Of a stretch of 64,000 nucleotides of DNA, positions 1 to 64,000 are shown piece after piece. Source of the DNA: Alphaproteobacteria bacterium (lineage in GTDB: Bacteria; Pseudomonadota; Alphaproteobacteria; MPNO01); assembly GCA_964291675.2 (NCBI GenBank), contig OZ219866.1, positions 1,504,001 to 1,568,000 on the forward strand. The letters run 5' to 3'. Numbering within the stretch: the first letter of the stretch is position 1; every line of letters starts with the position of its first letter. The notes under the pieces are model-generated. The model was not told the DNA's origin, searched no databases, and was given only the letters and a program-made list of their open reading frames with translations. The position numbers were made by a program, and so were the translations under genes.

Positions 1-1
1 C

Positions 2-718
2 CTGATCGTCCCCTACCCCTGGAAGAGCGCCGAGGACTGGGGCGACAAGGGCACCTATTTCCACGTCAACGGCAACTACAGGCTGGTCATCGACAACCTG
101 CTCGACCTCTCGCATCTCGCCTTCGTGCACCGCTCGACGATCGGCAACGCGGCGGTGGCCGAGCACGCCGTCCTCAAGACCCTGAAGGACGAGGACTCGG
201 TGACGGTGGCGCGCTGGACCGTCGGCCAGAACCCGCCGCCGACCTATCAGAAGATGTGCGACTGGCCGGAAGAGACCATCGTCGATCGCTGGCAGATCAT
301 CGAGTTCCGCATGCCGGGCGCGGTGCGGCTGTTCACCGGCGCGGCGCCCGAAGCGGCCGGCGGCAAGGAGTTCGGCCATACCGAGCTGGAGCGCGACGTG
401 CCCGCCAACGGGTTCGGCTTCCACAACCTCAACTTCGTCACGCCGGAGACCGAGACCACGACGCACTATTTCTGGTCCAACGCCTACCAGGTTCCCGGCA
501 AGCCGATCGAGCCCGATTTCGTCGAGATGCAGTACAAGCAGATCTGGCAGGCCTTCCACCAGGACTGGGAGGTCTTCGACCTGCAGGAGGAGAACTGGGA
601 CGACCGGCCGACGATCGAGACCAACCAGGACGCGGGCGGCATCGCCGCGCGCGCCATGATCGACCGCAAGATCGCGGCCGAGCGGGCGGAAGCGGGAGCG
701 GCGATCGCCGCCGAATAG
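2..718 (+). CDS. Rieske non-heme iron oxygenase alpha subunit, VanA/O-demethylase-like (5' end outside the window)
   Basis: Frame is open from base 2. It reads ...NYRLVIDNLLDLSHLAFVHRSTIG (mononuclear Fe motif), then a VanA_C-like region ending in TPETETTTHYFW...D. Paralogous to the next gene. Confidence 0.85.
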   Translation: MIVPYPWKSAEDWGDKGTYFHVNGNYRLVIDNLLDLSHLAFVHRSTIGNAAVAEHAVLKTLKDEDSVTVARWTVGQNPPPTYQKMCDWPEETIVDRWQIIEFRMPGAVRLFTGAAPEAAGGKEFGHTELERDVPANGFGFHNLNFVTPETETTTHYFWSNAYQVPGKPIEPDFVEMQYKQIWQAFHQDWEVFDLQEENWDDRPTIETNQDAGGIAARAMIDRKIAAERAEAGAAIAAE

Positions 719-743
719 CTTCTTGGCGTACTGACGGCGATGC

Positions 744-775
744 GGCGGCACCCCGGTGCCGCCCTTCGCTTTTCC
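744..775 (+). terminator. Possible intrinsic terminator or hairpin between the two Rieske genes
   Basis: Stem-loop ggcggcac-cccg-gtgccgcc followed by cttcgctttt. Confidence 0.35.
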
Positions 776-807
776 GGGCCCGAACGAGAGCAAGCTGGGA
801 GAGCGGG

Positions 808-1860
808 ATGTTCATCGAGAACGCGTGGTATGTCGCCGCCTGGGACCGCGAGGTCGGCCGCCAGAACATGTTGCGCCGGACGCTGCTCGACATCCCGGTC
901 GTGCTTTACCGCAGGGAGGACGGCGCGCCGGTGGCGCTGGAGGACCGCTGCTGCCACCGCCACGCGCCGCTGTCGAAGGGCAAGCTCCAGGGCGACAACG
1001 TCGAATGCCCCTATCACGGCCTGCTCTACGACCCCTCGGGCCGGTGCATCCGGGTCCCGGGCCAGACGGCGATCCCGCCGGGCGCGAGGGTGAGGGCGTT
1101 TCCGACGGTTGAGCGCTATCACTGGATCTGGATATGGATGGGAGATCCGGCGGCCGCCGACCCCGACCTGATCGAGGACTTCCACTGGACCGACGACCCC
1201 GACTGGCGCGCGCGGGGGGAGAAGCTCGACCTCGAGGGCAACTACGTGCTGCTGGTCGAGAACCTGCTCGACCTGTCCCATCTCAGCTACATCCACCCGA
1301 CCACGCTCGGCACCGATGCGGTCGCCGAGACGCCGATGAAGGCGGAGCGCGAGGGCGAGCTGGTCCGCGTCACCCGCTGGGTGCTCGACAGCCCGCCGCC
1401 GCCGTTCTTCCAGAAGGCGGGCGGGTTCGCGCCCGACCAGCACATCGACCGCTGGCAGATCATCGAATTCACCCCGCCCGCCTTCGTCCGCCTCGACATC
1501 GGCGGCGCCGTCGCCGGCACCGGCGCGCCCGAGGGCGACCGCAGCCAGGGCTTCTCCATGCGGAACCTGAACGCGATCACCCCGGAGACCGGGACGACAA
1601 CGCATTATTTCTGGGCCCAGGCGCACGATTTCCGCATCGACGAGCCGTGGGTGACCGACCTGCTCTACGAGAACGTCCACACGGCGTTCCTCGAGGATCT
1701 GGAGATCATCCAGCTCCAGCAGCAAAACATAAACACCGCCCCGGACCGGCCGCGGGTCGACATCAACCACGACGGCGGCGGCATCCAGGCGAGGCGCATC
1801 ATCGAAGGCCGCATCGCCGCCGAGAGCGGTGCCGGGAGGCTGGCCGCCGCCGGCGAGTAG
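808..1860 (+). CDS. Rieske oxygenase alpha subunit, VanA-like
   Basis: Starts MFIENAWYVAAW after ggagag; Rieske motif CCHRH...CPYHG; ENLLDLSHLSYIH. Confidence 0.9.
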   Translation: MFIENAWYVAAWDREVGRQNMLRRTLLDIPVVLYRREDGAPVALEDRCCHRHAPLSKGKLQGDNVECPYHGLLYDPSGRCIRVPGQTAIPPGARVRAFPTVERYHWIWIWMGDPAAADPDLIEDFHWTDDPDWRARGEKLDLEGNYVLLVENLLDLSHLSYIHPTTLGTDAVAETPMKAEREGELVRVTRWVLDSPPPPFFQKAGGFAPDQHIDRWQIIEFTPPAFVRLDIGGAVAGTGAPEGDRSQGFSMRNLNAITPETGTTTHYFWAQAHDFRIDEPWVTDLLYENVHTAFLEDLEIIQLQQQNINTAPDRPRVDINHDGGGIQARRIIEGRIAAESGAGRLAAAGE

Positions 1861-1947
1861 CGCCCCGGCGTTCCGCGGCGGGTCTTGAACGGGCCCGCCG
1901 CTTGCGGGATGTTCGCCCCCTGATCACACCGGTCCGGGGGGCGCGCT

Positions 1948-3111
1948 ATGGCTGAAAAGCTGGTCATCAGGAATATCGGCCTGCTTCTGTCCGGGGCGCT
2001 GGAGACCCCGGTGCTCGATGCCGACACCGTGGTCGCCGAGGACGGAAGGATCGCCGCCTTCGGCAGGGAGGCCGACTGCAATACCGCCGGCGCCGATATC
2101 GTCATCGACGCCAGGGGGATGGCGCTCGCCCCCGGGCTGATCGACAGCCATGTCCACCCGGTGTTCGGCGACTGGACGCCGCGCCAGAGCCAGCTCAACT
2201 GGATCGACTCGTCGATGCATGGCGGGGTGACGACGATGATCTCCGCCGGCGAGGTCCATCTGCCCGGCCGGCCGCGCGATCCCAAGGGGGTGGTCGCGCT
2301 CGGCATCACCGCCCAGCGCGCCTTCTCTTCCTTCCCGCCGGGCGGGGTCAAGGTGCGCGCCGGCGCGCCCATCCTGGAGACCGGGATGGAGGAGGACGAT
2401 TTCCGCTTCCTCGCCGAGGCCGGCGTCAAGCTGCTGGGCGAGATCGGGCTCGGCGGGGTGAAGACCGGCGAAGAGGCGAAGAAGATGGTCGGCTGGGCGC
2501 GCAAATACGGCATCCAGTCGACGATCCATACCGGCGGCCCGTCGATCCCCGGCTCCGGGCTGATCGACGCCGACATCGTGCTGGAGACCGGACCCGACAT
2601 CATCGGCCACATCAATGGCGGGCACACCTCGCTGCCGCGGGACCAGATCGCGTGTTTGTGCGAGCAGTGCCAGGCGGGGATCGAGATCGTGCACAACGGC
2701 AACGAGGCCTCGGCCCTGTTCGCGCTGCGCACCGCGCGCGAGCTCGACCAGCTCCACCGGGTCATCCTCGGCACCGACGGGCCGGCGGGCTCGGGCGTTC
2801 AGCCGCTCGGGATCCTAAGGATGGTCGCGATGCTGTCGGCCTTGGGCGACGTGCCGGCGGAGATCGCGTTCTGCTTCGCCACCGGCAACACCGCGCGGAT
2901 GCGGGAGCTCGATTGCGGGCTGATCGAGGAAGGCCGGGCGGCCGATTTCGTCCTGCTCGACCGCGCCCAGCACAGCGCCGGCAGGGATTTGCTCGACTCC
3001 GTCGGCAAGGGCGACATCCCCGGAATCGGCATGGTGGTCATCGACGGCAAGGTCGCGTCGGGCCGCAGCCGCAACACCCCGCCCGCCGACCGCCTGCCGG
3101 AAGTCCTGTAG
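1948..3111 (+). CDS. Amidohydrolase-superfamily enzyme, enamidase-like (nicotinate fermentation enamidase family)
   Basis: PGLIDSHVH, GGVTTMISAG, HTGGPSIPGS, HINGG, GTDGPAGSG and C-terminal SRNTPPA follow the Eubacterium barkeri enamidase sequence as I recall it. Confidence 0.8.
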   Translation: MAEKLVIRNIGLLLSGALETPVLDADTVVAEDGRIAAFGREADCNTAGADIVIDARGMALAPGLIDSHVHPVFGDWTPRQSQLNWIDSSMHGGVTTMISAGEVHLPGRPRDPKGVVALGITAQRAFSSFPPGGVKVRAGAPILETGMEEDDFRFLAEAGVKLLGEIGLGGVKTGEEAKKMVGWARKYGIQSTIHTGGPSIPGSGLIDADIVLETGPDIIGHINGGHTSLPRDQIACLCEQCQAGIEIVHNGNEASALFALRTARELDQLHRVILGTDGPAGSGVQPLGILRMVAMLSALGDVPAEIAFCFATGNTARMRELDCGLIEEGRAADFVLLDRAQHSAGRDLLDSVGKGDIPGIGMVVIDGKVASGRSRNTPPADRLPEVL

Positions 3112-3378
3112 CCCGCATTTCCCGCCCCTGTCATGGCCTGCGCGGCGCTGTCCGGCCGACAGGGCAGGAGAGGCGCGCGGCGCGATGCGGGGACATCGGG
3201 CAAGCGCCTCGACGCACCCTGTCGGCCGGACAGCGCCGCCCGAAGGGTCGCGCCCGGGCGCCCGCCCGCGTCGTCGCGGGCCTCGACCGTATTGCCCGAT
3301 ACGCCCTTCGGCCCGCTCCTGGCGGGACGAACGCCCGGGCGCGACGCAGGCCGTGACAGGGGTGAGAAATGCGGGCTA
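3109..3378. repeat. 270-bp structured MITE/REPIN-like element, copy 1
   Basis: 34-bp terminal inverted repeats (3109-3142 and 3345-3378, 3 mismatches) and an internal perfect 23-bp inverted repeat. A near-identical copy lies at 19933-20202. Confidence 0.9.
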
Positions 3379-3960
3379 GCGAAGCCCGTCCTCGCCCTTG
3401 GCCTCGTCGGTCGTCAGCCCGCCCACGCGCGGGAACGGGCGGCCCGAGTCGGTGACCGCGACCGCCACCAGGATCTCGCCTGCGCGCGGGGCGTCGGCGA
3501 GTCTGACCTCGATCCCGTCGAAATGGCTGCGCACATAGGCCGCGTCCTTGTGGCCGAGCGGGATGTCGATCGGCGTGCCGGGCCCGCCCATCTTCTTGGC
3601 CGAGGGGACCAGCGCGGCGCCCTTCTCGACCGCCTTGCGCAGCGGCGCGCCGAGCTTCGGGTGGAGGATCGCGGCTGCGTGCTCCCACTCGCCCTGCTCG
3701 CCGACGATCGCCGCCTTGCCGTAGCTCTCGGCCCGGTCGGGACGGATGCCGAGCGCGGCCACGCACATTTCGCCCAGCATGGCGCCCAGCTCCGCGCCGA
3801 TATCCATCAACGGCGCGAGGTCTTCCTCGTAGCGGCCGGCGAAGGGGTTCGCGATCACCGCGATGGCCGCCGCCTTGCGGGTCGGCGGGTCGACCGGACG
3901 GCCGATCTCGGAGCGGATCTCCTCGACCACCACGCTGGTCTTTCTGATTTCGGCGCCCAT
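3376..3960 (-). CDS. Amino acid synthesis (AA_synth/DUF1185) family protein
   Basis: MGAEIRK...AAIAVIANPFAGRY...ESYGKAAIVGEQGEWEHAAA...DAPRAGEILVAVA; gagg RBS; paralogue at 62875. Confidence 0.8.
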   Translation of the reverse strand: MGAEIRKTSVVVEEIRSEIGRPVDPPTRKAAAIAVIANPFAGRYEEDLAPLMDIGAELGAMLGEMCVAALGIRPDRAESYGKAAIVGEQGEWEHAAAILHPKLGAPLRKAVEKGAALVPSAKKMGGPGTPIDIPLGHKDAAYVRSHFDGIEVRLADAPRAGEILVAVAVTDSGRPFPRVGGLTTDEAKGEDGLR

Positions 3961-3970
3961 CGCGGCCTCC

Positions 3971-4999
3971 TCACCCTGCCTCTGCCCTGACCCGCCGGTC
4001 GATCTTGCGGCGGAACAGCGCCGCCGGCGCATCGAGATCGAGCCCGACCCGGGTTCCGCCCTCGAACCGGTCCTCTTCGCACTGGATCGCCTCCAGCACC
4101 GCCTTGTCCTCGGCGAAGGCGATGCGGAACTGCTCGGAAATGCCCTCCCCGACCGCCGGGTCGTCGGCGCCGAAATTCCGCACATGCAGCCAGTAGTCGT
4201 GGCAGCTCGCCCCGGTCTCGGGCGTCATGAAGTGGCACGAGAACACCCGGATGCAGTTGTCCGAATTTCCCGCCTTGGCCTCGAACCCGGCCCCGGCGGG
4301 CGCGGTCCCGAAATCGATGATCGCGATCGACGGCGTGTGCATGTGGTAGTACTGCCAGCGGTCGACCTTCCCGTCGAAATTGCCGAACGCCCTGGCGAAG
4401 CCGATCGGTTCGGACCCGAGGGACCAGCGGTGGGTGGTCACCCCCCATTCCTCTTCCTCGAACGCGACGCCGACGCCCTCCGCGCTCGGGCTGCCGAGCG
4501 TGGTCGGGTGGACGTATTCGACATGCGAGGGATCGCTCAGATTGTCGCACAGGAGCAGGTAGTCGGCCGCGACGTGCAGCGCATCGCCATAGGCCACGCC
4601 CCAATCCGGGCGGTGGTATTCGGGAAGATCGTAGATCTCCGCCTCGTCCGCCGCGTCCGGGTCGCCCATCCAGATCCAGATCAGCCCGAGACGCTCGGCG
4701 ACCGGGTAGCTCCTCACCCGGGCGTTGGGCGGGATCGTCTCCTGTCCCGGCACATGCACGCAGCGCCCCGAAGGATCGAAGACCAGCCCGTGATAGCCGC
4801 ACTGGATCCGGTCCTCGACCAGGCGTCCCTGCGAGAGCGGCAGCAGCCGGTGCGGGCAGCGGTCGCGCAGCGCCACCGGCCGGCCGTCGCCGGCGCGGTA
4901 GAGCACCACGGCCTCGCCGAGAATCGTCCGGCGCTTGAGCGTCCGCGTCAGCTCGCTCGCCCAGGAGGCGACGTACCACGCGTTCCTGACGAAGGTCAT
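3971..4999 (-). CDS. Rieske oxygenase alpha subunit, VanA-like
   Basis: MTFVRNAWYVASW; CPHR...CGYHG; DNLSDPSHVEYVH; ggagg RBS. Confidence 0.9.
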   Translation of the reverse strand: MTFVRNAWYVASWASELTRTLKRRTILGEAVVLYRAGDGRPVALRDRCPHRLLPLSQGRLVEDRIQCGYHGLVFDPSGRCVHVPGQETIPPNARVRSYPVAERLGLIWIWMGDPDAADEAEIYDLPEYHRPDWGVAYGDALHVAADYLLLCDNLSDPSHVEYVHPTTLGSPSAEGVGVAFEEEEWGVTTHRWSLGSEPIGFARAFGNFDGKVDRWQYYHMHTPSIAIIDFGTAPAGAGFEAKAGNSDNCIRVFSCHFMTPETGASCHDYWLHVRNFGADDPAVGEGISEQFRIAFAEDKAVLEAIQCEEDRFEGGTRVGLDLDAPAALFRRKIDRRVRAEAG

Positions 5000-5088
5000 G
5001 ACGGGTCCTCCCGGGCCGCTTCGCACGGTCCGCAGCTTAGGCCGAATATTGTATGTACACCAACGATTTTGCCACGCCCCGGCCGGGC

Positions 5089-6525
5089 TCAGACGAGCGC
5101 CGCGTTGAGCAGGGAGAGGATCGCCGTTCCCAGAGCCGCGATGGCTCCGCCGAAGACCAGGTTGGCGCCGAAGGCGACGCGTTCCAGCCGCACGCCGAAG
5201 AACGACGCCGCCGCGATGGTCGAAATCGCGGACAGCCCGATCATCGAGGCGATCGACCACGAGAGCAGCACGCACTGGAACAGGACCAGGTCGGCGATCC
5301 CCGTCGGCACCTGGGTGAACAGAACCAGCAGCACGGTAACGGTAACGATCTGGTGAATGCCCAGCAGCGCGAGCGCCGCCGGGACGACGATGAGAACGGC
5401 GACGATCGCGGGCTCCGGCAGCGTCGCCCGGTCGATCCATTGCGCGGTGTCGGCGACGCCGAGCGCGCTCACCAGCACCCGGCCGAGCGCGAACGCGCAG
5501 GTGACGATCACCATCTCTCCGAGCACGCCGGGCGTGCGGGCATAGGAGTCGCGGACGACCCCCCACAGGGCGCGCCGCCCGAGCCGCGCTTGCGCGGCGG
5601 CGGCGAGCAGGGGGATGCCGACCAGCAGAGCCTCGAGCGGCCTCAGCGGCGCGAAGCTGGCCAGTGCCACGACGGTGGCGGCGGCGATCGCCACCGGCGG
5701 CACCACCGGCAACAGGGCGGAGAGCGCCTCCCGCGTGCCGCGCCGGGGCGCGCCGGCCATCGCCTGGCCCAGCACCAGCCCGCCCGCCGCGAGCGCCAGG
5801 CCGAGCGCCATCACCGACCACAACGGCACGTCGGGCAAGTGCTGGAACGCGACCGCCATCGCGACCCAGAAGGGGGACCAGAGCCCGGCGAGCCCCATGC
5901 CCCTGAGGGCGATGATGGCGACCCGGACGCGTTCCGGCTCGGATGCGTTGCGGTCGTGGATCGGGGCGAGGATCGCGTGCGCGCCGACCACCAGCACGGC
6001 GCCCATCACATTGGCGCCGAACAGCGTCGCCGCGAGCCGTTGGCGCGGCTCCAGCAGCGCCATCAGATCGCGCGTGCGCGCGGTCTCCGGGCGCCGCTCC
6101 GCCGTGCTGCGCAGAACCACCAGGGTGACGAAGAAGGCGGCGAAGGTGGTCGCGTCGCCGATCCCGGCCCACAGCGCCCCCCAGTCGTCCAGCATTGCGG
6201 CAAGAGCCAGCGCGGCCAGCGCCAGCGCCGCCGAGAGCGCCAGGGTCCGCCGCCGGAGCCGCACGAAGCCGATCGCGAACAGCGCCGCCATCGCCAGCGC
6301 GGCCGCATCGTCGACCGGCGCGTCCCGCCAGACAATGCGGACCAGCACCAATGCCCACACGAAGACGAACAGGGGCGCGATGGCGGAGGCGGGGCGGAGC
6401 CGCGGCACGATGGACAAGGCGGCGGCGTTCCCATGCTGGCGACGGAGGGTTCGCGCAAGGAATACAGGAGGCGCTCCCCCGCCGCGAGCGCCGCTGCGGT
6501 TGAACCGATGCGCCGCGCTCACCAT
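5089..6525 (-). CDS. Polytopic membrane protein, probable transporter (start uncertain, may be about 110 nt downstream)
   Basis: About 11-12 hydrophobic segments and a WSPFWVAM motif. The first ~40 aa look non-coding. Confidence 0.6.
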   Translation of the reverse strand: MVSAAHRFNRSGARGGGAPPVFLARTLRRQHGNAAALSIVPRLRPASAIAPLFVFVWALVLVRIVWRDAPVDDAAALAMAALFAIGFVRLRRRTLALSAALALAALALAAMLDDWGALWAGIGDATTFAAFFVTLVVLRSTAERRPETARTRDLMALLEPRQRLAATLFGANVMGAVLVVGAHAILAPIHDRNASEPERVRVAIIALRGMGLAGLWSPFWVAMAVAFQHLPDVPLWSVMALGLALAAGGLVLGQAMAGAPRRGTREALSALLPVVPPVAIAAATVVALASFAPLRPLEALLVGIPLLAAAAQARLGRRALWGVVRDSYARTPGVLGEMVIVTCAFALGRVLVSALGVADTAQWIDRATLPEPAIVAVLIVVPAALALLGIHQIVTVTVLLVLFTQVPTGIADLVLFQCVLLSWSIASMIGLSAISTIAAASFFGVRLERVAFGANLVFGGAIAALGTAILSLLNAALV

Positions 6526-6723
6526 GTCGGTGCCGACGGTGCCATTTTCGGGGGCTCATGACGGGATGACCCCGACGCAACATGCTCCGGCGACGGAGAG
6601 GCGTAGCGAGTTGTCGATCCCGACGATTGCGCGGCCGACGATCCGGCCCGTCCTGCGCGATGCGCCCGGGCGGCGGGCTCACGGCCCGGCACCGGACTCT
6701 TTCCCGACGACGGATCCCCCGCG

Positions 6724-8049
6724 ATGACCCATGTGTTTCACCGCTCGCTTTGCGGAGCCCTGCCGACGGTGTCCCACGGCGAAGGCGTCTACCTCTACGA
6801 TACCGGGGGACGGGCGTATCTCGACGGTTGCGGCGGGGCGGCGGTTTCCTGCCTGGGCCATTCCGACGGGCGGGTGAAGCGGGCGATCGCCGACCAGCTG
6901 CGCAAGATCCCCTTCGCGCATACCGGCTATTTCACCAACGAAGCCGTCGAGCGCCTGGCCGAAAGGCTGGCCCAGCTGGCGCCCGGGGCGCTCGACCGGG
7001 TGTTTTTCGTCAGCGGCGGTTCCGAGGCCATCGAATCGGCGCTCAAGATGGCACGCCAGTATTTCGTCGAGCGTGGCGAGACCGGACGCGCCAGGTTCAT
7101 CACCAGGCGCCAGAGTTTCCACGGCAACACGCTGGGCGCGCTCGCGGCCGGCGGCAACCGCTGGCGCCGCGCCCAGTTCGAGCCGCTGCTGATCGAGACC
7201 CACCGCATCGAGCCCTGCTACGAGTATCGCGGGCGCAAGCTCGAAGAGACGCCGGAGAGCTACGGCCTCAGGGTGGCCGACGAGCTGGAGAACAGGATCC
7301 TCGAGCTCGGCCCCGAGACGGTGGCCGCCTTCATCGCCGAGACGGTGATGGGCGCGACCGCGGGCGCGGTGCCGCCCACCGCGGGGTACTTTGGGCGGAT
7401 CCGCGAGATCTGCGACCGCTACGGCATCCTGCTGATCCTCGACGAGGTGATGTGCGGCATGGGCAGGACAGGCACCATGTTCTCCTGCGAACAGGACGGC
7501 GTGGTGCCCGATCTGCTCACCCTCGCCAAGGGGCTGGGCGCCGGGTACCAGCCGATCGGCGCCGTCATGGTCGCCGATCACGTGTTCCGCACCTTCGCCG
7601 ACGGCAGCGGGTTCTTCCAGCACAGCCACACCTATATGGGCCACCCGGTGGCCTGCGCCGCCGGCAACGCCGTCATCGACGCGATCGAGGAGGATGACCT
7701 GCTCGCCAATGTCCGCGAGCGCGGCGAGGACTTGCAGGCGGGTCTGTGCACCAAGCTCGGCCAGCACCCGCATGTCGGCGACATCCGCGGGCGCGGCCTG
7801 CTGGTCGGTATCGAGATCGTCAAGGACCGCGGTACCAAGGAACCCTTCGGGGCGGAGCGGAAGCTGCCCGCGCGCATCAAGGCGGCGGCGCTGGACGAAG
7901 GCCTGATGGTCTATCCGATGGGCGGGACCATCGACGGCGTCTCGGGCGCCCATGTGCTGCTGGCGCCGCCCTACATCGTCGACGGCGGCCATATCGGCGC
8001 CATCGTCGACCGATTGAGCACCGCGCTCGACACCGCGCTCGCGGCGTGA
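6724..8049 (+). CDS. Class III PLP-dependent aminotransferase
   Basis: SGGSEA, SFHGNT, LILDEVMCGMGRTG, PDLLTLAKGLGAGY, HSHTY. Confidence 0.92.
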   Translation: MTHVFHRSLCGALPTVSHGEGVYLYDTGGRAYLDGCGGAAVSCLGHSDGRVKRAIADQLRKIPFAHTGYFTNEAVERLAERLAQLAPGALDRVFFVSGGSEAIESALKMARQYFVERGETGRARFITRRQSFHGNTLGALAAGGNRWRRAQFEPLLIETHRIEPCYEYRGRKLEETPESYGLRVADELENRILELGPETVAAFIAETVMGATAGAVPPTAGYFGRIREICDRYGILLILDEVMCGMGRTGTMFSCEQDGVVPDLLTLAKGLGAGYQPIGAVMVADHVFRTFADGSGFFQHSHTYMGHPVACAAGNAVIDAIEEDDLLANVRERGEDLQAGLCTKLGQHPHVGDIRGRGLLVGIEIVKDRGTKEPFGAERKLPARIKAAALDEGLMVYPMGGTIDGVSGAHVLLAPPYIVDGGHIGAIVDRLSTALDTALAA

Positions 8050-8206
8050 CGCTCTCGCCGCCCAGGCCGGTTGCGCCGGGTTGCGGATTCAGCTTGACTT
8101 GCGCGATCGACGGCAGGGGGCGCGGAATATTTCCTCCGTTATTTCAATCGGTTAGATTATACTCTGTCGGTTCCTGCACGGCTTGCTGGAGGGCTGGCGC
8201 GTGAGG

Positions 8207-11200
8207 ATGGAAGCCGACGCCAAATCCGGGATCGTTCGAAAGCTCGCCGCGCGGGCGCGGCGGCGCAAGGGCGGCGGCGCCGAAGCCGCGCGTTTCGTCG
8301 CCCAGTTCTACCGCGACGTTCCGCAAGCCGATCTGGCGGCGATGGACGATCTTCGCGCCCTCGGCGGGGCGATGTCGACCTGGAGCCTTCTCCGGACCCG
8401 CAAGCGCGGCAAGCCCAGGATCCGGGTCTTCAACCCCGACATCGAGGCCGATGGCTGGGCCTCGCCCCACACCGTGATCGAAATCGTCAACGACGACATG
8501 CCGTTCCTCGTCGACTCGGTGACCGCCGAGATCAACCGGCACAATCTGTCGATCCATCTGGTCGCCCATCCCGTCGTGGCGGTCGAGCGGGACCGTGCCG
8601 GGCGGATGGGCAGGCTGTGCCCCAACGGGGTCGAAACCGACGGCGCAAACGCCGAATCGGTGATGCATTTCGAAGTCACCGAGCTGCGCCGGCCCGGCGC
8701 CCTGGAGCAGCTCCGCCGCGATTTGCAGGCGGTGCTCGGCGACGTCCGCGCCGCGGTCGAGGACTTCGACGCCATGCAGCGGCGGCTTGCCGAAGCGGCG
8801 GACGGGCTCGGGGAAGGCCCGGACGCCGACGAGGCGAGGGCCTTTCTCGGCTGGCTCGACGAACGCAGCTTCACCTTCATCGGCTACCGCGAATACGGCT
8901 TCGACCGGCGGGGCGGGGCGATCCGGCTGAGGCAGGCCGACGCGCCCGGGCTCGGCATCCTGCGCAACCCGGAGCGCAGCGTGCTGGCCGGCTGGCGGGA
9001 CGGGGCGGTCCTGCCCGAGATCGCGGCCTATTGCCAAGACCCCCGCCCGCTCGCCGTCTCCAAGGCGAACGGCCGCTCGACGGTCCACCGCTCGGTCCAT
9101 CTCGACACCGTGATGGTCAAGCGGTTCGGACGCCGGGGACGGATCGCCGGCGTGCGGATCTTCGTCGGCGTGTTCACGCCGCCGGTCCATCGCCAGAGGC
9201 TGGCGGACATCCCGGTTCTCGCGCGCAAGGCCGCGACGGTGATCGCACGCTCGGGTTTCCCGGCGGACAGCCATAACGGGATGTCGCTGCTGGAAATCCT
9301 CGAGTCGCTGCCGCGCAGCGACCTGTTCCAGTATTCCGACGAGGATCTGCTGCAAACCGCTCTCGGCGTGCTCCAGATCCGCGGCAGCCAGAAGGTTGCA
9401 TTGTTCGCCAGGCGCGACGCCTTCAACCGCTTCGTCTCCTGCCTGATCTACGTGCCGCGCGAGCGCTACACCTCGCAGCTCCGCGGCATCATGCGGGAGA
9501 TCGTCGAAGACGGGTTCGGCGCCCGGGCTTCGGTGTTCTACCTCCAGGTCTCCGACGAAGCCCATGCGCGGTTGCAGTTCATCGTCCCCACCCCGCCGGG
9601 CGGGCCGCCCGATGTCGATCTGCAGGCCATCGAGAGCAGGCTCGCCGAGGCGGCCCGGGACTGGCGCGACTCCTTCGGCCAGGCGCTGGCGGAGACCTAC
9701 GGCGAGGCGGAAGGGCTGCAAATCCATGACCGCTACAGGGACGCCTTCCCGGCGAGCTATCGGGAACGCCACGGCGGCGAACAGGCGCTCGCCGATATCG
9801 CGAAGATCGAAACCGTGCTCCGCAGCGGGACGATCGCCACCGACCTCTACCGCCCTGCCGGGCTCGAGGACTTCTGGGTCCATTTCAGGGTCTACCACCC
9901 GGACGGGCAGCTTCCCCTGTCCGACGTGCTGCCGATGCTGGAGAACATGGGTCTGCGGGTGATCGGCGAGACCGCGCACCGGATCGCCCGCGGCGGGGCG
10001 GGCCGCGATGTCTGGCTGCACGATTTCGGCATGCAGACCAGGGACCGGCGACCGGTCGATCTGGACCGCGCGAAGGAGAACTTCGAAGCCCAGTTCATCG
10101 GCGTCTGGCGCGGCGAGATCGAGAGCGACGGCTTCAACGCGCTGGCGCTGGCGACCGGGCTCCACTGGCGCGAGATCGCCATGCTGCGCGCCTGCTGCAA
10201 ATACCTGCGCCAGGCCGCGATCCCGTTCAGCCAGGCCTATATGGAGGCCACGCTTCTCGCCAACCCCCGCATCACCGAGGCGATCGTCGAGCTCTTCGAG
10301 TCGATCTTCGATCCGGATCTACCGCCCGACCGCCGGGGCCGCCGGGCGGCGCGTATCGAGAAGCGCCTCGCCGGCGCGCTCGATGCGGTCGACGACCTCG
10401 ACCAGGACCGCATCCTGCGGCGCTACCTGAACCTCGTGCAGGCGACGCTGCGGACCAACTACTACCAGGTCGATTCCGACGGGGCGCCCAAGGGCTACAT
10501 CGCCTTCAAGATCGACTCCGGCGCGGTCGAGGATTTGCCCGAGCCGGCGCCGATGTTCGAGATATTCGTCTACGCCCCGCGCATGGAGGCGATCCACCTG
10601 CGCGGCGGCAGGATCGCGCGCGGCGGCATCCGCTGGTCCGACCGGCGCGAGGACTTCCGCACCGAGATCCTCGGGCTGATGAAGGCCCAGTTGACCAAGA
10701 ACGCGGTCATCGTCCCCACCGGCTCCAAGGGCGGCTTCGTGGTCAAGCGCCCGCCGCCGCCGGAAGCCGGGCGCGAGGCGTATCTCGACGAGGGCATTGC
10801 CTGCTACCGGACGATGATATCGGGGCTGCTCGACCTGACCGACAATATCGGCCCGGACGGTCCGGTTCATCCCGACCGCACGGTCCGCCTGGACGGCGAC
10901 GATCCCTATCTCGTGGTCGCCGCCGACAAGGGGACCGCCACCTTCTCCGACATCGCCAACGAGGTCGCCCGCGGCTACGGCTTCTGGCTCGACGACGCAT
11001 TCGCCTCCGGCGGGTCGATCGGCTACGACCACAAGGGCATGGGGATTACCGCCCGCGGCGCCTGGGAGTCGGTCAAGCGTCACTTCCGCGAGATGGGCAC
11101 CGACATCCAGACCGGCGGCTTCACCTGCGTCGGCATCGGCGACATGAGCGGCGACGTGTTCGGCAACGGCATGCAGCTCTCCGAACATGTCAGGCTGGTC

Positions 11201-12982
11201 GGCGCCTTCAACCACCTCCACATCTTCGTCGACCCGGACCCCGACCCGCGGGCGAGCCTGGCGGAGCGCAAACGGCTCTTCGGGATGCCGCAGAGCGCGT
11301 GGACCGACTACGATCCCAAGTCGATCTCGCCCGGCGGCGGCGTGTTCGACCGCCATGCGAAGGCGATCCCCGTGACGCCGGAGATGCGCCGCGCGCTCGA
11401 CCTGCCGCCGCGCGACGATCTCACGCCGAACGACCTCATCCGGGCGCTGCTCAGGGCGCCGGTCGACCTGCTGTGGTTCGGCGGCATCGGAACCTATGTC
11501 AAGGCGGCGGACGAAACCCACCCGGATGTCGGGGACCGGGTGAACGACCCGGTGCGCGTCGACGCGGACGAGCTTCGCTGCCGCGTCGTCGGCGAGGGCG
11601 CCAATCTCGGCTTCACCCAGCGCGGGCGCATCGCCTATGCGGAGCGCGGCGGGCGCATCAATGCCGACTTCATCGACAACTCGGGCGGCGTCTCGACCTC
11701 CGACCGCGAGGTCAACATCAAGATCCTGCTCGGCGAGGCGGTCGCCGCCGGCAGGCTCTCGCGCGCCGGGCGCGACAGGCTGCTCGCCGACATGACCGAC
11801 GAGGTCGCGGTCCAGGTGCTGGGGGTCAACTACCGCCAGAGCATGGCGCTCACCCATTTCGAGACCCAGGGCTGCCTTCTGGTCGACAGGGCGGCCCGCC
11901 TGATCCGCGCCCTCGAACGCTCGGGCCGTCTCGACCGGGCGTCCGAATTCCTGCCCGACGAGGAGACCCTCGAAGAGCGCAAGTCCGCCGGGCTCGGGCT
12001 CACCAGGCCGGAACTCGCGGTGCTGCTCTCCTATGCCAAGCTGGCGCTCTATGACGACATTCTCGCGAGCGACATCCCCGACGATCCGTCGCTGGTCCAG
12101 GATGTCGGCTTCTACTTTCCGCAACCGATCCGCGCCGGGTTCGGGGACCTGGTTCCCGGCCACCCTCTGCGCCGGGAGATCAGCGCGACCTACGTCACCA
12201 ACAGCATGATCAACCGCGCCGGTCCGACTTTCGTGCACGAGGTCGTGGACAGGACCGGCGCCGCACCAGCCGAGGTCGCGAAGGCGTATCTCATCGGCCG
12301 GCGCATCTTCGACCTGTCCCGCCTGTGGCGCGAGATCGAGGCGCTGGACAACCGGGCCAGCGCGGCGATCCAGACCCGGCTCAACCTGGACATCCTGCGG
12401 CCGATCGAGCGCGCCACGATCTGGCTGCTGCGGAACGGATCGCGGCCGCTCGAGATCAACCGCACCATCGAGCGCTTCGCCGGCGGGATCCGTACCCTTG
12501 CCGAAAGGCTCGACGGCTTGATTGCCGACGAGACCCGGGCGGAGATCGAACGCCGGACGGGCGATGCCGTCGAGGCCGGTGTGCCGGAATCCCTCGCGCG
12601 CGAGATCGCCAGCCTGGAGCCGCTCTATTCAGGCTGCGATATCGTCCGTATCGCGACCGAGCGAAGGCGTAGCGTCGAACACGTGGCGCGGGTCTATTTC
12701 ACCGTCGGCCGCAAGCTCGCGTTCGATTGGTTGCGCGGCTCCGCCGCGGCGCTGCCCGCCGAGACCGAATGGCAGGCTGCCGCCGTCGCCGCGGTGATCG
12801 ACGATTTCTACGTCCAGCAGAGCGGTCTGACGGAGCGCGTGCTGGACGATTCCGGCCGCGCCCGGGACGCGGCGGCCGGGCGCTGGTGGACCGCCAACGG
12901 GGGACGCGTCGCCCGCGCGGAATCCCTGGTCGCCGATCTGCGCGCCGCGGGCAGCCCCGACCTCGCGAGCGCGCGATGCTGA
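8207..12982 (+). CDS. gdhB: Large NAD-specific glutamate dehydrogenase (~1600 aa) with a frameshifted extreme C-terminus
   Basis: RGGIRWSDRREDFRTE, KNAVIVPTGSKGGF, YLVVAADKGTATFSD, GYDHKGMGITARG, GEGANLG. The expected end MLTVANREIR lies in another frame, ending at 13023. Confidence 0.9.
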   Translation: MEADAKSGIVRKLAARARRRKGGGAEAARFVAQFYRDVPQADLAAMDDLRALGGAMSTWSLLRTRKRGKPRIRVFNPDIEADGWASPHTVIEIVNDDMPFLVDSVTAEINRHNLSIHLVAHPVVAVERDRAGRMGRLCPNGVETDGANAESVMHFEVTELRRPGALEQLRRDLQAVLGDVRAAVEDFDAMQRRLAEAADGLGEGPDADEARAFLGWLDERSFTFIGYREYGFDRRGGAIRLRQADAPGLGILRNPERSVLAGWRDGAVLPEIAAYCQDPRPLAVSKANGRSTVHRSVHLDTVMVKRFGRRGRIAGVRIFVGVFTPPVHRQRLADIPVLARKAATVIARSGFPADSHNGMSLLEILESLPRSDLFQYSDEDLLQTALGVLQIRGSQKVALFARRDAFNRFVSCLIYVPRERYTSQLRGIMREIVEDGFGARASVFYLQVSDEAHARLQFIVPTPPGGPPDVDLQAIESRLAEAARDWRDSFGQALAETYGEAEGLQIHDRYRDAFPASYRERHGGEQALADIAKIETVLRSGTIATDLYRPAGLEDFWVHFRVYHPDGQLPLSDVLPMLENMGLRVIGETAHRIARGGAGRDVWLHDFGMQTRDRRPVDLDRAKENFEAQFIGVWRGEIESDGFNALALATGLHWREIAMLRACCKYLRQAAIPFSQAYMEATLLANPRITEAIVELFESIFDPDLPPDRRGRRAARIEKRLAGALDAVDDLDQDRILRRYLNLVQATLRTNYYQVDSDGAPKGYIAFKIDSGAVEDLPEPAPMFEIFVYAPRMEAIHLRGGRIARGGIRWSDRREDFRTEILGLMKAQLTKNAVIVPTGSKGGFVVKRPPPPEAGREAYLDEGIACYRTMISGLLDLTDNIGPDGPVHPDRTVRLDGDDPYLVVAADKGTATFSDIANEVARGYGFWLDDAFASGGSIGYDHKGMGITARGAWESVKRHFREMGTDIQTGGFTCVGIGDMSGDVFGNGMQLSEHVRLVGAFNHLHIFVDPDPDPRASLAERKRLFGMPQSAWTDYDPKSISPGGGVFDRHAKAIPVTPEMRRALDLPPRDDLTPNDLIRALLRAPVDLLWFGGIGTYVKAADETHPDVGDRVNDPVRVDADELRCRVVGEGANLGFTQRGRIAYAERGGRINADFIDNSGGVSTSDREVNIKILLGEAVAAGRLSRAGRDRLLADMTDEVAVQVLGVNYRQSMALTHFETQGCLLVDRAARLIRALERSGRLDRASEFLPDEETLEERKSAGLGLTRPELAVLLSYAKLALYDDILASDIPDDPSLVQDVGFYFPQPIRAGFGDLVPGHPLRREISATYVTNSMINRAGPTFVHEVVDRTGAAPAEVAKAYLIGRRIFDLSRLWREIEALDNRASAAIQTRLNLDILRPIERATIWLLRNGSRPLEINRTIERFAGGIRTLAERLDGLIADETRAEIERRTGDAVEAGVPESLAREIASLEPLYSGCDIVRIATERRRSVEHVARVYFTVGRKLAFDWLRGSAAALPAETEWQAAAVAAVIDDFYVQQSGLTERVLDDSGRARDAAAGRWWTANGGRVARAESLVADLRAAGSPDLASARC

Positions 12983-13044
12983 CCGTCGCCAATAGGGAGA
13001 TAAGGGGCCTTCTCGCCCGCTAGGGGCAATCCGGCCCTCCCCCT

Positions 13045-13942
13045 TTACGGCGCCTCGAAACGGTCCTCGAAGGCGATCACCTCCCGGAAGCCCATCAGCT
13101 CGTTGAAGTCGGCGAACGGATGAAGCGCGGTATCGGCCGCGCCGGAGGAGCCGTGATCGCGCAGCGCGCGGTAGACCCGGCTCAGCGCCTCGGTGGCCGC
13201 GAGGAAGCCGGCCGCCGGGAAGATGGCGACGCGGAACCCGATCGCCGCCAGCGCGTCCGGCGTGAGCACGGGGGTCAGACCGCCCTCCACCATGTTGGCC
13301 ATCAGCGGGGAATCGAGCAGCCGGGCGGCCTCCTCCATCTCCTCGACCGATGCCGGCGCCTCGTAGAACAGGATGTCGGCGCCGGCCTCCTGGAAGGCTT
13401 CCAGCCGGCGCAGCGCCTCGTCCCGGCTCGCGGCCTTGCGGGCGTCGGTGCGCGCGATGACCAGGAAGTCTTGCTGAGCCGGGAATCGAGCGCGACCCTG
13501 ATCTTGCGCACCATCTCTTCTTGCGCACCATCTCTTCCAGCGGGATCAGACGCATGCCTTCCGTGTGGCCGCATTTCTTGGGGAAGGCCTGGTCCTCGAT
13601 CTGGATCGCGGCGACGCCGGCGCGCTCGTAGCCCTGCACCGTGTGGCGGACATTGACGGTGCCGCCATAGCCGGTATCGGCGTCGGCGATCAGCGGGGTC
13701 TTCGTGCCGGCGGCGATCTGGCCCGCGCGGGCGACCATCTCGGTATAGGTGGCGATCCCGGCATCGGGCAGGCCGAGATGCGAAGCGACGACGCCGGACC
13801 CGGTCATGTAGATCGCCGGAAAGCCCATCGAATCGGCGATGCGTGCCGAGATCATGTCGTAGACGCCGGGCGCGGCGATGAATTCGCCGGAGCGCAGCCG
13901 GTCGGCGAGAGCCCGGGTCTTGGGAACGGAACGGTCGTGCAT
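13045..13942 (-). pseudogene. Isocitrate lyase/PEP mutase family enzyme (2,3-dimethylmalate lyase/PrpB-like), frameshifted twice
   Basis: DADTGYG, IEDQ, PKKCGH, DFLVIARTDAR and ANMVEGG are split across three frames. There is a 17-nt tandem duplication (13502-13518/13519-13535) and a 1-nt loss near 13470. Confidence 0.8.
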
Positions 13943-14068
13943 TGGGGTCCTCCTCTCGGATCGGGACAAGCTACCCGGTTTGCAATTCGAGTCGAGGGCG
14001 GGGTCGAAGCGCGGCAACCGTTATCCGATCGAGCGCCGCTGGATTTTGCGAAAATCGGGGAAACTCTC

Positions 14069-14129
14069 TTGCGTCCTCTCAAAAACGACATATAGTTGTC
14101 ATATTTCCACAAGACACGATATGTAGCGT
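14069..14129 (+). promoter_or_regulatory. Putative sigma70 promoter of the gcrA-like gene, overlapped by tandem NrdR-box-like sites
   Basis: TTGCGT(14069)-N16-TATAGT(14091). Boxes aaaCGACATATAGttg (14083-14098) and acaCGATATGTAGcgt (14114-14129) are 31 bp apart. Confidence 0.6.
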
Positions 14130-14146
14130 GCCAATAGGGGGGATCG

Positions 14147-14509
14147 ATGACCTGGACACCGGAGAGGGTCGACAGCCTGGTTCGGCTTTGGTCGGACGGG
14201 TTGTCGGCGCGCCAGATCGCCGACAAGCTGGGCGGGGTAACGCGGAACGCCGTCATCGGCAAGGCGCACCGCCTCAACCTCCAGCGCGGAACGCCCACGC
14301 CCGAGCCGATGCCCGAACCGCCGCCGCCGCGGATCGACTACCCGATCACGCCGATGCCCGAGGTCAAGGGCTGGATGTGCCGCTGGCAGATCCCCGAGCC
14401 CGGCCGCTTCGGGCTCCATATTTGCGGCAAGACGGTCCAGCCGGGGCGCCAGTTCTGCGCCGAGCATCTGACGGCGGCGTATCTGATGCGCAAGAGCAGC
14501 GCCGCCTGA
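14147..14509 (+). CDS. gcrA: GcrA-family cell-cycle regulator (short form, 120 aa)
   Basis: N-terminal MTWTPERVDSLVRLWSDGLSARQIADKLGGVTRNAVIGKAHRL; C-terminal CRW...CG...FCAEH; ggggg RBS. Confidence 0.88.
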   Translation: MTWTPERVDSLVRLWSDGLSARQIADKLGGVTRNAVIGKAHRLNLQRGTPTPEPMPEPPPPRIDYPITPMPEVKGWMCRWQIPEPGRFGLHICGKTVQPGRQFCAEHLTAAYLMRKSSAA

Positions 14510-14513
14510 GGCG

Positions 14514-14630
14514 GTCCCTCGATATGGCGCTTCGCGCCCGCTCGGGACGAGGGCACCCCGAATAACCCCTCGCCCCGAGCAGCGGCCCCTCGGTTTCGCT
14601 CGGGACAGGCTGCACCGCGTCTCGAAGGGC
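14514..14630. repeat. REP/RIME-like palindromic doublet (ccctcgata...tcgaaggg family), copy A
   Basis: gtccctcgatatggcgcttcgcgcccgctcgggacgagg ... cctcgccccgagc...gcgtctcgaagggc; related to 58096-58204; lies between convergent genes. Confidence 0.75.
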
Positions 14631-14632
14631 GG

Positions 14633-15916
14633 CTACCGTGCCTCGATCGCCCGCCAGGCCCAGTCGGCGAGCCGGATCAGCCGGTCGTCGGCGCCGACCG
14701 GACCGACGAGCTGGACGCCGACCGGGAGGCCGCTTGGGCCGGCGAAGGCGGGGATGGTGATGCAGGGGCCGTGCATCAATGTCCACACCCGGTTGAACGA
14801 GGATTTCTGAATCCCCGTCAGGTCGTCGGACGGCTCGCCCGGCGCGCTTGCCGTCAGCACGAAGTCGAAGCGCTCGAAAATCCCCGCCATCGCCGCGCGG
14901 CATCGCGCGGCGGTTTCCCGGGCCGCGGCGTACTCGGCTTCGGAGGCGCTTTCGCCGATCGCGACCTGGTCCCGGATCCAGTGGTTGAGCCGGTCGCGGT
15001 GATCGGCGATCTCCCCGGCGAGCGAGCGCCCGCCCTCGACCGCGGTGACGATGCGGAAGGCGTCTTCGACCGCATCGAAGACCGGCGGCAACTCGATGCC
15101 GGTCACCTCCGCCCCCGCCCGGTCGCACGCCGCCTCCGCCGCGTCGACCGCTTCGACGGTCGCGGGCTCGGCGTCATCCCAGTTGGGCGCGCGGCAGACC
15201 GCGACGCGGAGCGCGCCGGGCGCCTCGTCGAAGGAGACCGGCGGCGTCTCCGTCATCGCCGCGCGGACCAGCGCGATGTCGCGCAGCGAGCGTGCGAAGA
15301 TGCCGATGGTATCGAGGCTCGGGCGGAGATGGCGGAGCCCGCCGCGGTCGATCCCGTCGAGGCTCGCCTTGTAGCCGACCACGCCGCAGGACGCGGCCGG
15401 CATGATCATCGAACCGCCGGTCTGGCTGCCGAGCGCGACCGGCACCATGCAATCGGCGACCGCGGCGGCCGAACCGGAGGACGACACCCCGGGGCTGCGC
15501 GCAAAATCGCGCGGGTTCCTGACCCCGACCGGGACCGGGCTCGCGAACTCCGTCGTGGTCGCCTTGCCGAGGATCACCGCGCCGGCCCGCCTGAGCGCGG
15601 CGACGCAGGCGGAATCGCGCGCCGGGCGGTGACCCCGGTGGATCGGCGATCCGTATTCGGTCGGCAGGTCGGCGGTATCGAAGATGTCCTTGATCCCGAC
15701 CGGTATGCCCCTGAGCGCACCGGAGCCCGCGGCGTCGGACATGCAGGCCTGGCCAAGCGCGTGGGCGGGCTGGATATGCGCCCAGGCGCCGATCTCGCCG
15801 TCGCGCTCGGCGATGCGTTCCAGGCAGGCGGCGACCAGGGCGTGCGACGTGGCACTCCCGTCGGCGAGCCGCGCCGCAGCTTCGGTGGCATCGAGCGTGT
15901 TGAGCGCGTTGCTCAT
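14633..15916 (-). CDS. Amidase-signature family amidase
   Basis: GIPVGIKD, PGVSSSGSAAAVA, GSQTGGS (Lys-cisSer-Ser triad). Starts 10 nt after boxB. Confidence 0.88.
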   Translation of the reverse strand: MSNALNTLDATEAAARLADGSATSHALVAACLERIAERDGEIGAWAHIQPAHALGQACMSDAAGSGALRGIPVGIKDIFDTADLPTEYGSPIHRGHRPARDSACVAALRRAGAVILGKATTTEFASPVPVGVRNPRDFARSPGVSSSGSAAAVADCMVPVALGSQTGGSMIMPAASCGVVGYKASLDGIDRGGLRHLRPSLDTIGIFARSLRDIALVRAAMTETPPVSFDEAPGALRVAVCRAPNWDDAEPATVEAVDAAEAACDRAGAEVTGIELPPVFDAVEDAFRIVTAVEGGRSLAGEIADHRDRLNHWIRDQVAIGESASEAEYAAARETAARCRAAMAGIFERFDFVLTASAPGEPSDDLTGIQKSSFNRVWTLMHGPCITIPAFAGPSGLPVGVQLVGPVGADDRLIRLADWAWRAIEAR

Positions 15917-15926
15917 CGCCGTCTCC

Positions 15927-17354
15927 CTAGCTGAAGCGGACGTACTCGAAGGTCGACGGGTCCTCGTGGTTGATGCCGCGGGCCGGCGGCGCCACCCAGG
16001 ACGCGATCTTGCCAGGCTCGACGACGCGCTTCATCAGCGACTGGACGAAGGCGCGGTCCTCCTCGTTGGGCAGCCACTCGCCGTGCCGCCGCGTCCACTC
16101 CGCCTCGGAGACGATCCTGCCCCCGGGCGAGACCCGGACGTCGGCGAAGTTGCCGATGCGCCGGTTGAAGGCGCGGTGCGGCAGCTTGAACTGGAAGTCG
16201 ATGCCGGCCCGCTTGATGCTGCGGTTCCACCGAGTCATGCCGCGCTGGCAGTCCTTGATGTACTCCTCGCGCAGCCGCTCGTTGACTGCATTCAGCGCCG
16301 GCTGGTCCTCGAGCACGATCTCGTCGCCCTTCACGACATGGACCGGCCAGGTGCCGTCGAGCAGGCGGTGGTCGTCCTCCATCGCGGTTTCCTGGAAGCG
16401 GCCCTTGAGGCTCTGGTTGAAGTAGCTCGCCGCGTTGGTCGAGAGCTCCTGGCCGAACAAATCGAGCGACACGCTGAAGTGGAAGTTCATGAATTTCTGC
16501 AGGGTCGGCATGTCCACCGCGCCGGCTGCGCGCACCCGCTCGGGGTCGTCGGTCTTGAGCTCGTTCATCGCCTCGCTTGTGCGCTGGATCACCCGTCCGA
16601 CCCCGGTCTCGCCGATGAACATGTGGTGGCCTTCCTCGGTCAGCATGAACTGACAGGTCCGGGCCAGCGGGTCGAAGCCGGACTCGGCGAGCGAGGCGAG
16701 CTGGTACTTGCCGTCGCGGTCGGTGAAATAGGTGAACATGAAGAAGGACAGCCAGTCCGGCGTCTTCTCGTTGAACGCGCCGAGGATGCGGGGCTTGTCG
16801 GGATCGCCGGAATGGCGCTCCAGCATGGCTTCCGCCTCCTCGCGCCCGTCGCGGCCGAAATAGGCGTGCAGGAGGTAGACCATCGCCCACAGATGCCGCC
16901 CCTCCTCGACATTGACCTGGAAGATGTTGCGCAGGTCGTAGAGCGACGGGCAGGTGAGCCCCAGCATGCGCTGCTGCTCGACCGAGGCGGGCTCGGTGTC
17001 GCCCTGGGTGACGATGAGGCGGCGCAGCGTCGAACGGTACTCGCCCGGCACCTCCTGCCAGACATCCTCGCCCTTGTGCTCGCCGAAGGAGATCTTCTGG
17101 TCCGGCCGGGCCGGGTTGACGAAGATCCCCCAGCGGTAGTCCGGCATCTTGACGAAGTCGTAATGCGCCCAGCCTTCGGGCTCGACGCTGATCGCGGTGC
17201 GCAGGTAGATGTCGAAGTTCCTGGTCCCCTCGGGGCCGAGCTCGTGCCACCAGCTCAGGAACTCGGGCTGCCACGCTTCCAGCGCGCGCTGCAGCCGCCG
17301 GTTGTCGGCGAGGTCGACATTGTTGGGGATCCGCTCGTTGTAGTTGATCGCCAT
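15927..17354 (-). CDS. boxB: Benzoyl-CoA 2,3-epoxidase diiron subunit
   Basis: ERIPNNVDL, QGDTEPASVEQQR, VNVEEGRHLW, FTDRDGKYQL, LTEEGHH diiron ligand motifs. Confidence 0.95.
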   Translation of the reverse strand: MAINYNERIPNNVDLADNRRLQRALEAWQPEFLSWWHELGPEGTRNFDIYLRTAISVEPEGWAHYDFVKMPDYRWGIFVNPARPDQKISFGEHKGEDVWQEVPGEYRSTLRRLIVTQGDTEPASVEQQRMLGLTCPSLYDLRNIFQVNVEEGRHLWAMVYLLHAYFGRDGREEAEAMLERHSGDPDKPRILGAFNEKTPDWLSFFMFTYFTDRDGKYQLASLAESGFDPLARTCQFMLTEEGHHMFIGETGVGRVIQRTSEAMNELKTDDPERVRAAGAVDMPTLQKFMNFHFSVSLDLFGQELSTNAASYFNQSLKGRFQETAMEDDHRLLDGTWPVHVVKGDEIVLEDQPALNAVNERLREEYIKDCQRGMTRWNRSIKRAGIDFQFKLPHRAFNRRIGNFADVRVSPGGRIVSEAEWTRRHGEWLPNEEDRAFVQSLMKRVVEPGKIASWVAPPARGINHEDPSTFEYVRFS

Positions 17355-17356
17355 GG

Positions 17357-19051
17357 TCAAACCCTCCGTCTGTCGTACTGGCTCTTGCGGCCGGTGCCGT
17401 AGAGCTTGAGCGCGCCGTGCTCGCCGGCGGCGTTGGGCCGTTGGAAGATCCAGTTCTGCCACGCGCTCAGCCGCCCGAAGATCTTGGTCTCCAGGGTCTC
17501 GGGACCGGCGAAGCGGAGGCTCGCCTCCATGCCGGTCAGCGCATCGGGCGAGAAGCTCGCGCGCTCCTCGATGGCGATGCGGATCTCGTCCTCCCAGTCG
17601 ATGTCGTCGGGGATGAAGGTCACCAGCCCGAGCGCCTCGGCATCCCCGGCCTCCAGTGGCTCGCCGAGGCGCCGTTTCGCCTCGCCCACCCTCGCCGGCG
17701 CGGCGAGGAAGCGGCTCTCCATCCGCGTGAGTCCGCTCGACATCCGGTAGGGGCCGAAATTCATGCCGGTCAGCAGCACCGTCGCGGGCGGCTCGTTGCC
17801 GCCCTCGAAGACGCCGTCGAGCATGTAGGAACGATCGCTCGCGAGGACGAGCTCCATGAGCGTGCCGGCGAAGCAGGTGCCGGGCTCGATCAGCGCGATC
17901 AGGCTGCGCGAGCTCACGTCGATCCGCTTGAGCACGCGCTTGAGATAGAGCGTGGTCTCGCGCACCAGCCAGTCATCGGCATTGTCCAGCAAAGCCCTGT
18001 CGGCCGCGGCGACCGTCGCCGGGTCGCCCGCGGTCCTGAACACCCAGGTGCCGATCTCCTGCTCGTTGAGCCTGAGCTCCATAATCGCGTCGTCGAGCTC
18101 GCGGGCCAGCGCGAGCGGCCAGAACGCCGTGCCGGCGGCGTGGATTTCCGCTGCGGTCGCGGGCGGCGCGGCCGCGGGCGCGCGGATGACGATGGTGGCG
18201 GTCGACCCGGCCCGGTCGAGCTCCACCGTCACGTGGTCGTAGACGATGCGCGCCGCCTCGATGGTCCGCTCCAGCGGGGTGAGCGCGATTCCCTCCGCGT
18301 CTCTGGGACGGTCGGACCGGTCGGCGAATTCCGCGGCGCGTTCGGCCACGACCTCGTCGAAGCGGGCGCCGGGGACCAGCTCGTCGATCAGGTTCCAGTC
18401 GACCGCCCGCCTGCCGCGCATGCCTTCCGAGGTGGTGCAGAAGAAATCGGCGTGGTCGTGGCGCACCTTGCGCTTGTCGACCAGCCGGGTCAGCCCGCCG
18501 GTGCCCGGGAGCACGGCGAGTAGCGGCAGCTCCGGCAGCGAGACCGTGGACGAGCCGTCGTCGATCAGCATGATGTAGTCGCAGGCAAGCGCCAGCTCGT
18601 AGCCGCCGCCCGCCGCGGTGCCGTTGATCGCGCAGATGAAGGTCTGGCGCGAATTCTCGGTCGCGTCCTCGATCCCGTTGCGCGTCTCGTTGGTGAACTT
18701 GCAGAAATTGACCTTGTGGGCGTGCGAGGACTGGCCGAGCATGTTGATGTTGGCGCCGGCGCAGAACACCCTGGGCTTGTCGGAGGTGACGACGACGCAG
18801 CCCACCTCGGGGTGCTCGAAACGCAGGCGCTGGATCGCGTCGTAGAGCTCGATGTCGACGCCGAGGTCGTAGGAGTTGAGCTTGAGCGCATAGCCCGGCG
18901 CGAGGGTCGCGCTCTCGTCGACATCCATCGCCAGCCTGGCGACATTGCCCTCGATGCTCAGCCTCCAGTGCCGATAGGCGTCGGGCCGGGTCTGGATGCC
19001 GATCCGCCCGGTCCCTTCCGCCGTCCGGACATCGCCAGCGGTTTCAGCCAT
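17357..19051 (-). CDS. boxC: 2,3-epoxybenzoyl-CoA dihydrolase
   Basis: LKLNSYDLGVDIEL, HKVNFCKFTNETRN, LPGTGGLTR, IFGRLSAWQNWIFQRPNA. Confidence 0.95.
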   Translation of the reverse strand: MAETAGDVRTAEGTGRIGIQTRPDAYRHWRLSIEGNVARLAMDVDESATLAPGYALKLNSYDLGVDIELYDAIQRLRFEHPEVGCVVVTSDKPRVFCAGANINMLGQSSHAHKVNFCKFTNETRNGIEDATENSRQTFICAINGTAAGGGYELALACDYIMLIDDGSSTVSLPELPLLAVLPGTGGLTRLVDKRKVRHDHADFFCTTSEGMRGRRAVDWNLIDELVPGARFDEVVAERAAEFADRSDRPRDAEGIALTPLERTIEAARIVYDHVTVELDRAGSTATIVIRAPAAAPPATAAEIHAAGTAFWPLALARELDDAIMELRLNEQEIGTWVFRTAGDPATVAAADRALLDNADDWLVRETTLYLKRVLKRIDVSSRSLIALIEPGTCFAGTLMELVLASDRSYMLDGVFEGGNEPPATVLLTGMNFGPYRMSSGLTRMESRFLAAPARVGEAKRRLGEPLEAGDAEALGLVTFIPDDIDWEDEIRIAIEERASFSPDALTGMEASLRFAGPETLETKIFGRLSAWQNWIFQRPNAAGEHGALKLYGTGRKSQYDRRRV

Positions 19052-19098
19052 TGCCCCCTCCGGATAGAAACGTCGCCGGTTCGCGCTTCCGCGACGAT

Positions 19099-19136
19099 TA
19101 TTTATCGATCAATTGTTTTCTTGTCAACAATTGATC
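19099..19136 (-). promoter_or_regulatory. boxC promoter with an overlapping inverted-repeat operator
   Basis: Minus strand TTGACA(19127-19122)-N17-TAAATA; perfect 11-bp inverted repeat gatcaattgtt-N8-aacaattgatc (19107-19136). Confidence 0.65.
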
Positions 19137-19322
19137 TAGCGACAATCTGCGCGCGGCGGAACCGCGCCCGCGAGCTTAGGGTCTTCGGTATCGAGGTGCC
19201 ACCCTCGGCCCGGCGAAAGCGATCCGGGAGAGTTGCCGAGCGGGTTGCCCGACAGCAAAATTCGACACCGAAAGCAGCAGGATATCAGCCGGTTATCTTG
19301 GAGGCTGCCGCGAGGGCGTGAG

Positions 19323-19892
19323 ATGTTCTGGAGGATGAAGCGCCGCTTGCGGCGCGCTATCGCCCGATCCTGGCGGCTGTCGAAGCTGTGGTACCGTCTC
19401 CACGGGCTGTCGCTCGCCGGCGCGCCGGACGAGAAGATCTGGTATTTCGCCTTCGGCGCCAACATGCATGACGGCGTGTTCCGCGACCGCCGCGGCATGC
19501 GTCCCGACGAATGGCGGGTGGGCCGGATCAAGGGCTACCGGCTGCGCTTCAACCTGGAAGGACGGCCGCGGGGCAGGGCCGCGCCGGCCAACATCGAGCC
19601 CAGCGCAGGCGACGAGGTCTGGGGGGTGGTCTATCGGATCACCAGGCGGGATCTGGTCCGGCTGAGCAGCACCGAAGGCGTGCCCGGAGGCTCTTACCGC
19701 CCGCTATGGCTGGCTGCCGAGGATGCCGATGCACGTCCCATCGAGGCGGTCGCCTATGTCGCCGCGGGAGGGGAAGCCGACGGGCGGCCGTCGCTCCGCT
19801 ACATCACCCTGCTGCGCGAGGGCGCGCGCGCCCACGGCCTGCCCGCCCACTGGATCGACAAGCTCGAACGCGTCCGCCCGGCCGACGCGTAG
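19323..19892 (+). CDS. Gamma-glutamylcyclotransferase/AIG2-like protein
   Basis: WYFAFGANM, GYRLRFN, VWGVVYRI, EG...Y, PSLRYITLLREGA. Confidence 0.8.
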   Translation: MFWRMKRRLRRAIARSWRLSKLWYRLHGLSLAGAPDEKIWYFAFGANMHDGVFRDRRGMRPDEWRVGRIKGYRLRFNLEGRPRGRAAPANIEPSAGDEVWGVVYRITRRDLVRLSSTEGVPGGSYRPLWLAAEDADARPIEAVAYVAAGGEADGRPSLRYITLLREGARAHGLPAHWIDKLERVRPADA

Positions 19893-19932
19893 CGCCGCCG
19901 GGTACGCCCTTTACCGGAAGGAGTTGCGACCC

Positions 19933-20202
19933 CAGCCCGGAATTCCCGCCACTGTCATGGCCTGCGCGGCGCTGTCCGGCCGACAGGGCAGGAGAGGCGC
20001 GCGGCGCGATGCGGGGACATCGGGCAAGCGCCTCGACGCACCCTGTCGGCCGGACGGCGCCGCCCGAAGGGTCGCGCCCGGGCGCCCGCCCGCTGCGTCG
20101 CGGTCCTCGACCGTAGTTCCTGCTACGCCCTTCGGCCCGCTCCTGGCGGGACGAACGCCCGGGCGCGACGCAGGCCGTGACAGTGGCGGGAATTCCGGGC
20201 TA
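19933..20202. repeat. 270-bp structured MITE/REPIN-like element, copy 2
   Basis: Same length as 3109-3378 and near-identical to it; terminal inverted repeat agcccggaattcccgccactgtca / tgacagtggcgggaattccgggct. Confidence 0.9.
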
Positions 20203-20245
20203 GGCTGGCGCCGCGAAATCGCGTCAAGAGGTTCACCCCGGGACC

Positions 20246-21814
20246 ATGTCGCAACCGGCTCCACGTCCCGCGCCGGCTTCGGCGCGGCCGAGGGAACATG
20301 CGCTTCTCGCCTGGCTCGAGGAGGCCGCTTCGCGGCTTCCCGACAAGACCTTCGTGCACGCCATCGACCGGGGACAGGCGATCTCGTTTGCCCGGATGCA
20401 CGACATGGCGGGGCGGGTCGGCGCCGCGCTCCGGGCGCGCGGGATCGGCGCCAACGACCGGGTGGCGCTGCTGTCGGGCAATTCGCTCGAACACTTGATC
20501 GTCTATCTCGGCACGATGTGCCACGGCGCGACGATCTGCACGGTGCAGGTCGATATGAACCGGGCCCATCTGGACGAGATCCTGCGCGCCCTCGACCCCG
20601 CGCTGACCCTCCACGAGGACGCGCTCGGGCTCGACGCGCCGGCCGCGTCCGCGCCCGGCGAGTGGCAGGCGCTCGGGCGGTGGGATGGCGGGAACGGCTT
20701 TCTTGCCGAGCTCGCGCGGACGCCCGGCGTGCAAGAGACTCCGCTCAACGCCTATGGCGACGTGGCCTCGATCTTCTACACCTCCGGCACCGCCTCCAAG
20801 CCCAAGGGCGTGGTCTGCACCTTCGCCGAGCTGCTGGAGAATGTCGCGCCCACGGCGGACGCCTTTGGAATCGGGGAAGAGGACCGGGTGCTCGACTTTC
20901 GCTCCTATAACTGGATGTCGGCGCAGGTGCTGAGCTTCCTCGGCCCGCTGTTGCGCGGCGCCACGCTGTACATGGCGCGCAGGTTCTCGCAGAGCCGCTA
21001 TTTCGACTGGATCCGCGATTTCGACATCACCATCGCCGCCTGCAACCCGACCGCGATCAACATGCTGGTCAACCGGCCGATCGCCATCTCCGGCGCCGAC
21101 CTGCCGCATCTCCGCTACATCACCTCGAGCTCGGCCCCGCTGATGGTGGCCGACTGGAAGGCGTTCGAGGAGATGTACGGAATCCGCATCGCCCAGGGCT
21201 GCGGCACCAGCGAGACCGGCTGGATCGCCGGCTCCAACGAGCGCACCAGGCGGATGGGCTCGGTCGGCCGGCCGCACGCCTACCAGAACCTCGCCATCGT
21301 GGACGAGGCGGGGAATGCGCTGCCGGCGGGCGAGATCGGCGCCATCGAGATGGGCCGCCACCCGGACAACGAGTTCCGCTACCTCGCCGAGGACGGGAGC
21401 TACCGGGTCAATTCGCGGGGCCGCGCGCGGACCGGCGATCTCGGCTATCTCGACGCCGACGGCTATCTCTACATCACCGGGCGGGCCAGGGACCTGATCA
21501 TCCGGGGCGGCATCAACATCGCGCCGACCGAGATCGACAACCTGGTGCTGCAGATGCAGGGGGTCGCGGAGGCGGCGACCGTTGGCGTCCCCGATCCGAT
21601 CTACGGCGAGGAGGTCGTGGTCTATGTGGTGCCGAAGCCCGGCGCGAGTCTCGACGAGGCGGCGGTGCTCGCCCATTGCGAGGCGGCGCTGCCGCTCGCC
21701 AAGCGGCCGAAGCGGGCGATCTTCCGCGACGCGCTCCCCAAGTCGGAGCGTGGCAAGATGGACCGCCAGGCGCTGGTCGCCCAGTGGCGCGAGTCACATC
21801 GGGCGCAGGCGTGA
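20246..21814 (+). CDS. AMP-binding (class I adenylate-forming) acyl-CoA ligase
   Basis: YTSGTASKPKG, GTSE, TGDLG, GRARDLIIRGGINIAPTEID, LPKSERGK. Confidence 0.9.
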   Translation: MSQPAPRPAPASARPREHALLAWLEEAASRLPDKTFVHAIDRGQAISFARMHDMAGRVGAALRARGIGANDRVALLSGNSLEHLIVYLGTMCHGATICTVQVDMNRAHLDEILRALDPALTLHEDALGLDAPAASAPGEWQALGRWDGGNGFLAELARTPGVQETPLNAYGDVASIFYTSGTASKPKGVVCTFAELLENVAPTADAFGIGEEDRVLDFRSYNWMSAQVLSFLGPLLRGATLYMARRFSQSRYFDWIRDFDITIAACNPTAINMLVNRPIAISGADLPHLRYITSSSAPLMVADWKAFEEMYGIRIAQGCGTSETGWIAGSNERTRRMGSVGRPHAYQNLAIVDEAGNALPAGEIGAIEMGRHPDNEFRYLAEDGSYRVNSRGRARTGDLGYLDADGYLYITGRARDLIIRGGINIAPTEIDNLVLQMQGVAEAATVGVPDPIYGEEVVVYVVPKPGASLDEAAVLAHCEAALPLAKRPKRAIFRDALPKSERGKMDRQALVAQWRESHRAQA

Positions 21815-21825
21815 GGAGAGATCCC

Positions 21826-22263
21826 ATGGAGCGAAGCCGGACCGCCGGGCGGGGCAAGCCCCGCCCGCCCCAGACCTTCCGCTACGAGAAGCCGGCGGCG
21901 CAGTCGGGCGCCAAGGCGATCGTCTCGCTGTGCCAGACCGACATCATCCGCGGCGCCGTGCAGGTGGTGCGCGAGGGCGGCGACAACAACCTCCATTCGC
22001 ACACCGGGATGGACGGGTTCTGGATGGTGCTCAGGGGACGCGTGCGCTGGCACGGCCCGGACGGCGTGATCGGCGAGTTCGGCGTCCATGAGGGCATCGT
22101 CATGCCGCGCAACGCGCAATACTGGTTCGAGTCGGTCGGCGCCGACACCTTGGAACTGCTCCAGGTCGTCGCCTTCGACCGCGGCGTCCGCAACGAGCGC
22201 GTCGATGTCGAGCCGCGCAAGCTCGATGTCGACGCCACCGAGAGGTTCGACGGTCGGACCTAG
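21826..22263 (+). CDS. Cupin domain protein
   Basis: NNLHSHTGMDGFWMVLRG; gaggag RBS. Confidence 0.75.
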   Translation: MERSRTAGRGKPRPPQTFRYEKPAAQSGAKAIVSLCQTDIIRGAVQVVREGGDNNLHSHTGMDGFWMVLRGRVRWHGPDGVIGEFGVHEGIVMPRNAQYWFESVGADTLELLQVVAFDRGVRNERVDVEPRKLDVDATERFDGRT

Positions 22264-22295
22264 CTTTCCCACCGCCCCACAGTCAGGACACGCAC

Positions 22296-23900
22296 ATGGC
22301 CAAGCGCCCCAACTTCCTTCTCGTCATCACCGACCAGCAGCGGGCGGACTACCTCGCCTGCGCCGGCCATCCGGTGCTGAGCACGCCCAACATCGATTCG
22401 ATCGCCGGGGGCGGGCGGCGCTTCGACCGGTTCTACGTCGCCACCCCGGTCTGCATGCCCAACCGCGCGACCCTGATGACCGGGCGCATGCCCTCGCTGC
22501 ACGGGGTGCGCTCGAACGGCACCGCGCTCACGCTGCGCGCCAACACCTTCGTCGATCTGATGCGCACCCACGGCTACCGGACGGCGCTGCTGGGCAAGAG
22601 CCATTTGCAGAACATGACCGGCATGCCGGCGATCCTCGAACGCGCCGACCCGCCGGAGGGCCATCTGGCGCCGCCCGAGGGGTTCGCGGAGGCGATGCGC
22701 CGCAGCGGCGAGGACGGGCCCGTCGATGCCGAGTCGCCGCAGGGCTGGCGCGACGATCCGGACTGGGACCTGCACTACCCGTTCTACGGCTTCGAGCGCG
22801 TCGACCTCTGCACCGAGCATGGCGACAAGGTGGGCGGGCATTACTGGCAGTGGCTGAAGCAGCGCCACGCCGACCCGGCAAGCCTGCGCGGGCCGAAGAA
22901 CGCGCTGCCGCACGACTACGCCATGCCGCAGGCCTGGCGCACCGCGGTGCCGGAGGAGCTCTACCCGACGACCTACGTTGCCGAATGCACGGTCGATTTC
23001 CTCGAATCCCACGCGCAGAACGGTGGCGATGCGCCGTTCTTCGCCATGGCCTCCTTCCCCGACCCGCACCACCCCTTCACCCCGCCCGGCAAGTACTGGG
23101 GGATGTACGACCCCGACGACATGACCCTCGATGCCTCGTTCGCCGCCAACCGCGAGCCGCCGCCGCATGTCCGCTGGGCGCGCGAGAAGCGCGAGGCGGG
23201 CGAGGCGGTGACCGACAGCCAGTCGCTGTTCGCGGTCTCCGAGCGCGAGGCCAGGGAGGCCTGCGCGCTCACCTGCGGGATGATCGCGATGATCGACGAC
23301 GCGGTGGGCGAGATCCTGGCGGCGCTGGACCGCCTCGGCCTCGCCGACGACACGGTGGTGATCTTCACCGCCGACCACGGCGACTATCTCGGCGATCACC
23401 GGATCATGCTCAAGGGGCCGGTCCACTACCAGAGCCTGATCCGGGTGCCGTTCCTGTGGAAGGACACCGCCGACCGCGCCGCGCCGGCCGGCACCTCGGC
23501 GACGCTTTCGGGCACGCTCGACATCGCCCGCACCGTGCTCGATCGCGCCCGCATCGCCCCCTATAACGGCATCCAGGGCAGGTCGCTGATGCCGCTGGTC
23601 GACGGCGCGCCGGACGACCGGGACGCCGACGTGGTGATCGAGGACGACCAGCAGCGCACCATCCTCGGCTTCGACTCCCCGCCCCGCGTGCGCACGCTGG
23701 TGACGCGGCGCTGGCGCATGACGCTCTATGACGGGGTCGGCTGGGGCGAGCTCTACGACCTCGAGAACGACCCCTCCGAGCTGGTCAATCTGTGGGACGA
23801 CCCGGCGGCGAGCGCGGGCCGGGCCGAATGCATGGAACGCCTCGCGCGGCGCCAGATGGACCTGGTCGACCGCAGCCCGCTGCCGACGAACAGGGCGTAG
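22296..23900 (+). CDS. Cytoplasmic Cys-type sulfatase
   Basis: PNFLLVITDQQR, CMPNR (CxPxR), GKSH, DPHHP, TADHG, ELYDLENDPSE. Confidence 0.92.
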   Translation: MAKRPNFLLVITDQQRADYLACAGHPVLSTPNIDSIAGGGRRFDRFYVATPVCMPNRATLMTGRMPSLHGVRSNGTALTLRANTFVDLMRTHGYRTALLGKSHLQNMTGMPAILERADPPEGHLAPPEGFAEAMRRSGEDGPVDAESPQGWRDDPDWDLHYPFYGFERVDLCTEHGDKVGGHYWQWLKQRHADPASLRGPKNALPHDYAMPQAWRTAVPEELYPTTYVAECTVDFLESHAQNGGDAPFFAMASFPDPHHPFTPPGKYWGMYDPDDMTLDASFAANREPPPHVRWAREKREAGEAVTDSQSLFAVSEREAREACALTCGMIAMIDDAVGEILAALDRLGLADDTVVIFTADHGDYLGDHRIMLKGPVHYQSLIRVPFLWKDTADRAAPAGTSATLSGTLDIARTVLDRARIAPYNGIQGRSLMPLVDGAPDDRDADVVIEDDQQRTILGFDSPPRVRTLVTRRWRMTLYDGVGWGELYDLENDPSELVNLWDDPAASAGRAECMERLARRQMDLVDRSPLPTNRA

Positions 23901-24012
23901 CGGACGAAATCCGGCGGCGGAGCCGGCGGCCCGCTCTCGTCAGCCTGGCGGAGTTCGGGGCCGGGCCAAAGCCTTCCTGAAGACCGACCCGGAACCGGAG
24001 GAGAGAGCTGCG

Positions 24013-26340
24013 ATGACCATGGTGCGGATCGGCGATGCCGTCAGGCGGGGCGAGGATTTCCGGCTGCTCAGGGGGCGGGGGCGCTATCTCGACGACGTCG
24101 CGGCGCCCGGCCAGGCCCGCGCCTTCGTCCTGCGCTCGCCGCACGCGCATGCCGACATCCGCTCCATCGACAGCGGCGCGGCGCGCGCGGCGCCCGGCGT
24201 GCTCGCCATCCTGACCGGGGACGATCTCGCGGAGCGCGGGCTCGGCACGGTTCGGGCGGTGCTGCCGACAAGGCGCGCCGACGGCTCGCCGGGCTTCAAG
24301 ACGCCGCAGCCGCTGCTCGCCCAGGGGCGCGCCCGCATGGCCGGCCAGGCGGTCGCCTTCATCGTCGCCGAGACCGTGGATGCGGCCAAGGACGCCGCCG
24401 AGCTGATCGACGTCGACTACGCGCCGCTGCCCGCGCTGGCGACGGCGGACGATGCGCTCGCCCCCGGCGCCCCGGCGGTCTGGGACGACAACCCCGGCAA
24501 CGAGGCCTTTACCCACGAGGTCGGCGATGCGGCGGCGACAGCGGACGGGTTCGCGAAGGCGGCTCACGTCGTGCGCCACCGGGTCTGCGTCAACCGGGTG
24601 ACCGGGAACCCGATGGAGCCGCGCGGCTGCCTCGCCCAATATGACGCGTACGAGGAGCGCTACACCATCCGCGCCACCATCCAGTCGGCGCACGGCATCC
24701 GCGCCATCCTGGCGGAGCAGATATTCGGGCTGCCGCAGGGAAGGTTCCGCGTGGTCTGCGACAACATGGGCGGCGGCTTCGGGACCCGCGGCGGCTGCCT
24801 GCCGGAATACGCGCTCGCGCTCTGGGCGTCGGAGGTCGTCGGCCGGCCGGTGAAATGGGTGGCCGAGCGCTCCGAATGCCTGCTGACCGACGAGCAGGCG
24901 CGCGGCGGCTTCGTCGACGCCGAGCTCGCGCTCGATTCCGAATATCGGTTCCTCGCGCTGCGCACCCACACCAGGGTGCCGATCGGCGCCTACTACACGT
25001 CGGACCGCAATTTCGGCTCCACGGTCACCGGGCTCGGCGGGCTCGCCGGGGTGTACCGCACGCCGGCGATCCACGCCAGGGTGACCGGCGCCTTCACCAA
25101 CACCATGACCAACGCCCAGTATCGCGGCGGCGCCAAGCCCGAGCCCTGCCACGTCATCGAGGTGATGGTCGACGTCGCCGCGCGCGAGCTCGGCGTCGAC
25201 CCGGCCGAGCTGCGGTCGATCAACACGCTCTCGCCGGACGAGCTGCCGCACCGGACGTGCCTCGGCGCGGTCTACGATTGCGGCGAGTTTCCCGCCAACC
25301 AGGCGCGCGCGCTGGAGACCGGAGGCTACGGGGATTTCGCGACCCGACGGGCGGAAGCGCTGGAGAAGGGCAAGCTGCTCGGCATCGGCATGTCGCAGAC
25401 CATCTCCGGCGTCGCCATGACCAACTACGAGCATGCCGAGATCCGCTTCGACTCGGGCGGCGGCATCACGCTGCTCACCGGCGCGATGGATCACGGCCAG
25501 GGCCACGGCACCACCTTCCGCCAGATCCTGGCCGACCGGCTGGGCATCGACATGGACGATATCCGCTACCGCTACGGCGATACCGACGCGGTCACCGCCG
25601 GGGTCGGCACCTTCAACGCCCGCTGCGCCGCGCTCGCCGGCTCCGCGGTCGTCGAGGCGGCGGACAAGATCGTCGACAAGGGCAGGCGCATCGCCGCCCA
25701 TATGCTGGAGGCCGCGGAGGCCGACATCGAGCTTTCCGCCGGAAGGTTCGGCATCGCCGGCACCGACCGGTCGGTCGGCCTCGCCGAAATCGCGCGAACC
25801 GCGTTCCAGAAACCCAGACTGCCCCCCGACATCGAGCCCGGGCTCTACGAGCGGGGCGATTTCGGCAGCGACGACGGGCCGGTCTATCCCAACGGGTTCC
25901 ATCTCGCCGAGGTCGAGATCGACCGCGAGACCGGGCGGGTCCGGCTGGTGCGCTACAGCTGCGTCGACGATGCCGGCACCGTGCTCAACCCGATCCTGTT
26001 CGACGCCCAGGTGCATGGCGGAATCGTCCAGGGCGCCGGTCAGATCCTGATGGAGGACGTGGCCTACGACCGCGACGGCCAGCTTCTGTCGGGCTCCTTC
26101 ATGGACTACGCGATGCCGAGGGCGGACGATTTCTGCCATTTCGAGCTCGCCGCCAACGAGGTGCCGACCGCGCGCAACCCGCTCGGCGTCAAGGGGGTTG
26201 GCGAGGCCGGAACCGTCGGCGCGATGCCGTCGATCATGAACGCCGTCAACGACGCGCTGCACCGCATCGGCGCGCCGCCGGTCGAAATGCCGGCGACGGC
26301 GGAGAAGGTCTGGCGGGCGATGCGCCGGGCGGGCGGCTAG
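24013..26340 (+). CDS. Xanthine dehydrogenase/CoxL-family molybdopterin-binding subunit
   Basis: RSPHAHA, MEPRG, GGGFG, YRGGAKPE, GQGHGT, QVHGGIVQG, KGVGEAG. Confidence 0.9.
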   Translation: MTMVRIGDAVRRGEDFRLLRGRGRYLDDVAAPGQARAFVLRSPHAHADIRSIDSGAARAAPGVLAILTGDDLAERGLGTVRAVLPTRRADGSPGFKTPQPLLAQGRARMAGQAVAFIVAETVDAAKDAAELIDVDYAPLPALATADDALAPGAPAVWDDNPGNEAFTHEVGDAAATADGFAKAAHVVRHRVCVNRVTGNPMEPRGCLAQYDAYEERYTIRATIQSAHGIRAILAEQIFGLPQGRFRVVCDNMGGGFGTRGGCLPEYALALWASEVVGRPVKWVAERSECLLTDEQARGGFVDAELALDSEYRFLALRTHTRVPIGAYYTSDRNFGSTVTGLGGLAGVYRTPAIHARVTGAFTNTMTNAQYRGGAKPEPCHVIEVMVDVAARELGVDPAELRSINTLSPDELPHRTCLGAVYDCGEFPANQARALETGGYGDFATRRAEALEKGKLLGIGMSQTISGVAMTNYEHAEIRFDSGGGITLLTGAMDHGQGHGTTFRQILADRLGIDMDDIRYRYGDTDAVTAGVGTFNARCAALAGSAVVEAADKIVDKGRRIAAHMLEAAEADIELSAGRFGIAGTDRSVGLAEIARTAFQKPRLPPDIEPGLYERGDFGSDDGPVYPNGFHLAEVEIDRETGRVRLVRYSCVDDAGTVLNPILFDAQVHGGIVQGAGQILMEDVAYDRDGQLLSGSFMDYAMPRADDFCHFELAANEVPTARNPLGVKGVGEAGTVGAMPSIMNAVNDALHRIGAPPVEMPATAEKVWRAMRRAGG
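26225..26338 (+). repeat. 114-bp direct repeat, left copy (3' end of the Mo-hydroxylase gene)
   Basis: Matches 27207-27320 with one mismatch (26233 a versus 27215 g). Confidence 0.95.
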
Positions 26341-26418
26341 GGCGTATCGGAGGACGCCCTCGAACGCCAATGCAGAAGGGGAATGGTGGCTCAATAAGGT
26401 CGAAAATACTTGCTTCGA

Positions 26419-26482
26419 TATAGTCCGTACAAAAGCGAACCCCGGGCGCATGCGAGACGCAGAGGCGGACCCGGGGGGTTAC
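26419..26482 (+). ncRNA. Candidate structured leader or antitoxin RNA upstream of the Abi gene
   Basis: TATAGT at 26419-26424, then stem aaccccggg (26438-26446) / cccggggggtt (26470-26480) ending 24 nt before the ATG. Confidence 0.4.
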
Positions 26483-26504
26483 AGCTTGAACAGTGGTTTG
26501 CTAG

Positions 26505-27170
26505 ATGACGGAAGTCAACACCTTTCGTGCGCTCGAAAACGCTTTTTCTCGCGAACGGATGCAAACCTACCTTGACGCCGCTCACGGGGATCGAGCGGTA
26601 GCCCTTCAGCACTATACCCGAAACGCACAACTCGGGGCCGCGTTCCACGGACCGTTGCAAGCACTCGAGGTCGCTTTGCGAAACGCCATGCATGCTCGGC
26701 TTGCCGCGCGTTACGGCAGCCAGTGGTACATGAACCCTGCTCCTGGCCTCGACAGCCACGCCCGTGGCGCCATAGACGCCGTTTTGGCGCATGGCATGGG
26801 TGCGCCAACCCCGGGGCAGTTCGTAGCGTCGATGTCGCTGGGCTTCTGGGTAAGGCTTGTCGGCCGTGGCGGCCGCATCAACGGCGGTCGCAAAGCTGAC
26901 TACGAGAGGACACTCTGGCGTCCGGCACTGTTCAAGGCCTTTCCGGGCCGTCCTCGGAGGACAGTACAGCAGAGACTGAATCGCCTGCGACAGCTTCGAA
27001 ACCGGATCGCGCATCACGAACCGATATTCGATCGGGATCTGTGGGAGGACTACCGGAGCCTCCTGGAGGCCGTGGGCTGGATCTCGGCAGATGTCCGAAC
27101 ATGGATTGAGGCCCACAGCATTTTGCCGGGCGCGCTCCAAGCGCCGCGCTCCGCGCCGATCCGTTTCTAG
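26505..27170 (+). CDS. Abi-like (Abi_2/AbiD/AbiF family) HEPN RNase toxin
   Basis: FSRERMQTY, LQALEVALRN, LGFWVRL, LRNRIAHHEPIF (RxxxxH); visibly more A/T-ending codons than the flanking genes. Confidence 0.8.
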   Translation: MTEVNTFRALENAFSRERMQTYLDAAHGDRAVALQHYTRNAQLGAAFHGPLQALEVALRNAMHARLAARYGSQWYMNPAPGLDSHARGAIDAVLAHGMGAPTPGQFVASMSLGFWVRLVGRGGRINGGRKADYERTLWRPALFKAFPGRPRRTVQQRLNRLRQLRNRIAHHEPIFDRDLWEDYRSLLEAVGWISADVRTWIEAHSILPGALQAPRSAPIRF

Positions 27171-27206
27171 CCCGGCTTCGCATCGCCAAGTCATGACGCC
27201 GCGCCT

Positions 27207-27320
27207 TGCCGTCGGTCATGAACGCCGTCAACGACGCGCTGCACCGCATCGGCGCGCCGCCGGTCGAAATGCCGGCGACGGCGGAGAAGGTCTGGCGGGC
27301 GATGCGCCGGGCGGGCGGCT
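27207..27320 (+). repeat. 114-bp direct repeat, right copy (non-coding duplicate ending in TGA)
   Basis: Offset 982 bp from the left copy; encodes the same MNAVNDALHRIGAPPVEMPATAEKVWRAMRRAGG. Confidence 0.95.
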
Positions 27321-27335
27321 GAACGCGAACCCGGG

Positions 27336-27713
27336 TCACCAGCGCCGGTCGACGGGGACCCGGTCGAACACCTTGTCGATCGAAACCAGGGCGCAGCTCT
27401 CCAGCAGCGCCTGGGCCGCCAGCAGCCGGTCCCAGGGATCGCGATGCGCCCAGTCGAGCTGGGCGGCGTATTCCGCGTGGTCGTGGGTGATGGCGAGCTC
27501 TTCCACGGCGTTGCGCCGGAGCGCGGCGCGCAACTCTTGCGGCGGCAAGCTCACCCGCCCGCGTCCCGCCTTGAGCTCGATCTCGTAGATCGAGGCCGCG
27601 CTGACCAGGACCGGGTTCGCGGCGTCCAAGATCAGGTCCCGCGCGACCGCCGAGAGCCTGGGGCTGCCCGCCAACCACCAATAGACCGCCTGGCTGTCGA
27701 GCAGCAGCCTCAC
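27336..27713 (-). CDS. vapC: VapC/PIN-domain toxin
   Basis: RLLLDSQ, VSAASIYEI, HRDPWDRLLAAQA, LVSID; GTGA overlap with the antitoxin. Confidence 0.9.
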   Translation of the reverse strand: MRLLLDSQAVYWWLAGSPRLSAVARDLILDAANPVLVSAASIYEIELKAGRGRVSLPPQELRAALRRNAVEELAITHDHAEYAAQLDWAHRDPWDRLLAAQALLESCALVSIDKVFDRVPVDRRW

Positions 27714-27991
27714 CGACCGGGCGCGCGTCCGCGCCAGATACCGAGCGAATCGGTGCCCGCGCCCGCGTCGATCCCCGCCTGTTCGGGATCCTCGGCGTCG
27801 AACAGATCGTCGGGCAAGCGCAGATGCGCCAGCGGCGCGGACTCGCGTTCTCCCCGCTCGGCCGGCGGCAGCAGCCGGGCATGGGGCTCATCGCCCTTCC
27901 TGATCAGGATCTCCTCCCCGGACCGGGCGCGGTCCAGAATCTCCGAGAAGCGGGCGCGGGCCTCCGCGACCTTGTACGTGGCGGGCGGCAC
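27710..27991 (-). CDS. Phd/YefM-family antitoxin
   Basis: VAEARARFSEILDRARSGEEILIRKGDEPHARLLP; GTG start after ggggag. Confidence 0.85.
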   Translation of the reverse strand: MPPATYKVAEARARFSEILDRARSGEEILIRKGDEPHARLLPPAERGERESAPLAHLRLPDDLFDAEDPEQAGIDAGAGTDSLGIWRGRAPGR

Positions 27992-28067
27992 GATGGAACT
28001 CCCCTGTCTGCGGCGACAGGCGTATTGTACAACAGAGTTGGTCATTTGCAAGGAGGGGCAATCCCGC

Positions 28068-29264
28068 TCAGCCGTTCCACAGCCGTTCGCTGGCGAGCTT
28101 CGCGCCTTCGGCGAGCGCGCCGAGCTTGGCCCATTGCACGCTCGGGTGGACGCGGCGGTGGAACGGGCCCTGGGCGAAGCCGCAATCGGTCGAGGCGATG
28201 ACGTTCTCCCGCCCGACCAGCCCGGCGAGACGCAAGATGCGCTCGGCGACCAGCTCGGGATGCTCGACGACGTTGGTGGCGTGGCTGATCACGCCCGGGA
28301 TCAGCAGCTTGCCGTCGGGCAGCGTCACGTCCTTCCACACCGCCCATTCGTGCTCGTGGCGCGGGTTCGCCATCTCCAGCACGTAGGCGCCGGCGTTGAC
28401 GCTCAGGATCAGGTCGACGATGTCGCGGATCGGGACGTCGCTCGTATGCGGGCCGGGCCAGCTCCCCCAGCAGACGTGGTAGCGCACCCGTTCCGGCGGG
28501 ATTCCGTCGAGCGCGTGGTTGAGCGCCTCCATGTGGAGGGCGAGCCACGCGCGGTAGTCCCGCATGGTCGCCGGCGGGACCATGCGGTCATAGGTGACCG
28601 CCGCGCGCGCGTCGTCGATCTGGACCAGCAGCCCGGCCTCGGCGATGGTCCGGTACTCGACCCGCATGGCGTCGGCGATGGCGAACACCAGCGCCTCGTC
28701 GCTCTCGTAGCACTCGTTCTTCCTATCCGGGATGACGCTCGCCGGCGCGGCGACGGGCAAAAACCCCTCCGCCACGTCGACCTCGGCGAGCGCCGCCTTG
28801 AAGTTGCCGATGTCGCGCTCCAGCGCATCGTGGCCGGTATAGGCGATCGGCGCGACGCAGACCGACTCGTAGCGCGCGCCGGCGCCGCCGTCGAAGCGTC
28901 CCTGCGCCCGGTCCTGCGCGTCGAGCTCGGCGTAGAACTCGGGAAAGCGCTCCCGGTCGAGGCCGCGGGCGAACGGGTCCGCCGCGCCGGGCGCCACCGG
29001 GCGCCGCTCGAACCCGTCCAGACGTTCGAGCACGTATTGCGACCAGCTGATCGACTTGCCGAACTCGCCGTCGCTGATGACGTCGACCCCGGTCTCCGCC
29101 TGGCGCCGCGCGATCTCCGCCACCGACCCGGCGAGCACGCTCCGGTGATACGCCTCGTCCACCGCGACGCCGTTCTGCCTTGCCGTCAGGATGTCCCGGA
29201 TCGCCTTCGGCCGGATCAGGCTCCCCACATGGGTGGTGAGAATGCGCTCTTCGCTCCGTTTCAC
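28068..29264 (-). CDS. Cobalamin-independent methionine synthase II family protein
   Basis: ILTTHVGSL, SDGEFGK, HVCWGSWPGPH, EMANPRHEHE, VEHPELVAERI, STDCGF. Confidence 0.88.
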   Translation of the reverse strand: MKRSEERILTTHVGSLIRPKAIRDILTARQNGVAVDEAYHRSVLAGSVAEIARRQAETGVDVISDGEFGKSISWSQYVLERLDGFERRPVAPGAADPFARGLDRERFPEFYAELDAQDRAQGRFDGGAGARYESVCVAPIAYTGHDALERDIGNFKAALAEVDVAEGFLPVAAPASVIPDRKNECYESDEALVFAIADAMRVEYRTIAEAGLLVQIDDARAAVTYDRMVPPATMRDYRAWLALHMEALNHALDGIPPERVRYHVCWGSWPGPHTSDVPIRDIVDLILSVNAGAYVLEMANPRHEHEWAVWKDVTLPDGKLLIPGVISHATNVVEHPELVAERILRLAGLVGRENVIASTDCGFAQGPFHRRVHPSVQWAKLGALAEGAKLASERLWNG

Positions 29265-29372
29265 CGGATCGGACTCCTCTCGAAGGTGGACCGGGCGGAG
29301 CCTAACAAGAAAGGCCTATCCCTCGCGACGCCTTGACCGCCGCAAGCGGTTGCGGCAATTGGGGCGGAGGAG

Positions 29373-31700
29373 GTGCGCATCATGGACGGAACGGAGGCGG
29401 TCCCGACCGGGGCGCATTGGGGGATCTACGACGTGCTGGTCTCGGGCGGGCGCGTGGTCGGCGCGCGGCCGTGGGAGGAGGACCCCGACCCGGCGCCGCT
29501 CTACGCCGCGCTGCCGGAGACGGTCGACCATCCGACGCGGATCGCCCGGCCCATGGTGCGCGCGGGCTACCACAACGCGGGGCCCGATTCCGACACGGCG
29601 GGGCGCGGCGCCGAGCCTTTCGTGCCGGTCTCCTGGGAGCGCGCGCTCGACCTTATCGCAGGCGAGCTCGAACGGGTGAAGCGCGCGCACGGCAACGAGG
29701 CGATCTATGCCGGTAGCTACGGCTGGGCCAGCTCGGGCAAGATCCACCACCCGCGCACCCTGGTCCGCCGTCTGCTCAACCTTTACGGCGGCGCGACCGA
29801 CCATGTCGGCAACTATAGCTGCGGGGCGGCGCTGGTCGTGGTGCCGCATATCCTCGGGACCGCCGCGCCTGTCGGCATGCAGGCGACGGAGTGGCGCAAC
29901 ATCGCCGCCAACACGGAGCTGATCGTGAGCTTCGGCGGCATGGCGCCCAAGAACTTGCAGGTCTCGTTCGGCGGGCCCGGCCCGCATGTCGCGCGCGGCT
30001 GGATCGAGCGGCTCGGCGAGGCCGGGATCGAGGCGGTGTCGATCAGCCCGCTCCGCGACGACGCGGTGGCGGCGCTCGGCGCGCGCTGGCTGCCGATCCG
30101 CCCCAACAGCGACACCGCGCTGATGCTCGGGCTCGCCCACACGCTGGTCGCCGAAGACCTGCACGACCGCGCCTTTCTCGAGCGCTACTGCGTCGGCTTC
30201 GAGCGGTTCCGCGCCTATCTCGAGGGTGAGAGCGACGGCGTCGCCAAGGACGCCGACTGGGCCGCCGCGCGCTCGGACATCGGGGCCGACGAGATCCGGG
30301 CGCTGGCCCGCCGCATGGCGGCGGCCCGCACCATGATCACGCTCAGCTACTCGCTGCAGCGCGCCGATCGGGGCGAGCAGCCGATCTGGATGGGCATTGC
30401 CCTGGCCTGCATGCTGGGCCAGATCGGGCTTCCGGGCGGCGGGTTCGGCATCGGCTACGGCGCCATGGGCTCGATCGGCAACCCGAAGATCGCTTCCGGG
30501 CCGCGCGGGCTGCCTGTGGGGAAGGACCCGACCGGGAGCTTCATCCCCGTCGCGCGCATCGCCGACATGCTGCTCGACCCGGGCGGCGCATACGACTTCA
30601 ACGGCAAGCGGCGGATTTATCCGGACATCCGCATGGTCTGGTGGGCCGGCGGCAACCCGTTCCACCACCACCAGGATCTCAACCGGCTGCTGCGCGCCTG
30701 GCGCAAGCCGGAGACCATCGTCGTGCAGGACCCGTTCTGGACGCCCGCCGCGCGCCATGCCGACATCGTGCTGCCCGCGGCGAGCGCGCTGGAACGCAAC
30801 GATATCGGCGCCGGGACGCGCGATTCCACGATCTACGCCACGCGCCGCGCGGTGGCGCCGGTGGGCGAGGCGCGGAGCGACTACGACATCGTCGCCGCGC
30901 TCGCCGAACGGCTCGGCCTCGCCCAAAAATTCACCGCGGGCAAGGACGAGCTCGGCTGGATCCGCGAGAGCTATGACGGCTTCGCCGCCCGCATGGCGCG
31001 CGAAGGGACGGAGCTGCCGCCCTTCGAGGCGTTCTGGCGGGCCGGACGGGTGCGCGTGACGGAGCCCGACGACGACTTCGTCCTGTTCGCCGATTTCCGC
31101 GCCGACCCCGAGGCGAGCCCGCTGGGCACGCCGTCCGGCCGGATCGAGATCTATTCCGACACCGTCGCCGGCTTCGGCTACGACGACTGCCCCGGCCACC
31201 CGGTATGGATCGAGCCGCGCGAATGGCTGGGGGCTCCGCTCGCCGCCCGGTTTCCGCTGCATCTGGTCTCCAACCAGCCGGCGACCCGTCTGCACAGCCA
31301 GCTCGACCCGTCCCCGGTCAGCGCGTCGGGCAAGGTGGCGGGGCGCGAGGCGGCGACCGTCCACCCGGATGACGCCGGGCCGCGCGGCATCGCCGACGGC
31401 GATTTGGTGCGCATCCACAACGACCGCGGCCAGTGCCTTGCCGGAGCGCGGGTCAGCGAGGCGGTGCGCCCCGGCGTCGTCGTGCTGCCGACCGGCGCCT
31501 GGTACGACCCGGCGGAGCCCGGGACGATCGGCACGCTCGACCGGCACGGCAACCCCAACCTGCTGACCCACGACCGCGGCACCTCCCGCCTCTCCCAGGC
31601 GACGGCCGCCCATTCCGCGCTGGTCGAGATCGAGCGCTGGGACGGCCCCGCCCCGCCGGTCGCGGTGCACGCCCCGCCGCCGGTGGCGGAAGGGGGGTAG
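29373..31700 (+). CDS. Mo-bisMGD S/N-oxide reductase (BisC/TorA/DorA family), no Tat leader
   Basis: AHWG, PMVRAG, GSYGWASSG, GNYSCGAA (Ser ligand), GGNPFHHHQD, RLHSQL, GAWYDP. Confidence 0.9.
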   Translation: MRIMDGTEAVPTGAHWGIYDVLVSGGRVVGARPWEEDPDPAPLYAALPETVDHPTRIARPMVRAGYHNAGPDSDTAGRGAEPFVPVSWERALDLIAGELERVKRAHGNEAIYAGSYGWASSGKIHHPRTLVRRLLNLYGGATDHVGNYSCGAALVVVPHILGTAAPVGMQATEWRNIAANTELIVSFGGMAPKNLQVSFGGPGPHVARGWIERLGEAGIEAVSISPLRDDAVAALGARWLPIRPNSDTALMLGLAHTLVAEDLHDRAFLERYCVGFERFRAYLEGESDGVAKDADWAAARSDIGADEIRALARRMAAARTMITLSYSLQRADRGEQPIWMGIALACMLGQIGLPGGGFGIGYGAMGSIGNPKIASGPRGLPVGKDPTGSFIPVARIADMLLDPGGAYDFNGKRRIYPDIRMVWWAGGNPFHHHQDLNRLLRAWRKPETIVVQDPFWTPAARHADIVLPAASALERNDIGAGTRDSTIYATRRAVAPVGEARSDYDIVAALAERLGLAQKFTAGKDELGWIRESYDGFAARMAREGTELPPFEAFWRAGRVRVTEPDDDFVLFADFRADPEASPLGTPSGRIEIYSDTVAGFGYDDCPGHPVWIEPREWLGAPLAARFPLHLVSNQPATRLHSQLDPSPVSASGKVAGREAATVHPDDAGPRGIADGDLVRIHNDRGQCLAGARVSEAVRPGVVVLPTGAWYDPAEPGTIGTLDRHGNPNLLTHDRGTSRLSQATAAHSALVEIERWDGPAPPVAVHAPPPVAEGG

Positions 31701-31741
31701 GGCGAGGCCGGTTCGGTCTCAGCCGCTGCCGCTACCCCTTT

Positions 31742-32390
31742 CGTCATGCCTGGACTTGATCCGGGCGCCCGCGAGCGGTGCATGGAGAGCCGGGCGCGGC
31801 CCGCCCCATCGCCATGCCTCCCCCCGTCATGCCCGGACTTGATCCACTGCTGTCCGGTTTGTATGAGTTGGACCGGGCGCAAAGCCTTGTTCCGGGCGGG
31901 ATATCGGCGCATCCGCCGGATCGGGACACGGATCGCCGCACGCCCGCACTTGCCGTCCCTGCCTCTCCGTTGTCACGCCGGCCTCGTTCCGGGCACCCAC
32001 GGGCGGGGCGGGCCGCCCCCGGCTCCCGTGCTCCTCCACCGCCACCCCCACCCCGTCATGGCCGGACTTGATCCGGCCACCCATGCGCGGACTTGATCCG
32101 CGCAACCACTGGCGCCACCGGTACAACGCCCCGTCGGAAGGAGCGGCGGCGCCAGTGGATGCCCGGATCAAGTCCGGGCATGACGATGGGGGGAGGCATG
32201 GTGATGGGGCGGGGAACGCCGGGCGCGACCCGCGTCGAAGGCTAAACCGGACAGCAGTGGACTCGATCCGGCCATCCATGGGCGGTGCATGGAGAACCGG
32301 GTGCGGCCCGCCCCCATCGCCATCCCTCCAGACGGATCGCCGTGCGTGGCGAGGGCCGCATGGATGGCCGGATCAAGTCCGGCCATGACG
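31742..32390. repeat. Cluster of gtcatg(g/c)ccggacttgatccgg-type REP palindromes
   Basis: Forward units at about 31743, 31826, 31972 and 32055; reverse units at about 32157-32185 and 32362-32390; a ~47-bp direct repeat at about 31775 and 32282. Confidence 0.9.
31846..32258. mobile_element. 413-bp non-autonomous TIR element inserted in a REP loop
   Basis: Perfect TIRs actgctgtccggttt / aaaccggacagcagt, flanked by ggacttgatcc (31835-31845) and ggactcgatcc (32259-32269). Confidence 0.7.
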
Positions 32391-32524
32391 TGTGAAGAGG
32401 CACGGAGTCGAAAGGCGACGATCTCGTCCATCGGGTCACCGCGTCCTGACAGATATGCGATGGCGGCGCGCAGCAGCGCTTCCGAACGCATTCTGCCGAC
32501 GCATGGGCTCTTGAACGCCGGAAT

Positions 32525-33115
32525 TCAGGCGGCGGTTCGCCAGGGCCTGCCGGACGGGCGTCCGCGAAGCGGATGAGCCCTGGCATAGAGTTCGGCGGCT
32601 GCGAAAGCCTCGCCTGGAACCTCCGGATAGTCGGCCGCAAGGTCGCCCAGCGTGTCGCCGTCCCGCAACCGTCCGAGGATCGCATAAACCGTCAACCGCG
32701 TTCCCGCGATCACCGGCGTCCCGCCCAGGATGTCGGGATCGGACGCAATGTACCGGTCGCGCGCATCCCGGTATCGCTCCGCGGCGCGCAGCGCCTCCCC
32801 CGAGAGCCGTCGCAGGTCGAGCGTCGCTCCGCGGGCGAATTCGACGGTCCCGAGGCGCTTGGGTTCCAGCCGCGCCAGGCGGATCCAGATGGCCCGCTTG
32901 TGGCGCAATGGGAGGTCCGTGAGGCTCGCGGCTTCGAGCGAGTGAAAATAGGCGACGGCCCGGATCGGCAAGAATCGCGTCGCCCCGCCGCGAAAGCGGG
33001 GCGGGGCGGTCACGGCCCGCAAGATCCCCGCTTGCAGCGCTTTCTCTACCGTCGCCTTCGGCACCCGTGACAGGGCGGCGGTCTCCCGAACGGTCAAGTC
33101 GGCGGCGGGTTGCAT
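32525..33115 (-). CDS. DUF433-domain protein (antitoxin-like, with an N-terminal HTH)
   Basis: C-terminal DPDILGGTPVIAGTRLTVYAIL...LAADYPEV; N-terminal LTVRETAALSRV. Confidence 0.8.
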   Translation of the reverse strand: MQPAADLTVRETAALSRVPKATVEKALQAGILRAVTAPPRFRGGATRFLPIRAVAYFHSLEAASLTDLPLRHKRAIWIRLARLEPKRLGTVEFARGATLDLRRLSGEALRAAERYRDARDRYIASDPDILGGTPVIAGTRLTVYAILGRLRDGDTLGDLAADYPEVPGEAFAAAELYARAHPLRGRPSGRPWRTAA

Positions 33116-33249
33116 TAATCGTTTCCCATCAGATACGAATATAATTCCGGCGACCGGGACGGCAAGGTCGTGCGGCGCGAGGTCGAACGGTCTTGCCTTG
33201 CCGCCTCGCCGCGGGGACAATCCGCGGAGGCTTGGGATGGGGCGGAGCG

Positions 33250-34065
33250 ATGGCCACGGTCCTGGAAGACAGACATATCAGCGACGAGGAGCGGGCGGCG
33301 TGGCGGCGCGACGGGGCGCTCCGCCTGCGCGGCGTGGTGGCGCCGGAGTGGCTCGAGCTGCTCGCCGAGGGGATGGCCGCCGCGATCGCCGAGCCGAGCG
33401 AGGTCGCCAAGGATTACGGCGAGGGCGAGAGCCGGTTCCACACCGACCACGGCATGTTCCTGCGCTTCGAGCAGTTCCGCCGCTTCATGCACGAATCGCC
33501 GATGGCAAGACTCGCCGCCGAGCTGATGGGGGCGAGCCGGATCAATCTCTATGACGAGCATCTGCTGATCAAGGAGCCCGGCACCGACACGCCCACCTGG
33601 TGGCATCACGACTTGCCCTATTTCCGCATCAAGGGCTCGCAGATCTGCAGCTTCTGGGTGCCGCTGGACCCGGTGACGGAGGAAACGGGCTCGCTCCGCT
33701 TCGCGGTCGGCTCGCACGCCTGGGGCAAGTTGTTCCGCCCGGTCAGGATCGGCCGCGGCGATTTCGTGCCCGAGACCGAGCAGTTCGACGACACGGTGCC
33801 CGACATCGACGGCGATCCCGAGCGCTACCCCACGGTCTGCTTCGACCTCGACCCGGGCGACGTGGCGGTGTTCCACGGCGCGACCCTGCACGCGGCCAAC
33901 GGCAACCCGTTGCCGACGCCGCGCCGCGCGGTCTCGCTCCGCTTCTGCGGCGACGACATCACCTGGAATCCGGGGCGCTACTCGCCGACCTTCTACGACG
34001 CGCCGCATCTCGTCGAAGGCGGGCCGATCGACGCCGAGATCTTTCCGAGACTCTGGACCCGTTGA
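33250..34065 (+). CDS. Phytanoyl-CoA dioxygenase (PhyH) family 2OG-Fe(II) oxygenase
   Basis: KEPG...WHHD, WVPLD, GSLRFAVGSH, PGDVAVFHGATLH, RRAVS. Confidence 0.88.
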   Translation: MATVLEDRHISDEERAAWRRDGALRLRGVVAPEWLELLAEGMAAAIAEPSEVAKDYGEGESRFHTDHGMFLRFEQFRRFMHESPMARLAAELMGASRINLYDEHLLIKEPGTDTPTWWHHDLPYFRIKGSQICSFWVPLDPVTEETGSLRFAVGSHAWGKLFRPVRIGRGDFVPETEQFDDTVPDIDGDPERYPTVCFDLDPGDVAVFHGATLHAANGNPLPTPRRAVSLRFCGDDITWNPGRYSPTFYDAPHLVEGGPIDAEIFPRLWTR

Positions 34066-34078
34066 CCGGCCCGCGGAG

Positions 34079-34939
34079 TCACGGCCAGGCGACGACGGGC
34101 GGCAGCGACATCAGGATCGCCTCCACGTTGCCGCCGGTCTTCAGGCCGAACTCGGTGCCCCGGTCGTAGAGCAGGTTGAACTCGACATAGCGCCCGCGCC
34201 GGATGAGCTGATGGGCGCGCTGCGCCTCGGTCCAGGGCGCGGCCATGCGCTCGCGGACGATTTTGGGATAGCTCTCCAGAACCGCGCAGCCCACGTCCCG
34301 GGTGAAGGCGAAATCGGCCTCCCAGTCGCCGCTCGCCAGATTGTCGTAGAAAATGCCGCCGGCGCCGCGCGGCTCGTCCCGGTGGGGCAGGAAGAAATAC
34401 TCGTCGCAGGCCTGCCTGTAGGTTGCGTAGCGGCCGGGATCGTAGGGGTCGCAGGCGGCCTTGAGCGCGGCGTGGAAGGCGGCCGCCGCGTCCTCGTCCG
34501 GGTAGATCGGGGTCAGGTCGCCGCCGCCGCCGAACCAGGCCTTGGCGGTGACGATGAAGCGCGTGTTCATGTGCATCGCCGGCACCAAGGGCGAGCGCGG
34601 ATGGGCGACCAGCGAGATGCCGCTCGCCCAGAAGCTGGGATCGTCCTCCGCGCCCGGGATGCGATGCTGGAACTGGGCCGAGAAGCGGCCGTGGACGGTG
34701 GAGAAATTGACCCCCATTTTCTCGAACACGCGGCCCTTCATGATCGACATCTCGCCGCCGCCGCCATCCGAGCCGTCCTCGGTCGGCCGCCGCCAGGTGC
34801 TGCGTTCGAACCGCCCGGGCGGGCCGGGCCCGTGCGCGTGCTCGTCCTCCAGCGCTTCGAAGGCGGCGCGGAAACGGTCGCGCAGGGTGCGGAACCATGC
34901 CGCCGCGCGCTGCTGCCTGTCCGCGACCGTCATCGCCAC
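34079..34939 (-). CDS. hemF: Oxygen-dependent coproporphyrinogen III oxidase
   Basis: [54 protein letters not shown]. Confidence 0.96.
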
Positions 34940-35133
34940 CTGGGTCCTTGATTCGGAGACGGATTCGATTATACCCGTTGCCCTGCCCGTTGCGCGATCC
35001 GGGCGGCGGGCAGCGGTTCCGGAGGCGGCCGCGCGGCCGCATTCCCGGGCAGCGTTGCGGCGCGCGCCGGCGGCGGCTAGTTTTCGCCGCTGCGGACCGT
35101 AACGTATCTTCCTGCCTGCCGAGAGGTTGCTCC

Positions 35134-35685
35134 ATGGCGGATTCCGAGGACACCAGGGCCGGCGACGGCCACGGCGAGACGCGCCGCGATTTTCTCTATC
35201 TGGCGACCGGCGCGTTCGGCGCGGCGGGCAGCGCGGTCGCGCTGTGGCCGCTGATCCACCAGATGAGCCCGGCCAAGGACACGCTGGCGCTGGCGACCAC
35301 CGAGGTCGACCTGTCGCCGATCGAGGTGGGGCAGAGCATCACCGTGGTGTGGCGCGGCAAGCCGGTCTTCGTGCGCCGGCGCACCGAGGCCGAGATCGAG
35401 CAGGCCGAGACGGTGGCGCTCGACGACCTGCCCGATCCCCAGCCGGACGGTCAGCGGACCAAGAAGCCCGAATGGCTGATCGTGGTCGGCGTCTGCACCC
35501 ATCTCGGCTGCATCCCCAAGGGGCAGGCGACGGGCGACAGGAAGGGCGATTTCGGCGGCTGGTTCTGCCCCTGCCACGGCTCGCACTACGACACCTCGGG
35601 ACGCATCCGCAAGGGGCCCGCGCCGGAGAACCTGGCGGTGCCGTCCTACGAGTTCCTGTCCGACAGCCTCGTGCGCATCGGCTAG
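35134..35685 (+). CDS. petA: Cytochrome bc1 Rieske iron-sulfur subunit
   Basis: Tat motif RRDFL, CTHLGC, CPCHGS, GPAP. Confidence 0.96.
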
Positions 35686-35697
35686 GGGGGAAAGTCC

Positions 35698-36978
35698 ATG
35701 CCGCAGCCCTGGATGAAGAACCGCCTGGTCCAGTGGATCGACTACCGCCTGCCGATGTTCTCCTTCGCCGAGAAGGAGCTGATCGACTACCCGACGCCGC
35801 GCAATCTCAGCTACTGGTGGAATTTCGGCTCGCTCGCCGGGATCGTGCTGGTCATCATGATCGTGACCGGCATCGTGCTGGCGATGCACTACACGCCGCA
35901 TGTCGATCACGCCTTCGACAGCGTCGAGCGCATCATGCGCGACGTGAACTATGGCTGGTTGATCCGCTACATCCACACCAACGGCGGATCGGCCTTCTTC
36001 GCCATCGTCTACATCCACATCTTCCGCGGGCTGTACTACGGCTCCTACAAGTCGCCGCGCGAGATCCTGTGGATCCTGGGCGTGGTCATCCTGCTCTGCA
36101 TGATGGCCACCGCGTTCATGGGCTACGTGCTGCCCTGGGGCCAGATGAGCTTCTGGGGCGCGACGGTGATCACCAACTTCTTCTCGGCGATACCCATCGT
36201 CGGCGACACCATCGTGACCTGGCTGTGGGGCGGCTTCACGGTCGACAACCCGACGCTGAACCGGTTCTACAGCCTGCACTATCTGATGCCCTTCGTGATC
36301 GTCGGCGTGGTCGCCCTGCACCTGGTCGCGCTGCACCAGCACGGCTCGAACAACCCGCTCGGCATCGACGCCAAGGGGCCGCAGGACAAGATCCCGTTCC
36401 ACCCCTACTACACCGTCAAGGACATGTTCGGGCTGAGCGCGTTCCTGACGATCTTCGCGGGCTTCGTGTTCTTCGCGCCCAACTTCTTCGGCGAGCCCGA
36501 GAACTACATCCCGGCCGACCCGCTGCTGACGCCGCCGCATATCGTGCCCGAATGGTACTTCCTGCCGTTCTACGCGATCCTGCGCGCCATCACCTTCGAC
36601 ATCTGGTTCCTGTCGGCCAAGCTGCTCGGCGTGGTGGCGATGTTCGGCTCCGTCCTGGTGCTGTTCATCGTCCCCTGGCTCGACCGCTCGCCGGTGCGCA
36701 GCGCGCGCTACCGGCCGATCTACAAGCAGCTCTTCTGGGTGCTGGTGATCGACTGCCTGGTGCTGGGCTGGGTCGGCGGCAACCCGCCCGAGGGCATGTT
36801 CGTGATCATCGGCCAGATCGCGACGCTCTACTACTTCGCCCATTTCCTGATCCTGATGCCGCTGCTCTCGGTGATCGAGACGCCGCGCCCGCTGCCGACC
36901 AGCATCGCCGAGCCGGTGCTGGGGGGAAGCGCCGGGCCGCCGGCGGCGGCGCCGCAGCCGATGGAGAAGGCGCAATGA
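35698..36978 (+). CDS. petB: Cytochrome b
   Basis: [29 protein letters not shown]. Confidence 0.97.
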
Positions 36979-37739
36979 GGCGGACCGTCGGAGCCATCCT
37001 CGCCGCGCTCGCGCTGGCCGGCGCGAGCCCGGCCGCCACCGCCGCCGATGCCGTCGCCCCGCCGAGCATGAAGTGGACCTTTGACGGGCTGTTCGGGTCC
37101 TTCGACCGGGCGGCGCTGAGGCGCGGCTTCCAGGTCTACACCGAGGTCTGCGCGGTCTGCCATTCGCTGCGCCTCGTCCACTACCGCAATCTGACCGAGA
37201 TCGGCTTCTCCGAGGATCAGGTGAAGGCGATCGCCGCCGAGGTCGAGGTCGCCGACGGCCCCGACGCCGAGGGCGAGATGTTCGACCGCCCCGCCCGGCC
37301 GAGCGACCGCTTCGTCTCGCCGTTTCCCAACGACAACGCCGCGCGCGCGGCCAATAACGGCGCGCTCCCGCCCGATCTGTCGCTGGTGGCCAAGTCGCGC
37401 ATCGGCGGCGCCGACTACCTCTACGGGCTGATGGTCGGCTACCGGGAAGCGCCGGCGGAGATGGAGATGTCCGAGGGCATGGAATACAACGCCTATTTCC
37501 CGGGCCATCAGATCGCCATGCCGGCGCCGCTGAGCGAGGATTTGGTGGAATACGCCGACGGCACCGAGGCGACGGTGAACCAGATGGCGAAGGACGTGAC
37601 CAACTTCCTCGTCTGGACCGCCGAGCCCGAGCTCGAGGAGCGCAAGCGCATGGGCGTCAAGATCGTGCTCTTCCTGATCCTGCTCACCGGCATGCTGTAC
37701 GCGGTCAAGCGCGCGATCTGGTCCGACGTTCCGCATTGA
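36975..37739 (+). CDS. petC: Cytochrome c1
   Basis: Signal peptide, CAVCH, PPDLS, IAMP, C-terminal TM helix; ATGA overlap with petB. Confidence 0.96.
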
Positions 37740-37781
37740 GCCCGCATTGTGGGGGCCGCCGCCCCAGGGGGGAGAGACGCC

Positions 37782-38669
37782 ATGGCGGAGCCCGGAACGC
37801 CACCGGTTATCGGCATCGTCGGCGGCAGCGGGCTCTACGATATCGACGGGCTGACCGACCGGCGCCGGGAGGCGGTGGACACGCCCTTCGGCGCGCCGTC
37901 CGACGAGATCCTGCTGGGCACGCTCGGCGGGCAGGCGCTCGCCTTCCTGCCGCGCCACGGGCGGGGCCACGCGACGCCGCCGGGCGAGATCAACTTCCGC
38001 GCCAATATCGATGCGCTCAAGCGCGTCGGCGCGACCGAGATCCTGTCGCTGAGCGCCGTCGGCAGTCTCGACGAGGCGCTGGCGCCGGGCACCTTCGTGC
38101 TGGTCGACCAGTTCATCGACCGTACCTTCCGGCGCATCAAGACCTTCTTCGGGACCGGGCTTGTGGCGCATGTGTCGATGGCCGACCCGGTCTGCCCCCG
38201 GCTCGGCGACGCGCTGGAAGAGGCCGCGTCCGGAATCGGCATCGAGACCGTGCGCGGCGGCACCTATGTGGCGATCGACGGCCCGCAATTCTCCAGCCGG
38301 GCCGAGTCCGAGCTCTACCGCTCCTGGGGCGCCGACGTCATCGGCATGACCAACATGCCGGAGGCCAAGCTCGCCCGCGAGGCCGAGATGTGCTACGCGA
38401 CCGTGGCGATGGTCACCGACTACGATTGCTGGCATCCGGGCCATGACGACGTGACGGTGGAGGCGGTGATCGAGGTGCTGCAGGCGAACGCGGCGCGCGC
38501 CCGGCGGCTCGTCGAAGCGGCGGTGCCGCTGCTGGCCGGGCGCGACGCGGCCTGCCCGGCAGGCTGCCATACGGTGCTCGACACCGCGCTGATCACCCCG
38601 CCGGGCGCGCGCGACCCCGGGCTCGCGGCGAGGCTCGACGCGGTGGCGGGGCGCGTGCTCCGGCAATGA
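37782..38669 (+). CDS. mtnP: S-methyl-5'-thioadenosine phosphorylase
   Basis: IVGGSGLY, PRHG, GPQFS, IGMTNMPEAKLAREAE, VTDYDCW. Confidence 0.93.
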   Translation: MAEPGTPPVIGIVGGSGLYDIDGLTDRRREAVDTPFGAPSDEILLGTLGGQALAFLPRHGRGHATPPGEINFRANIDALKRVGATEILSLSAVGSLDEALAPGTFVLVDQFIDRTFRRIKTFFGTGLVAHVSMADPVCPRLGDALEEAASGIGIETVRGGTYVAIDGPQFSSRAESELYRSWGADVIGMTNMPEAKLAREAEMCYATVAMVTDYDCWHPGHDDVTVEAVIEVLQANAARARRLVEAAVPLLAGRDAACPAGCHTVLDTALITPPGARDPGLAARLDAVAGRVLRQ

Positions 38670-39766
38670 AGGTCGACGGGGTCCCCCGGCGGTCGATCCA
38701 GCTCGCGGCCGACGGCAAGACCGTCGAGATCGTCGACCAGACCCTCCTGCCGCACCGCTTCGAGATCGCGCGGCTGTCCACGCTGGAGGACGCGGCGGCG
38801 GCGATAAGCGACATGAAGGTGCGCGGCGCGCCGCTGATCGGCGCCACCGCGGCCTACGGGCTCTGCCTCGCCGTCCGCCGCGACCCGTCCAGGGGCTCGG
38901 TCGAGGCCGCCTGTTCGACGCTTCTCGCGACCCGCCCGACGGCGGTCAATCTGCGCTGGGCGCTCGACGGCATGAAGTCCCGCATCCTCGCCGTCGACGC
39001 GGCGAAGCGGGCCGATGCGGCCTATGCGCGCGCGGCCGAGATCTGCGACGAGGACGTGGCGATCAACCGGGCGATCGGCGAGAACGGGGCGGAGCTGCTG
39101 CGCGACACCGCGGCGCGCCGCGCGGGACCGGTCAACGTGCTAACCCACTGCAACGCCGGCTGGCTCGCCACCGTCGACGGCGGCACCGCGCTCGCCCCGA
39201 TCTACCGCGCCCACGATGCCGGCGTCGAGCTCCATGTCTGGGTGGACGAGACCCGGCCGCGCAACCAGGGCGCCGGGCTGACCGCCTGGGAGCTCGCCGC
39301 CCACGGCGTGCCGCACACCGTGATCGTCGACAACGCGGGCGGCCATCTGATGCAGGACGGCAGGGTCGATCTCTGCATCACCGGCACCGACCGGACCTGC
39401 GCCAACGGCGACGTGTGCAACAAGATCGGCACCTATCTGAAGGCGCTCGCCGCCTCCGACAACGAAATCCCGTTCTACGTCGCCCTGCCCGGCCCGACCA
39501 TCGACTGGACGGCCGAGAGCGGCGCCGACCTGCCGATCGAGGAGCGCGCCGGGGCGGAGGTCGCGACCGCGACCGGCGAGACCGAGGCGGGCGAGATCCG
39601 CACCGTCCGCCTGACGCCGGCGGCAAGCCCGGTCTTCAACCCGGGCTTCGACGTGACCCCGGCACGGTTGGTGACCGCGCTGATCACCGAGCGCGGCGTC
39701 GCCGAGGCGTCGGCGCAAGGCCTGCTCGCGCTCTACCCGGAGCGGCGGCGGGCACAGGCGGGGTAG
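38666..39766 (+). CDS. mtnA: S-methyl-5-thioribose-1-phosphate isomerase
   Basis: DQTLLP, VRGAP, RPTAVNL, THCNAGWLA, DETRPRNQG, NKIGT, FDVTP. Confidence 0.95.
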   Translation: MKVDGVPRRSIQLAADGKTVEIVDQTLLPHRFEIARLSTLEDAAAAISDMKVRGAPLIGATAAYGLCLAVRRDPSRGSVEAACSTLLATRPTAVNLRWALDGMKSRILAVDAAKRADAAYARAAEICDEDVAINRAIGENGAELLRDTAARRAGPVNVLTHCNAGWLATVDGGTALAPIYRAHDAGVELHVWVDETRPRNQGAGLTAWELAAHGVPHTVIVDNAGGHLMQDGRVDLCITGTDRTCANGDVCNKIGTYLKALAASDNEIPFYVALPGPTIDWTAESGADLPIEERAGAEVATATGETEAGEIRTVRLTPAASPVFNPGFDVTPARLVTALITERGVAEASAQGLLALYPERRRAQAG

Positions 39767-39772
39767 GCGGAG

Positions 39773-41803
39773 ATGCACAGCCTCTATTCGGCGCGCGATG
39801 CCGCCCGCACGGTCTCGCGCTACGCGGCCGGGGGCGTCCCGGAGGACGTGGCGCTCCGGGTCTACACCACGAGGCTCTTGGGCGGCGATCCCGCGCTGGT
39901 GCTGCATGGCGGCGGCAACACCTCGGTCAAGACCGCGATGACCGATCTGCTCGGCGAGACGGCCGACGTGCTGTGCGTCAAGGGCTCGGGCTGGGACATG
40001 GCCGATATCGAGCCCGCGGGCCTGCCCGCGGTCCGGCTCGAGCCGCTGCGCCGCCTCGCCGCGCTGGACCGGCTCGGCGACGAGGAGATGGTGGATTTCC
40101 AGCGCGTCAACCTGCTCGACCCGCGCGCGCCCAACCCGTCGACGGAGACTTTGCTGCACGCCTTCCTGCCGCACAAATTCGTCGACCACACGCATGCCGA
40201 CGCGGTGCTCGCGCTCACCGATCAGCCCGACGGCGAGGCGATCTGCCGCGAGGTCTATGGCGGGACGATGGGGCTGGTGCCCTATGTCATGCCGGGCTTC
40301 GCGCTTGCCAGGGCCTGCGCCGCGGCCCACGCCGAGGACCCGTCGGTCGAGGGGCTGATCCTGCTCAAGCACGGCGTGTTCACCTTCGGCGCGACCGCCG
40401 AGGAGGCCTATGAGCGGATGATCGCCACGGCCGACAGGGCCGAAGCGCATGTCGCGCGGCGCCGCGCGAGCGTGCCGGTACCGCGCGTCGCAGCCACCGG
40501 GCCGGACGTGCCGGCCGCCGCGGTCGCGCCCATCCTGCGCGGGCTTGCGAGCGGCGCCGGCCGGCTCGTGCTCGACTTCCGCGGCGGCCCCGAGGTGCGC
40601 GCCTTGGTGGATCGCGAGGGGCTCGAACGCGCGACCTCGGGCCCGGTCACGCCCGACCACGCGATCCGCACCAAGCCGCTTCCGCTGATCCTGGCGCCGC
40701 CCCGGAAGGGCGCGCTGGACGCCTTCGCGCGCGACGCCAGGGCGGCGATGGACGGCTTCGTCGGCAATTACCAGGCCTATTTCGCGCGCAACAACGCCCG
40801 CCAGGCGGCGCCCAAGCGGGCGCTCGACCCCTACCCAAGGGTGATCCTGGTCCCCGGGCTCGGGCTGTTCGGCCTCGGCGCCTCGTCGCGCGCCGCCGCC
40901 ATCGCCGCCGACCTCGCCGAGACCACGGCGCGGGTGATCGCCCAAGCCGAGTCCATCGGCCGGTTCGAGAGCATCTCCGAGGCCGACGTCTTCGATATCG
41001 AGTACTGGTCGCTGGAGCAGGCGAAGCTCGGCAAGGCGGCGGAGAAGCCGCTCGCCCGCCATGTCGTCGCGGTGACCGGCGGCGCGTCGGGGATCGGCCG
41101 GGCGACGGCGGAAGCGTTCGCCGGCGCGGGGGCGGAGGTTGCGATCCTCGACCGCGACCGCGCGGCGGCGGAAGCGGCCGCGGCGGCGCTCGGCGCGCGC
41201 GCCGTCGCCTGCGACGTGACCGATGCCGCCTCGGTGACCGCGGCGTTCGATGCCGTGGCCGAATCCTTCGGCGGGCTCGACATCCTGGTCTCGAACGCAG
41301 GCGCCGCGTGGCAGGGCCGGATCGGCGAGGTCGACGAGGCGGCGATCCGCGAGAGCTTCGAGCTCAACTTCTACGGCCACCAGCGCGCCGCGCAGGCGGC
41401 GGTTCGCATCTTTCGGGCGCAGGGGCTGGGCGGCGTGCTGCTGTTCAACGCCTCCAAGCAGGCGGTCAACCCGGGCCCCGGTTTCGGACCCTACGGCCTC
41501 GCCAAGGCGGCGACGCTGTTCCTGATGCGGCAATACGCGCTCGACCACGGCGCCGAGGGCATTCGCGCCAACGCGGTCAACGCCGACCGCATCCGGAGCG
41601 GGCTGATGACCCGGGCGAGGATCGAGGAACGCGCCCGGGCGCGCGGCGTCTCGACCGAAGCGTACATGGCCGGCAACCTGCTCGGCCGCGAGGTGACGGC
41701 CGACGATGCCGCGCGCGCGTTCGTCGACCTCGCGCTGGCCGAAAAGACCACCGGGGCGGTGCTCACCGTCGACGGCGGCAACATCGCCGCCGCGCTCAGA
41801 TAG
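39773..41803 (+). CDS. Bifunctional class II aldolase / short-chain dehydrogenase (RhaEW-like)
   Basis: GGGNTSVK, KGSG, PSTETLLH, DHTH, KHG in the aldolase part; EYWSLEQAKL linker; TGGASGIG, NAG, YGLAK, VDGG in the SDR part. Confidence 0.9.
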   Translation: MHSLYSARDAARTVSRYAAGGVPEDVALRVYTTRLLGGDPALVLHGGGNTSVKTAMTDLLGETADVLCVKGSGWDMADIEPAGLPAVRLEPLRRLAALDRLGDEEMVDFQRVNLLDPRAPNPSTETLLHAFLPHKFVDHTHADAVLALTDQPDGEAICREVYGGTMGLVPYVMPGFALARACAAAHAEDPSVEGLILLKHGVFTFGATAEEAYERMIATADRAEAHVARRRASVPVPRVAATGPDVPAAAVAPILRGLASGAGRLVLDFRGGPEVRALVDREGLERATSGPVTPDHAIRTKPLPLILAPPRKGALDAFARDARAAMDGFVGNYQAYFARNNARQAAPKRALDPYPRVILVPGLGLFGLGASSRAAAIAADLAETTARVIAQAESIGRFESISEADVFDIEYWSLEQAKLGKAAEKPLARHVVAVTGGASGIGRATAEAFAGAGAEVAILDRDRAAAEAAAAALGARAVACDVTDAASVTAAFDAVAESFGGLDILVSNAGAAWQGRIGEVDEAAIRESFELNFYGHQRAAQAAVRIFRAQGLGGVLLFNASKQAVNPGPGFGPYGLAKAATLFLMRQYALDHGAEGIRANAVNADRIRSGLMTRARIEERARARGVSTEAYMAGNLLGREVTADDAARAFVDLALAEKTTGAVLTVDGGNIAAALR

Positions 41804-41962
41804 CGCGCGCCGAGAAGGGAGGCTGGTATAGGGCGGCTGATGGGTTTTCCGGGCCAAGCAGCCTCGTCCCATTGCCCGCTTCGTGTCCTGCTGTCATCAT
41901 CGTCGAGAGGCGCCGCCGCGGATCAGGTCTATAGGCGCCCAGGCTCGCACGAGCGAAGGTCG

Positions 41963-42637
41963 ATGAGCGAGCAACAGTTGGTGGTAATCTTGGCCTCGTC
42001 CTCGGTCGCGGCCGCCGCTCTTGCCTTTCTTCTCAAGCTGGCGCGTGACTTCGTCGCCGACAAGAGTCGCCAGTCCGCCAGCCTGCGGATCGTGACCGTC
42101 TATGTCCGGCTCGCCGTCAAGGAGTGGGACCACGAGGACATGGACCCTGCTCGCGGGACGGAGCGCAGGGTTGTCAACCTATCGACGATCATCGAGAAGA
42201 TCCGGGAGCCCCGGCGCGAGGGCAGCGAACTGGACCCGTTTACACCCTATATCGCCTTCTCCGCGCATGACGACCTCAGCGTCTCGGAGGTGCGCGATTT
42301 CCTCGGATTCCTGGACAGCACGACTATCGAAAGTGTGGTGGACTTCATCCAAGCCGAAGCGCTGGTCCATGCGCTCGCCCAAGACCTGAGGAGCGAGTTC
42401 GTGCGGCGACAGTTTAGCCAAGAGAGAAAAATCGCCTTGGTGGAACTGATCAGCGACCGGACCGTCTACGCCTACGACGCTGGCCGGAAAGTCCTCCAGA
42501 CTCTCCGGCCCTACGAGACATGTCCTCGACTGCTGTGGTGCCTGCCCTTCGGCTTCCGCATCTGGCGACTGGGCCGCGCGGTCTGCCAAATGGTCCTCAA
42601 AACATCGGCAGGGTGCCGGGTCCGCAGGTGCTCATGA
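41963..42637 (+). CDS. Hypothetical protein with an N-terminal TM anchor
   Basis: 224-aa ORF with a hydrophobic N-terminus and atypical codon usage; no family recognised. Confidence 0.6.
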   Translation: MSEQQLVVILASSSVAAAALAFLLKLARDFVADKSRQSASLRIVTVYVRLAVKEWDHEDMDPARGTERRVVNLSTIIEKIREPRREGSELDPFTPYIAFSAHDDLSVSEVRDFLGFLDSTTIESVVDFIQAEALVHALAQDLRSEFVRRQFSQERKIALVELISDRTVYAYDAGRKVLQTLRPYETCPRLLWCLPFGFRIWRLGRAVCQMVLKTSAGCRVRRCS

Positions 42638-42839
42638 CTGGCTCTCGACGTTGGCGCAAGCTTCATTGTCAATGTGGCCTCCACCGCCAAGACGGTCAAG
42701 CACCATCTCGCGGGCTGCGTCTCCCGCCGCGCCAGGAAGAGCAGAAAGGCGACGACAAGACCGAACCGGAAACGGTTTGACTTTCAATTCCAGAAGAGCG
42801 CTGGGCGTGGACCCGGCGCTTTCTCTGGGCGAACTGCCG

Positions 42840-43514
42840 CTACCCCACATGCTCGGCGAACAGCGCGAGGGCGCGGTCGTGGCAGCGCTGCTCGGCGCCC
42901 CGGTTGTAGACGTCGCGGTCGTCGCAGCAGAAGCCATGCGCGGAATCGTCGTAGACGAAGCTGGGGACGTCGGGGTGGGCGTCGCGGATCGCCTGGACGT
43001 CGCCCATCGGGATCGCGTGGTCCTTGTCGCCGAAATGCAGCTGCATCGGCATGCGCGGCGTGTCGTTCGCCGCCCGCGCGGCGACGCCGCCGCCATAGCA
43101 GCTCACCGAGCAGGCGAGGCTGTCGAGATTGCAGCCGCTGATCCAGGCGACATAGCCGCCGAAGCAATAGCCGATCAGCCCCACCTTGCCCGCATCCGAG
43201 ACCGCCTTCGCCGCCGCGTCCACGTCGGCCAGGATCCAATCGTCGGAGAGCCCGCCGCGCAACCCCCGGCCCTTGGCGAAGGACTCCTCGTCATAGCCGA
43301 GCTCGACGCCCTTCTCCGAGCGGTCGAACAGGGCGGGCGCGATCGCCGCATAGCCCTTCCCGGCGAACATGTCGACGAGGTGCCGGACATGGCTGTTGAC
43401 GCCGAAAATCTCCTGGATCACCACGACGCCGCCCTTGGCGGCTCCCGACGGGTCGGTCCTGTAGGCGTCCAGCGCGTGGCCGTCGCCGGCGGTAAGCGTA
43501 ACGGTCTGTCCCAT
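42840..43514 (-). CDS. Dienelactone hydrolase family protein
   Basis: QEIFGVN, GYCFGG, FGDKD, HGF. Confidence 0.9.
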   Translation of the reverse strand: MGQTVTLTAGDGHALDAYRTDPSGAAKGGVVVIQEIFGVNSHVRHLVDMFAGKGYAAIAPALFDRSEKGVELGYDEESFAKGRGLRGGLSDDWILADVDAAAKAVSDAGKVGLIGYCFGGYVAWISGCNLDSLACSVSCYGGGVAARAANDTPRMPMQLHFGDKDHAIPMGDVQAIRDAHPDVPSFVYDDSAHGFCCDDRDVYNRGAEQRCHDRALALFAEHVG

Positions 43515-43582
43515 GTCCCCGATCTCCCCTGGATGGAATGGATGGCGGCCCGGAACGGGCCCGAGATGGCCGAATTCTAGCG

Positions 43583-44680
43583 TCAAACGTTGAACCGAAA
43601 AAGGATCACATCCCCGTCGCGGACGATGTAGTCGCGCCCTTCGCGGCGCATCTTCGCGGCTTCCCTGGCGGCGACCTCTCCGCCGCATGCCACGAAGTCG
43701 TCGAACGCGACGGTCTCGGCGGCGATGAAGCCGCGCGCGAAATCCGAGTGGATCCTGCCCGCCGCGTCCTGGGCGCGGGTGCCGCGCTCGACCGTCCAGG
43801 CGCGGGTCTCGACCGGGCCCGTGGTGAAAAACGTGATCAGCCCGAGCAGGTCGTACCCGGCGCGCACGACACGGCCGAGCCCGGCCTCTTCCAGCCCCAG
43901 CGTCTCGAGAAATCCGCGCCGCTCGTCGTCGTCTTCGAGCTGGGCGATCTCGGCCTCGATGGCGGCCGAGACGACCACCGACGGCGCCCCCCTCTCCGCC
44001 GCCCAGCGGGCGATTTCCGCCGCGTGCGCATCGCCTTCGGCCGCGGCGTCCTCGTCGACGTTGCAGACATAGAGCACCGGCTTGGCGGTAAGCAGCTGCA
44101 ATTGGCGGAACGGGGTTTCCTCGTCCGCGCCGATCTCCATGTCGAGCGCCGGCCGGCCGTCCTCCAGCAGGGCGATCGCGCGGATCGCCACGTCGCGCAG
44201 CGCCGTCGCCTCCCTGTCGCCGCCCCGCGCCTTCTTGGCCAGCGGATCGAGGCGCCGCGTCAGGCTGTCGAGGTCGGCCAGCAACAGCTCGGTCTCGACG
44301 ATTTCCGCATCCGCGAGCGGATCGACCGAGCCCGCCCGGTCGACATCCCGGCCCTCGAAACAGCGGAGCACGTGGGCGATGGCGTCGACCTCGCGGATAT
44401 GGGCGAGAAACTGGTTGCCGAGCCCCTCCCCCCGGCTCGCCCCGCGGACCAGGCCGGCGATGTCGACGAAGTCGAGCTGGGCAGGGGTGATCTTCGGAGA
44501 CTTGGCCAGCGCGGCGATCCGGGCGAGGCGGTCGTCCGGCACCGCGATGCGGCCGAGATTGGGCTCGACGGTGGAGAACGCGTAGTTCGCCGACACCGCG
44601 GCGCGCGACTGGACGAGGGCGTTGAACAGGCACGATTTCCCGACATTGGGAAGCCCGACGATGCCGCAGCGGAAGCCCAT
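43583..44680 (-). CDS. ychF: Redox-regulated ATPase YchF
   Basis: GIVGLPNVGKS, DIAGLVRGASRGEGLGNQFL, IHSDF, DGDVILFRFNV. Confidence 0.96.
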   Translation of the reverse strand: MGFRCGIVGLPNVGKSCLFNALVQSRAAVSANYAFSTVEPNLGRIAVPDDRLARIAALAKSPKITPAQLDFVDIAGLVRGASRGEGLGNQFLAHIREVDAIAHVLRCFEGRDVDRAGSVDPLADAEIVETELLLADLDSLTRRLDPLAKKARGGDREATALRDVAIRAIALLEDGRPALDMEIGADEETPFRQLQLLTAKPVLYVCNVDEDAAAEGDAHAAEIARWAAERGAPSVVVSAAIEAEIAQLEDDDERRGFLETLGLEEAGLGRVVRAGYDLLGLITFFTTGPVETRAWTVERGTRAQDAAGRIHSDFARGFIAAETVAFDDFVACGGEVAAREAAKMRREGRDYIVRDGDVILFRFNV

Positions 44681-45297
44681 CAGCGCTCGGCCCCGGCATC
44701 TCCCGCCGCCGCCTTCCTGGCCGGCCTGGGCCGGGGGCAGAGCAGCGCCACCCTGGTCATGAAGCCGGGATCGTCGCCGGCGACGGCGAGCGGCAGCGCC
44801 TCGGCGATGGCCTCGGCGAGCTTGGCGAATAGCGGGCGTTCCTCGGCGGCGAAATCGCCCAGCACGTGGCGCTGCACGCGGTGCTTGTCGCCGGGATGGC
44901 CGATGCCGACGCGGATCCGCCGGTAATCCGGCCCGATCTGGGTATGCAGGCTCCGGAGCCCGTTATGCCCGGCATGGCCGCCGCCCTGTCTGATCAGCAC
45001 CTTGCCCGGGGCGAGGTCGAGCTCGTCATGGACGACCAGGGCGTCGCGGGCGCGCAGCTTGTAGAAGTTGAGCGCCGCGCGCACCGCCCGGCCCGACTCG
45101 TTCATGTAGGTCTCGGGCTTGAGCAGCAGCACCCGCGCGCCGCCGATCTCGCCGCTCTGTGCCCGGCCCTGGAAGCGGCGCCTCGGTGCCGAGAAGCCGT
45201 AGCGCGCGGCGATGGTGTCGGCCACGACATAGCCGATATTGTGCCGCTGGCGCGCGTATTTGGGCCCGGGATTGCCGAGCCCGACGACGATCAACAT
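44680..45297 (-). CDS. pth: Peptidyl-tRNA hydrolase
   Basis: VGLGNPG, RHNIG, TYMNESG, HDELD, GHNGLRS, RIRVGIG. Confidence 0.96.
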   Translation of the reverse strand: MLIVVGLGNPGPKYARQRHNIGYVVADTIAARYGFSAPRRRFQGRAQSGEIGGARVLLLKPETYMNESGRAVRAALNFYKLRARDALVVHDELDLAPGKVLIRQGGGHAGHNGLRSLHTQIGPDYRRIRVGIGHPGDKHRVQRHVLGDFAAEERPLFAKLAEAIAEALPLAVAGDDPGFMTRVALLCPRPRPARKAAAGDAGAER

Positions 45298-45321
45298 GGG
45301 TTGCCGGGTCGCGGGGGACCG

Positions 45322-46017
45322 CTACTCCCCGTCGCCGGACGAGGCGCCGTCGCCGGAATCCTCGGCTGCGGCCTCGCCTTCGGTCTCGGCCCCCTCTTCG
45401 CCCTCGCCCTCTTCGCCCTCGACCTCTTCCTCTTCCTCGTCGGCGGCCATCACGGTCGGCGCCGCGATGGTGGCGACGGTAAAGTCCCGGTCGGTGATCG
45501 TGAAGGCCACCCCCTCGGGCAGCGAAATCGCGCTGGCGTGGATCGCATCGCCGATGTCGAGCCCGGTGACATCGATCTCGAACTCGTTGGGGATGTTATC
45601 GGCGGTGCACTGCACCTCGACCTCGTGGCGCACCACGTTGAGCACCCCGCCGCGCTTGAGCCCGGGCGATTCGTCTTCGTTGAGGAACCGCACCGGGACC
45701 GCGACGTCGAGCTTGCGGCTGGCGGAGAAGCGCAGGAAATCGACGTGCAGCGGGGCGTCGCTGACCGGGTGGAACTGCACCTCGCGCGGCAGCACGCGGT
45801 GCTTCTCGCCGTCTACCTCGATGTCGACCAGGCGGATGAAGAAACCCGGCTGGCCGAGCTCGCGGTCGACGACCGGCCGCTCCAGGCTGATCATCACCGG
45901 CTCTAGCTTGTTGCCGTAGATCATGCCCGGAACCCGCCCGTTCCGCCGCGCGGCGCGCGCCGCGCCTTTCCCGGTATCCTCCCGGGGCGCCGCTGCAATG
46001 GTGCTCACCTCGGCCAT
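45322..46017 (-). CDS. rplY: 50S ribosomal protein L25 / Ctc
   Basis: GKGAARAARR..VPGMIYG, QFHPV, HVDF, GLKRGG, acidic tail. Confidence 0.96.
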   Translation of the reverse strand: MAEVSTIAAAPREDTGKGAARAARRNGRVPGMIYGNKLEPVMISLERPVVDRELGQPGFFIRLVDIEVDGEKHRVLPREVQFHPVSDAPLHVDFLRFSASRKLDVAVPVRFLNEDESPGLKRGGVLNVVRHEVEVQCTADNIPNEFEIDVTGLDIGDAIHASAISLPEGVAFTITDRDFTVATIAAPTVMAADEEEEEVEGEEGEGEEGAETEGEAAAEDSGDGASSGDGE

Positions 46018-46130
46018 GACCAGATGCCTCTCGTCTCGGGGCCCGCGCGCCCTGCCCGCAAGTGCCGGCGGCGCCCGCCTCGGGTCCCGGTTGTCCCTTG
46101 GAGCGCGGCCTTTTATCGCCTCGCCGGGGA

Positions 46131-47063
46131 TTAGTCAAACAGGCTCGAAACCGACCTTTCCTCGGCGATCCTGAGGATCGCCTCGCCCATCAGCGGAGCG
46201 ATCGAGATCTGCCCGACGGTGTCCGAGACCCTGACGGCCTCGGTGGTGAGGATGCTGTCGGTGGTGATCAGCCGCGACAGCGACGACGTCGATGCCCGCG
46301 CCACCGCGCCGCCCGACAGCACGCCGTGGGTGACGTAGGCGGCGACCGAATCCGCGCCGTGCTCGACCAGGGCCTCGGCCGCGTTGCACAGCGTGCCCGC
46401 GGAATCGACGATATCGTCGATCAGCACGCAGGTCCGCCCTTCCACGTCGCCGATCACGTTCATCACCTCGGACACCCCCGCCCGCTCGCGGCGCTTGTCG
46501 ATGATCGCAAGATCGGTGTCGAGCCGCCGCGCGACCGCGCGGGCGCGGATCACGCCGCCCATGTCGGGCGAGATGATGGTGAGCTTGTCGCGGTCGATGT
46601 TCTCCTCGATGTCGCGGACGAAGACCGGCGAGGCGAACAGATTGTCCAGCGGGATGTCGAAGAATCCCTGGATCTGGCCGGCGTGGAGGTCGAGGGTGAG
46701 CACCCGGTCGGCGCCGGCGCTGGTGATGAGATTGGCGACCAGCTTGGCCGAGATCGGCGTTCGCGGCCCCGATTTCCGGTCCTGCCGGGCATAGCCGAAA
46801 TAGGGGACGACCGCGGTGACGCGGCGCGCCGAGCCGCGCTTCAGCGCGTCCAGCATCACCAGCAGCTCCATCAGATTGTCGTTCGCCGGGTAGGACGTCG
46901 ACTGGACCACGAACACGTCCTCGCCGCGGACGTTCTCGTGGATCTCGACGAAGCACTCCATGTCGGAGAAGCGCCGGATGCTGGCATTGGTCAAGGGGAG
47001 CTGCAGACAGGCCGAGATGGCTTCGGCCAGCGGACGGTTGCTGTTGCCGGCGAGGATCTTCAT
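46131..47063 (-). CDS. prs: Ribose-phosphate pyrophosphokinase
   Basis: [37 protein letters not shown]. Confidence 0.97.
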
Positions 47064-47087
47064 CGCGTCACTCGGGAAGTTGCCGGC

Positions 47088-47705
47088 CTATGGGCGCTTG
47101 AGCGCAGGGTCGTGCAGCGTCGTGTCCTGTCCGGGCGGCGGGTTTGCCACCGCCTCCTCCAGCGACTGGGCCTCGCGCCACTCGTCGGGCGGGCGGATAT
47201 GGCCGGGATTGCCGATCTGGTCGAGCCCCCAGTAGATCTCCAGCCTGTGGTTGTCGGGGTCGCGGAACTCGACCGCGATCTGGCAGCCGGCGCGGCGGCG
47301 GCCGTGGAAGTCGATCCGGACGCCGTGCCGCTCCAGGTGGTCGCGCGCCCTGAGCACCTCGTCCAGCGTCGCCACCTCGAAGGCCATGTGGTCGAGCTCC
47401 GAGTTGTCCGCGTCTTGCTCGCGCCCGCCGACCAGCGCCACCCCGTGGTGGTCGGCGTTGCAGCGCATGAACACCATGCCGCCGGGCATCATGCTCTCGG
47501 GATAGACGTCCGACACCCTGAAGCCGAGCACGTCGGTGTAGAAGGCCGTGGACCGCGCGATATCGCGCACCTTGAGCACGACATGGCCGATCTTGCGGAC
47601 CGCGAAGGGGAGCCCAGCCGGCGTCTCCCGCCGGGCGAGCGCCTGTACGTCCTCGCGCCCGAGCCCCTCCACGTCGACGATCCCGCGCCCGCGTTCGAGT
47701 GCCAT
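47088..47705 (-). CDS. VOC/glyoxalase family protein (extradiol dioxygenase-like domain)
   Basis: IGHVVL, FYTDVLGF, DHH, LDHMAFEV, FRDPDNHRLE. Confidence 0.85.
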   Translation of the reverse strand: MALERGRGIVDVEGLGREDVQALARRETPAGLPFAVRKIGHVVLKVRDIARSTAFYTDVLGFRVSDVYPESMMPGGMVFMRCNADHHGVALVGGREQDADNSELDHMAFEVATLDEVLRARDHLERHGVRIDFHGRRRAGCQIAVEFRDPDNHRLEIYWGLDQIGNPGHIRPPDEWREAQSLEEAVANPPPGQDTTLHDPALKRP

Positions 47706-47807
47706 CACGCCCCTCCCGGCGATGGATTTGGCGCCAATATACAGCCCGCCCGAACCGCGGCAAGCGGCCTCCGCCGTGTCGGCGATTCCAAACGACGCCG
47801 ACACGTT

Positions 47808-48130
47808 CTACGCCGCCATGGTGGGATCGAGGATCGCTTTGCCGAGGACCGAATCCGACTCTTCCAGACGGCGGTGCTGCGCCGCCGCGGCCGCGAGCGC
47901 GTCGTCGACATTGCGCCGCGTCAGCCCGGCGCCAGGATAGCGCGCACCCGTTCGCGCAGATCCTCCCCGCGGTTGTTGCCGTCGCGCCGCACCGGCAGGT
48001 CGAAGCTGCGGTCGATGGGGACCGCCTCGACCGCCAGCACAACCTCGTCCCGCCCCGGGCTGGGCGCGGGCACCTCGGCGCGGCTGAGCACATCCGGCTC
48101 GCCGAACCTCTCCATGACTGCCGCGCGCAT
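47808..48130 (-). pseudogene. Internally deleted MDR (zinc ADH/quinone oxidoreductase) remnant
   Basis: N-terminal MRAAVMERFGEPDVLSRAEVPAPSPGRDEVVLAVEA and C-terminal AAAAQHRRLEESDSVLGKAILDP are in different frames only ~320 bp apart. Confidence 0.7.
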
Positions 48131-48180
48131 GGCCGGGGATGCCATTCGTTACGCCGCCAAGCCCGATGGGATCCGCGTCT

Positions 48181-48960
48181 TCACTCGGGCCTCTGAACCG
48201 GACCGCCATCGCTGCGGTGACGGCGCAACCCCGCACCGTAGGCACACAGCAGGTTCTCGTAATCCGTCGCCGACGGCAGGACCCTTGCGCCTTCCATGAG
48301 AGGAAACGTCATGACGGTGTCCTTCTCACGGTCCAGGTGCCCGAGCCCCAGCACGTGTCCCAGCTCATGAGCCATGACACTCAACGCATCCATTTCTCTC
48401 CTGCCCGGCAGAGCTTCGCCATAATTCACGCGTGGTCTCTTGTGCATGTATACCTCGATGTCGGCGTCGGTGATCGGGCTGCGGGTATCGTGGCTGCCTG
48501 GCGGCGAGGCAGTCGGCGGCCCGGAACGCCAGGAGATCGTGGTGACCGCCATCCGCCTTGCCGGCGCGCCCTCCGACAGGACGATGGCATTCACGCCGTC
48601 GTCCGCGGCCTCCAACCTGCTTTGGGAAGACCGCCATTCGAACAATTGCAGGGAAACCACGCCGAAGTCCGGTCTGCCTGTGCCGAACGGGTCTCCCTCG
48701 TACTCGGCCATGAGATACGCCGCCCAGCCGCGATTCCACCGCTGCATCGCTTCGACTGCGACGTCGATTATGGCGGGTGGCAGATCGGACGACAGGTGCA
48801 TGACGACCGGGAAGCTCTCGACCGGTTGCGTCACCGCGTTGCCGGACTCCACGCGGAAGGTGCAAAGCCGGTCTGCCTCGCCCAAGGGGGTGCCGTGCCG
48901 CACCTCCGCTCCCGGATCGCCGGCGAGAGCAACCGGAAGAACCACCGAAAGACAGCACAA
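48181..48960 (-). CDS. Matrixin/M10-like metzincin metalloprotease, probably secreted (start uncertain)
   Basis: HELGHVLGLGH zinc motif, TVM Met-turn, ITDADIE, hydrophobic signal-like N-terminus. Confidence 0.75.
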   Translation of the reverse strand: MCCLSVVLPVALAGDPGAEVRHGTPLGEADRLCTFRVESGNAVTQPVESFPVVMHLSSDLPPAIIDVAVEAMQRWNRGWAAYLMAEYEGDPFGTGRPDFGVVSLQLFEWRSSQSRLEAADDGVNAIVLSEGAPARRMAVTTISWRSGPPTASPPGSHDTRSPITDADIEVYMHKRPRVNYGEALPGRREMDALSVMAHELGHVLGLGHLDREKDTVMTFPLMEGARVLPSATDYENLLCAYGAGLRRHRSDGGPVQRPE

Positions 48961-49043
48961 CCAGGAAAGACCGAGGATCCGAATCGTCGATACACCCGCG
49001 CCGGTGGCCGGGATTGCCTTGTCGAGGGGACGAATGGGCGAGT

Positions 49044-49331
49044 CTACCGCAACAGCTCCTGAACCACCGAAGGCCTCTTGGCGATCAGCGCGAGCAGCAC
49101 CTGCGCCGGTCCGGTCGGCCGCCGCCGCCCATGCTCCCAGTTGAGCAGCGTCCCCCTCGCCACCCCGATGCTGCGGGCGAACTCGCCTTGCGACAGGCCG
49201 GTCTGCCGGCGGATCTGTGCCACGTCGATATCCGGCAACTCGATTTCGTGCACCGTGGCGCCGCCGGTCTTGCCGTGGGCGAAGGCGAGCGCCTCCTCCA
49301 GGCCCTTCTTCACGCTCCCGTATGCGGTCAT
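49044..49331 (-). CDS. XRE/HigA-type antitoxin
   Basis: DVAQIRRQTGLSQGEFA...TLLNWEHGRRRPTGPAQVLL; ATGA overlap with the toxin. Confidence 0.88.
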   Translation of the reverse strand: MTAYGSVKKGLEEALAFAHGKTGGATVHEIELPDIDVAQIRRQTGLSQGEFARSIGVARGTLLNWEHGRRRPTGPAQVLLALIAKRPSVVQELLR

Positions 49332-49669
49332 GGCTCGGCTCCATATGTCGCGAGGATGCGCTTGCTCAGCGCCACGGCAGCCGCCTGTTCGCTCCGTGAC
49401 AGGTTCGCCCTCTCATTCTTGGCGAAGACCGTCACCAGAAAGATCGGCATGTGCGATCCGCCGAATACGTAAATCACCCGGAACCCGCCGCTCTTCCCAC
49501 CGTCCTGGCGCGATATTCGGACCTTTCTCAGACCGCCGCCCAGCGACACGCCTATCTGCGGATTCGCCGCGATGAAGGCGATCGCCGCTTCCCGCTCGCG
49601 GTCCGACATCGTCGCTTTGGCGCGGCGCTGAAACTCCGGCAGCTCTACTACTGTCTGCAGCCGCGTCAT
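49328..49669 (-). CDS. RelE/HigB2-family toxin
   Basis: VVELPEF, GGLRKVR, GKSGGFRVIY, VFAKNERANLS. Confidence 0.9.
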   Translation of the reverse strand: MTRLQTVVELPEFQRRAKATMSDREREAAIAFIAANPQIGVSLGGGLRKVRISRQDGGKSGGFRVIYVFGGSHMPIFLVTVFAKNERANLSRSEQAAAVALSKRILATYGAEP

Positions 49670-49677
49670 TCACCGGC

Positions 49678-49726
49678 TACATATACGCCGATGGCGCATA
49701 TGTCAATGGCATATGCGCCATCGGCG
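49678..49726 (-). promoter_or_regulatory. TA operon promoter with a perfect 17-bp inverted-repeat operator
   Basis: cgccgatggcgcatatg(49686-49702)-N7-catatgcgccatcggcg(49710-49726) overlaps minus-strand TTGACA-N17-TATGTA. Confidence 0.75.
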
Positions 49727-49781
49727 GGCTTCCCCGATCCGCTCTGGTCGACATCGCCGACGGGTCGAGCTCCGGCAAGCG

Positions 49782-50966
49782 CTATCCCAGCGCCGCTTCC
49801 CAGCCCGTCCCTTCGAGGATGTCGCGCAGCCGGGCGAGGAAGCCGGCGGAGTAGGCGCCGTCTATCGCGCGGTGGTCGAAGGATTGCGCGAGCACGCCGA
49901 GCGGGCGGATGGCGATCGCCTCGCCGCCTTCGGTCGCCACTACGGCGGGCTTACGCCGCACCCCGTCGGTCGACAGGATCGCGACCTGCGGCTGGTTGAT
50001 GATCGGCGCGGTGATCAGCGTGCCGAAGGTGCCGGAGTTGGAGATCGTGTAGGTGCCGCCGGCGAGGTCGTCGGGTCCGATCTTGCCGTCGCGGGCGGCG
50101 GCGGCGGCGGCGCGGATGGCGCGCGCGAGCCCCGGCACGTCCATCGCTTGCGCGTCGCGGATCACCGGCGCCATCAGCCCGCCCGGGCCGAGATCGACCG
50201 CGATGCCGAGATGGACCCGGCGGTGGATGCGCAAATTCCCGCCCTCGATGCTGGCGTTGACGTGCGGGAAGTCGGGGATCGCCCGGCACGCGGCGAAGGC
50301 GACGAAGGGGAGGTAGCTGAGCGAGAAACCCTCCTTCGCCCGCCACGCCTCGCCGTGCCGGTCGCGCGCCCGCTCGACGGCGCAAAAATCGACCTCGACG
50401 GCCTGCAGCACGTGGGGGCTGGTCGCCTTGGACCGCACCATGTGCTCGCCGATCTGCCTGCGCATCCGGCTGAGCGGGACGAGGTCGGGGGCGGCCGGCG
50501 CGCTGTCGACCAGCGCCTCGACGTCCTGGCGGGTGATCCGCCCGTCCCTTCCGGTGCCCGCGATTTCCGCAACGTCCAGCCCGTGCTCGGCGATCAGCCG
50601 GCGCACCGCGGGAGAGAGCGGATTGCCCCTGGCATCGCGCCGCGGCACCGCGCCGAGCGAGATCGCGCCCCGCGCCTGCGACGGCTCGCCTGCCGGCGCG
50701 GCGGGCGCCGGGGCGTCGGGAGCCGCGTCGGCCGCGGCGCCGGCGATCACCGCGAGCCTGGCGCCGACCGGGACCGTGCTCCCGGCCGCGACCAGGATCT
50801 CGGACAGCACGCCGTCGGCGGGCGCCGGCACCTCGGTGTCGACCTTGTCGGTCGAGACCTCGAACAGAGTCTCGTTCGCCCTGACCGGATCGCCCGCCGC
50901 CTTGTGCCAGGCGACCACCGTCCCCTCGGTCACGGTCTCGCCGAGCTGGGGCATGACGACGTCCAT
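49782..50966 (-). CDS. 2-oxoacid dehydrogenase E2 (dihydrolipoamide acyltransferase)
   Basis: MPQLGETVTEG, STDKVD lipoyl site, GTGRDGRI, PIINQPQ, FDHRAIDG. Confidence 0.93.
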   Translation of the reverse strand: MDVVMPQLGETVTEGTVVAWHKAAGDPVRANETLFEVSTDKVDTEVPAPADGVLSEILVAAGSTVPVGARLAVIAGAAADAAPDAPAPAAPAGEPSQARGAISLGAVPRRDARGNPLSPAVRRLIAEHGLDVAEIAGTGRDGRITRQDVEALVDSAPAAPDLVPLSRMRRQIGEHMVRSKATSPHVLQAVEVDFCAVERARDRHGEAWRAKEGFSLSYLPFVAFAACRAIPDFPHVNASIEGGNLRIHRRVHLGIAVDLGPGGLMAPVIRDAQAMDVPGLARAIRAAAAAARDGKIGPDDLAGGTYTISNSGTFGTLITAPIINQPQVAILSTDGVRRKPAVVATEGGEAIAIRPLGVLAQSFDHRAIDGAYSAGFLARLRDILEGTGWEAALG

Positions 50967-50973
50967 CGCGGGC

Positions 50974-51948
50974 TCAGCCCATGCTGGCGCGGATCGTGTC
51001 CGCGATCCGCTCGACCGAGGGCAGCGCCAGGTCTTCCAGGTTGTCGGCCGACGGCAGCGGGATGTGCGGCGTGGTGATGCGGACGATCGGGCCGTCGAGG
51101 TCGTAGAAGCACTCCTCGCCGGCGATCGAGGCGATCTCCGCCCCCCAGCCGCAGAGCCTCGGGTTCTCCTCCACGGTGAACAGCCGGCCGGTCTCCGAGA
51201 CCGCGGAGAGGATGGTCCGCGTGTCGAGCGGCACCAGCGAGCGCACGTCGATCACCGTGCAGGAGATGCCGTCCCCGGCGAGGCGCTCGGCCGCCTCGAC
51301 GGCGCGCGGCACCATCGCGGCGAGCGCGACGATGGTGGCATCGCCCCCCTCGCGCAGCACGCTTGCGGTGCCGAGCGCATCCACGTGCTCGCCGTCCGGC
51401 ACCGGACCCCTGATGCCGTAGAGCGATTTCTGCTCGAAGAAGATCACCGGGTCGGGATCGCGGATCGAGGCCGCCAGCAATCCCACGATGTCGGCCGGGT
51501 TGGAGGGCGCGACCACCTTGAGGCCGGGGATCATCATCGCCCAGTTCTCGATCGCCTGGGAGTGCTGGGCGCCGAACCGGGCGCCGCCGCCATTGGCGCT
51601 GCGGATCACCAGCGGGAAGGAGACCTGGCCGTTGGTCATGTAGCGCGACTTGGCGATCTCGTTGGCGACCAGATCCCAGCAGACGGCGAAGAAGTCGGAG
51701 AACATCAGCTCGGCGATCGGCCTCAGCCCGGTCATCGCAGCACCCATCGCGGCGCCGACGATCGCCTGCTCGGAGATCGGCGTGTCGCGCACCCGGTCCG
51801 GGCCGAACTCCTCGAACAGCCCGACCGTGGTCTTGAACACGCCGCCCGCCGCGCCGATGTCCTCGCCGAGGAACACCACCGAGGGGTCGCGCCGCATCTC
51901 CTGGGCGATCGCCGCGGCGACCGCCTCGCGGCAGGTCAGTTCCGCCAT
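50974..51948 (-). CDS. 2-oxoacid/acetoin dehydrogenase E1 beta subunit
   Basis: GEDIG..GGVF, DTPISEQ, AQHSQ, IDVRSLVPLD. Confidence 0.93.
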   Translation of the reverse strand: MAELTCREAVAAAIAQEMRRDPSVVFLGEDIGAAGGVFKTTVGLFEEFGPDRVRDTPISEQAIVGAAMGAAMTGLRPIAELMFSDFFAVCWDLVANEIAKSRYMTNGQVSFPLVIRSANGGGARFGAQHSQAIENWAMMIPGLKVVAPSNPADIVGLLAASIRDPDPVIFFEQKSLYGIRGPVPDGEHVDALGTASVLREGGDATIVALAAMVPRAVEAAERLAGDGISCTVIDVRSLVPLDTRTILSAVSETGRLFTVEENPRLCGWGAEIASIAGEECFYDLDGPIVRITTPHIPLPSADNLEDLALPSVERIADTIRASMG

Positions 51949-52958
51949 GCCGCGCCTCCATCGGCGTAGACCTCGGTCTCCAGGATGTCGGGCGGCGGCG
52001 GCGGCGAGGCCTTGGCCGCATCCGTCGCCGCGTCGACCGCCGCCAGCACCTCGGCCTCGATCCCGTCCACCGCGGATTCCGCGAAGCCGAAATCGAGCAG
52101 CCGCCGGCGATAGGCCGGGACCGGGTCGCGGGCGAGCCACTCCTCGACCTCCTCGTCCGGCCGGTAGGCGCCCGGGTCGGCGCGCGAATGCCCGCACTGG
52201 CGATAGGTCTTGGCCTCGATCAGCGAAGGACCGCCGCCCGACCGCGCCTTGTCGTAGGCGGTCCGGGCGACGCGGAACACCGCATCGGCGTCGTTGCCGT
52301 CGACGATGATCGACTCCATGCCGTAGGCCGGCGCGCGGTCGGCCGCGGGATGCTCGACCGCGGTCACGTCGCCGATCGGCGTGTACTCCATGTACAGGTT
52401 GTTCTCGCAGACGAAGATCACCGGCAGCTTCCACACCTGGGCCATGTTGAGGGCCTCGTGGAAGGCGCCGATATTGGTGGTCCCGTCGCCGAAGAAGCAG
52501 ACCGAGACCTGGTCCGTGCCGCGATACTGCGCCGACCAGGCGGCGCCCATGGCGATCGGCAGATGGGCGCCGATGATGGCATAGGACCCCATCGCGCCGT
52601 GCTCGACGCTGGTCAGGTGCATCGAGCCGCCCTTGCCGGCGAGCAGCCCGCACTGGCGGCCCATCAGCTCGCCGAGGACCCCCGACATGGAGGCGCCGCG
52701 GGCCAGCGTATGGGCGTGGCCGCGATAGGTGCAGAAGGTGTAGTCGCCCTCCTCCATCGCCACCGCGAAGCCGGCCGCCACCGCCTCCTGGCCGAGCGAC
52801 AGATGCACCGTCCCCTTGACCAGGTTCTGCAGGAACAGATCGTGCGCGCGCTGCTCGACATGGCGGATCTCGAGCTGGGAGCGCCACAGCGCGAGCCGTG
52901 CCGCCTCGCCGATATCGTCATTGGCGAGATCGGGCCCGGCCGTCTCTTCGTTTGCCAA
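51936..52958 (-). CDS. 2-oxoacid/acetoin dehydrogenase E1 alpha subunit
   Basis: HLSLGQEA, YRGH, GKGGSMH, GDG..N ThDP motif, CENN, YR..GHS..D. Confidence 0.93.
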   Translation of the reverse strand: MANEETAGPDLANDDIGEAARLALWRSQLEIRHVEQRAHDLFLQNLVKGTVHLSLGQEAVAAGFAVAMEEGDYTFCTYRGHAHTLARGASMSGVLGELMGRQCGLLAGKGGSMHLTSVEHGAMGSYAIIGAHLPIAMGAAWSAQYRGTDQVSVCFFGDGTTNIGAFHEALNMAQVWKLPVIFVCENNLYMEYTPIGDVTAVEHPAADRAPAYGMESIIVDGNDADAVFRVARTAYDKARSGGGPSLIEAKTYRQCGHSRADPGAYRPDEEVEEWLARDPVPAYRRRLLDFGFAESAVDGIEAEVLAAVDAATDAAKASPPPPPDILETEVYADGGAAWRN

Positions 52959-52977
52959 GTTCGCCTCCCCCTCGGTT

Positions 52978-54261
52978 TCAGTATTTGGCGGAGATCGGCA
53001 GGTCCTCGGCCGGATAGAGGCTGATCACCCTCGGCCCCTCGTCGGTGACCACCACCTCCTCCTCGATGCGGGCGGCGGAATAGCCGTCCTTCGCCGGGCA
53101 GTAGGTCTCCAGCGCGAACACCATGCCCTCCTTGATCTCCTTCGGGTCCTCCATCGAGATCAGCCGGCTGATGATCGGCCGCTCGTGGATCGAGACGCCG
53201 AGCCCGTGGCCGAACTGGAGACCGAACGCCTCCATCTCGCTGGCGAACCCGAATTCTTCCGCCTCCGGCCAGACCGCGGCGATCTCGTCGGTCGAGACGC
53301 CGGGGCGCACCAGCTCGATCGCCGCGTCCAGCCATTCGCGGCACTGCTTGTAGGCGTCCTCCTGCACCGCGCTCGCGCGCCCCACGTTGAACGTCCGGTA
53401 GTAGCAGGTGCGGTATCCCATATAGCCGTGCAGGATGTCGAAGAAGGCCTGGTCGCCGGGGCGCACCATGCGGTCGGTGAAGTTGTGCGGGTGCGGGCTG
53501 CAGCGCTCGCCCGAGATCGCGTTGATGGCTTCGACGTCGTCCGAGCCCATCTCGTAGAGTAGCTTGTTGGCGCGGGCCACGATGTCGTTCTCGCGCACCC
53601 CCGGCTTCAGCTCCTCGCCGATCATGTGATAGACCGCATCGACCATGCCGGCGGCCTGGTTGAGCAGCACGATCTCGTCGATGTTCTTGACCTCGCGCGC
53701 GTCCAACATCACCTGCTGGCCGTCGCGCACCTCGATATTGCGCTTTTGCAGCTCGAACAGCATCGGCGGCTCGCAGATGTCGACGCCGATCGGCATGTCG
53801 CCGACGCCGGCCTCGTCGAGCATCGACTTGATCTGCTCGGCCGCCCTGGTCATCAGCCCGGCATCGGGCGGCACGGTGCCGCGCAGCCCCAGCATGCCGG
53901 CGTGGACGTGCTCGCCCTTGAGCCAGGGCGCGTGGAGCCGGTGGTGCGAGGCGGCCGAGCCGAAATCCCAGACATGCGGCTCCTCGCCCCGCATCAGGAG
54001 GGCGTAGCGCGACATCTTGTCGCGCGACCACTCGCCGATGGCGGTGCCGGTGAGGTAGCGGATGTTGTTGTTGTCGAAGCAGAGCAGCGCGCCGAGCCCG
54101 GAGCTCTCCAGCGCCTGCTTGGCGCGCGCCAGGCGGTAGTCGCGCAGCCGGTCGAAATTGACCCGCTCCTCGGTGTCGACGCCGCCATGGCCGGGCGCCG
54201 GGATCGCCCCGCCCCAGCTGTAATGCGGCTCCAGATGGGCCGGATCGATGTCGGCTGCCAT
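52978..54261 (-). CDS. M24 family (Xaa-Pro peptidase/creatinase-like) hydrolase
   Basis: NNIRYLTG, FGHGLG..HE.P, GMVFALET, RIEEEVVVT. Confidence 0.85.
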   Translation of the reverse strand: MAADIDPAHLEPHYSWGGAIPAPGHGGVDTEERVNFDRLRDYRLARAKQALESSGLGALLCFDNNNIRYLTGTAIGEWSRDKMSRYALLMRGEEPHVWDFGSAASHHRLHAPWLKGEHVHAGMLGLRGTVPPDAGLMTRAAEQIKSMLDEAGVGDMPIGVDICEPPMLFELQKRNIEVRDGQQVMLDAREVKNIDEIVLLNQAAGMVDAVYHMIGEELKPGVRENDIVARANKLLYEMGSDDVEAINAISGERCSPHPHNFTDRMVRPGDQAFFDILHGYMGYRTCYYRTFNVGRASAVQEDAYKQCREWLDAAIELVRPGVSTDEIAAVWPEAEEFGFASEMEAFGLQFGHGLGVSIHERPIISRLISMEDPKEIKEGMVFALETYCPAKDGYSAARIEEEVVVTDEGPRVISLYPAEDLPISAKY

Positions 54262-54348
54262 GGCTCTCCTCCAATCTCCCGGACGCGTTTCAGCGCCGAT
54301 ATCGGTTCAAGATTTCACATCGCCGCCGCCGCTTCAATCCGCCCGCCG

Positions 54349-55230
54349 CTATTCCAGCCCGCCGGCCCGCGCCTGCTCGCGCGCGACCACCGCCCAGTCG
54401 CGCTCGCCGTCGCCATGCGCGATGGCGCCGAGCAGCCGGTCGCGCCAGACATTGGCGGACGGCAGCGGCACGCGCGCGGCCTCCGCCGCGGCGAGCGCGA
54501 GATTGGCGTCCTTGAGGCCGAGCGCGGCGGTCATGCCCACCCGGTCCCAGTCCTGCTTGGCGATGATGTCGCCATAGACCTTGTAGGCGGTGCAGGCGAA
54601 CACCCCGTCGGTCAGCACGTCGTACAGGGTCTCCGGCCGGACGCCGTAGCGCCGCACCAGGGAGAACGCCTCGCCCATCGTCTCGATCGCGCAGCCGAGC
54701 ACGAAGTTGTTGGCGAGCTTGACCGAGGCGGCCGCCTCGGGCGCCGCGCCGGCCTCGAAGCAGCGCCGCCCCATGGCCGCGAACAGCGGCGCGCAGGCGG
54801 CCAGCGAGTCCGGCGGGCCGGCGGCGACGATCCCGAGCTCGCCCGCCGCCGCCGCGTCGGGACGGCCGAGCACCGGGGCGGCGACATAGACCTGGCCCGC
54901 CTCTTCGTGGATCGCGGCGGCGCGCCGGCTCATGGCGACGCCGTGGGTGCCCATGCCGGCATGGATCGCGCCCCGGGGCAGGTGGGCGGCGATCCCGTCC
55001 GCCCCCTCGACGACCCGGGCGAGGTCGTCGTCGCCGCCCAGCATGGTGATCGCCACCTCGCGGTCGGAGACCGCGTCCGCGATGCTGCGCACGACCTTCG
55101 CGCCCGCGGGGGCGAGCGCTGCCGCCTTGGCGTGGGTCCGGTTGTAGCCCTTGAGGTCGTGCCCGGCCTCAAGGAGGCGCCTTGCCATGTTCTGCCCCAT
55201 GCGGCCGAGGCCGATGAATCCGACTTTCAT
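54349..55230 (-). CDS. NAD(P)-dependent beta-hydroxyacid dehydrogenase family protein
   Basis: VGFIGLGRMG, YNRT, APVLG, KLANN, LKD. Confidence 0.88.
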   Translation of the reverse strand: MKVGFIGLGRMGQNMARRLLEAGHDLKGYNRTHAKAAALAPAGAKVVRSIADAVSDREVAITMLGGDDDLARVVEGADGIAAHLPRGAIHAGMGTHGVAMSRRAAAIHEEAGQVYVAAPVLGRPDAAAAGELGIVAAGPPDSLAACAPLFAAMGRRCFEAGAAPEAAASVKLANNFVLGCAIETMGEAFSLVRRYGVRPETLYDVLTDGVFACTAYKVYGDIIAKQDWDRVGMTAALGLKDANLALAAAEAARVPLPSANVWRDRLLGAIAHGDGERDWAVVAREQARAGGLE

Positions 55231-56435
55231 GCTTCCTCCTTCCAGGCGGCCCGCCGGCCGCGCAGCACCGCCACCCCCGACACCAGGGCGCAGGCGGCGA
55301 AGACGATGAACCCGTGGCCGAACGAGCCGGTGAGCGCGGCGATCCCGCCGAAGATCGGCGGCGCGGTGACGACGCCGAAAAACGTGATGAACAGCGCCCC
55401 GCCGGTGGCCCGGCTCGCCTGGTCGCCCGGGGCGATGCGCGCGACCTCCGACAGGAACACCCCGTTCCAGCCCACCCCGGTCGCACCCAGCACGATCGAG
55501 ACCGCGACGATCGCCCAGTACGGCCAGCCGGCGTCGAACCACGCCGCCGCGAAGCCGGCGATCCCCATGGCGATGCCGAGCGCGCCCAGCACCGGCTGCG
55601 GCCTTCCGATCCAGTCGGCGAGCCCGCCCCAGGCGATGCGCCCGACGATCCCGGCGAGCTGGGCGATGGCCAGCGTGAGCCCCGCCGCGACGAACCCCAT
55701 GCCCACGCCCTGGACCAGGTAGGTGACGAGAAAGACGCTGAAGCATTGCTGGACGGCGGCGAAGAAGAACGAGGCGAAGCAGAGCCGCCTGAGCACCGGG
55801 TTTGCCAGCACGAGGCGCAGCGGGCCCATGACGTTGCCGCCGAGCCCCTGGCGGTCCGGCCTGAGCTCGATGTCGAAATGCCGCCGCGTCGGGTGGATGG
55901 CAAGCATGCAGAGCGCGCACATCGCCGCGACCGCCCAGGACGCGCCGCGCCAGCCGAGCTCGACGGCGAATAGCGGCACCAGGGCGCCGGCCAGCATCCC
56001 GCCGAGCGGCACGCCGGTCTGCTTGATCGAGAACACCAGCGAGGAGAGCCGCGGCGGGGTGTGGCGGGCGAGGATGTGGGAGCTCGCGGGCGTCGCCGGG
56101 CCGAGCCCGATCCCGAGCATGAACCCGGCGAGCGCGAGCACCGGCCACCAGGCGGTGACGGTCAGCGCGAGCGCGGCGATGGAGATCGCGAGCCCCGCCT
56201 GGCTCATGCGGATCGGGCCGAAGCGCGGCACCGCCCCGCCGCTCAGCAGCGAGGCGGTCATCGCGCCCGAATAGACCAGCGATGCGAAGATGCCGATATT
56301 CGCCGCATCCAGCCCGATATCGCCTTCCGCCTCGGGCGCGAAGACGGGCACCGTCAGCGTCGCCATGGTGACCATCGCCTGCACCGCGAGCGTCGCGGCG
56401 AGCGCGCGCACGACCTGAGCGGCGGGCTGGCTCAT
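55227..56435 (-). CDS. MFS transporter
   Basis: About 12 hydrophobic segments; SIKQTGVPLGG; GRIAWGGLADWIG. Confidence 0.88.
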   Translation of the reverse strand: MSQPAAQVVRALAATLAVQAMVTMATLTVPVFAPEAEGDIGLDAANIGIFASLVYSGAMTASLLSGGAVPRFGPIRMSQAGLAISIAALALTVTAWWPVLALAGFMLGIGLGPATPASSHILARHTPPRLSSLVFSIKQTGVPLGGMLAGALVPLFAVELGWRGASWAVAAMCALCMLAIHPTRRHFDIELRPDRQGLGGNVMGPLRLVLANPVLRRLCFASFFFAAVQQCFSVFLVTYLVQGVGMGFVAAGLTLAIAQLAGIVGRIAWGGLADWIGRPQPVLGALGIAMGIAGFAAAWFDAGWPYWAIVAVSIVLGATGVGWNGVFLSEVARIAPGDQASRATGGALFITFFGVVTAPPIFGGIAALTGSFGHGFIVFAACALVSGVAVLRGRRAAWKEEA

Positions 56436-56515
56436 GGCGCGAGCTTATCCCGGATGCCCCGCCAATTCATGCCGCGGCGTCGGGAGAAAGCCCGTGCCGC
56501 CGGCGAGCGCGATGC

Positions 56516-56603
56516 TGTCACCCCGGCCTTGTTCCCGGGTCCAGGGACATTGGGGGAAGGCGGTGCGTGCCACCCTGGACCCCGGAACGAGTCGGGAGCG
56601 ACA
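56516..56603. repeat. Degenerate REP doublet (gtcaccccgg...ccggggtgac type)
   Basis: tgtcaccccggccttgttcccgggtccaggg ... ccctggaccccggaacgagtcgggagcgaca. Confidence 0.65.
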
Positions 56604-56656
56604 AGCGGGACGGGGACGGTCCCGCTCATGGGCGCGGAGCCCGCTCCGGGGGCGCC

Positions 56657-57568
56657 TCACCGCGCGTCGCCGAGGGCGACGGCGGCGAGGCCGGCGACGA
56701 TCAGGGCGAGGCCGGCGAGGTTGGTGACGGTGAGCGCCTCGCCGAGGATCGCGGCCGAGCCGAGCATCCCCGCCACCGGCGTCGCGAGAAACAGGAGCGA
56801 GGCGGTGATCGCCGGCAGCGAGCGGGCGATGGCGACGGCGCCGAGGATGGTGAGCGCGGTCGCCAGCGGGCCGGAATAGAGCAGCAGCCAGAACAGGGTC
56901 TCGGACCAGCGCACGGTCTCGCCCGCCTCGACGACGAGGGCGAGCGGCGCCGCCACCAGCGTGGCCGCGAGCAGCTGCCAGGGGGCGAGCTGGAACGGGC
57001 TGAGCCGCCAGACATGGCGCCGCATATGCAGGATGGGGATCGCCCACACCACCGACGCAGCGACCAGCAGCAGATTGCCGTAGACCACATCGCCGTCCGA
57101 CCAGTCGAAGCCGACCGGGTTGAACATCGTGCCGAGCCCGCCGAGGCCGAGCGCGAGCCCCGCCGCCTTGAGCCGGGTCAGGCGCTCGCCGAACAGCAGG
57201 ATCGCCGCCGGCGTCACCCAGAGCGGGGTGACGAAGGAGAGCAGGGACGCCCTTCCGGCCTCGGCGAATTCGAGCCCCATCACCGTCATCGCCGGGTAGA
57301 TGCCCATCATCAGCACCCCGATGGAGACCACCGCCGGCATGTCGTGCCGCCCCGGCAGGCGCAGCCGGCCCAGCACGGCGAGCGCCGCGAACAGGCAGAG
57401 CGCGGTCGAGCCCATGCGGACGCAGCTCAGCCAGACCGGCGGGATCGAGCCCAGCGCGATCTTCAGCACCGGCCAGTTGACCCCCCAGACCGGCAGGCAG
57501 AACGCCAGCAGCGCATAGGCGGCCGCGGTGCCGAGCGGCGGGTGCGGGTGGGGTGCCGGCGCGCTCAA
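56657..57568 (-). CDS. DMT/EamA family transporter
   Basis: WGVNWPVLK, about 10 TM segments, LFGERL and ILGEAL repeats. Confidence 0.88.
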   Translation of the reverse strand: MSAPAPHPHPPLGTAAAYALLAFCLPVWGVNWPVLKIALGSIPPVWLSCVRMGSTALCLFAALAVLGRLRLPGRHDMPAVVSIGVLMMGIYPAMTVMGLEFAEAGRASLLSFVTPLWVTPAAILLFGERLTRLKAAGLALGLGGLGTMFNPVGFDWSDGDVVYGNLLLVAASVVWAIPILHMRRHVWRLSPFQLAPWQLLAATLVAAPLALVVEAGETVRWSETLFWLLLYSGPLATALTILGAVAIARSLPAITASLLFLATPVAGMLGSAAILGEALTVTNLAGLALIVAGLAAVALGDAR

Positions 57569-57590
57569 GCCGGGTCCGGGCGGCGCGCGG

Positions 57591-58073
57591 TCAATAGGGC
57601 GTGCCGTCGCGCCGCGAAAAACGCCGTGCCGGGGCGGCGACCGTCTTGTCGAGGATCAGATCGTCCTCGGTGTAGTGCACCCGGTCGGCGGTCGCGCGGG
57701 TGCCGATCTCGAGAAACTCCACCTCGGCGTCGGTGCGGTTCTCCAGCCGGTGCCCGTCGCCGCTGCCGGCGGGAAAGCCCGCCACATGGCCGGGGCCGAG
57801 AAGCTGCTCGCCGGAATCGCAGACCAGCGTCGGCTCGCCGGAGACGACGAAGACGAACTCGTCCTCGCCAGTATGCCAGTGGCGCAGCGCCGAGATCGCC
57901 CCGGGCGCGAGCCGGGTGAGGTTGATCCCGATCTGGGTCAGCCCCAGCGCATCGCCCAGGACCTTGCGGAACTTGCCGGCGAGCGCCGTGTCCCAGGGCG
58001 GCGGGTAGGGCTGGCGTTCCTCCCCCGGCACGGTCGCGGGGTCGAGGGCGGGGGCGCGAAGCTCGTCTGCCAT
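57591..58073 (-). CDS. Cupin domain protein
   Basis: LAPGAISALRHWHTGEDEFVFVVSGE, GFPAG...HRLEN; ggagga RBS. Confidence 0.85.
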   Translation of the reverse strand: MADELRAPALDPATVPGEERQPYPPPWDTALAGKFRKVLGDALGLTQIGINLTRLAPGAISALRHWHTGEDEFVFVVSGEPTLVCDSGEQLLGPGHVAGFPAGSGDGHRLENRTDAEVEFLEIGTRATADRVHYTEDDLILDKTVAAPARRFSRRDGTPY

Positions 58074-58095
58074 GCGTGTCCTCCAGGGTTGGGAG

Positions 58096-58204
58096 CGTCC
58101 CTCGATACGGCGCTTCGCGCCTACTCGGGATGAGGATGTTCTTTTGGGCCATAGCAGTTTTCCCTCATCCTGAGTAGCCCCCGAAGGGGGCGTATCGAAG
58201 GACG
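58096..58204. repeat. REP/RIME-like palindromic doublet, copy B
   Basis: cgtccctcgatacggcgcttcgcgcctactcgggatgagg ... cctcatcctgagtagcccccgaagggggcgtatcgaaggacg; related to 14514-14630. Confidence 0.8.
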
Positions 58205-58219
58205 GGCCGCTCCCCCGGT

Positions 58220-60292
58220 TCAACCGGCCCCCGCCGCCCTGACGATGACGTTGCCGAGACGGTCGACGGTGCCGGCGAGGCCGGGGTCGATGAAGGCGGT
58301 GGCGTCGTCCTGTTCGAGGATCGCCGGGCCCGCCACCGTCATGCCGGCGGGCAGCGCGAGGCGGTCGTAGACCGCGGTCTCGTGCCACGCCCCCTCCCAC
58401 CGGACGCGCCGCGATCCCCTGAGCGCGGCCTCCGGCGTGGCGTCGGGCGGCGGCGCGAGGGCGGCGAGGTCGAACTTGCGGCGCACCCCGATCGCCGCCG
58501 TTCTGAGCGACAGCAGGCGCACGCCGATCCCCTCCAGCAGGCGCCCGTAGGTCTTGCGGTAGGCGGTCTCGAAGGCGGTGCGGATCATCGCGAGCGACAC
58601 GTCGGTCGCGCCGCCCGCGAGGCGCGCGGGCAGCGGAACCGGGACCGTGTGGGTCTGGCCGATATAGGACATGTCGAGCTCGAAGGCGGTCTCCAGGCGC
58701 TCCAGCCCCGCCCCCGAGCGGCGCAGCAGCGCGAGCCCGCGCTCGGCGGTCTCGGCCATCTCGGCATCGAGCGCGGCCACGTCGAGCGCGTCGAGCGGGC
58801 GGTTGATGGTGTGCACGAAGTCGTGGCGCATGTCGGCGATGACGCAGCCGAGCGCGCTGGTCACGCCGGGGAAGCGCGGGATCAGCGCGGCGCCGAGCCC
58901 GACATCGCGGATCAGCGCGCCGACATGGAGCGCGCCGCCGCCGCCGAACGGCATGGCGGCGAACATCTTGGGGTCGTAGCCGCGCTCGATGGAGACCAGC
59001 CTTATCGCCCCGGCCATGCTGGAATTCGCCACCTTGACGATCGCCTCGGCGGCCGCCGCCACATCGAGCCCGAGCGGCGCGGCGACATGCTCGCGGATGG
59101 CCGCCCGGGCGGCGTCCACGTCGAGCCGGCCGAGCCCCTCGCCGATCGGGCGGTCGGGGTCGATGCGCCCGAGCGCGAGGTTGGCGTCGGTCACCGTCGG
59201 GCGGTCGTTACCGCGGCCGTAGCAGGCGGGGCCCGGATCGGCGCCCGCCGATTGCGGGCCGACGGCGAGGAAGCCGCCGCGGTCGACCGCGGCGATCGAG
59301 CCGCCGCCGGCGCCGATGGTGGTGATCTCGATCATCGGCGTGCGCACGACGAGGCCGAAATCGATCGCCGCCTGGGCGCAATAGGCGCTCCTGCCGTCGG
59401 CGATCAGGGCGACGTCGAAGCTGGTGCCGCCCATGTCGCAGGTGATCACGTTGGCGAAGCCCGCCGCCTCGGCGATCCTGGCGCCGGCGATCACCCCCGC
59501 CGCCGGCCCCGACAGGGTCGTGCGCACCGGGAGGGTGCGCGCGGTGTCGACCGACATCACCCCGCCATTGGACTGGACGATCAGCAGCTCGGCATCGATG
59601 CCGCGCTCCGCGAACCCGGCCTCGACGCCCTCCAGATAGGCGCCGAAGACGGGCTGCAGGCAGACATTGAGCGCGGTGGTCGAGGCGCGCTCGAACTCGC
59701 GGATCTCGGGCAGGATCAGCGAGGACGCGTTGACATGGTCGTTGGGCCAGACCGCGCGCACCGCCTCCAGCGCGGCGCGCTCGTTGGCGTCGTTGGCATA
59801 GGCGTTGATGAAGACGATGCCGACCGCCTCGCAGCCGCGCTCCAGCAGGGTCTGCGCGGCGCGCCTCGCCTCGCCGGAATCGACCGGCTTGCGGACCGTG
59901 CCGTCGGCAAGCGTCCGCTCGTCGACCTCGACGGCGAGGTCGCGCGTCACCACCGGCCGGTAGCTGCCCCACAGCCCCCAGGTGTTGGGCCGGTCGCGCC
60001 GGCGCATCTCCAGCACGTCGCGGAAGCCGCGCGTGGCGATCAGCCCGGTGCGCGCGGCCTTGCGTTCCAGCAGCGCGTTGGTGCCGACGGTGGTGCCGTG
60101 GACCACGGAGCCGATCTCCGCCGGATCGTCCACCGACGCCTCGATGCCGCCCAAAAAGCCCTTGGCGATGTCGTCCCGGACCGACGGCACCTTGCCGATG
60201 CCGTACCGCCCGCTGCGCTCGTCGAGCCAGAACACGTCGGTAAAGGTGCCGCCGACATCGACGCCGACCAGCATGCCGGAGCCGCCGGTCAC
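58220..60292 (-). CDS. Hydantoinase A / 5-oxoprolinase ATP-binding subunit (start GTG 60292 or ATG 60274)
   Basis: GVDVGGTFTD, HGTTVGTN, SGPAAG, DMGGTS, GAGGGS, GPACY, TVTDAN. Confidence 0.92.
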   Translation of the reverse strand: MTGGSGMLVGVDVGGTFTDVFWLDERSGRYGIGKVPSVRDDIAKGFLGGIEASVDDPAEIGSVVHGTTVGTNALLERKAARTGLIATRGFRDVLEMRRRDRPNTWGLWGSYRPVVTRDLAVEVDERTLADGTVRKPVDSGEARRAAQTLLERGCEAVGIVFINAYANDANERAALEAVRAVWPNDHVNASSLILPEIREFERASTTALNVCLQPVFGAYLEGVEAGFAERGIDAELLIVQSNGGVMSVDTARTLPVRTTLSGPAAGVIAGARIAEAAGFANVITCDMGGTSFDVALIADGRSAYCAQAAIDFGLVVRTPMIEITTIGAGGGSIAAVDRGGFLAVGPQSAGADPGPACYGRGNDRPTVTDANLALGRIDPDRPIGEGLGRLDVDAARAAIREHVAAPLGLDVAAAAEAIVKVANSSMAGAIRLVSIERGYDPKMFAAMPFGGGGALHVGALIRDVGLGAALIPRFPGVTSALGCVIADMRHDFVHTINRPLDALDVAALDAEMAETAERGLALLRRSGAGLERLETAFELDMSYIGQTHTVPVPLPARLAGGATDVSLAMIRTAFETAYRKTYGRLLEGIGVRLLSLRTAAIGVRRKFDLAALAPPPDATPEAALRGSRRVRWEGAWHETAVYDRLALPAGMTVAGPAILEQDDATAFIDPGLAGTVDRLGNVIVRAAGAG

Positions 60293-60573
60293 GCCGCGAA
60301 ACGCTCGACCGCGATCTCGTCGGCGCGATGCCGGACCTGCCACAGGTCGTGGGCCATCTGCATGCCGAGCCAGGTCTCCGGCGTCGAGCCGAAGGCTTTG
60401 GACAGGCGTATCGCCATCTCGACCGAGATGCCCGTGCGACCGTTCACCAGCTCCGACAGCGCCTGCCGGGTGACGCCCAGCCCCCGTGCCGCCCGCGTCA
60501 CGGTGAGGCCGAGGGGTTCGAGGCACTGCCGTTTCACGATGCCGCCCGGATGCGGCGGGTTGTGCATGCCCAT
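60289..60573 (-). CDS. higA: HigA-family antitoxin
   Basis: NPPHPG, LGVTRQALSELVNG, MAIRLSKAFGSTPETWL..Q..DL. Confidence 0.92.
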   Translation of the reverse strand: MGMHNPPHPGGIVKRQCLEPLGLTVTRAARGLGVTRQALSELVNGRTGISVEMAIRLSKAFGSTPETWLGMQMAHDLWQVRHRADEIAVERFAA

Positions 60574-60585
60574 GTTCCCGTCTCC

Positions 60586-60864
60586 TCAGTGATAGTCCAC
60601 GTAGTCTACGTCGACCGCCTCGCCATCCTCGAACCGGAAGGTGATGCGCCAGTTGGCGGATACCGAAACCGCCCAATGCCCTTTCAGCGATCCCTTCAAC
60701 TCGTGCAGGCGGAAGCCCGGCAGATCCATTCCCTCCGGCCCGCGGCTGAGATCGAGCGCCGCCAGGATGTCCCGAAGCCTCTCCACATGCGCTGGCGCCA
60801 CGCGCCGCGCTGTCCTGCCTTCGTAGAGCGCCTTCAGGCCGCGATGCCGGAACGAAGCAATCAC
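60586..60864 (-). CDS. higB: HigB (plasmid maintenance killer/RelE-like) toxin
   Basis: IASFRHRGL, LPGFRLHELKG, WAVSVSANWRITFRF, DYH C-terminus. Confidence 0.92.
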   Translation of the reverse strand: MIASFRHRGLKALYEGRTARRVAPAHVERLRDILAALDLSRGPEGMDLPGFRLHELKGSLKGHWAVSVSANWRITFRFEDGEAVDVDYVDYH

Positions 60865-60880
60865 TATCAAACTCTATCTC

Positions 60881-60904
60881 GTCGCCTGTCAGATGACAAG
60901 TGAC
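60881..60904 (-). promoter_or_regulatory. Probable higBA operator palindrome
   Basis: gtcgcctgtca-ga-tgacaagtgac (9/11 inverted repeat) directly upstream of higB. Confidence 0.55.
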
Positions 60905-61058
60905 AACACGTTTGTCCACGCGCCCAAATTCGCATCGGGCGGGACCGGTTGACAGCAACGTCAAGGACGGCGCCATTCTCGCCGGCTTCATCCTGGGGTG
61001 GAAATATCATGGCAGACAAGAATGCCGCCGGCCCGCTCGGCCGCTTCGTCCGTGCCTT

Positions 61059-62783
61059 CTACGACGCCCGCCGCTCGGACGGCCGCGCCACAATGCCATC
61101 GGCAGATATAGTCACACCGTAGTCTCGTTCTGCGGCCGCGCGGCTCACCAGGCCGAGGGCGAGGTCGCGCGCGATGGCCTCGACCGGGCGGTCTTCCGCC
61201 GGGCCGTAGCCGCCGCCGCCCGGGCTCTCGACGCGCACGCGCTGGCCCCTGCGCAGCGTGACGCCCGACAGCTTGCCGGTGTTCACCGGCGAGCGCTCGC
61301 CGTCCGCCTGCTCGTAGACGATCCGGTTGGGCGCGCCGGCGCCGCCGCCGAGGATGCCGAAGGCGGGGAAGCGGGCGCGCTCGCCGAACACCACGAGATC
61401 GGCCGCATCGGCCAGCAGCTCGAACTCGTAGACCGCGCCCAGCCCGCCGCGGTGGCGGCCCGGCCCGCCTGAGTCGGGCCGCAGCCCCCAGCGGGTCACG
61501 CAGGCGGGGTAGGCGGCCTCCAGGATCTCCGCCGGCGGGATGTTGGCCATGCCGATCGGCGCATTGCCGTGGCTCAGCCCGTCGCCCTCGGGGTTGCCGC
61601 CGAGCCCGCCGCCGAAGAAGGTGAACAGGATGAAGCGTGCGCCGTCGTCGCGCCTCCCCGACATCAGCAGCGCGTTCACGGTGGCGAAGCAGGCCGCGTT
61701 GACCCGCTCGGGGGCGGCCAGGGAGAGCGCGCCGAAGATCACGTCGATGGTGCGCATGATGTTCTCGGTATAGCCCGAGACCGGGGACGGCGGCTCGGCG
61801 GCGAGGATCGAGCCCTCGGGGATGACGAACGCGATGGGCTCGAGACAGCCGCCGCTCGCCGGCACCTCGTGGAAGACGTGCTTCAGCGCGACGAAGGAGG
61901 CGGCGATCGTGGTCGCCCGCGAGACGTTGAGCGGCCCGGCGCAGGCAGGCGCCGAGCGCGAGAAGTCGAGCGTCAACGTCTCGCCCGCGACGGTGAGGTC
62001 GAGCGCCACCCTGAGCGGCGCGTCGGAACGCCCGTCATTGTCGATATGGTCCTCGAAGGAATAGGTGCCGTCGGGCAGCTCCGAAATCAGCGCCCGCATC
62101 TGCCGGCTGGCGCGACGCGACATCTCAGCCATCGCCGCCGCGACCGTGCCGTCGCCGAAATCGTCGAGCAGGTCGTTGAGCCTGGCGGTGCCGAGGTCGA
62201 GCGCGCCGAGCTGGGCGTTGAGGTCGCCGTAATTGCTTGCCGGCAGGCGGCCATTGGCCAGCAGGATGTCGACGATGTCCCGGTTGACCACGCCGCGCTC
62301 GGCGAACTTGACCGGCGGGATTCGTACCCCCTCCTGCATGATGTCGACCGCCGTCGGGTTGTAGTTCCCGGCGACGTTGCCGCCCACGTCGAGCCAGTGG
62401 CCGACCGAGGCGAGGTAGCAGAACAGCCTGCCCGCGCGGAAGATCGGCTTGACGATCTTGATGTCGTTGAGATGGGTCGCCCCGACATAGGGGTCGTTGA
62501 GCAGATAGAGGTCGCCGTCCGCGGGCCCGCCATCGGCCTCGGCGCGGGCGATCGCCGCCTTGGTGGCATGGCTCATCGCGCCGATGAAGACCGGCAGGCC
62601 CTGCTTGCCCATCGCCACCGTCTCGCCGTTCGCGTCGTAGACGCCGTGGCTGCCGTCCCTGGCTTCGGCGATCACCGGGCTGAAGGCGGCGCGGAACAGG
62701 GTCGCATCCATCTCGTCGACCAGCTGCTCCAGCCGGCCGCGGATCACGGCGAGGGTGACGGGGTCGAGCTCGGCGGCGGACAT
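61059..62783 (-). CDS. Hydantoinase B / oxoprolinase subunit
   Basis: LDPVTLAVI, AFSPVI, NDPY.G.THLND, GHWLDVGG, QEG, DSGGPGRHRGG, PGGGGYG. Confidence 0.92.
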   Translation of the reverse strand: MSAAELDPVTLAVIRGRLEQLVDEMDATLFRAAFSPVIAEARDGSHGVYDANGETVAMGKQGLPVFIGAMSHATKAAIARAEADGGPADGDLYLLNDPYVGATHLNDIKIVKPIFRAGRLFCYLASVGHWLDVGGNVAGNYNPTAVDIMQEGVRIPPVKFAERGVVNRDIVDILLANGRLPASNYGDLNAQLGALDLGTARLNDLLDDFGDGTVAAAMAEMSRRASRQMRALISELPDGTYSFEDHIDNDGRSDAPLRVALDLTVAGETLTLDFSRSAPACAGPLNVSRATTIAASFVALKHVFHEVPASGGCLEPIAFVIPEGSILAAEPPSPVSGYTENIMRTIDVIFGALSLAAPERVNAACFATVNALLMSGRRDDGARFILFTFFGGGLGGNPEGDGLSHGNAPIGMANIPPAEILEAAYPACVTRWGLRPDSGGPGRHRGGLGAVYEFELLADAADLVVFGERARFPAFGILGGGAGAPNRIVYEQADGERSPVNTGKLSGVTLRRGQRVRVESPGGGGYGPAEDRPVEAIARDLALGLVSRAAAERDYGVTISADGIVARPSERRAS

Positions 62784-62874
62784 GCGATGGCGGGACGCGG
62801 GCGTTGCAACCGGGATCGATGATGGCATAGTGCCGCCGGGGTGTCATGCCCGCCCGGGGCCAGGAGGAAGCGCC

Positions 62875-63450
62875 ATGGAGATCCGCAAGCTCGTCACCGT
62901 CGTCGAGGAGACCAGGCGCGAGCTCGACCGCGCGGTCGAGCCGGCCGCCCGCCAGGCCGCGGCGATCGCGGTGATCGCCAACCCCTATGCCGGGGTCTAT
63001 GACGAGGCGCTGGAGGAGCTGCAGCAGGCCGGGGCCGAGCTCGGCGCGCTGCTCGTGCAACGCGCGATCGACGCGCTTGGCATCGACGGCGAGGCGGTCG
63101 CGAGCTACGGCAAGGCGGCGATCGTCGGCGTCGCCGGGGAGCGCGAGCACGCGGCCGCGGTGATGCATCCCCGCATGGGCAAGCCGGTGCGCGAGATCGT
63201 CGGCCCGGCGCGCTCCATCATGCCGTCGACCAAGAAGCTCGGCGGGCCGGGTACGGTCATCGACTGCCCGCTGCACCACAAGGACGAGATGTGGACGTTT
63301 AGCCATTTCGACGCGATGCAGGTCTCGGTCACCGACGCGCCGCGCGCCGACGAGATCGTGGTCGTCGTCGCGGTCGCCGATTCGGGCCGCCCGTTCCACC
63401 GGGTCGGCGAGGACCTCGCGGTCGCGGATCTGATGTCCAAGAACGAGTAG
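62875..63450 (+). CDS. Amino acid synthesis (AA_synth/DUF1185) family protein, second paralogue
   Basis: MEIRKLVTVVEE, ANPYAG, SYGKAAIVG..GEREH, DAPRADEI; aggagg RBS. Confidence 0.82.
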   Translation: MEIRKLVTVVEETRRELDRAVEPAARQAAAIAVIANPYAGVYDEALEELQQAGAELGALLVQRAIDALGIDGEAVASYGKAAIVGVAGEREHAAAVMHPRMGKPVREIVGPARSIMPSTKKLGGPGTVIDCPLHHKDEMWTFSHFDAMQVSVTDAPRADEIVVVVAVADSGRPFHRVGEDLAVADLMSKNE

Positions 63451-64000
63451 ATGTCCCTGATCGCGCCCTTCCGGGCGATCCTGCCGGCGCCGCAGCATGC
63501 CGGGGCCGTCGCCGCGCCGCCCTATGACGTGCTGTCGAGGGCCGAGGCGCGCGCCCGCGCGGCCGGCAACCGGCTGAGCTTTCTGCACGTGTCGCGCCCG
63601 GAGATCGGCCTCGCCTGCGGGGTCGCGGCGGACGATTCCGCAGTCTACGCCAGGGCGGCCGAGACCATGGCGCGGCTGCTTGCCGAGGGAACGCTCGGCC
63701 GCGCCGAACGGGCCAGGCTCTATGTCTACCGCGTCGAGATCGACGGCCACCGGCAGACCGGCATCGCCGGCGCGGCGCCGGTCGCGGCGCTCGCCGATGG
63801 CCGTATCCGCCGCCACGAGCTCACCCGGCCCGCCAAGGTCGCCGACCGCGCGCGCCAGATCGAGGCGGTCGGCGCCCATACCGGCCCGGTCATGCTCGCC
63901 CACCGCGACGACCCGGCGCTGGCCGAGGCGGTGGCGGCGGTGGCGGCGGGACCCCCGGCGCTGGAGGCCGGGATCGACGGGGTCGCCCATTCGGTGTGGG
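63451..64000 (+). CDS. DUF1015 family protein (3' end outside the window)
   Basis: My translation: MSLIAPFRAILP...VAAPPYDVLSRAEAR...SFLHVSRPEI...IRRHELTRP.K..DR. Confidence 0.8.
   Translation, partial: MSLIAPFRAILPAPQHAGAVAAPPYDVLSRAEARARAAGNRLSFLHVSRPEIGLACGVAADDSAVYARAAETMARLLAEGTLGRAERARLYVYRVEIDGHRQTGIAGAAPVAALADGRIRRHELTRPAKVADRARQIEAVGAHTGPVMLAHRDDPALAEAVAAVAAGPPALEAGIDGVAHSVW

Follow-up and report, generated by a model that had tools for sequence, protein, structure and literature searches.

An AbiF-like RNase gene with a conserved leader lies between duplicated 3′ ends of a host gene in an alphaproteobacterial genome

RNases of the AbiF type belong to a family that has been linked to the origin of Cas13. 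In published AbiF systems, the RNase is described as being neutralised by an upstream RNA (bioRxiv 10.1101/2025.04.15.648962; PMC12737573; PMC13064643). Lactococcal AbiD/F systems have an upstream non-coding region that is more conserved than the gene (PMC13064643), and AbiF type III-like toxin–antitoxin units, such as PbAbiF-ncRNA (8vz6) and AbiF-RCd22 of C. difficile, carry an Abi_2 HEPN protein with an R-x4-H motif.

Several described systems resemble the arrangement of repeats and cargo reported here. Cis-mobilizable elements (CIMEs) hold an integrase-less cargo between two target gene ends, leave the gene intact, and occupy a fixed site at which attL and attR belong to a known family of integrases (PMC5704250). 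Unconventional circularizable structures (UCS) are recombinase-free segments between long direct repeats and excisable in principle, as is the microcin H47 island, with 148/144-bp repeats and no integrase (PMC7843796, PMC5426353). Prophage e14 restores a protein-coding target, icd, and leaves the displaced 3′ end (icdC, 165 bp) beyond the insert; it is 15 kb long and has its own integrase, and the two copies differ at 12 nt (PMC11148124). Homologous recombination can produce similar products. Of 60 E. coli clones obtained with linear DNA that had homology on one side only, 56 carried target-end duplications; in 14 sequenced clones these measured 109–950 bp, and they arose by recircularisation and a single crossover (PMC3240628). 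For HFIR-type displacement arrays of the V. cholerae T6SS, a homology-anchored displacement, in which the old end is moved downstream, has likewise been put forward (PMC5361080).

We analysed a window of 64,000 nucleotides from an alphaproteobacterial contig (OZ219866.1, positions 1,504,001 to 1,568,000), in which the following features were found.

24013–26340, forward strand: target gene, xanthine dehydrogenase (XDH)-family molybdopterin-binding subunit, 775 aa, intact (Pfam MoCoBD_1/2, Ald_Xan_dh_C)
26225–26338, forward strand: left repeat, functional 3′ end of the host gene, with Ile as in 11/11 nearest homologs (P0121–P0131)
26339–26401, forward strand: decayed tail of an unknown 85-aa gene plus spacer; the TAG stop of the host gene takes its last two bases from here
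26431–26483, forward strand: structured leader with a stem, an AGAG bulge and a terminal hairpin; candidate RNA antitoxin, or regulator of the Abi gene in cis
26505–27170, forward strand: Abi_2/AbiF-like HEPN RNase gene, 221 aa, R165-x4-H170
27171–27206, forward strand: truncated Abi 3′ flank, ending at a non-homologous junction with the right repeat
27207–27322, forward strand: right repeat plus TGA, startless orphan 3′ end of the host gene
27336–27994, reverse strand: VapBC-type pair, PIN toxin (27336–27713) and Phd/YefM antitoxin (27710–27994) (Pfam PIN, PhdYeFM_antitox)

The 114 nt at 26225–26338 recur at 27207–27320, with a spacing of 982 nt and one mismatch (99% identity), A26233/G27215, which corresponds to ATC (Ile) versus GTC (Val). 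The original prediction had this length, spacing and mismatch right. It had placed the ends of TAG and TGA at 26338 and 27320, whereas both stops extend past these positions: identity ends with the T of the stop codon, and the stops differ (TAG at 26338–26340, TGA at 27320–27322). Within the repeat, a perfect stretch of 105 nt is the longest exact direct repeat of the window when all 64 kb are compared, and its chance under a base-composition null is ~1e-47. The nearest XDH homologs are 772–775 aa long and have the same end point, and the host protein scores under every NCBIfam equivalog cut-off. Ile of the left copy is found in all 11 of these nearest homologs, and Val is frequent family-wide (70 of 116 parsed). 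A search of plasmid DNA gave a match confined to the XDH end. Rfam M23 matches on the repeats were attributed to chance (18.7 bits versus 41.2), as was, by estimate, an inverted repeat of 7 bp that surrounds the right junction. A diversity-generating retroelement was also dropped as a candidate, with no reverse transcriptase in the window and a single mismatch between the repeats.

The cargo between the repeats comprises 868 bp, has a GC content below that of its surroundings, and contains one gene. The single 221-aa Abi gene had been predicted, and so had its atypical codon usage, which is borne out by a GC3 of 0.68 (second lowest of 57 called genes) versus 0.93 in the host gene. What had been described simply as its upstream region contains a leader that is structured and conserved, together with the decayed remnant of another gene. 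As predicted, no integrase, resolvase or transposase occurs among the 57 called genes of the window, and tblastn of 13 recombinase and transposase queries against the whole window gave no match; tRNA or tmRNA genes were likewise not found in the window. In-silico excision leaves an intact 775-aa host ORF, again in accordance with the prediction, and the loss of the cargo would thus be harmless to the host gene. Excision or amplification through the repeats is geometrically possible.

These features place the locus among known scar types. Like UCS, it has long direct repeats and no recombinase, and like CIMEs it has an integrase-free and transfer-gene-free cargo flanked by duplicated target-gene ends. 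It differs from UCS and the H47 island in that its repeats are the host gene's own 3′ end and its cargo is a defence gene. Hence, the locus is a fresh and clean example of a known scar type (CIME/UCS-like), formed around an AbiF-like unit whose leader is not catalogued.

Assignment of the protein to the AbiF type draws on motif and fold. Pfam Abi_2 is marginal, at 27.0 bits versus a cut-off of 25.6 and across 24 residues, and PADLOC matches were PD-T4-5 and AbiD (E 1e-6 for AbiD). The catalytic motif R165-N-R-I-A-H170 is kept; in 29 sequences, R165, N166 and R167 are invariant and H170 is conserved in at least 90%. With an AlphaFold model of pLDDT 84.8, the top Foldseek match was PbAbiF 8vz6 (probability 1.0, TM 0.57, E 2.2e-3; runner-up E 1.2). 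The top VIA match was also 8vz6, with 200 aligned residues, an rmsd of 3.9 and a Z of 11.9 (next 6.3), which is lower than the tool's caution level of ~13 for helical bundles. A sequence search of the PDB gave no match. The window protein is shorter than PbAbiF (221 versus 297 aa) and shares 13–14% identity with it. By analogy with the described units, we suggest that the cargo acts in the manner of an AbiF type III toxin–antitoxin unit and is a candidate for RNA binding and phage defence.

The best 28 of 1179 Abi homologs form one clade at 66–95% identity, and among the clusters listed there was no exact match, the best being 95%. A scan of GTDB genomes gave 30 Abi loci, all in MAGs, several of them apparently from sponge-associated bacteria (Spongia, Poriferisodalis); the remaining loci may be sponge-associated as well. 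Members of the close clade occur in both Alphaproteobacteria and Chloroflexota, and their sites are unrelated. Members with an internal deletion or a split (L014, L026) indicate a high turnover.

The leader is present and nearly invariant in all 15 clade loci that have upstream sequence. In 13 loci, its core is 89–100% identical to that of the window, the coding sequence 72–86% and DNA farther upstream 42–64%, a relation similar to that of lactococcal AbiD/F. A model built from the 15 loci recovers its members and three plasmid homologs (~51% protein identity, E 1e-5 to 1e-6), and in a search of 637 kb it gave one weak unrelated match besides leaders. In pair counts over 14 sequences, 96% of cells pair and four pairs show double changes; covariation is thin because all four of these pairs stem from two distant sequences. 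Since the leader alone folds no better than shuffles (z −0.77), the case for it rests on conservation. Acidimicrobiales leaders share only an AGAGGC anchor with the clade leader; a joint alignment gave no usable consensus, and model R1 missed them. A scan for promoters and terminators gave no promoter, and one terminator versus 1.0 expected. In contrast to the leaders of AbiF systems, that of the window is a single GC-rich hairpin, and the window has no match to Rfam abiF (RF03085) at gathering or at E up to 10. The leaders of 13 related loci have no Rfam match at E up to 5. The upstream region is thus probably a second component of the unit, and the leader a GC-rich candidate RNA antitoxin of the AbiF-like RNase that lies outside Rfam coverage.

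The original prediction also considered a minimal defence cassette. However, both ends of the cargo are cut pieces of flanking sequence. On the left, the 85-aa gene and its spacer precede Abi in L001, L003, L004 and L011, and the remnant is collinear with L001 (0/500 shuffles) and L003 (4/500 shuffles). Compared with L001, its tail has 22/35 identical positions, whereas the tails of L003 and L011, with an Abi identity that is comparable or lower, reach 32/35 and 29/35. A tail more diverged at comparable Abi identity indicates that selection on it was released well before the 99% repeat was formed. On the right, the flank matches that of L002 (0/500 shuffles); the flank common to L001 and L002 runs ~80 nt past the Abi stop, of which the window retains 36 nt. 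The cargo past the Abi stop is ~115 nt in L014 and ~125 nt in L005, left ends differ as well, and junction positions differ in every bracketed locus. Copies at different sites have no conserved termini of the kind expected for an IS- or MITE-like cassette. With cut ends, of which the left decayed long before the repeat arose, the unit appears from these comparisons not to be a defined mobile element, contrary to the prediction of a discrete cassette.

A scan for further 3′-end duplications, which the original prediction had proposed, found gene-end brackets at five other host genes and one plasmid gene. It covered 30 sources with 429 genes (L024 being left out as a duplicate of L022), and 10 plasmid loci with 152 genes served as control. 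Seven gene-end duplicates were found among the 429 genes and six were kept. In the window and in two of the 30 further Abi loci, repeats of a host gene end flank the Abi gene: the end of a kynureninase gene (116 bp, 97%) in L014, and that of an MFS gene in L005, where an internal deletion in a repeat of originally ~560 bp has left two segments, of 127 and 129 bp. The others are an aldehyde dehydrogenase gene in L017, with a 4.5-kb cargo that includes Mrr_N and methylase genes, a 2OG oxygenase gene in L030, with a cargo that includes a MazF-type pair, and the EngB GTPase gene in L021. The control set gave one bracket, at a thermonuclease gene of a Leisingera plasmid (L041), around an Abi-family gene. 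Among rejected loci, L012 was ambiguous, with both SulP copies being fragments; the repeat of L016 was mostly an antitoxin end; the cargo of L027 occurs also in L016 and resembles a duplication plus deletion; repeats in L020, L022 and L024 were internal fragments; that of L002 belongs to a tandem repeat; and the L009 pair was dropped from the bracket count. Enrichment in symbionts was not found (6/429 genes versus 1/152 plasmid genes, Fisher p 0.68; plasmids are an imperfect control). Scar rates show no difference between the two sets, and the pattern is not unique to the window locus; nor do these counts mark it as a peculiarity of symbionts. Our literature search, in a collection with few subscription journals, found no description of gene-end scars around defence genes.

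Across the bracketed loci, repeats range from ~65 to 560 bp, with 70–87% identity in older examples, and start 64–469 nt before the stop; the 6 junction sets have no common core. The cargo of L014 carries an IS1595 stub and two tRNA-like genes, and these bear on a less probable origin by erosion, the main rival of the single-crossover explanation set out below, in which a tyrosine- or serine-integrase element replaced the XDH 3′ end and later shrank to an addictive Abi unit, as a CIME or grounded-prophage remnant. Gene-end duplication that ends at the stop is a scar described for such elements (PMC5704250, PMC11148124 and PMC6379469), the cargo ends are truncated pieces, and clade members lie near resolvases (L002) and integrases (L026). 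However, none of the seven bracketed cargoes has a match to an integrase or resolvase, even at 97–99% repeat identity. Moreover, the six targets are unrelated, mostly accessory and without a common core, whereas erosion predicts fixed sites and surviving integrases; CIMEs likewise keep one site, and here sites, lengths and junctions vary and have no known cognate element. The left remnant, decayed well ahead of the repeat, also fits poorly with a recent deletion. For mobilisation in trans, raised in the original prediction, no sign was found, given the unrelated targets, the differing repeat lengths and the lack of a common att motif.

The origin of the two copies can be read from other loci. 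In L017, the decayed copy adjoins Abi and the intact gene stands before the new cargo; in five empty-site counterparts (L016, L027, L028, L029, L030), the intact gene adjoins Abi. The distal copy of L017 thus keeps the old neighbour, as the uninterrupted gene does elsewhere. L021 and L030 each have two copies with a stop at the same codon and with alternative C-termini that differ by conservative or silent changes, so that from their sequences these gene ends look like two natural alleles from different genomes. In the window this two-allele test is powerless, because the copies differ at one site only. That the copies are 99% identical, with the lone change in the orphan copy, agrees with the predicted recent duplication, and would also be expected from duplication in place, either by tandem duplication with a later deletion, or by template switching between sister chromosomes that captured foreign DNA and copied the 114 bp. 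L020 and L027 resemble such duplication-plus-deletion products, and pN/pS is 0.28–0.68 in most copy pairs and near 0.5 in several (~0.5 being the value expected, by reasoning, from duplication in place). Against this origin, which we regard as unlikely, homology in the window, L014, L021 and L030 is bounded at the stop or within 16 nt of it, with a stop in both copies; the distal copies of L021 and L030 encode full alternative C-termini; and synonymous changes make up 5/6 in L030 and 21/28 in L027.

All relatives are MAGs, and for the Abi protein the clusters listed contain no exact match (best 95%), as might be expected if strain haplotypes with and without Abi had been merged in one assembly path. 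Such an artefact is very improbable. At 27206/27207 the Abi flank runs directly into sequence from within a gene, a junction that has to be present in one molecule or another, and the same layout is found in chromosome-level records (L017, L030, L021) and in a complete plasmid (L041), with aged copies that assembly cannot make.

At a probability of about one half, we propose that the AbiF-like toxin gene and its RNA leader were added by integrase-independent, single-crossover (Campbell) recombination. The Abi unit would already have been located just past the XDH stop codon in a close relative. A fragment with the last 114 bp of the gene and the cargo would then have been transferred, trimmed and circularised; the junction 27206/27207 is observed, and closure of such a circle may have made it. 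One homologous crossover in the common 114 bp would insert the circle into the recipient, and the product would be the observed order of intact gene, cargo, displaced old gene end and old neighbour. Hence, the left repeat would be the donor-derived copy and the right repeat the displaced original end. A donor gene end and a single crossover together explain why homology is bounded at the stop, why there are two alleles and why the old end is displaced, and the Campbell-type geometry of the original prediction is supported. From the AbiF literature, the cargo may persist despite the 114-bp repeats if a stable RNase checked by a labile RNA is addictive, phage-protective or both, and the repeats would decay afterwards, as in the older examples of 70–87% identity.

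The likeness to recircularised linear DNA in E. coli lies in one-sided homology, one crossover, a duplication of ~100–950 bp and an old end displaced downstream; the E. coli range of 109–950 bp corresponds to that of the repeats at the bracketed loci. The E. coli case is a laboratory construct and the T6SS case concerns effector–immunity arrays, whereas the window has a natural defence cargo anchored on a metabolic gene. Homologous recombination of a recircularised fragment by one crossover would be expected to hit arbitrary targets and to leave repeats of variable length, and we favour it over an eroded integrase element.

The single-crossover model requires a donor in which gene and cargo were adjacent, and leaves the origin of this adjacency unexplained. 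Counting against it, a two-allele scar of this kind is also left by integrase elements (e14/icd), the tRNA-like genes and IS stub of L014 suggest debris of a larger mobile element, the pN/pS of 0.28–0.68 also fits in-place duplication followed by decay, and no empty or donor allele of the XDH site was found at the loci compared. Nor did these loci include a relative with a larger integrase-bearing island at this site. Downstream, the convergent PIN/Phd pair lies 13 nt past the TGA of the right repeat, and this VapBC-type pair is possibly an earlier cargo at the same intergenic hotspot.

Our results bear on the routes by which defence genes can come to new places in a chromosome without an integrase or transposase. 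Displaced gene ends are a countable, datable and searchable scar of one acquisition route, and comparing alleles of one site separates this route from site-specific integration. The scar was found at ~1/10 of Abi_2 loci (3/30 symbiont-type sources and 1/10 plasmid loci). Tentatively, recombinase-free accretion by single crossover on arbitrary gene ends might be a general and overlooked route that stacks defence genes at chromosomal hotspots, in which cassettes would be excisable and amplifiable through their own repeats and toxin–antitoxin addiction would prevent their loss.

Apart from the host gene ends that flank the Abi gene (Abi_2/AbiF-like HEPN RNase), the window has two neighbouring features of note:

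13045-13338, minus strand, a PrpB/phosphonomutase-like gene represented by its C-terminal third alone, as an orphan
13565-14095, plus strand, adjoining ORF with the lowest GC3 of the window (0.61)

No full-length copy of the PrpB-like gene was found among the window's called genes, and a Pfam search with the ORF gave no match. The orphan end and the low-GC3 ORF (13045-14095) are possibly an older scar. Elsewhere, the stretch 47921-49669 has an N-terminal quinone oxidoreductase fragment (weak match, E 6e-4), with a RelE/HTH pair and a peptidase-like ORF of low GC3 next to it. Two further features are:

60289-60864, minus strand, HigBA-type pair inserted between the genes for hydantoinase B and hydantoinase A; no duplicated sequence flanks it
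32525-33115, DUF433 gene

Repeats of other kinds also occur. A 270-bp intergenic element in two copies (3110-3379 and 19934-20203; 94% identity), with terminal inverted repeats of about 40 bp, is MITE-like, and clustered nested inverted repeats of 34-52 bp each (31732-32400) are REP-like.

In relatives, the cargo bracketed by kynureninase gene ends at locus L014 (8139-10594) has, besides an IS1595 stub, a pair of tRNA-like genes and a 279-aa ORF that is AT-rich. The repeat starts 115 nt before the stop end in L014 versus 116 nt in the window, and its first mismatch lies 8 nt in for both; this agreement is possibly chance. Locus L020 (6727-10640), in which an ABC gene and the Abi leader/end are each partially duplicated, is an apparent duplication-then-deletion intermediate.

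Further genes at loci with Abi homologs are:

L017 10947-15228, three-gene cassette of an Mrr_N protein, an 830-aa protein (no Pfam or PADLOC match) and a DNA methylase, a candidate unclassified restriction-like system
L012 3878-5758, trio of multi-ubiquitin, ThiF/DUF6791 and DUF6527 genes, sharing one defence island with Abi
L001 1739-1996, L003 9611-9868 and L011 9601-9867, a conserved gene with an 85-aa product that lies upstream of Abi

Acidimicrobiales homologs (L015-L030) have a distinct conserved leader, which lies upstream of the match by about 75-120 nt and usually has a GC-rich hairpin ahead of it; this leader shares the AGAGGC core with the window-type leader but otherwise differs. 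The 85-aa gene, which had no Pfam or PADLOC match and fell in unnamed atlas clusters, may be an uncharacterised defence partner.

What the first reader, a model, noticed from the sequence alone, without database searches (positions are those of the whole stretch)
37782..41803. mtnP-mtnA operon completed by an aldolase-SDR fusion: candidate one-protein DHAP-shunt finish
Seen: mtnP and mtnA overlap (ATGA), and the 676-aa class II aldolase-SDR fusion starts 6 nt after mtnA. No rhamnose genes and no mtnB/C/D are in the window. Established: in the DHAP shunt (Rhodospirillum rubrum, Rhodopseudomonas palustris), MtnP, MtnA and a stand-alone class II aldolase (Ald2) convert MTA or 5'-deoxyadenosine to DHAP plus methylthioacetaldehyde or acetaldehyde, which a separate dehydrogenase then reduces. 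RhaEW fusions cleave rhamnulose-1-phosphate and act on the lactaldehyde. Inference: this RhaEW-like fusion replaces Ald2 and processes the reactive aldehyde itself, a variant that automated annotation would likely label as rhamnose catabolism.
Basis: partly seen in the sequence, partly recalled or inferred. Interest (0 to 1): 0.7.

Follow-up and report, generated by a model that had tools for sequence, protein, structure and literature searches.

The report
Fused aldolase-dehydrogenase finishing methylthioadenosine salvage
An alphaproteobacterial operon joins the first two methylthioadenosine-recycling genes to a fused aldolase-dehydrogenase that sits exactly where related bacteria carry the known small aldolase, so it very probably finishes this salvage route in one protein, although no enzyme assay exists yet.

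Summary
mtnP (37782-38669), mtnA (38666-39766, ATGA overlap) and a 676-aa class II aldolase-SDR fusion (39773-41803, 6 nt after mtnA) form one tight + strand cluster.

The genome (93.7% complete) gave no MtnB, MtnC, MtnD or RuBisCO-like protein over cut-off, and no rhamnose isomerase or mutarotase.

- **Relatives in the same order:** the fusion follows mtnA within 50 nt in 28 of 35 genomes that have it. Three relatives without it carry a stand-alone FucA-like aldolase there instead.
- **Even sample of 301 genomes of the class:** among 138 MtnA-positive genomes, 44 have only the fusion, 70 only the small aldolase, and 2 both.
- **Same slot:** both aldolase types occupy the petBC-mtnP-mtnA-[aldolase]-ychF position.
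- **Separate from RhaEW:** fusions in rhamnose loci form a distinct clade, NF006189/TIGR02632. This protein is NF006192, a family with no named function.

Whether the dehydrogenase half reduces or oxidises the aldehyde is unknown.

No paper that I could search describes this. The scan noted the same thing before on other DNA. I rate it a new variant of a known pathway.

The parts
37782..38669 (+). mtnP, S-methyl-5'-thioadenosine phosphorylase (an alternative GTG start lies at 37749)
   Evidence: NF006492 484 bits, cut-off 437; PF01048 159 bits. The stop overlaps the mtnA start as ATGA.
38666..39766 (+). mtnA, S-methyl-5-thioribose-1-phosphate isomerase
   Evidence: TIGR00512 406.1 bits, cut-off 279; PF01008 216 bits.
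39773..41803 (+). 676-aa fusion of a class II aldolase and a short-chain dehydrogenase (NCBIfam NF006192). Proposed 5-methylthioribulose-1-P / 5-deoxyribulose-1-P aldolase with a built-in aldehyde oxidoreductase.
   Evidence: NF006192 997.5 bits, cut-off 639; TIGR02632 464 bits, below its 567.75 cut-off. AlphaFold2 model: mean pLDDT 91.3, pTM 0.89. Context, co-occurrence and displacement evidence.
39863..40447 (+). Class II aldolase domain (residues 31-225)
   Evidence: PF00596 83 bits. H45-G-G-G-N49, S51, K53, H139, H141 and H200 are invariant in 23 diverse homologues. E125 is invariant there but is D in the rha clade. Foldseek: 3m4r, TM 0.90 relative to the target, 42% identity.
40478..41047 (+). 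Conserved central region (residues about 236-425) with no Pfam family
   Evidence: No Pfam hit. It contains invariant G290, P294, D295, F407, E410, W412, E415 and K418. It is modelled with high confidence except residues about 231-250.
41063..41779 (+). Classical SDR domain (residues 431-669)
   Evidence: adh_short 131 bits, adh_short_C2 145.3 bits. G436, I441, G442, D460, Y574 and K578 are invariant; S561 is nearly so. Foldseek matches NAD(H)-dependent SDRs.
34897..37739 (+). petABC (Rieske protein, cytochrome b, cytochrome c1) directly upstream. It is the conserved left flank of the mtn slot, not part of the pathway.
   Evidence: Pfam. petB/petC flank the mtn genes in 14 of 28 linked fusion loci and 8 of 20 Ald2-type loci.
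43583..45297 (-). ychF and pth, the conserved right flank of the slot
   Evidence: Pfam. ychF is present in 8 of 28 linked fusion loci and 7 of 20 Ald2-type loci.
41821..41848 (+). Weak terminator-like hairpin with a T-rich tail just after the fusion stop
   Evidence: Consensus scan only: 8 sites in the 10 kb scanned, against 3.3 expected from shuffles. This is not evidence of function.

Best explanation
mtnP-mtnA-fusion is a three-gene version of the DHAP shunt for the S-adenosylmethionine by-products 5'-methylthioadenosine and, probably, 5'-deoxyadenosine.

- MtnP phosphorolyses the nucleoside.
- MtnA isomerises the ribose-1-phosphate to 5-methylthioribulose-1-P or 5-deoxyribulose-1-P.
- The N-terminal metal-dependent class II aldolase domain of the 676-aa protein cleaves this to dihydroxyacetone phosphate plus 2-(methylthio)acetaldehyde or acetaldehyde.
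- The C-terminal NAD(H)-type SDR domain converts the reactive aldehyde on the same polypeptide.

The fusion is a non-orthologous replacement of the small FucA-like aldolase Ald2/DrdA, and it also supplies the dehydrogenase that is unidentified in the known pathway.

Shown here: gene identities, architecture, intact catalytic motifs, conserved linkage, co-occurrence with MtnA, mutual exclusion with Ald2-like genes in the same chromosomal slot, and separation from rhamnose-locus RhaEW.

Inferred: the substrates, the aldol cleavage itself, and the direction of the SDR step. That step could be reduction to the alcohol, as in the known shunt, or NAD+-dependent oxidation to methylthioacetate/acetate, as RhaW does with lactaldehyde. 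I hold these two about equally likely.
For: (1) **Gene identities.** Both mtn genes score over the curated cut-offs. The fusion scores over the NF006192 cut-off but under that of the rhamnose model TIGR02632.

(2) **Order level** (41 genomes).
- 35 genomes have the fusion.
- mtnA lies upstream on the same strand within 50 nt in 28 of the 35, within 250 nt in 30, within 2.2 kb in 34, and within 10 kb in all 35.

(3) **Same-order relatives without the fusion.** All 3 whose loci I fetched (G022, G035, G024) have mtnA followed directly by a FucA-like aldolase of 213-219 aa.

(4) **Even class sample of 301 genomes**.
- 54 genomes have an orthologous fusion; 49 of them have MtnA, against 89 of the other 247.
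- Among the 138 MtnA-positive genomes: 44 fusion only, 70 Ald2-like only, 5 MtnB only, 2 fusion plus Ald2-like (those hits are only 39-40% identical to the query), 3 fusion plus MtnB, 4 Ald2-like plus MtnB, 10 none.

(5) **Linkage of fetched fusion loci.**
- 28 of 49 class-level loci have mtnA and/or mtnP upstream on the same strand within 5 kb.
- 35 of 80 named loci do so within 7 kb, among them Pelagibacteraceae, Ruegeria, Mesorhizobium, Rhizomicrobium and a cyanobacterium.

(6) **Same slot.** petB-petC-mtnP-mtnA-Ald2like then ychF/pth (for example L166, L170, L174, L175) mirrors the window's petB-petC-mtnP-mtnA-fusion ... ychF-pth.

(7) **Tree of 135 fusions**.
- The 8 proteins with rhamnose isomerase or kinase neighbours form one clade (support 100).
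- The window's protein lies in a separate clade of 124 (support 100) holding 66 mtn-linked, 55 unlinked and 3 RLP-linked rows, and none with rhamnose genes.
- None of the 11 low-identity loci has mtn genes.

(8) **Catalytic motifs** of both domains are invariant. Clade-specific residues cluster in the SDR pocket (563-575, 587-588, 606-608, 624, 635) and in the aldolase domain (E125 against D, Y171 against W).

(9) **Own genome.** No MtnB, MtnC or MtnD, no RuBisCO-like protein, no FucA-like Ald2 and no rhamnose genes were found.

(10) **Precedent.** RhaEW performs exactly this two-step logic on rhamnulose-1-P (PMC3870299, passages read).
Against: - No assay or mutant exists for any member of this clade in the papers I could search. 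Everything about substrate and chemistry rests on context.
- Linkage is not universal. 21 of 49 class-level loci and 45 of 80 named loci show no mtn gene nearby. About 10 of these sit on contigs with less than about 2 kb upstream.
- The basal members outside the Alphaproteobacteria (Sorangium, other Myxococcota, Nitrospina) show none, and the Chlorobi, which branch inside the alphaproteobacterial part of the tree, also show none.
- 5 of 54 fusion genomes gave no MtnA: G121, G181 and G156 are 79-84% complete, G195 has a truncated fusion, and G070 is a 1.4-Mb genome.
- The genome has three other class II aldolase-family proteins of unknown function, and one of them could act on methylthioribulose-1-P.
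- Related genomes are not independent, so the Fisher values overstate significance.
- The only assayed relative oxidises its aldehyde and needs NAD+ even for cleavage. The chemistry may therefore differ from the known shunt.
- Neighbour genes in fetched loci were called with my own heuristic. Linkage itself was scored by tblastn.
Confidence: 0.75

Rival explanations
1. The fusion does act downstream of MtnA, but not as an aldolase. The class II aldolase-fold domain works as a dehydratase (like MtnB), an epimerase or an isomerase on 5-methylthioribulose-1-P, and the SDR domain oxidises or reduces the sugar-phosphate product. This would open an undescribed methionine-salvage branch.
For: - MtnB, AraD-type epimerases and decarboxylases share this fold: the NCBIfam hits of the paralogues include such families.
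- In Chlorobi the homologue sits with a RuBisCO-like protein, a DeoC-family aldolase and a second SDR. That hints at more elaborate ketose-phosphate chemistry.
- The genetic evidence (linkage, exclusion with Ald2) fits any enzyme that consumes the MtnA product.
Against: - The only characterised relative with the same architecture, RhaEW, is an aldolase.
- TIGR03328 (MtnB) finds nothing at this gene.
- MtnC and MtnD, which would be needed after a dehydratase, were not found over cut-off.
- Replacement of Ald2 in the same slot is explained most simply by the same reaction.
Confidence: 0.12
2. The fusion is a deoxy-sugar-phosphate aldolase/dehydrogenase (rhamnulose-1-P, fuculose-1-P or similar) unrelated to MTA. 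Its place beside mtnA is inherited synteny without functional coupling.
For: - 35% identity and the same architecture as RhaEW.
- JGI names call it a rhamnose utilisation protein.
- About half of the orthologues are not next to mtn genes.
Against: - No rhamnose isomerase or mutarotase in the genome.
- None of the 124 rows of its clade has RhaI or kinase neighbours, whereas 8 of the 8 rha-clade rows do.
- 49 of 54 fusion genomes have MtnA, against 89 of 247 others.
- Near-perfect exclusion with Ald2-like genes.
- mtnA and the fusion lie 2-50 nt apart in 28 of 35 relatives.
- In other genomes mtnP rather than mtnA directly precedes it (L026, L030, L032, L042), so the link was rebuilt more than once.
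Confidence: 0.06
3. The aldolase half does the DHAP-shunt cleavage, but the SDR half does not process the aldehyde. It is a regulatory or structural NAD-binding module, or it acts on an unrelated substrate.
For: - In RhaEW the aldolase activity depended on NAD+. That could reflect allosteric coupling.
If true, the aldolase can work without it.
Against: - The catalytic S561, Y574 and K578 and the glycine-rich NAD motif are conserved across the clade.
- The clade-specific residues line the SDR pocket region. That pattern is what selection on a substrate site would produce.
Confidence: 0.05

Closest known systems
DHAP shunt aldolase Ald2 (Rhodospirillum rubrum, Rhodopseudomonas palustris, E. coli) / DrdA (Bacillus thuringiensis), EC 4.1.2.62
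   Same: - It occupies the same position after mtnA, in the same petBC-mtnP-mtnA-X-ychF slot.
- It belongs to the same superfamily (PF00596).
- The same reaction is proposed.
- The two are mutually exclusive in genomes.
   Different: - No BLASTP-level similarity to the stand-alone Ald2-like protein of a same-order relative (best E 0.027).
- About 3 times longer, with a conserved central region and a fused SDR.
- The known pathway leaves the alcohol dehydrogenase unidentified (PMC5893883 and PMC6302742, passages read).
RhaEW (YuxG of Bacillus subtilis, Caur_2283 of Chloroflexus aurantiacus); NCBIfam TIGR02632 / NF006189
   Same: - Same three-part architecture.
- 35% identity over the full length to alphaproteobacterial rha-locus members.
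- Shared H139/H141/H200, GGGNTS, D460, S561, Y574 and K578.
- Same logic: an aldolase followed by a dehydrogenase acting on the released aldehyde.
   Different: - Below the TIGR02632 cut-off (464 against 567.75).
- A separate clade.
- None of the 124 clade members lies next to rhamnose genes.
- Clade-specific residues in both pockets.
- Linked to mtnA/mtnP instead.
NCBIfam NF006192 'bifunctional aldolase/short-chain dehydrogenase' (equivalog with no function stated)
   Same: The window's protein scores 997.5 bits against a cut-off of 639. SAR11, Ruegeria, Nitrospina and other mtn-linked proteins score over the cut-off too.
   Different: The family carries no substrate or pathway assignment. 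This report proposes one.
MtnB, methylthioribulose-1-phosphate dehydratase (TIGR03328)
   Same: Same fold superfamily and the same proposed substrate.
   Different: - No match of TIGR03328 at this gene.
- MtnB is rare in the class (13 of 301 genomes over cut-off).
- The downstream MtnC and MtnD were not found here.
PDB 3M4R, N-terminal class II aldolase domain of a conserved Thermoplasma acidophilum protein
   Same: The closest solved structure to residues 16-228: phmmer E 8e-50; Foldseek TM 0.90 relative to the target, 42% identity.
   Different: It is a domain only, and its function is uncharacterised. No full-length fusion has been solved.

Membership tests
DHAP shunt (MtnP or MtnN+MtnK, MtnA, Ald2) | MTA phosphorylase and MTR-1-P isomerase are present and clustered | tested here: met
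   NF006492 at 484 bits (cut-off 437) and TIGR00512 at 406.1 bits (cut-off 279), with the genes overlapping.
DHAP shunt (MtnP or MtnN+MtnK, MtnA, Ald2) | The aldolase is an orthologue of the FucA-like Ald2/DrdA | tested here: not met
   BLASTP of residues 1-235 against the mtnA-adjacent 213-aa aldolase of G035 gives a best E of 0.027. No Ald2-like hit in the own genome at E <= 1e-25.
DHAP shunt (MtnP or MtnN+MtnK, MtnA, Ald2) | Cleavage of 5-methylthioribulose-1-P / 5-deoxyribulose-1-P to DHAP plus an aldehyde | not testable with these tools
   Inferred from positional replacement and mutual exclusion.
RhaEW (TIGR02632 / NF006189) | Class II aldolase + central region + SDR on one chain, with catalytic motifs intact | tested here: met
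RhaEW (TIGR02632 / NF006189) | Score over the curated cut-off of the rhamnulose-1-P models | tested here: not met
   TIGR02632: 464 bits, cut-off 567.75. NF006189: 433.8 bits, cut-off 634. Rha-locus proteins score 949-1230 bits on these two models.
RhaEW (TIGR02632 / NF006189) | Encoded within a rha locus (isomerase, kinase, DeoR regulator, transporter) | tested here: not met
   No RhaA, RhaI or RhaM in the genome. The neighbours are petABC, mtnP, mtnA and ychF.
RhaEW (TIGR02632 / NF006189) | Falls in the clade of rha-locus proteins | tested here: not met
   FastTree: the rha clade of 8 (support 100) is separate from the clade of 124 that holds the window's protein.
NCBIfam NF006192 | Score over the curated cut-off along the full length | tested here: met
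   997.5 bits, cut-off 639; residues 1-676 align to model positions 1-685.
Class II (metal-dependent) aldolase superfamily, PF00596 | Pfam match, plus a conserved histidine triad and an acidic catalytic residue. The roles of these residues are assigned by recalled analogy with FucA/RhaD, not by any search. | tested here: met
   83 bits against a cut-off of 22.2. H139, H141, H200 and E125 are invariant in 23 homologues.
Classical SDR | Glycine-rich dinucleotide motif, Ser-Tyr-Lys catalytic residues, and an acidic residue after the second strand that suggests NAD(H). The meaning of these motifs is recalled knowledge. | tested here: met
   T435-G436...I441-G442, D460, S561, Y574 and K578 are conserved. 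adh_short 131 bits.
MtnB dehydratase (TIGR03328) | Score over the cut-off of 137.05 | tested here: not met
   The genome search gives no match at this gene. The best match elsewhere is 31.4 bits.

The most novel reading that the evidence does not exclude
The NF006192 clade is the main finishing enzyme of MTA/5'-deoxyadenosine disposal in roughly a third of MtnA-bearing Alphaproteobacteria, including SAR11 and roseobacter lineages.

Like RhaEW, it would couple aldol cleavage obligatorily to NAD+-dependent oxidation. These bacteria would then turn MTA into DHAP plus methylthioacetate (and 5'-deoxyadenosine into DHAP plus acetate), rather than the 2-(methylthio)ethanol of the known shunt. That would be a different organosulfur end product, with consequences for sulfur salvage in organisms that cannot reduce sulfate.
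Probability: 0.3. Interest if true: 0.75.

Novelty: new variant of a known kind. Interest (0 to 1): 0.62.

Why it matters
Every cell that uses S-adenosylmethionine has to dispose of MTA and 5'-deoxyadenosine.

- **A gap in many genomes.** In the even sample of Alphaproteobacteria, only 13 of 301 genomes had MtnB, while 138 had MtnA. Most of them therefore need another exit from methylthioribulose-1-P. The small Ald2 explains 70 of the 138. The fusion would explain a further 44 that currently look incomplete.
- **A candidate for a missing enzyme.** It supplies a concrete candidate for the unidentified dehydrogenase of the DHAP shunt.
- **An annotation fix.** It corrects a widespread 'rhamnose utilisation' label.
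- **A testable question.** It makes the fate of the sulfur-bearing aldehyde, alcohol or acid, directly testable with one recombinant protein.
- **Ecological reach.** Members occur in abundant marine groups, Pelagibacteraceae and Ruegeria-type bacteria.

Tried and rejected
**Transcription.** The one RNA run that shared words (X23) and two other holders were available only as contigs. Fragments 88-99% alike cover parts of mtnP, mtnA and the fusion. They come partly from relatives and cannot show a transcript, a strand or an operon. I draw no conclusion from them.

**Promoter scan.** No sigma-70-like site in 34000-44000, and only weak terminator-like hairpins. This is uninformative in a 70% G+C genome.

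**Literature.**
- Searches for a described aldolase-SDR in MTA salvage found none.
- Searches failed on term syntax.
- The two papers most likely to show gene-cluster surveys were not held: North et al. 2017 PNAS (PMC5715764) and North et al. 2020 Mol Microbiol (absent from the search listing).
- Supplements are closed, so I could not see the gene-cluster figures of Beaudoin et al. 2018.
- I could not establish the architecture of R. palustris Ald2 (RPA4655). The only held paper naming it gives no length.

**A common neighbour among unlinked fusion loci.** Clustering of neighbours found none. The largest group was RNase E upstream, in 7 loci of Xanthobacteraceae type or unnamed Alphaproteobacteria.

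**Ethylene branch.** No NifH-like protein that could belong to a methylthio-alkane reductase is in the genome.

**Structure.** The model is confident, but Foldseek returned only single-domain matches. It says nothing about channelling between the two sites.

**Downstream ORFs.** The ORF at 41840-42637 is not conserved in the closest relatives. The + strand ORF at 42651-43580 is probably the shadow of a - strand gene. Neither is counted as part of the system.

Full report
**What is there.** The window has about 70% G+C. On the + strand three genes are packed together.
- 38666-39766 scores 406.1 bits on TIGR00512, S-methyl-5-thioribose-1-phosphate isomerase (cut-off 279).
- 39773-41803 encodes 676 aa with Pfam Aldolase_II at residues 31-225 and a short-chain dehydrogenase domain at 431-669.
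- The mtnA ATG overlaps the mtnP TGA (ATGA). The fusion's ATG comes 6 nt (GCGGAG) after the mtnA stop.

Directly upstream lies petABC for the cytochrome bc1 complex (34897-37739). Downstream on the other strand lie ychF, pth, the gene for ribosomal protein L25, and prs.

**The rest of the genome.** The assembly held for this window (2 contigs, 4.8 Mb, 93.7% complete) gave:
- no match over cut-off for MtnB, MtnD/ARD or MtnC;
- none at all for RuBisCO-like proteins;
- none for either type of rhamnose isomerase or for the mutarotase;
- no second copy of the fusion;
- no FucA-like Ald2 at E <= 1e-25.

Three other Aldolase_II proteins exist. They fall in adducin-like or decarboxylase-like families of unknown function. 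The fusion is therefore the only obvious candidate to use the product of MtnA, although those three paralogues cannot be excluded.

**Which kind of aldolase-SDR it is.** NCBIfam splits these fusions into about ten models.
- The window's protein passes NF006192, which is named only 'bifunctional aldolase/short-chain dehydrogenase' (997.5 bits, cut-off 639).
- It fails the rhamnulose-1-phosphate models TIGR02632 (464 bits, cut-off 567.75) and NF006189 (433.8 bits, cut-off 634).
- Alphaproteobacterial fusions found next to a rhamnose isomerase-like gene, an FGGY kinase, a DeoR regulator and a sugar ABC transporter pass those two models with 949-1230 bits. They are 35% identical to the window's protein.

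**Linkage among near relatives.** Of 41 genomes of the same order, 35 have the fusion and 40 have MtnA. In the 35, mtnA lies upstream on the same strand:
- within 50 nt in 28;
- within 250 nt in 30;
- within 2.2 kb in 34 (three have two opposite-strand genes inserted, and one has both genes broken);
- 10 kb away in the last one.

I fetched the mtnA locus of three of the relatives that lack the fusion (G022, G035, G024). In all three, mtnA is followed directly by a stand-alone aldolase of 213-219 aa whose best NCBIfam matches are L-fuculose-phosphate aldolase models. This is the Ald2 arrangement of the published DHAP shunt.

**An even sample of the class.** In 301 genomes drawn evenly from the class, 54 have an orthologous fusion (44-69% identity) and 138 have MtnA. 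Set arithmetic on the tables gives:
- 49 of the 54 fusion genomes have MtnA, against 89 of the other 247;
- MtnB over cut-off is rare, at 13 of 301;
- an Ald2-like protein occurs in 85 genomes, and in 54 of them it lies within 150 nt of mtnA.

| Among the 138 MtnA-positive genomes | Genomes |
|---|---|
| Fusion only | 44 |
| Ald2-like only | 70 |
| MtnB only | 5 |
| Fusion + Ald2-like (both hits only 39-40% identical to the query) | 2 |
| Fusion + MtnB | 3 |
| Ald2-like + MtnB | 4 |
| None of the three | 10 |

Related genomes are not independent, so the Fisher values printed are descriptive only. The pattern is nonetheless that of two alternatives for one job. These tallies include one unpublished genome, G279, which has a fusion and MtnA on different contigs. 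Leaving it out changes 54/49/44 to 53/48/43.

**The same chromosomal slot.** I fetched 49 fusion loci from that sample. All orthologous full-length hits were taken except G279. The fragmentary hits of G183, G156 and G262 were not fetched.
- 28 of the 49 have mtnA and/or mtnP upstream on the same strand within 5 kb. In several, mtnP rather than mtnA directly precedes the fusion.
- Of these 28, 14 also have petB/petC and 8 have ychF in the fetched stretch.
- None of the 21 unlinked loci has either flank.
- Of 20 Ald2-type loci fetched for comparison, 8 have petC, 7 have ychF and 6 have both. Examples read petB-petC-mtnP-mtnA-Ald2like followed by ychF and pth on the other strand (L166, L170, L174, L175).

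That is the window's own order, with the small aldolase in place of the fusion. By BLASTP the two aldolases are not detectably similar (best E 0.027), so this is a non-orthologous replacement in place.

**Beyond the class.** A pattern scan of one genome per species, using an alignment of 23 diverse homologues, returned its best 80 of at least 599 confirmed loci. These come from many alphaproteobacterial families and also from Cyanobacteria, Chlorobi, Nitrospinota and Myxococcota.
- 35 of the 80 have mtnA or mtnP within 7 kb.
- In three Pelagibacteraceae loci the fusion lies tail to tail with mtnA-mtnP.
- In Ruegeria-type loci a SorC-family regulator sits between mtnA and the fusion.
- About 10 of the 45 unlinked loci are on contigs with less than about 2 kb upstream.
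- In Sorangium the gene follows an ArsR-methyltransferase and S-adenosylhomocysteine hydrolase.
- In Chlorobi it heads a cluster with a DeoC-family aldolase, a RuBisCO-like protein and another SDR.

**Tree.** A FastTree of 135 full-length fusions was built. One row, L121, was dropped for a run-on frame; partial genes were left out.
- The 8 rows with rhamnose neighbours fall in one clade (support 100).
- The window's protein falls in a separate clade of 124 (support 100) with 66 mtn-linked, 55 unlinked and 3 RLP-linked rows. None has a rhamnose neighbour.
- mtn linkage is scattered through the whole alphaproteobacterial part of that clade, including its deep branches. The Myxococcota and Nitrospina rows at its base are unlinked.
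- The program warns of long branches between the rha clade and two odd rows (L072, L073). That does not touch the main split.

**Residues and fold.**
- In the 23-sequence alignment the following are invariant: H45-G-G-G-N49, S51, K53, E125, H139, H141 and H200 in the aldolase half, and G436, I441, G442, D460, Y574 and K578 in the SDR half. S561 is nearly invariant.
- Reading these as phosphate site, metal ligands, catalytic acid, NAD motif and the Ser-Tyr-Lys triad is recalled knowledge, not a tool result.
- Comparing the 124-row clade with the rha clade, these catalytic positions are shared except E125, which is D in the rha clade.
- 45 positions are fixed differently. They are concentrated at 563-575, 587-588, 606-608, 624 and 635 in the SDR half and at 111-127 and 171 in the aldolase half. 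This pattern is expected if the two clades bind different substrates.
- AlphaFold2 gives a confident model (mean pLDDT 91.3, pTM 0.89).
- The nearest solved structure for the N-terminal part is 3M4R, an uncharacterised aldolase domain. The C-terminal part matches ordinary NAD(H) SDRs. No full-length relative has been solved.

**How it most likely works.** MtnP and MtnA make 5-methylthioribulose-1-P from MTA, and by the known promiscuity of these enzymes probably 5-deoxyribulose-1-P from 5'-deoxyadenosine. The aldolase half releases DHAP. The SDR half then removes the reactive aldehyde.

The direction of that last step is open.
- The published shunt reduces 2-(methylthio)acetaldehyde to the alcohol through an unidentified dehydrogenase (PMC5893883, PMC6302742, PMC10986504; passages read).
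- The assayed relative RhaEW oxidises lactaldehyde to lactate with NAD+, showed no activity with NADH, and made no DHAP without NAD+ (PMC3870299, passages read).
- The conserved D460 fits NAD(H) in both clades.
- The genome has no NifH-like protein for the ethylene-forming branch.

**What is known and what is new.** The DHAP shunt and RhaEW are both published. I found no paper linking an aldolase-SDR fusion to MTA salvage (searches; passages read). Limits on this claim:
- North et al. 2017 and 2020 are not held.
- Supplements are closed.
- I could not learn the architecture of R. palustris Ald2.

Among the 120 best database relatives, NCBI names are neutral, JGI names say 'rhamnose utilization protein RhaD', and none mentions MTA.

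The scan itself has noted the same association before on other DNA: a SAR11-type genome and a betaproteobacterial relative with a decayed SDR half. My SAR11 loci agree with the first of these. I did not test the second.

**Verdict.** The finding is a real feature. I rate it a new variant of a known pathway.

Noticed in passing
L139, L142, L146 (Chlorobiaceae loci); e.g. L142:2556-8429: In green sulfur bacteria the fusion homologue (NF006193) heads a cluster of a DeoC/LacD-family aldolase, a RuBisCO-like protein and a second SDR. The function of this RLP type is, to my recollection, unsettled. The cluster may be a related ketose-phosphate pathway.
   Followed up: partly
L156:4536-9070 and L160 (Sorangium cellulosum): The fusion homologue (NF006195) directly follows an ArsR-domain SAM methyltransferase and S-adenosylhomocysteine hydrolase. 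This is another SAM by-product context, without mtnA nearby.
   Followed up: partly
L022 (G204:C28), fusion at 8430-10541 on the - strand: A different subfamily (NF006194, 831 bits; 42% identical to the window's protein) lies 3.7 kb from mtnP-mtnA on the opposite strand, in a genome with neither the NF006192 fusion nor an Ald2-like gene.
   Followed up: no
L023:5929-7158 (G230): An IS256-family transposase is inserted between mtnA and the fusion.
   Followed up: no
L025:2676-3323 (G136); also 175-aa genes in L048, L054, L056: Adenine phosphoribosyltransferase sits between mtnP and mtnA in G136. That fits salvage of the adenine released by MtnP. Genes of 175 aa occupy the same place in three other loci but were not annotated.
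   Followed up: partly
L024:4738-6169 (G103): Two stand-alone SDR genes lie between mtnA and the fusion.
   Followed up: no
window 41840-42637 (+): A 265-aa ORF 36 nt after the fusion has no Pfam match, lower third-position G+C (0.77 against about 0.92 for its neighbours) and no counterpart in the closest relatives. It is either a strain-specific gene or not a gene.
   Followed up: partly
window 42651-43580: The + strand ORF of 309 aa has no Pfam match. Relatives match this stretch, but in two of the three closest a gene of about 224 aa was called there on the - strand, next to ychF. The + frame is therefore probably a shadow.
   Followed up: partly
window 28068-29264 (-): A 398-aa protein matches the cobalamin-independent methionine synthase catalytic domain only weakly and only near its N-terminus (PF01717, E 1.4e-9, residues 9-70). 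It is a MetE-like protein of unclear role about 8.5 kb from the mtn genes.
   Followed up: no
window 32525-33220 (-): A 231-aa protein combines an HTH_17-like segment with DUF433.
   Followed up: no
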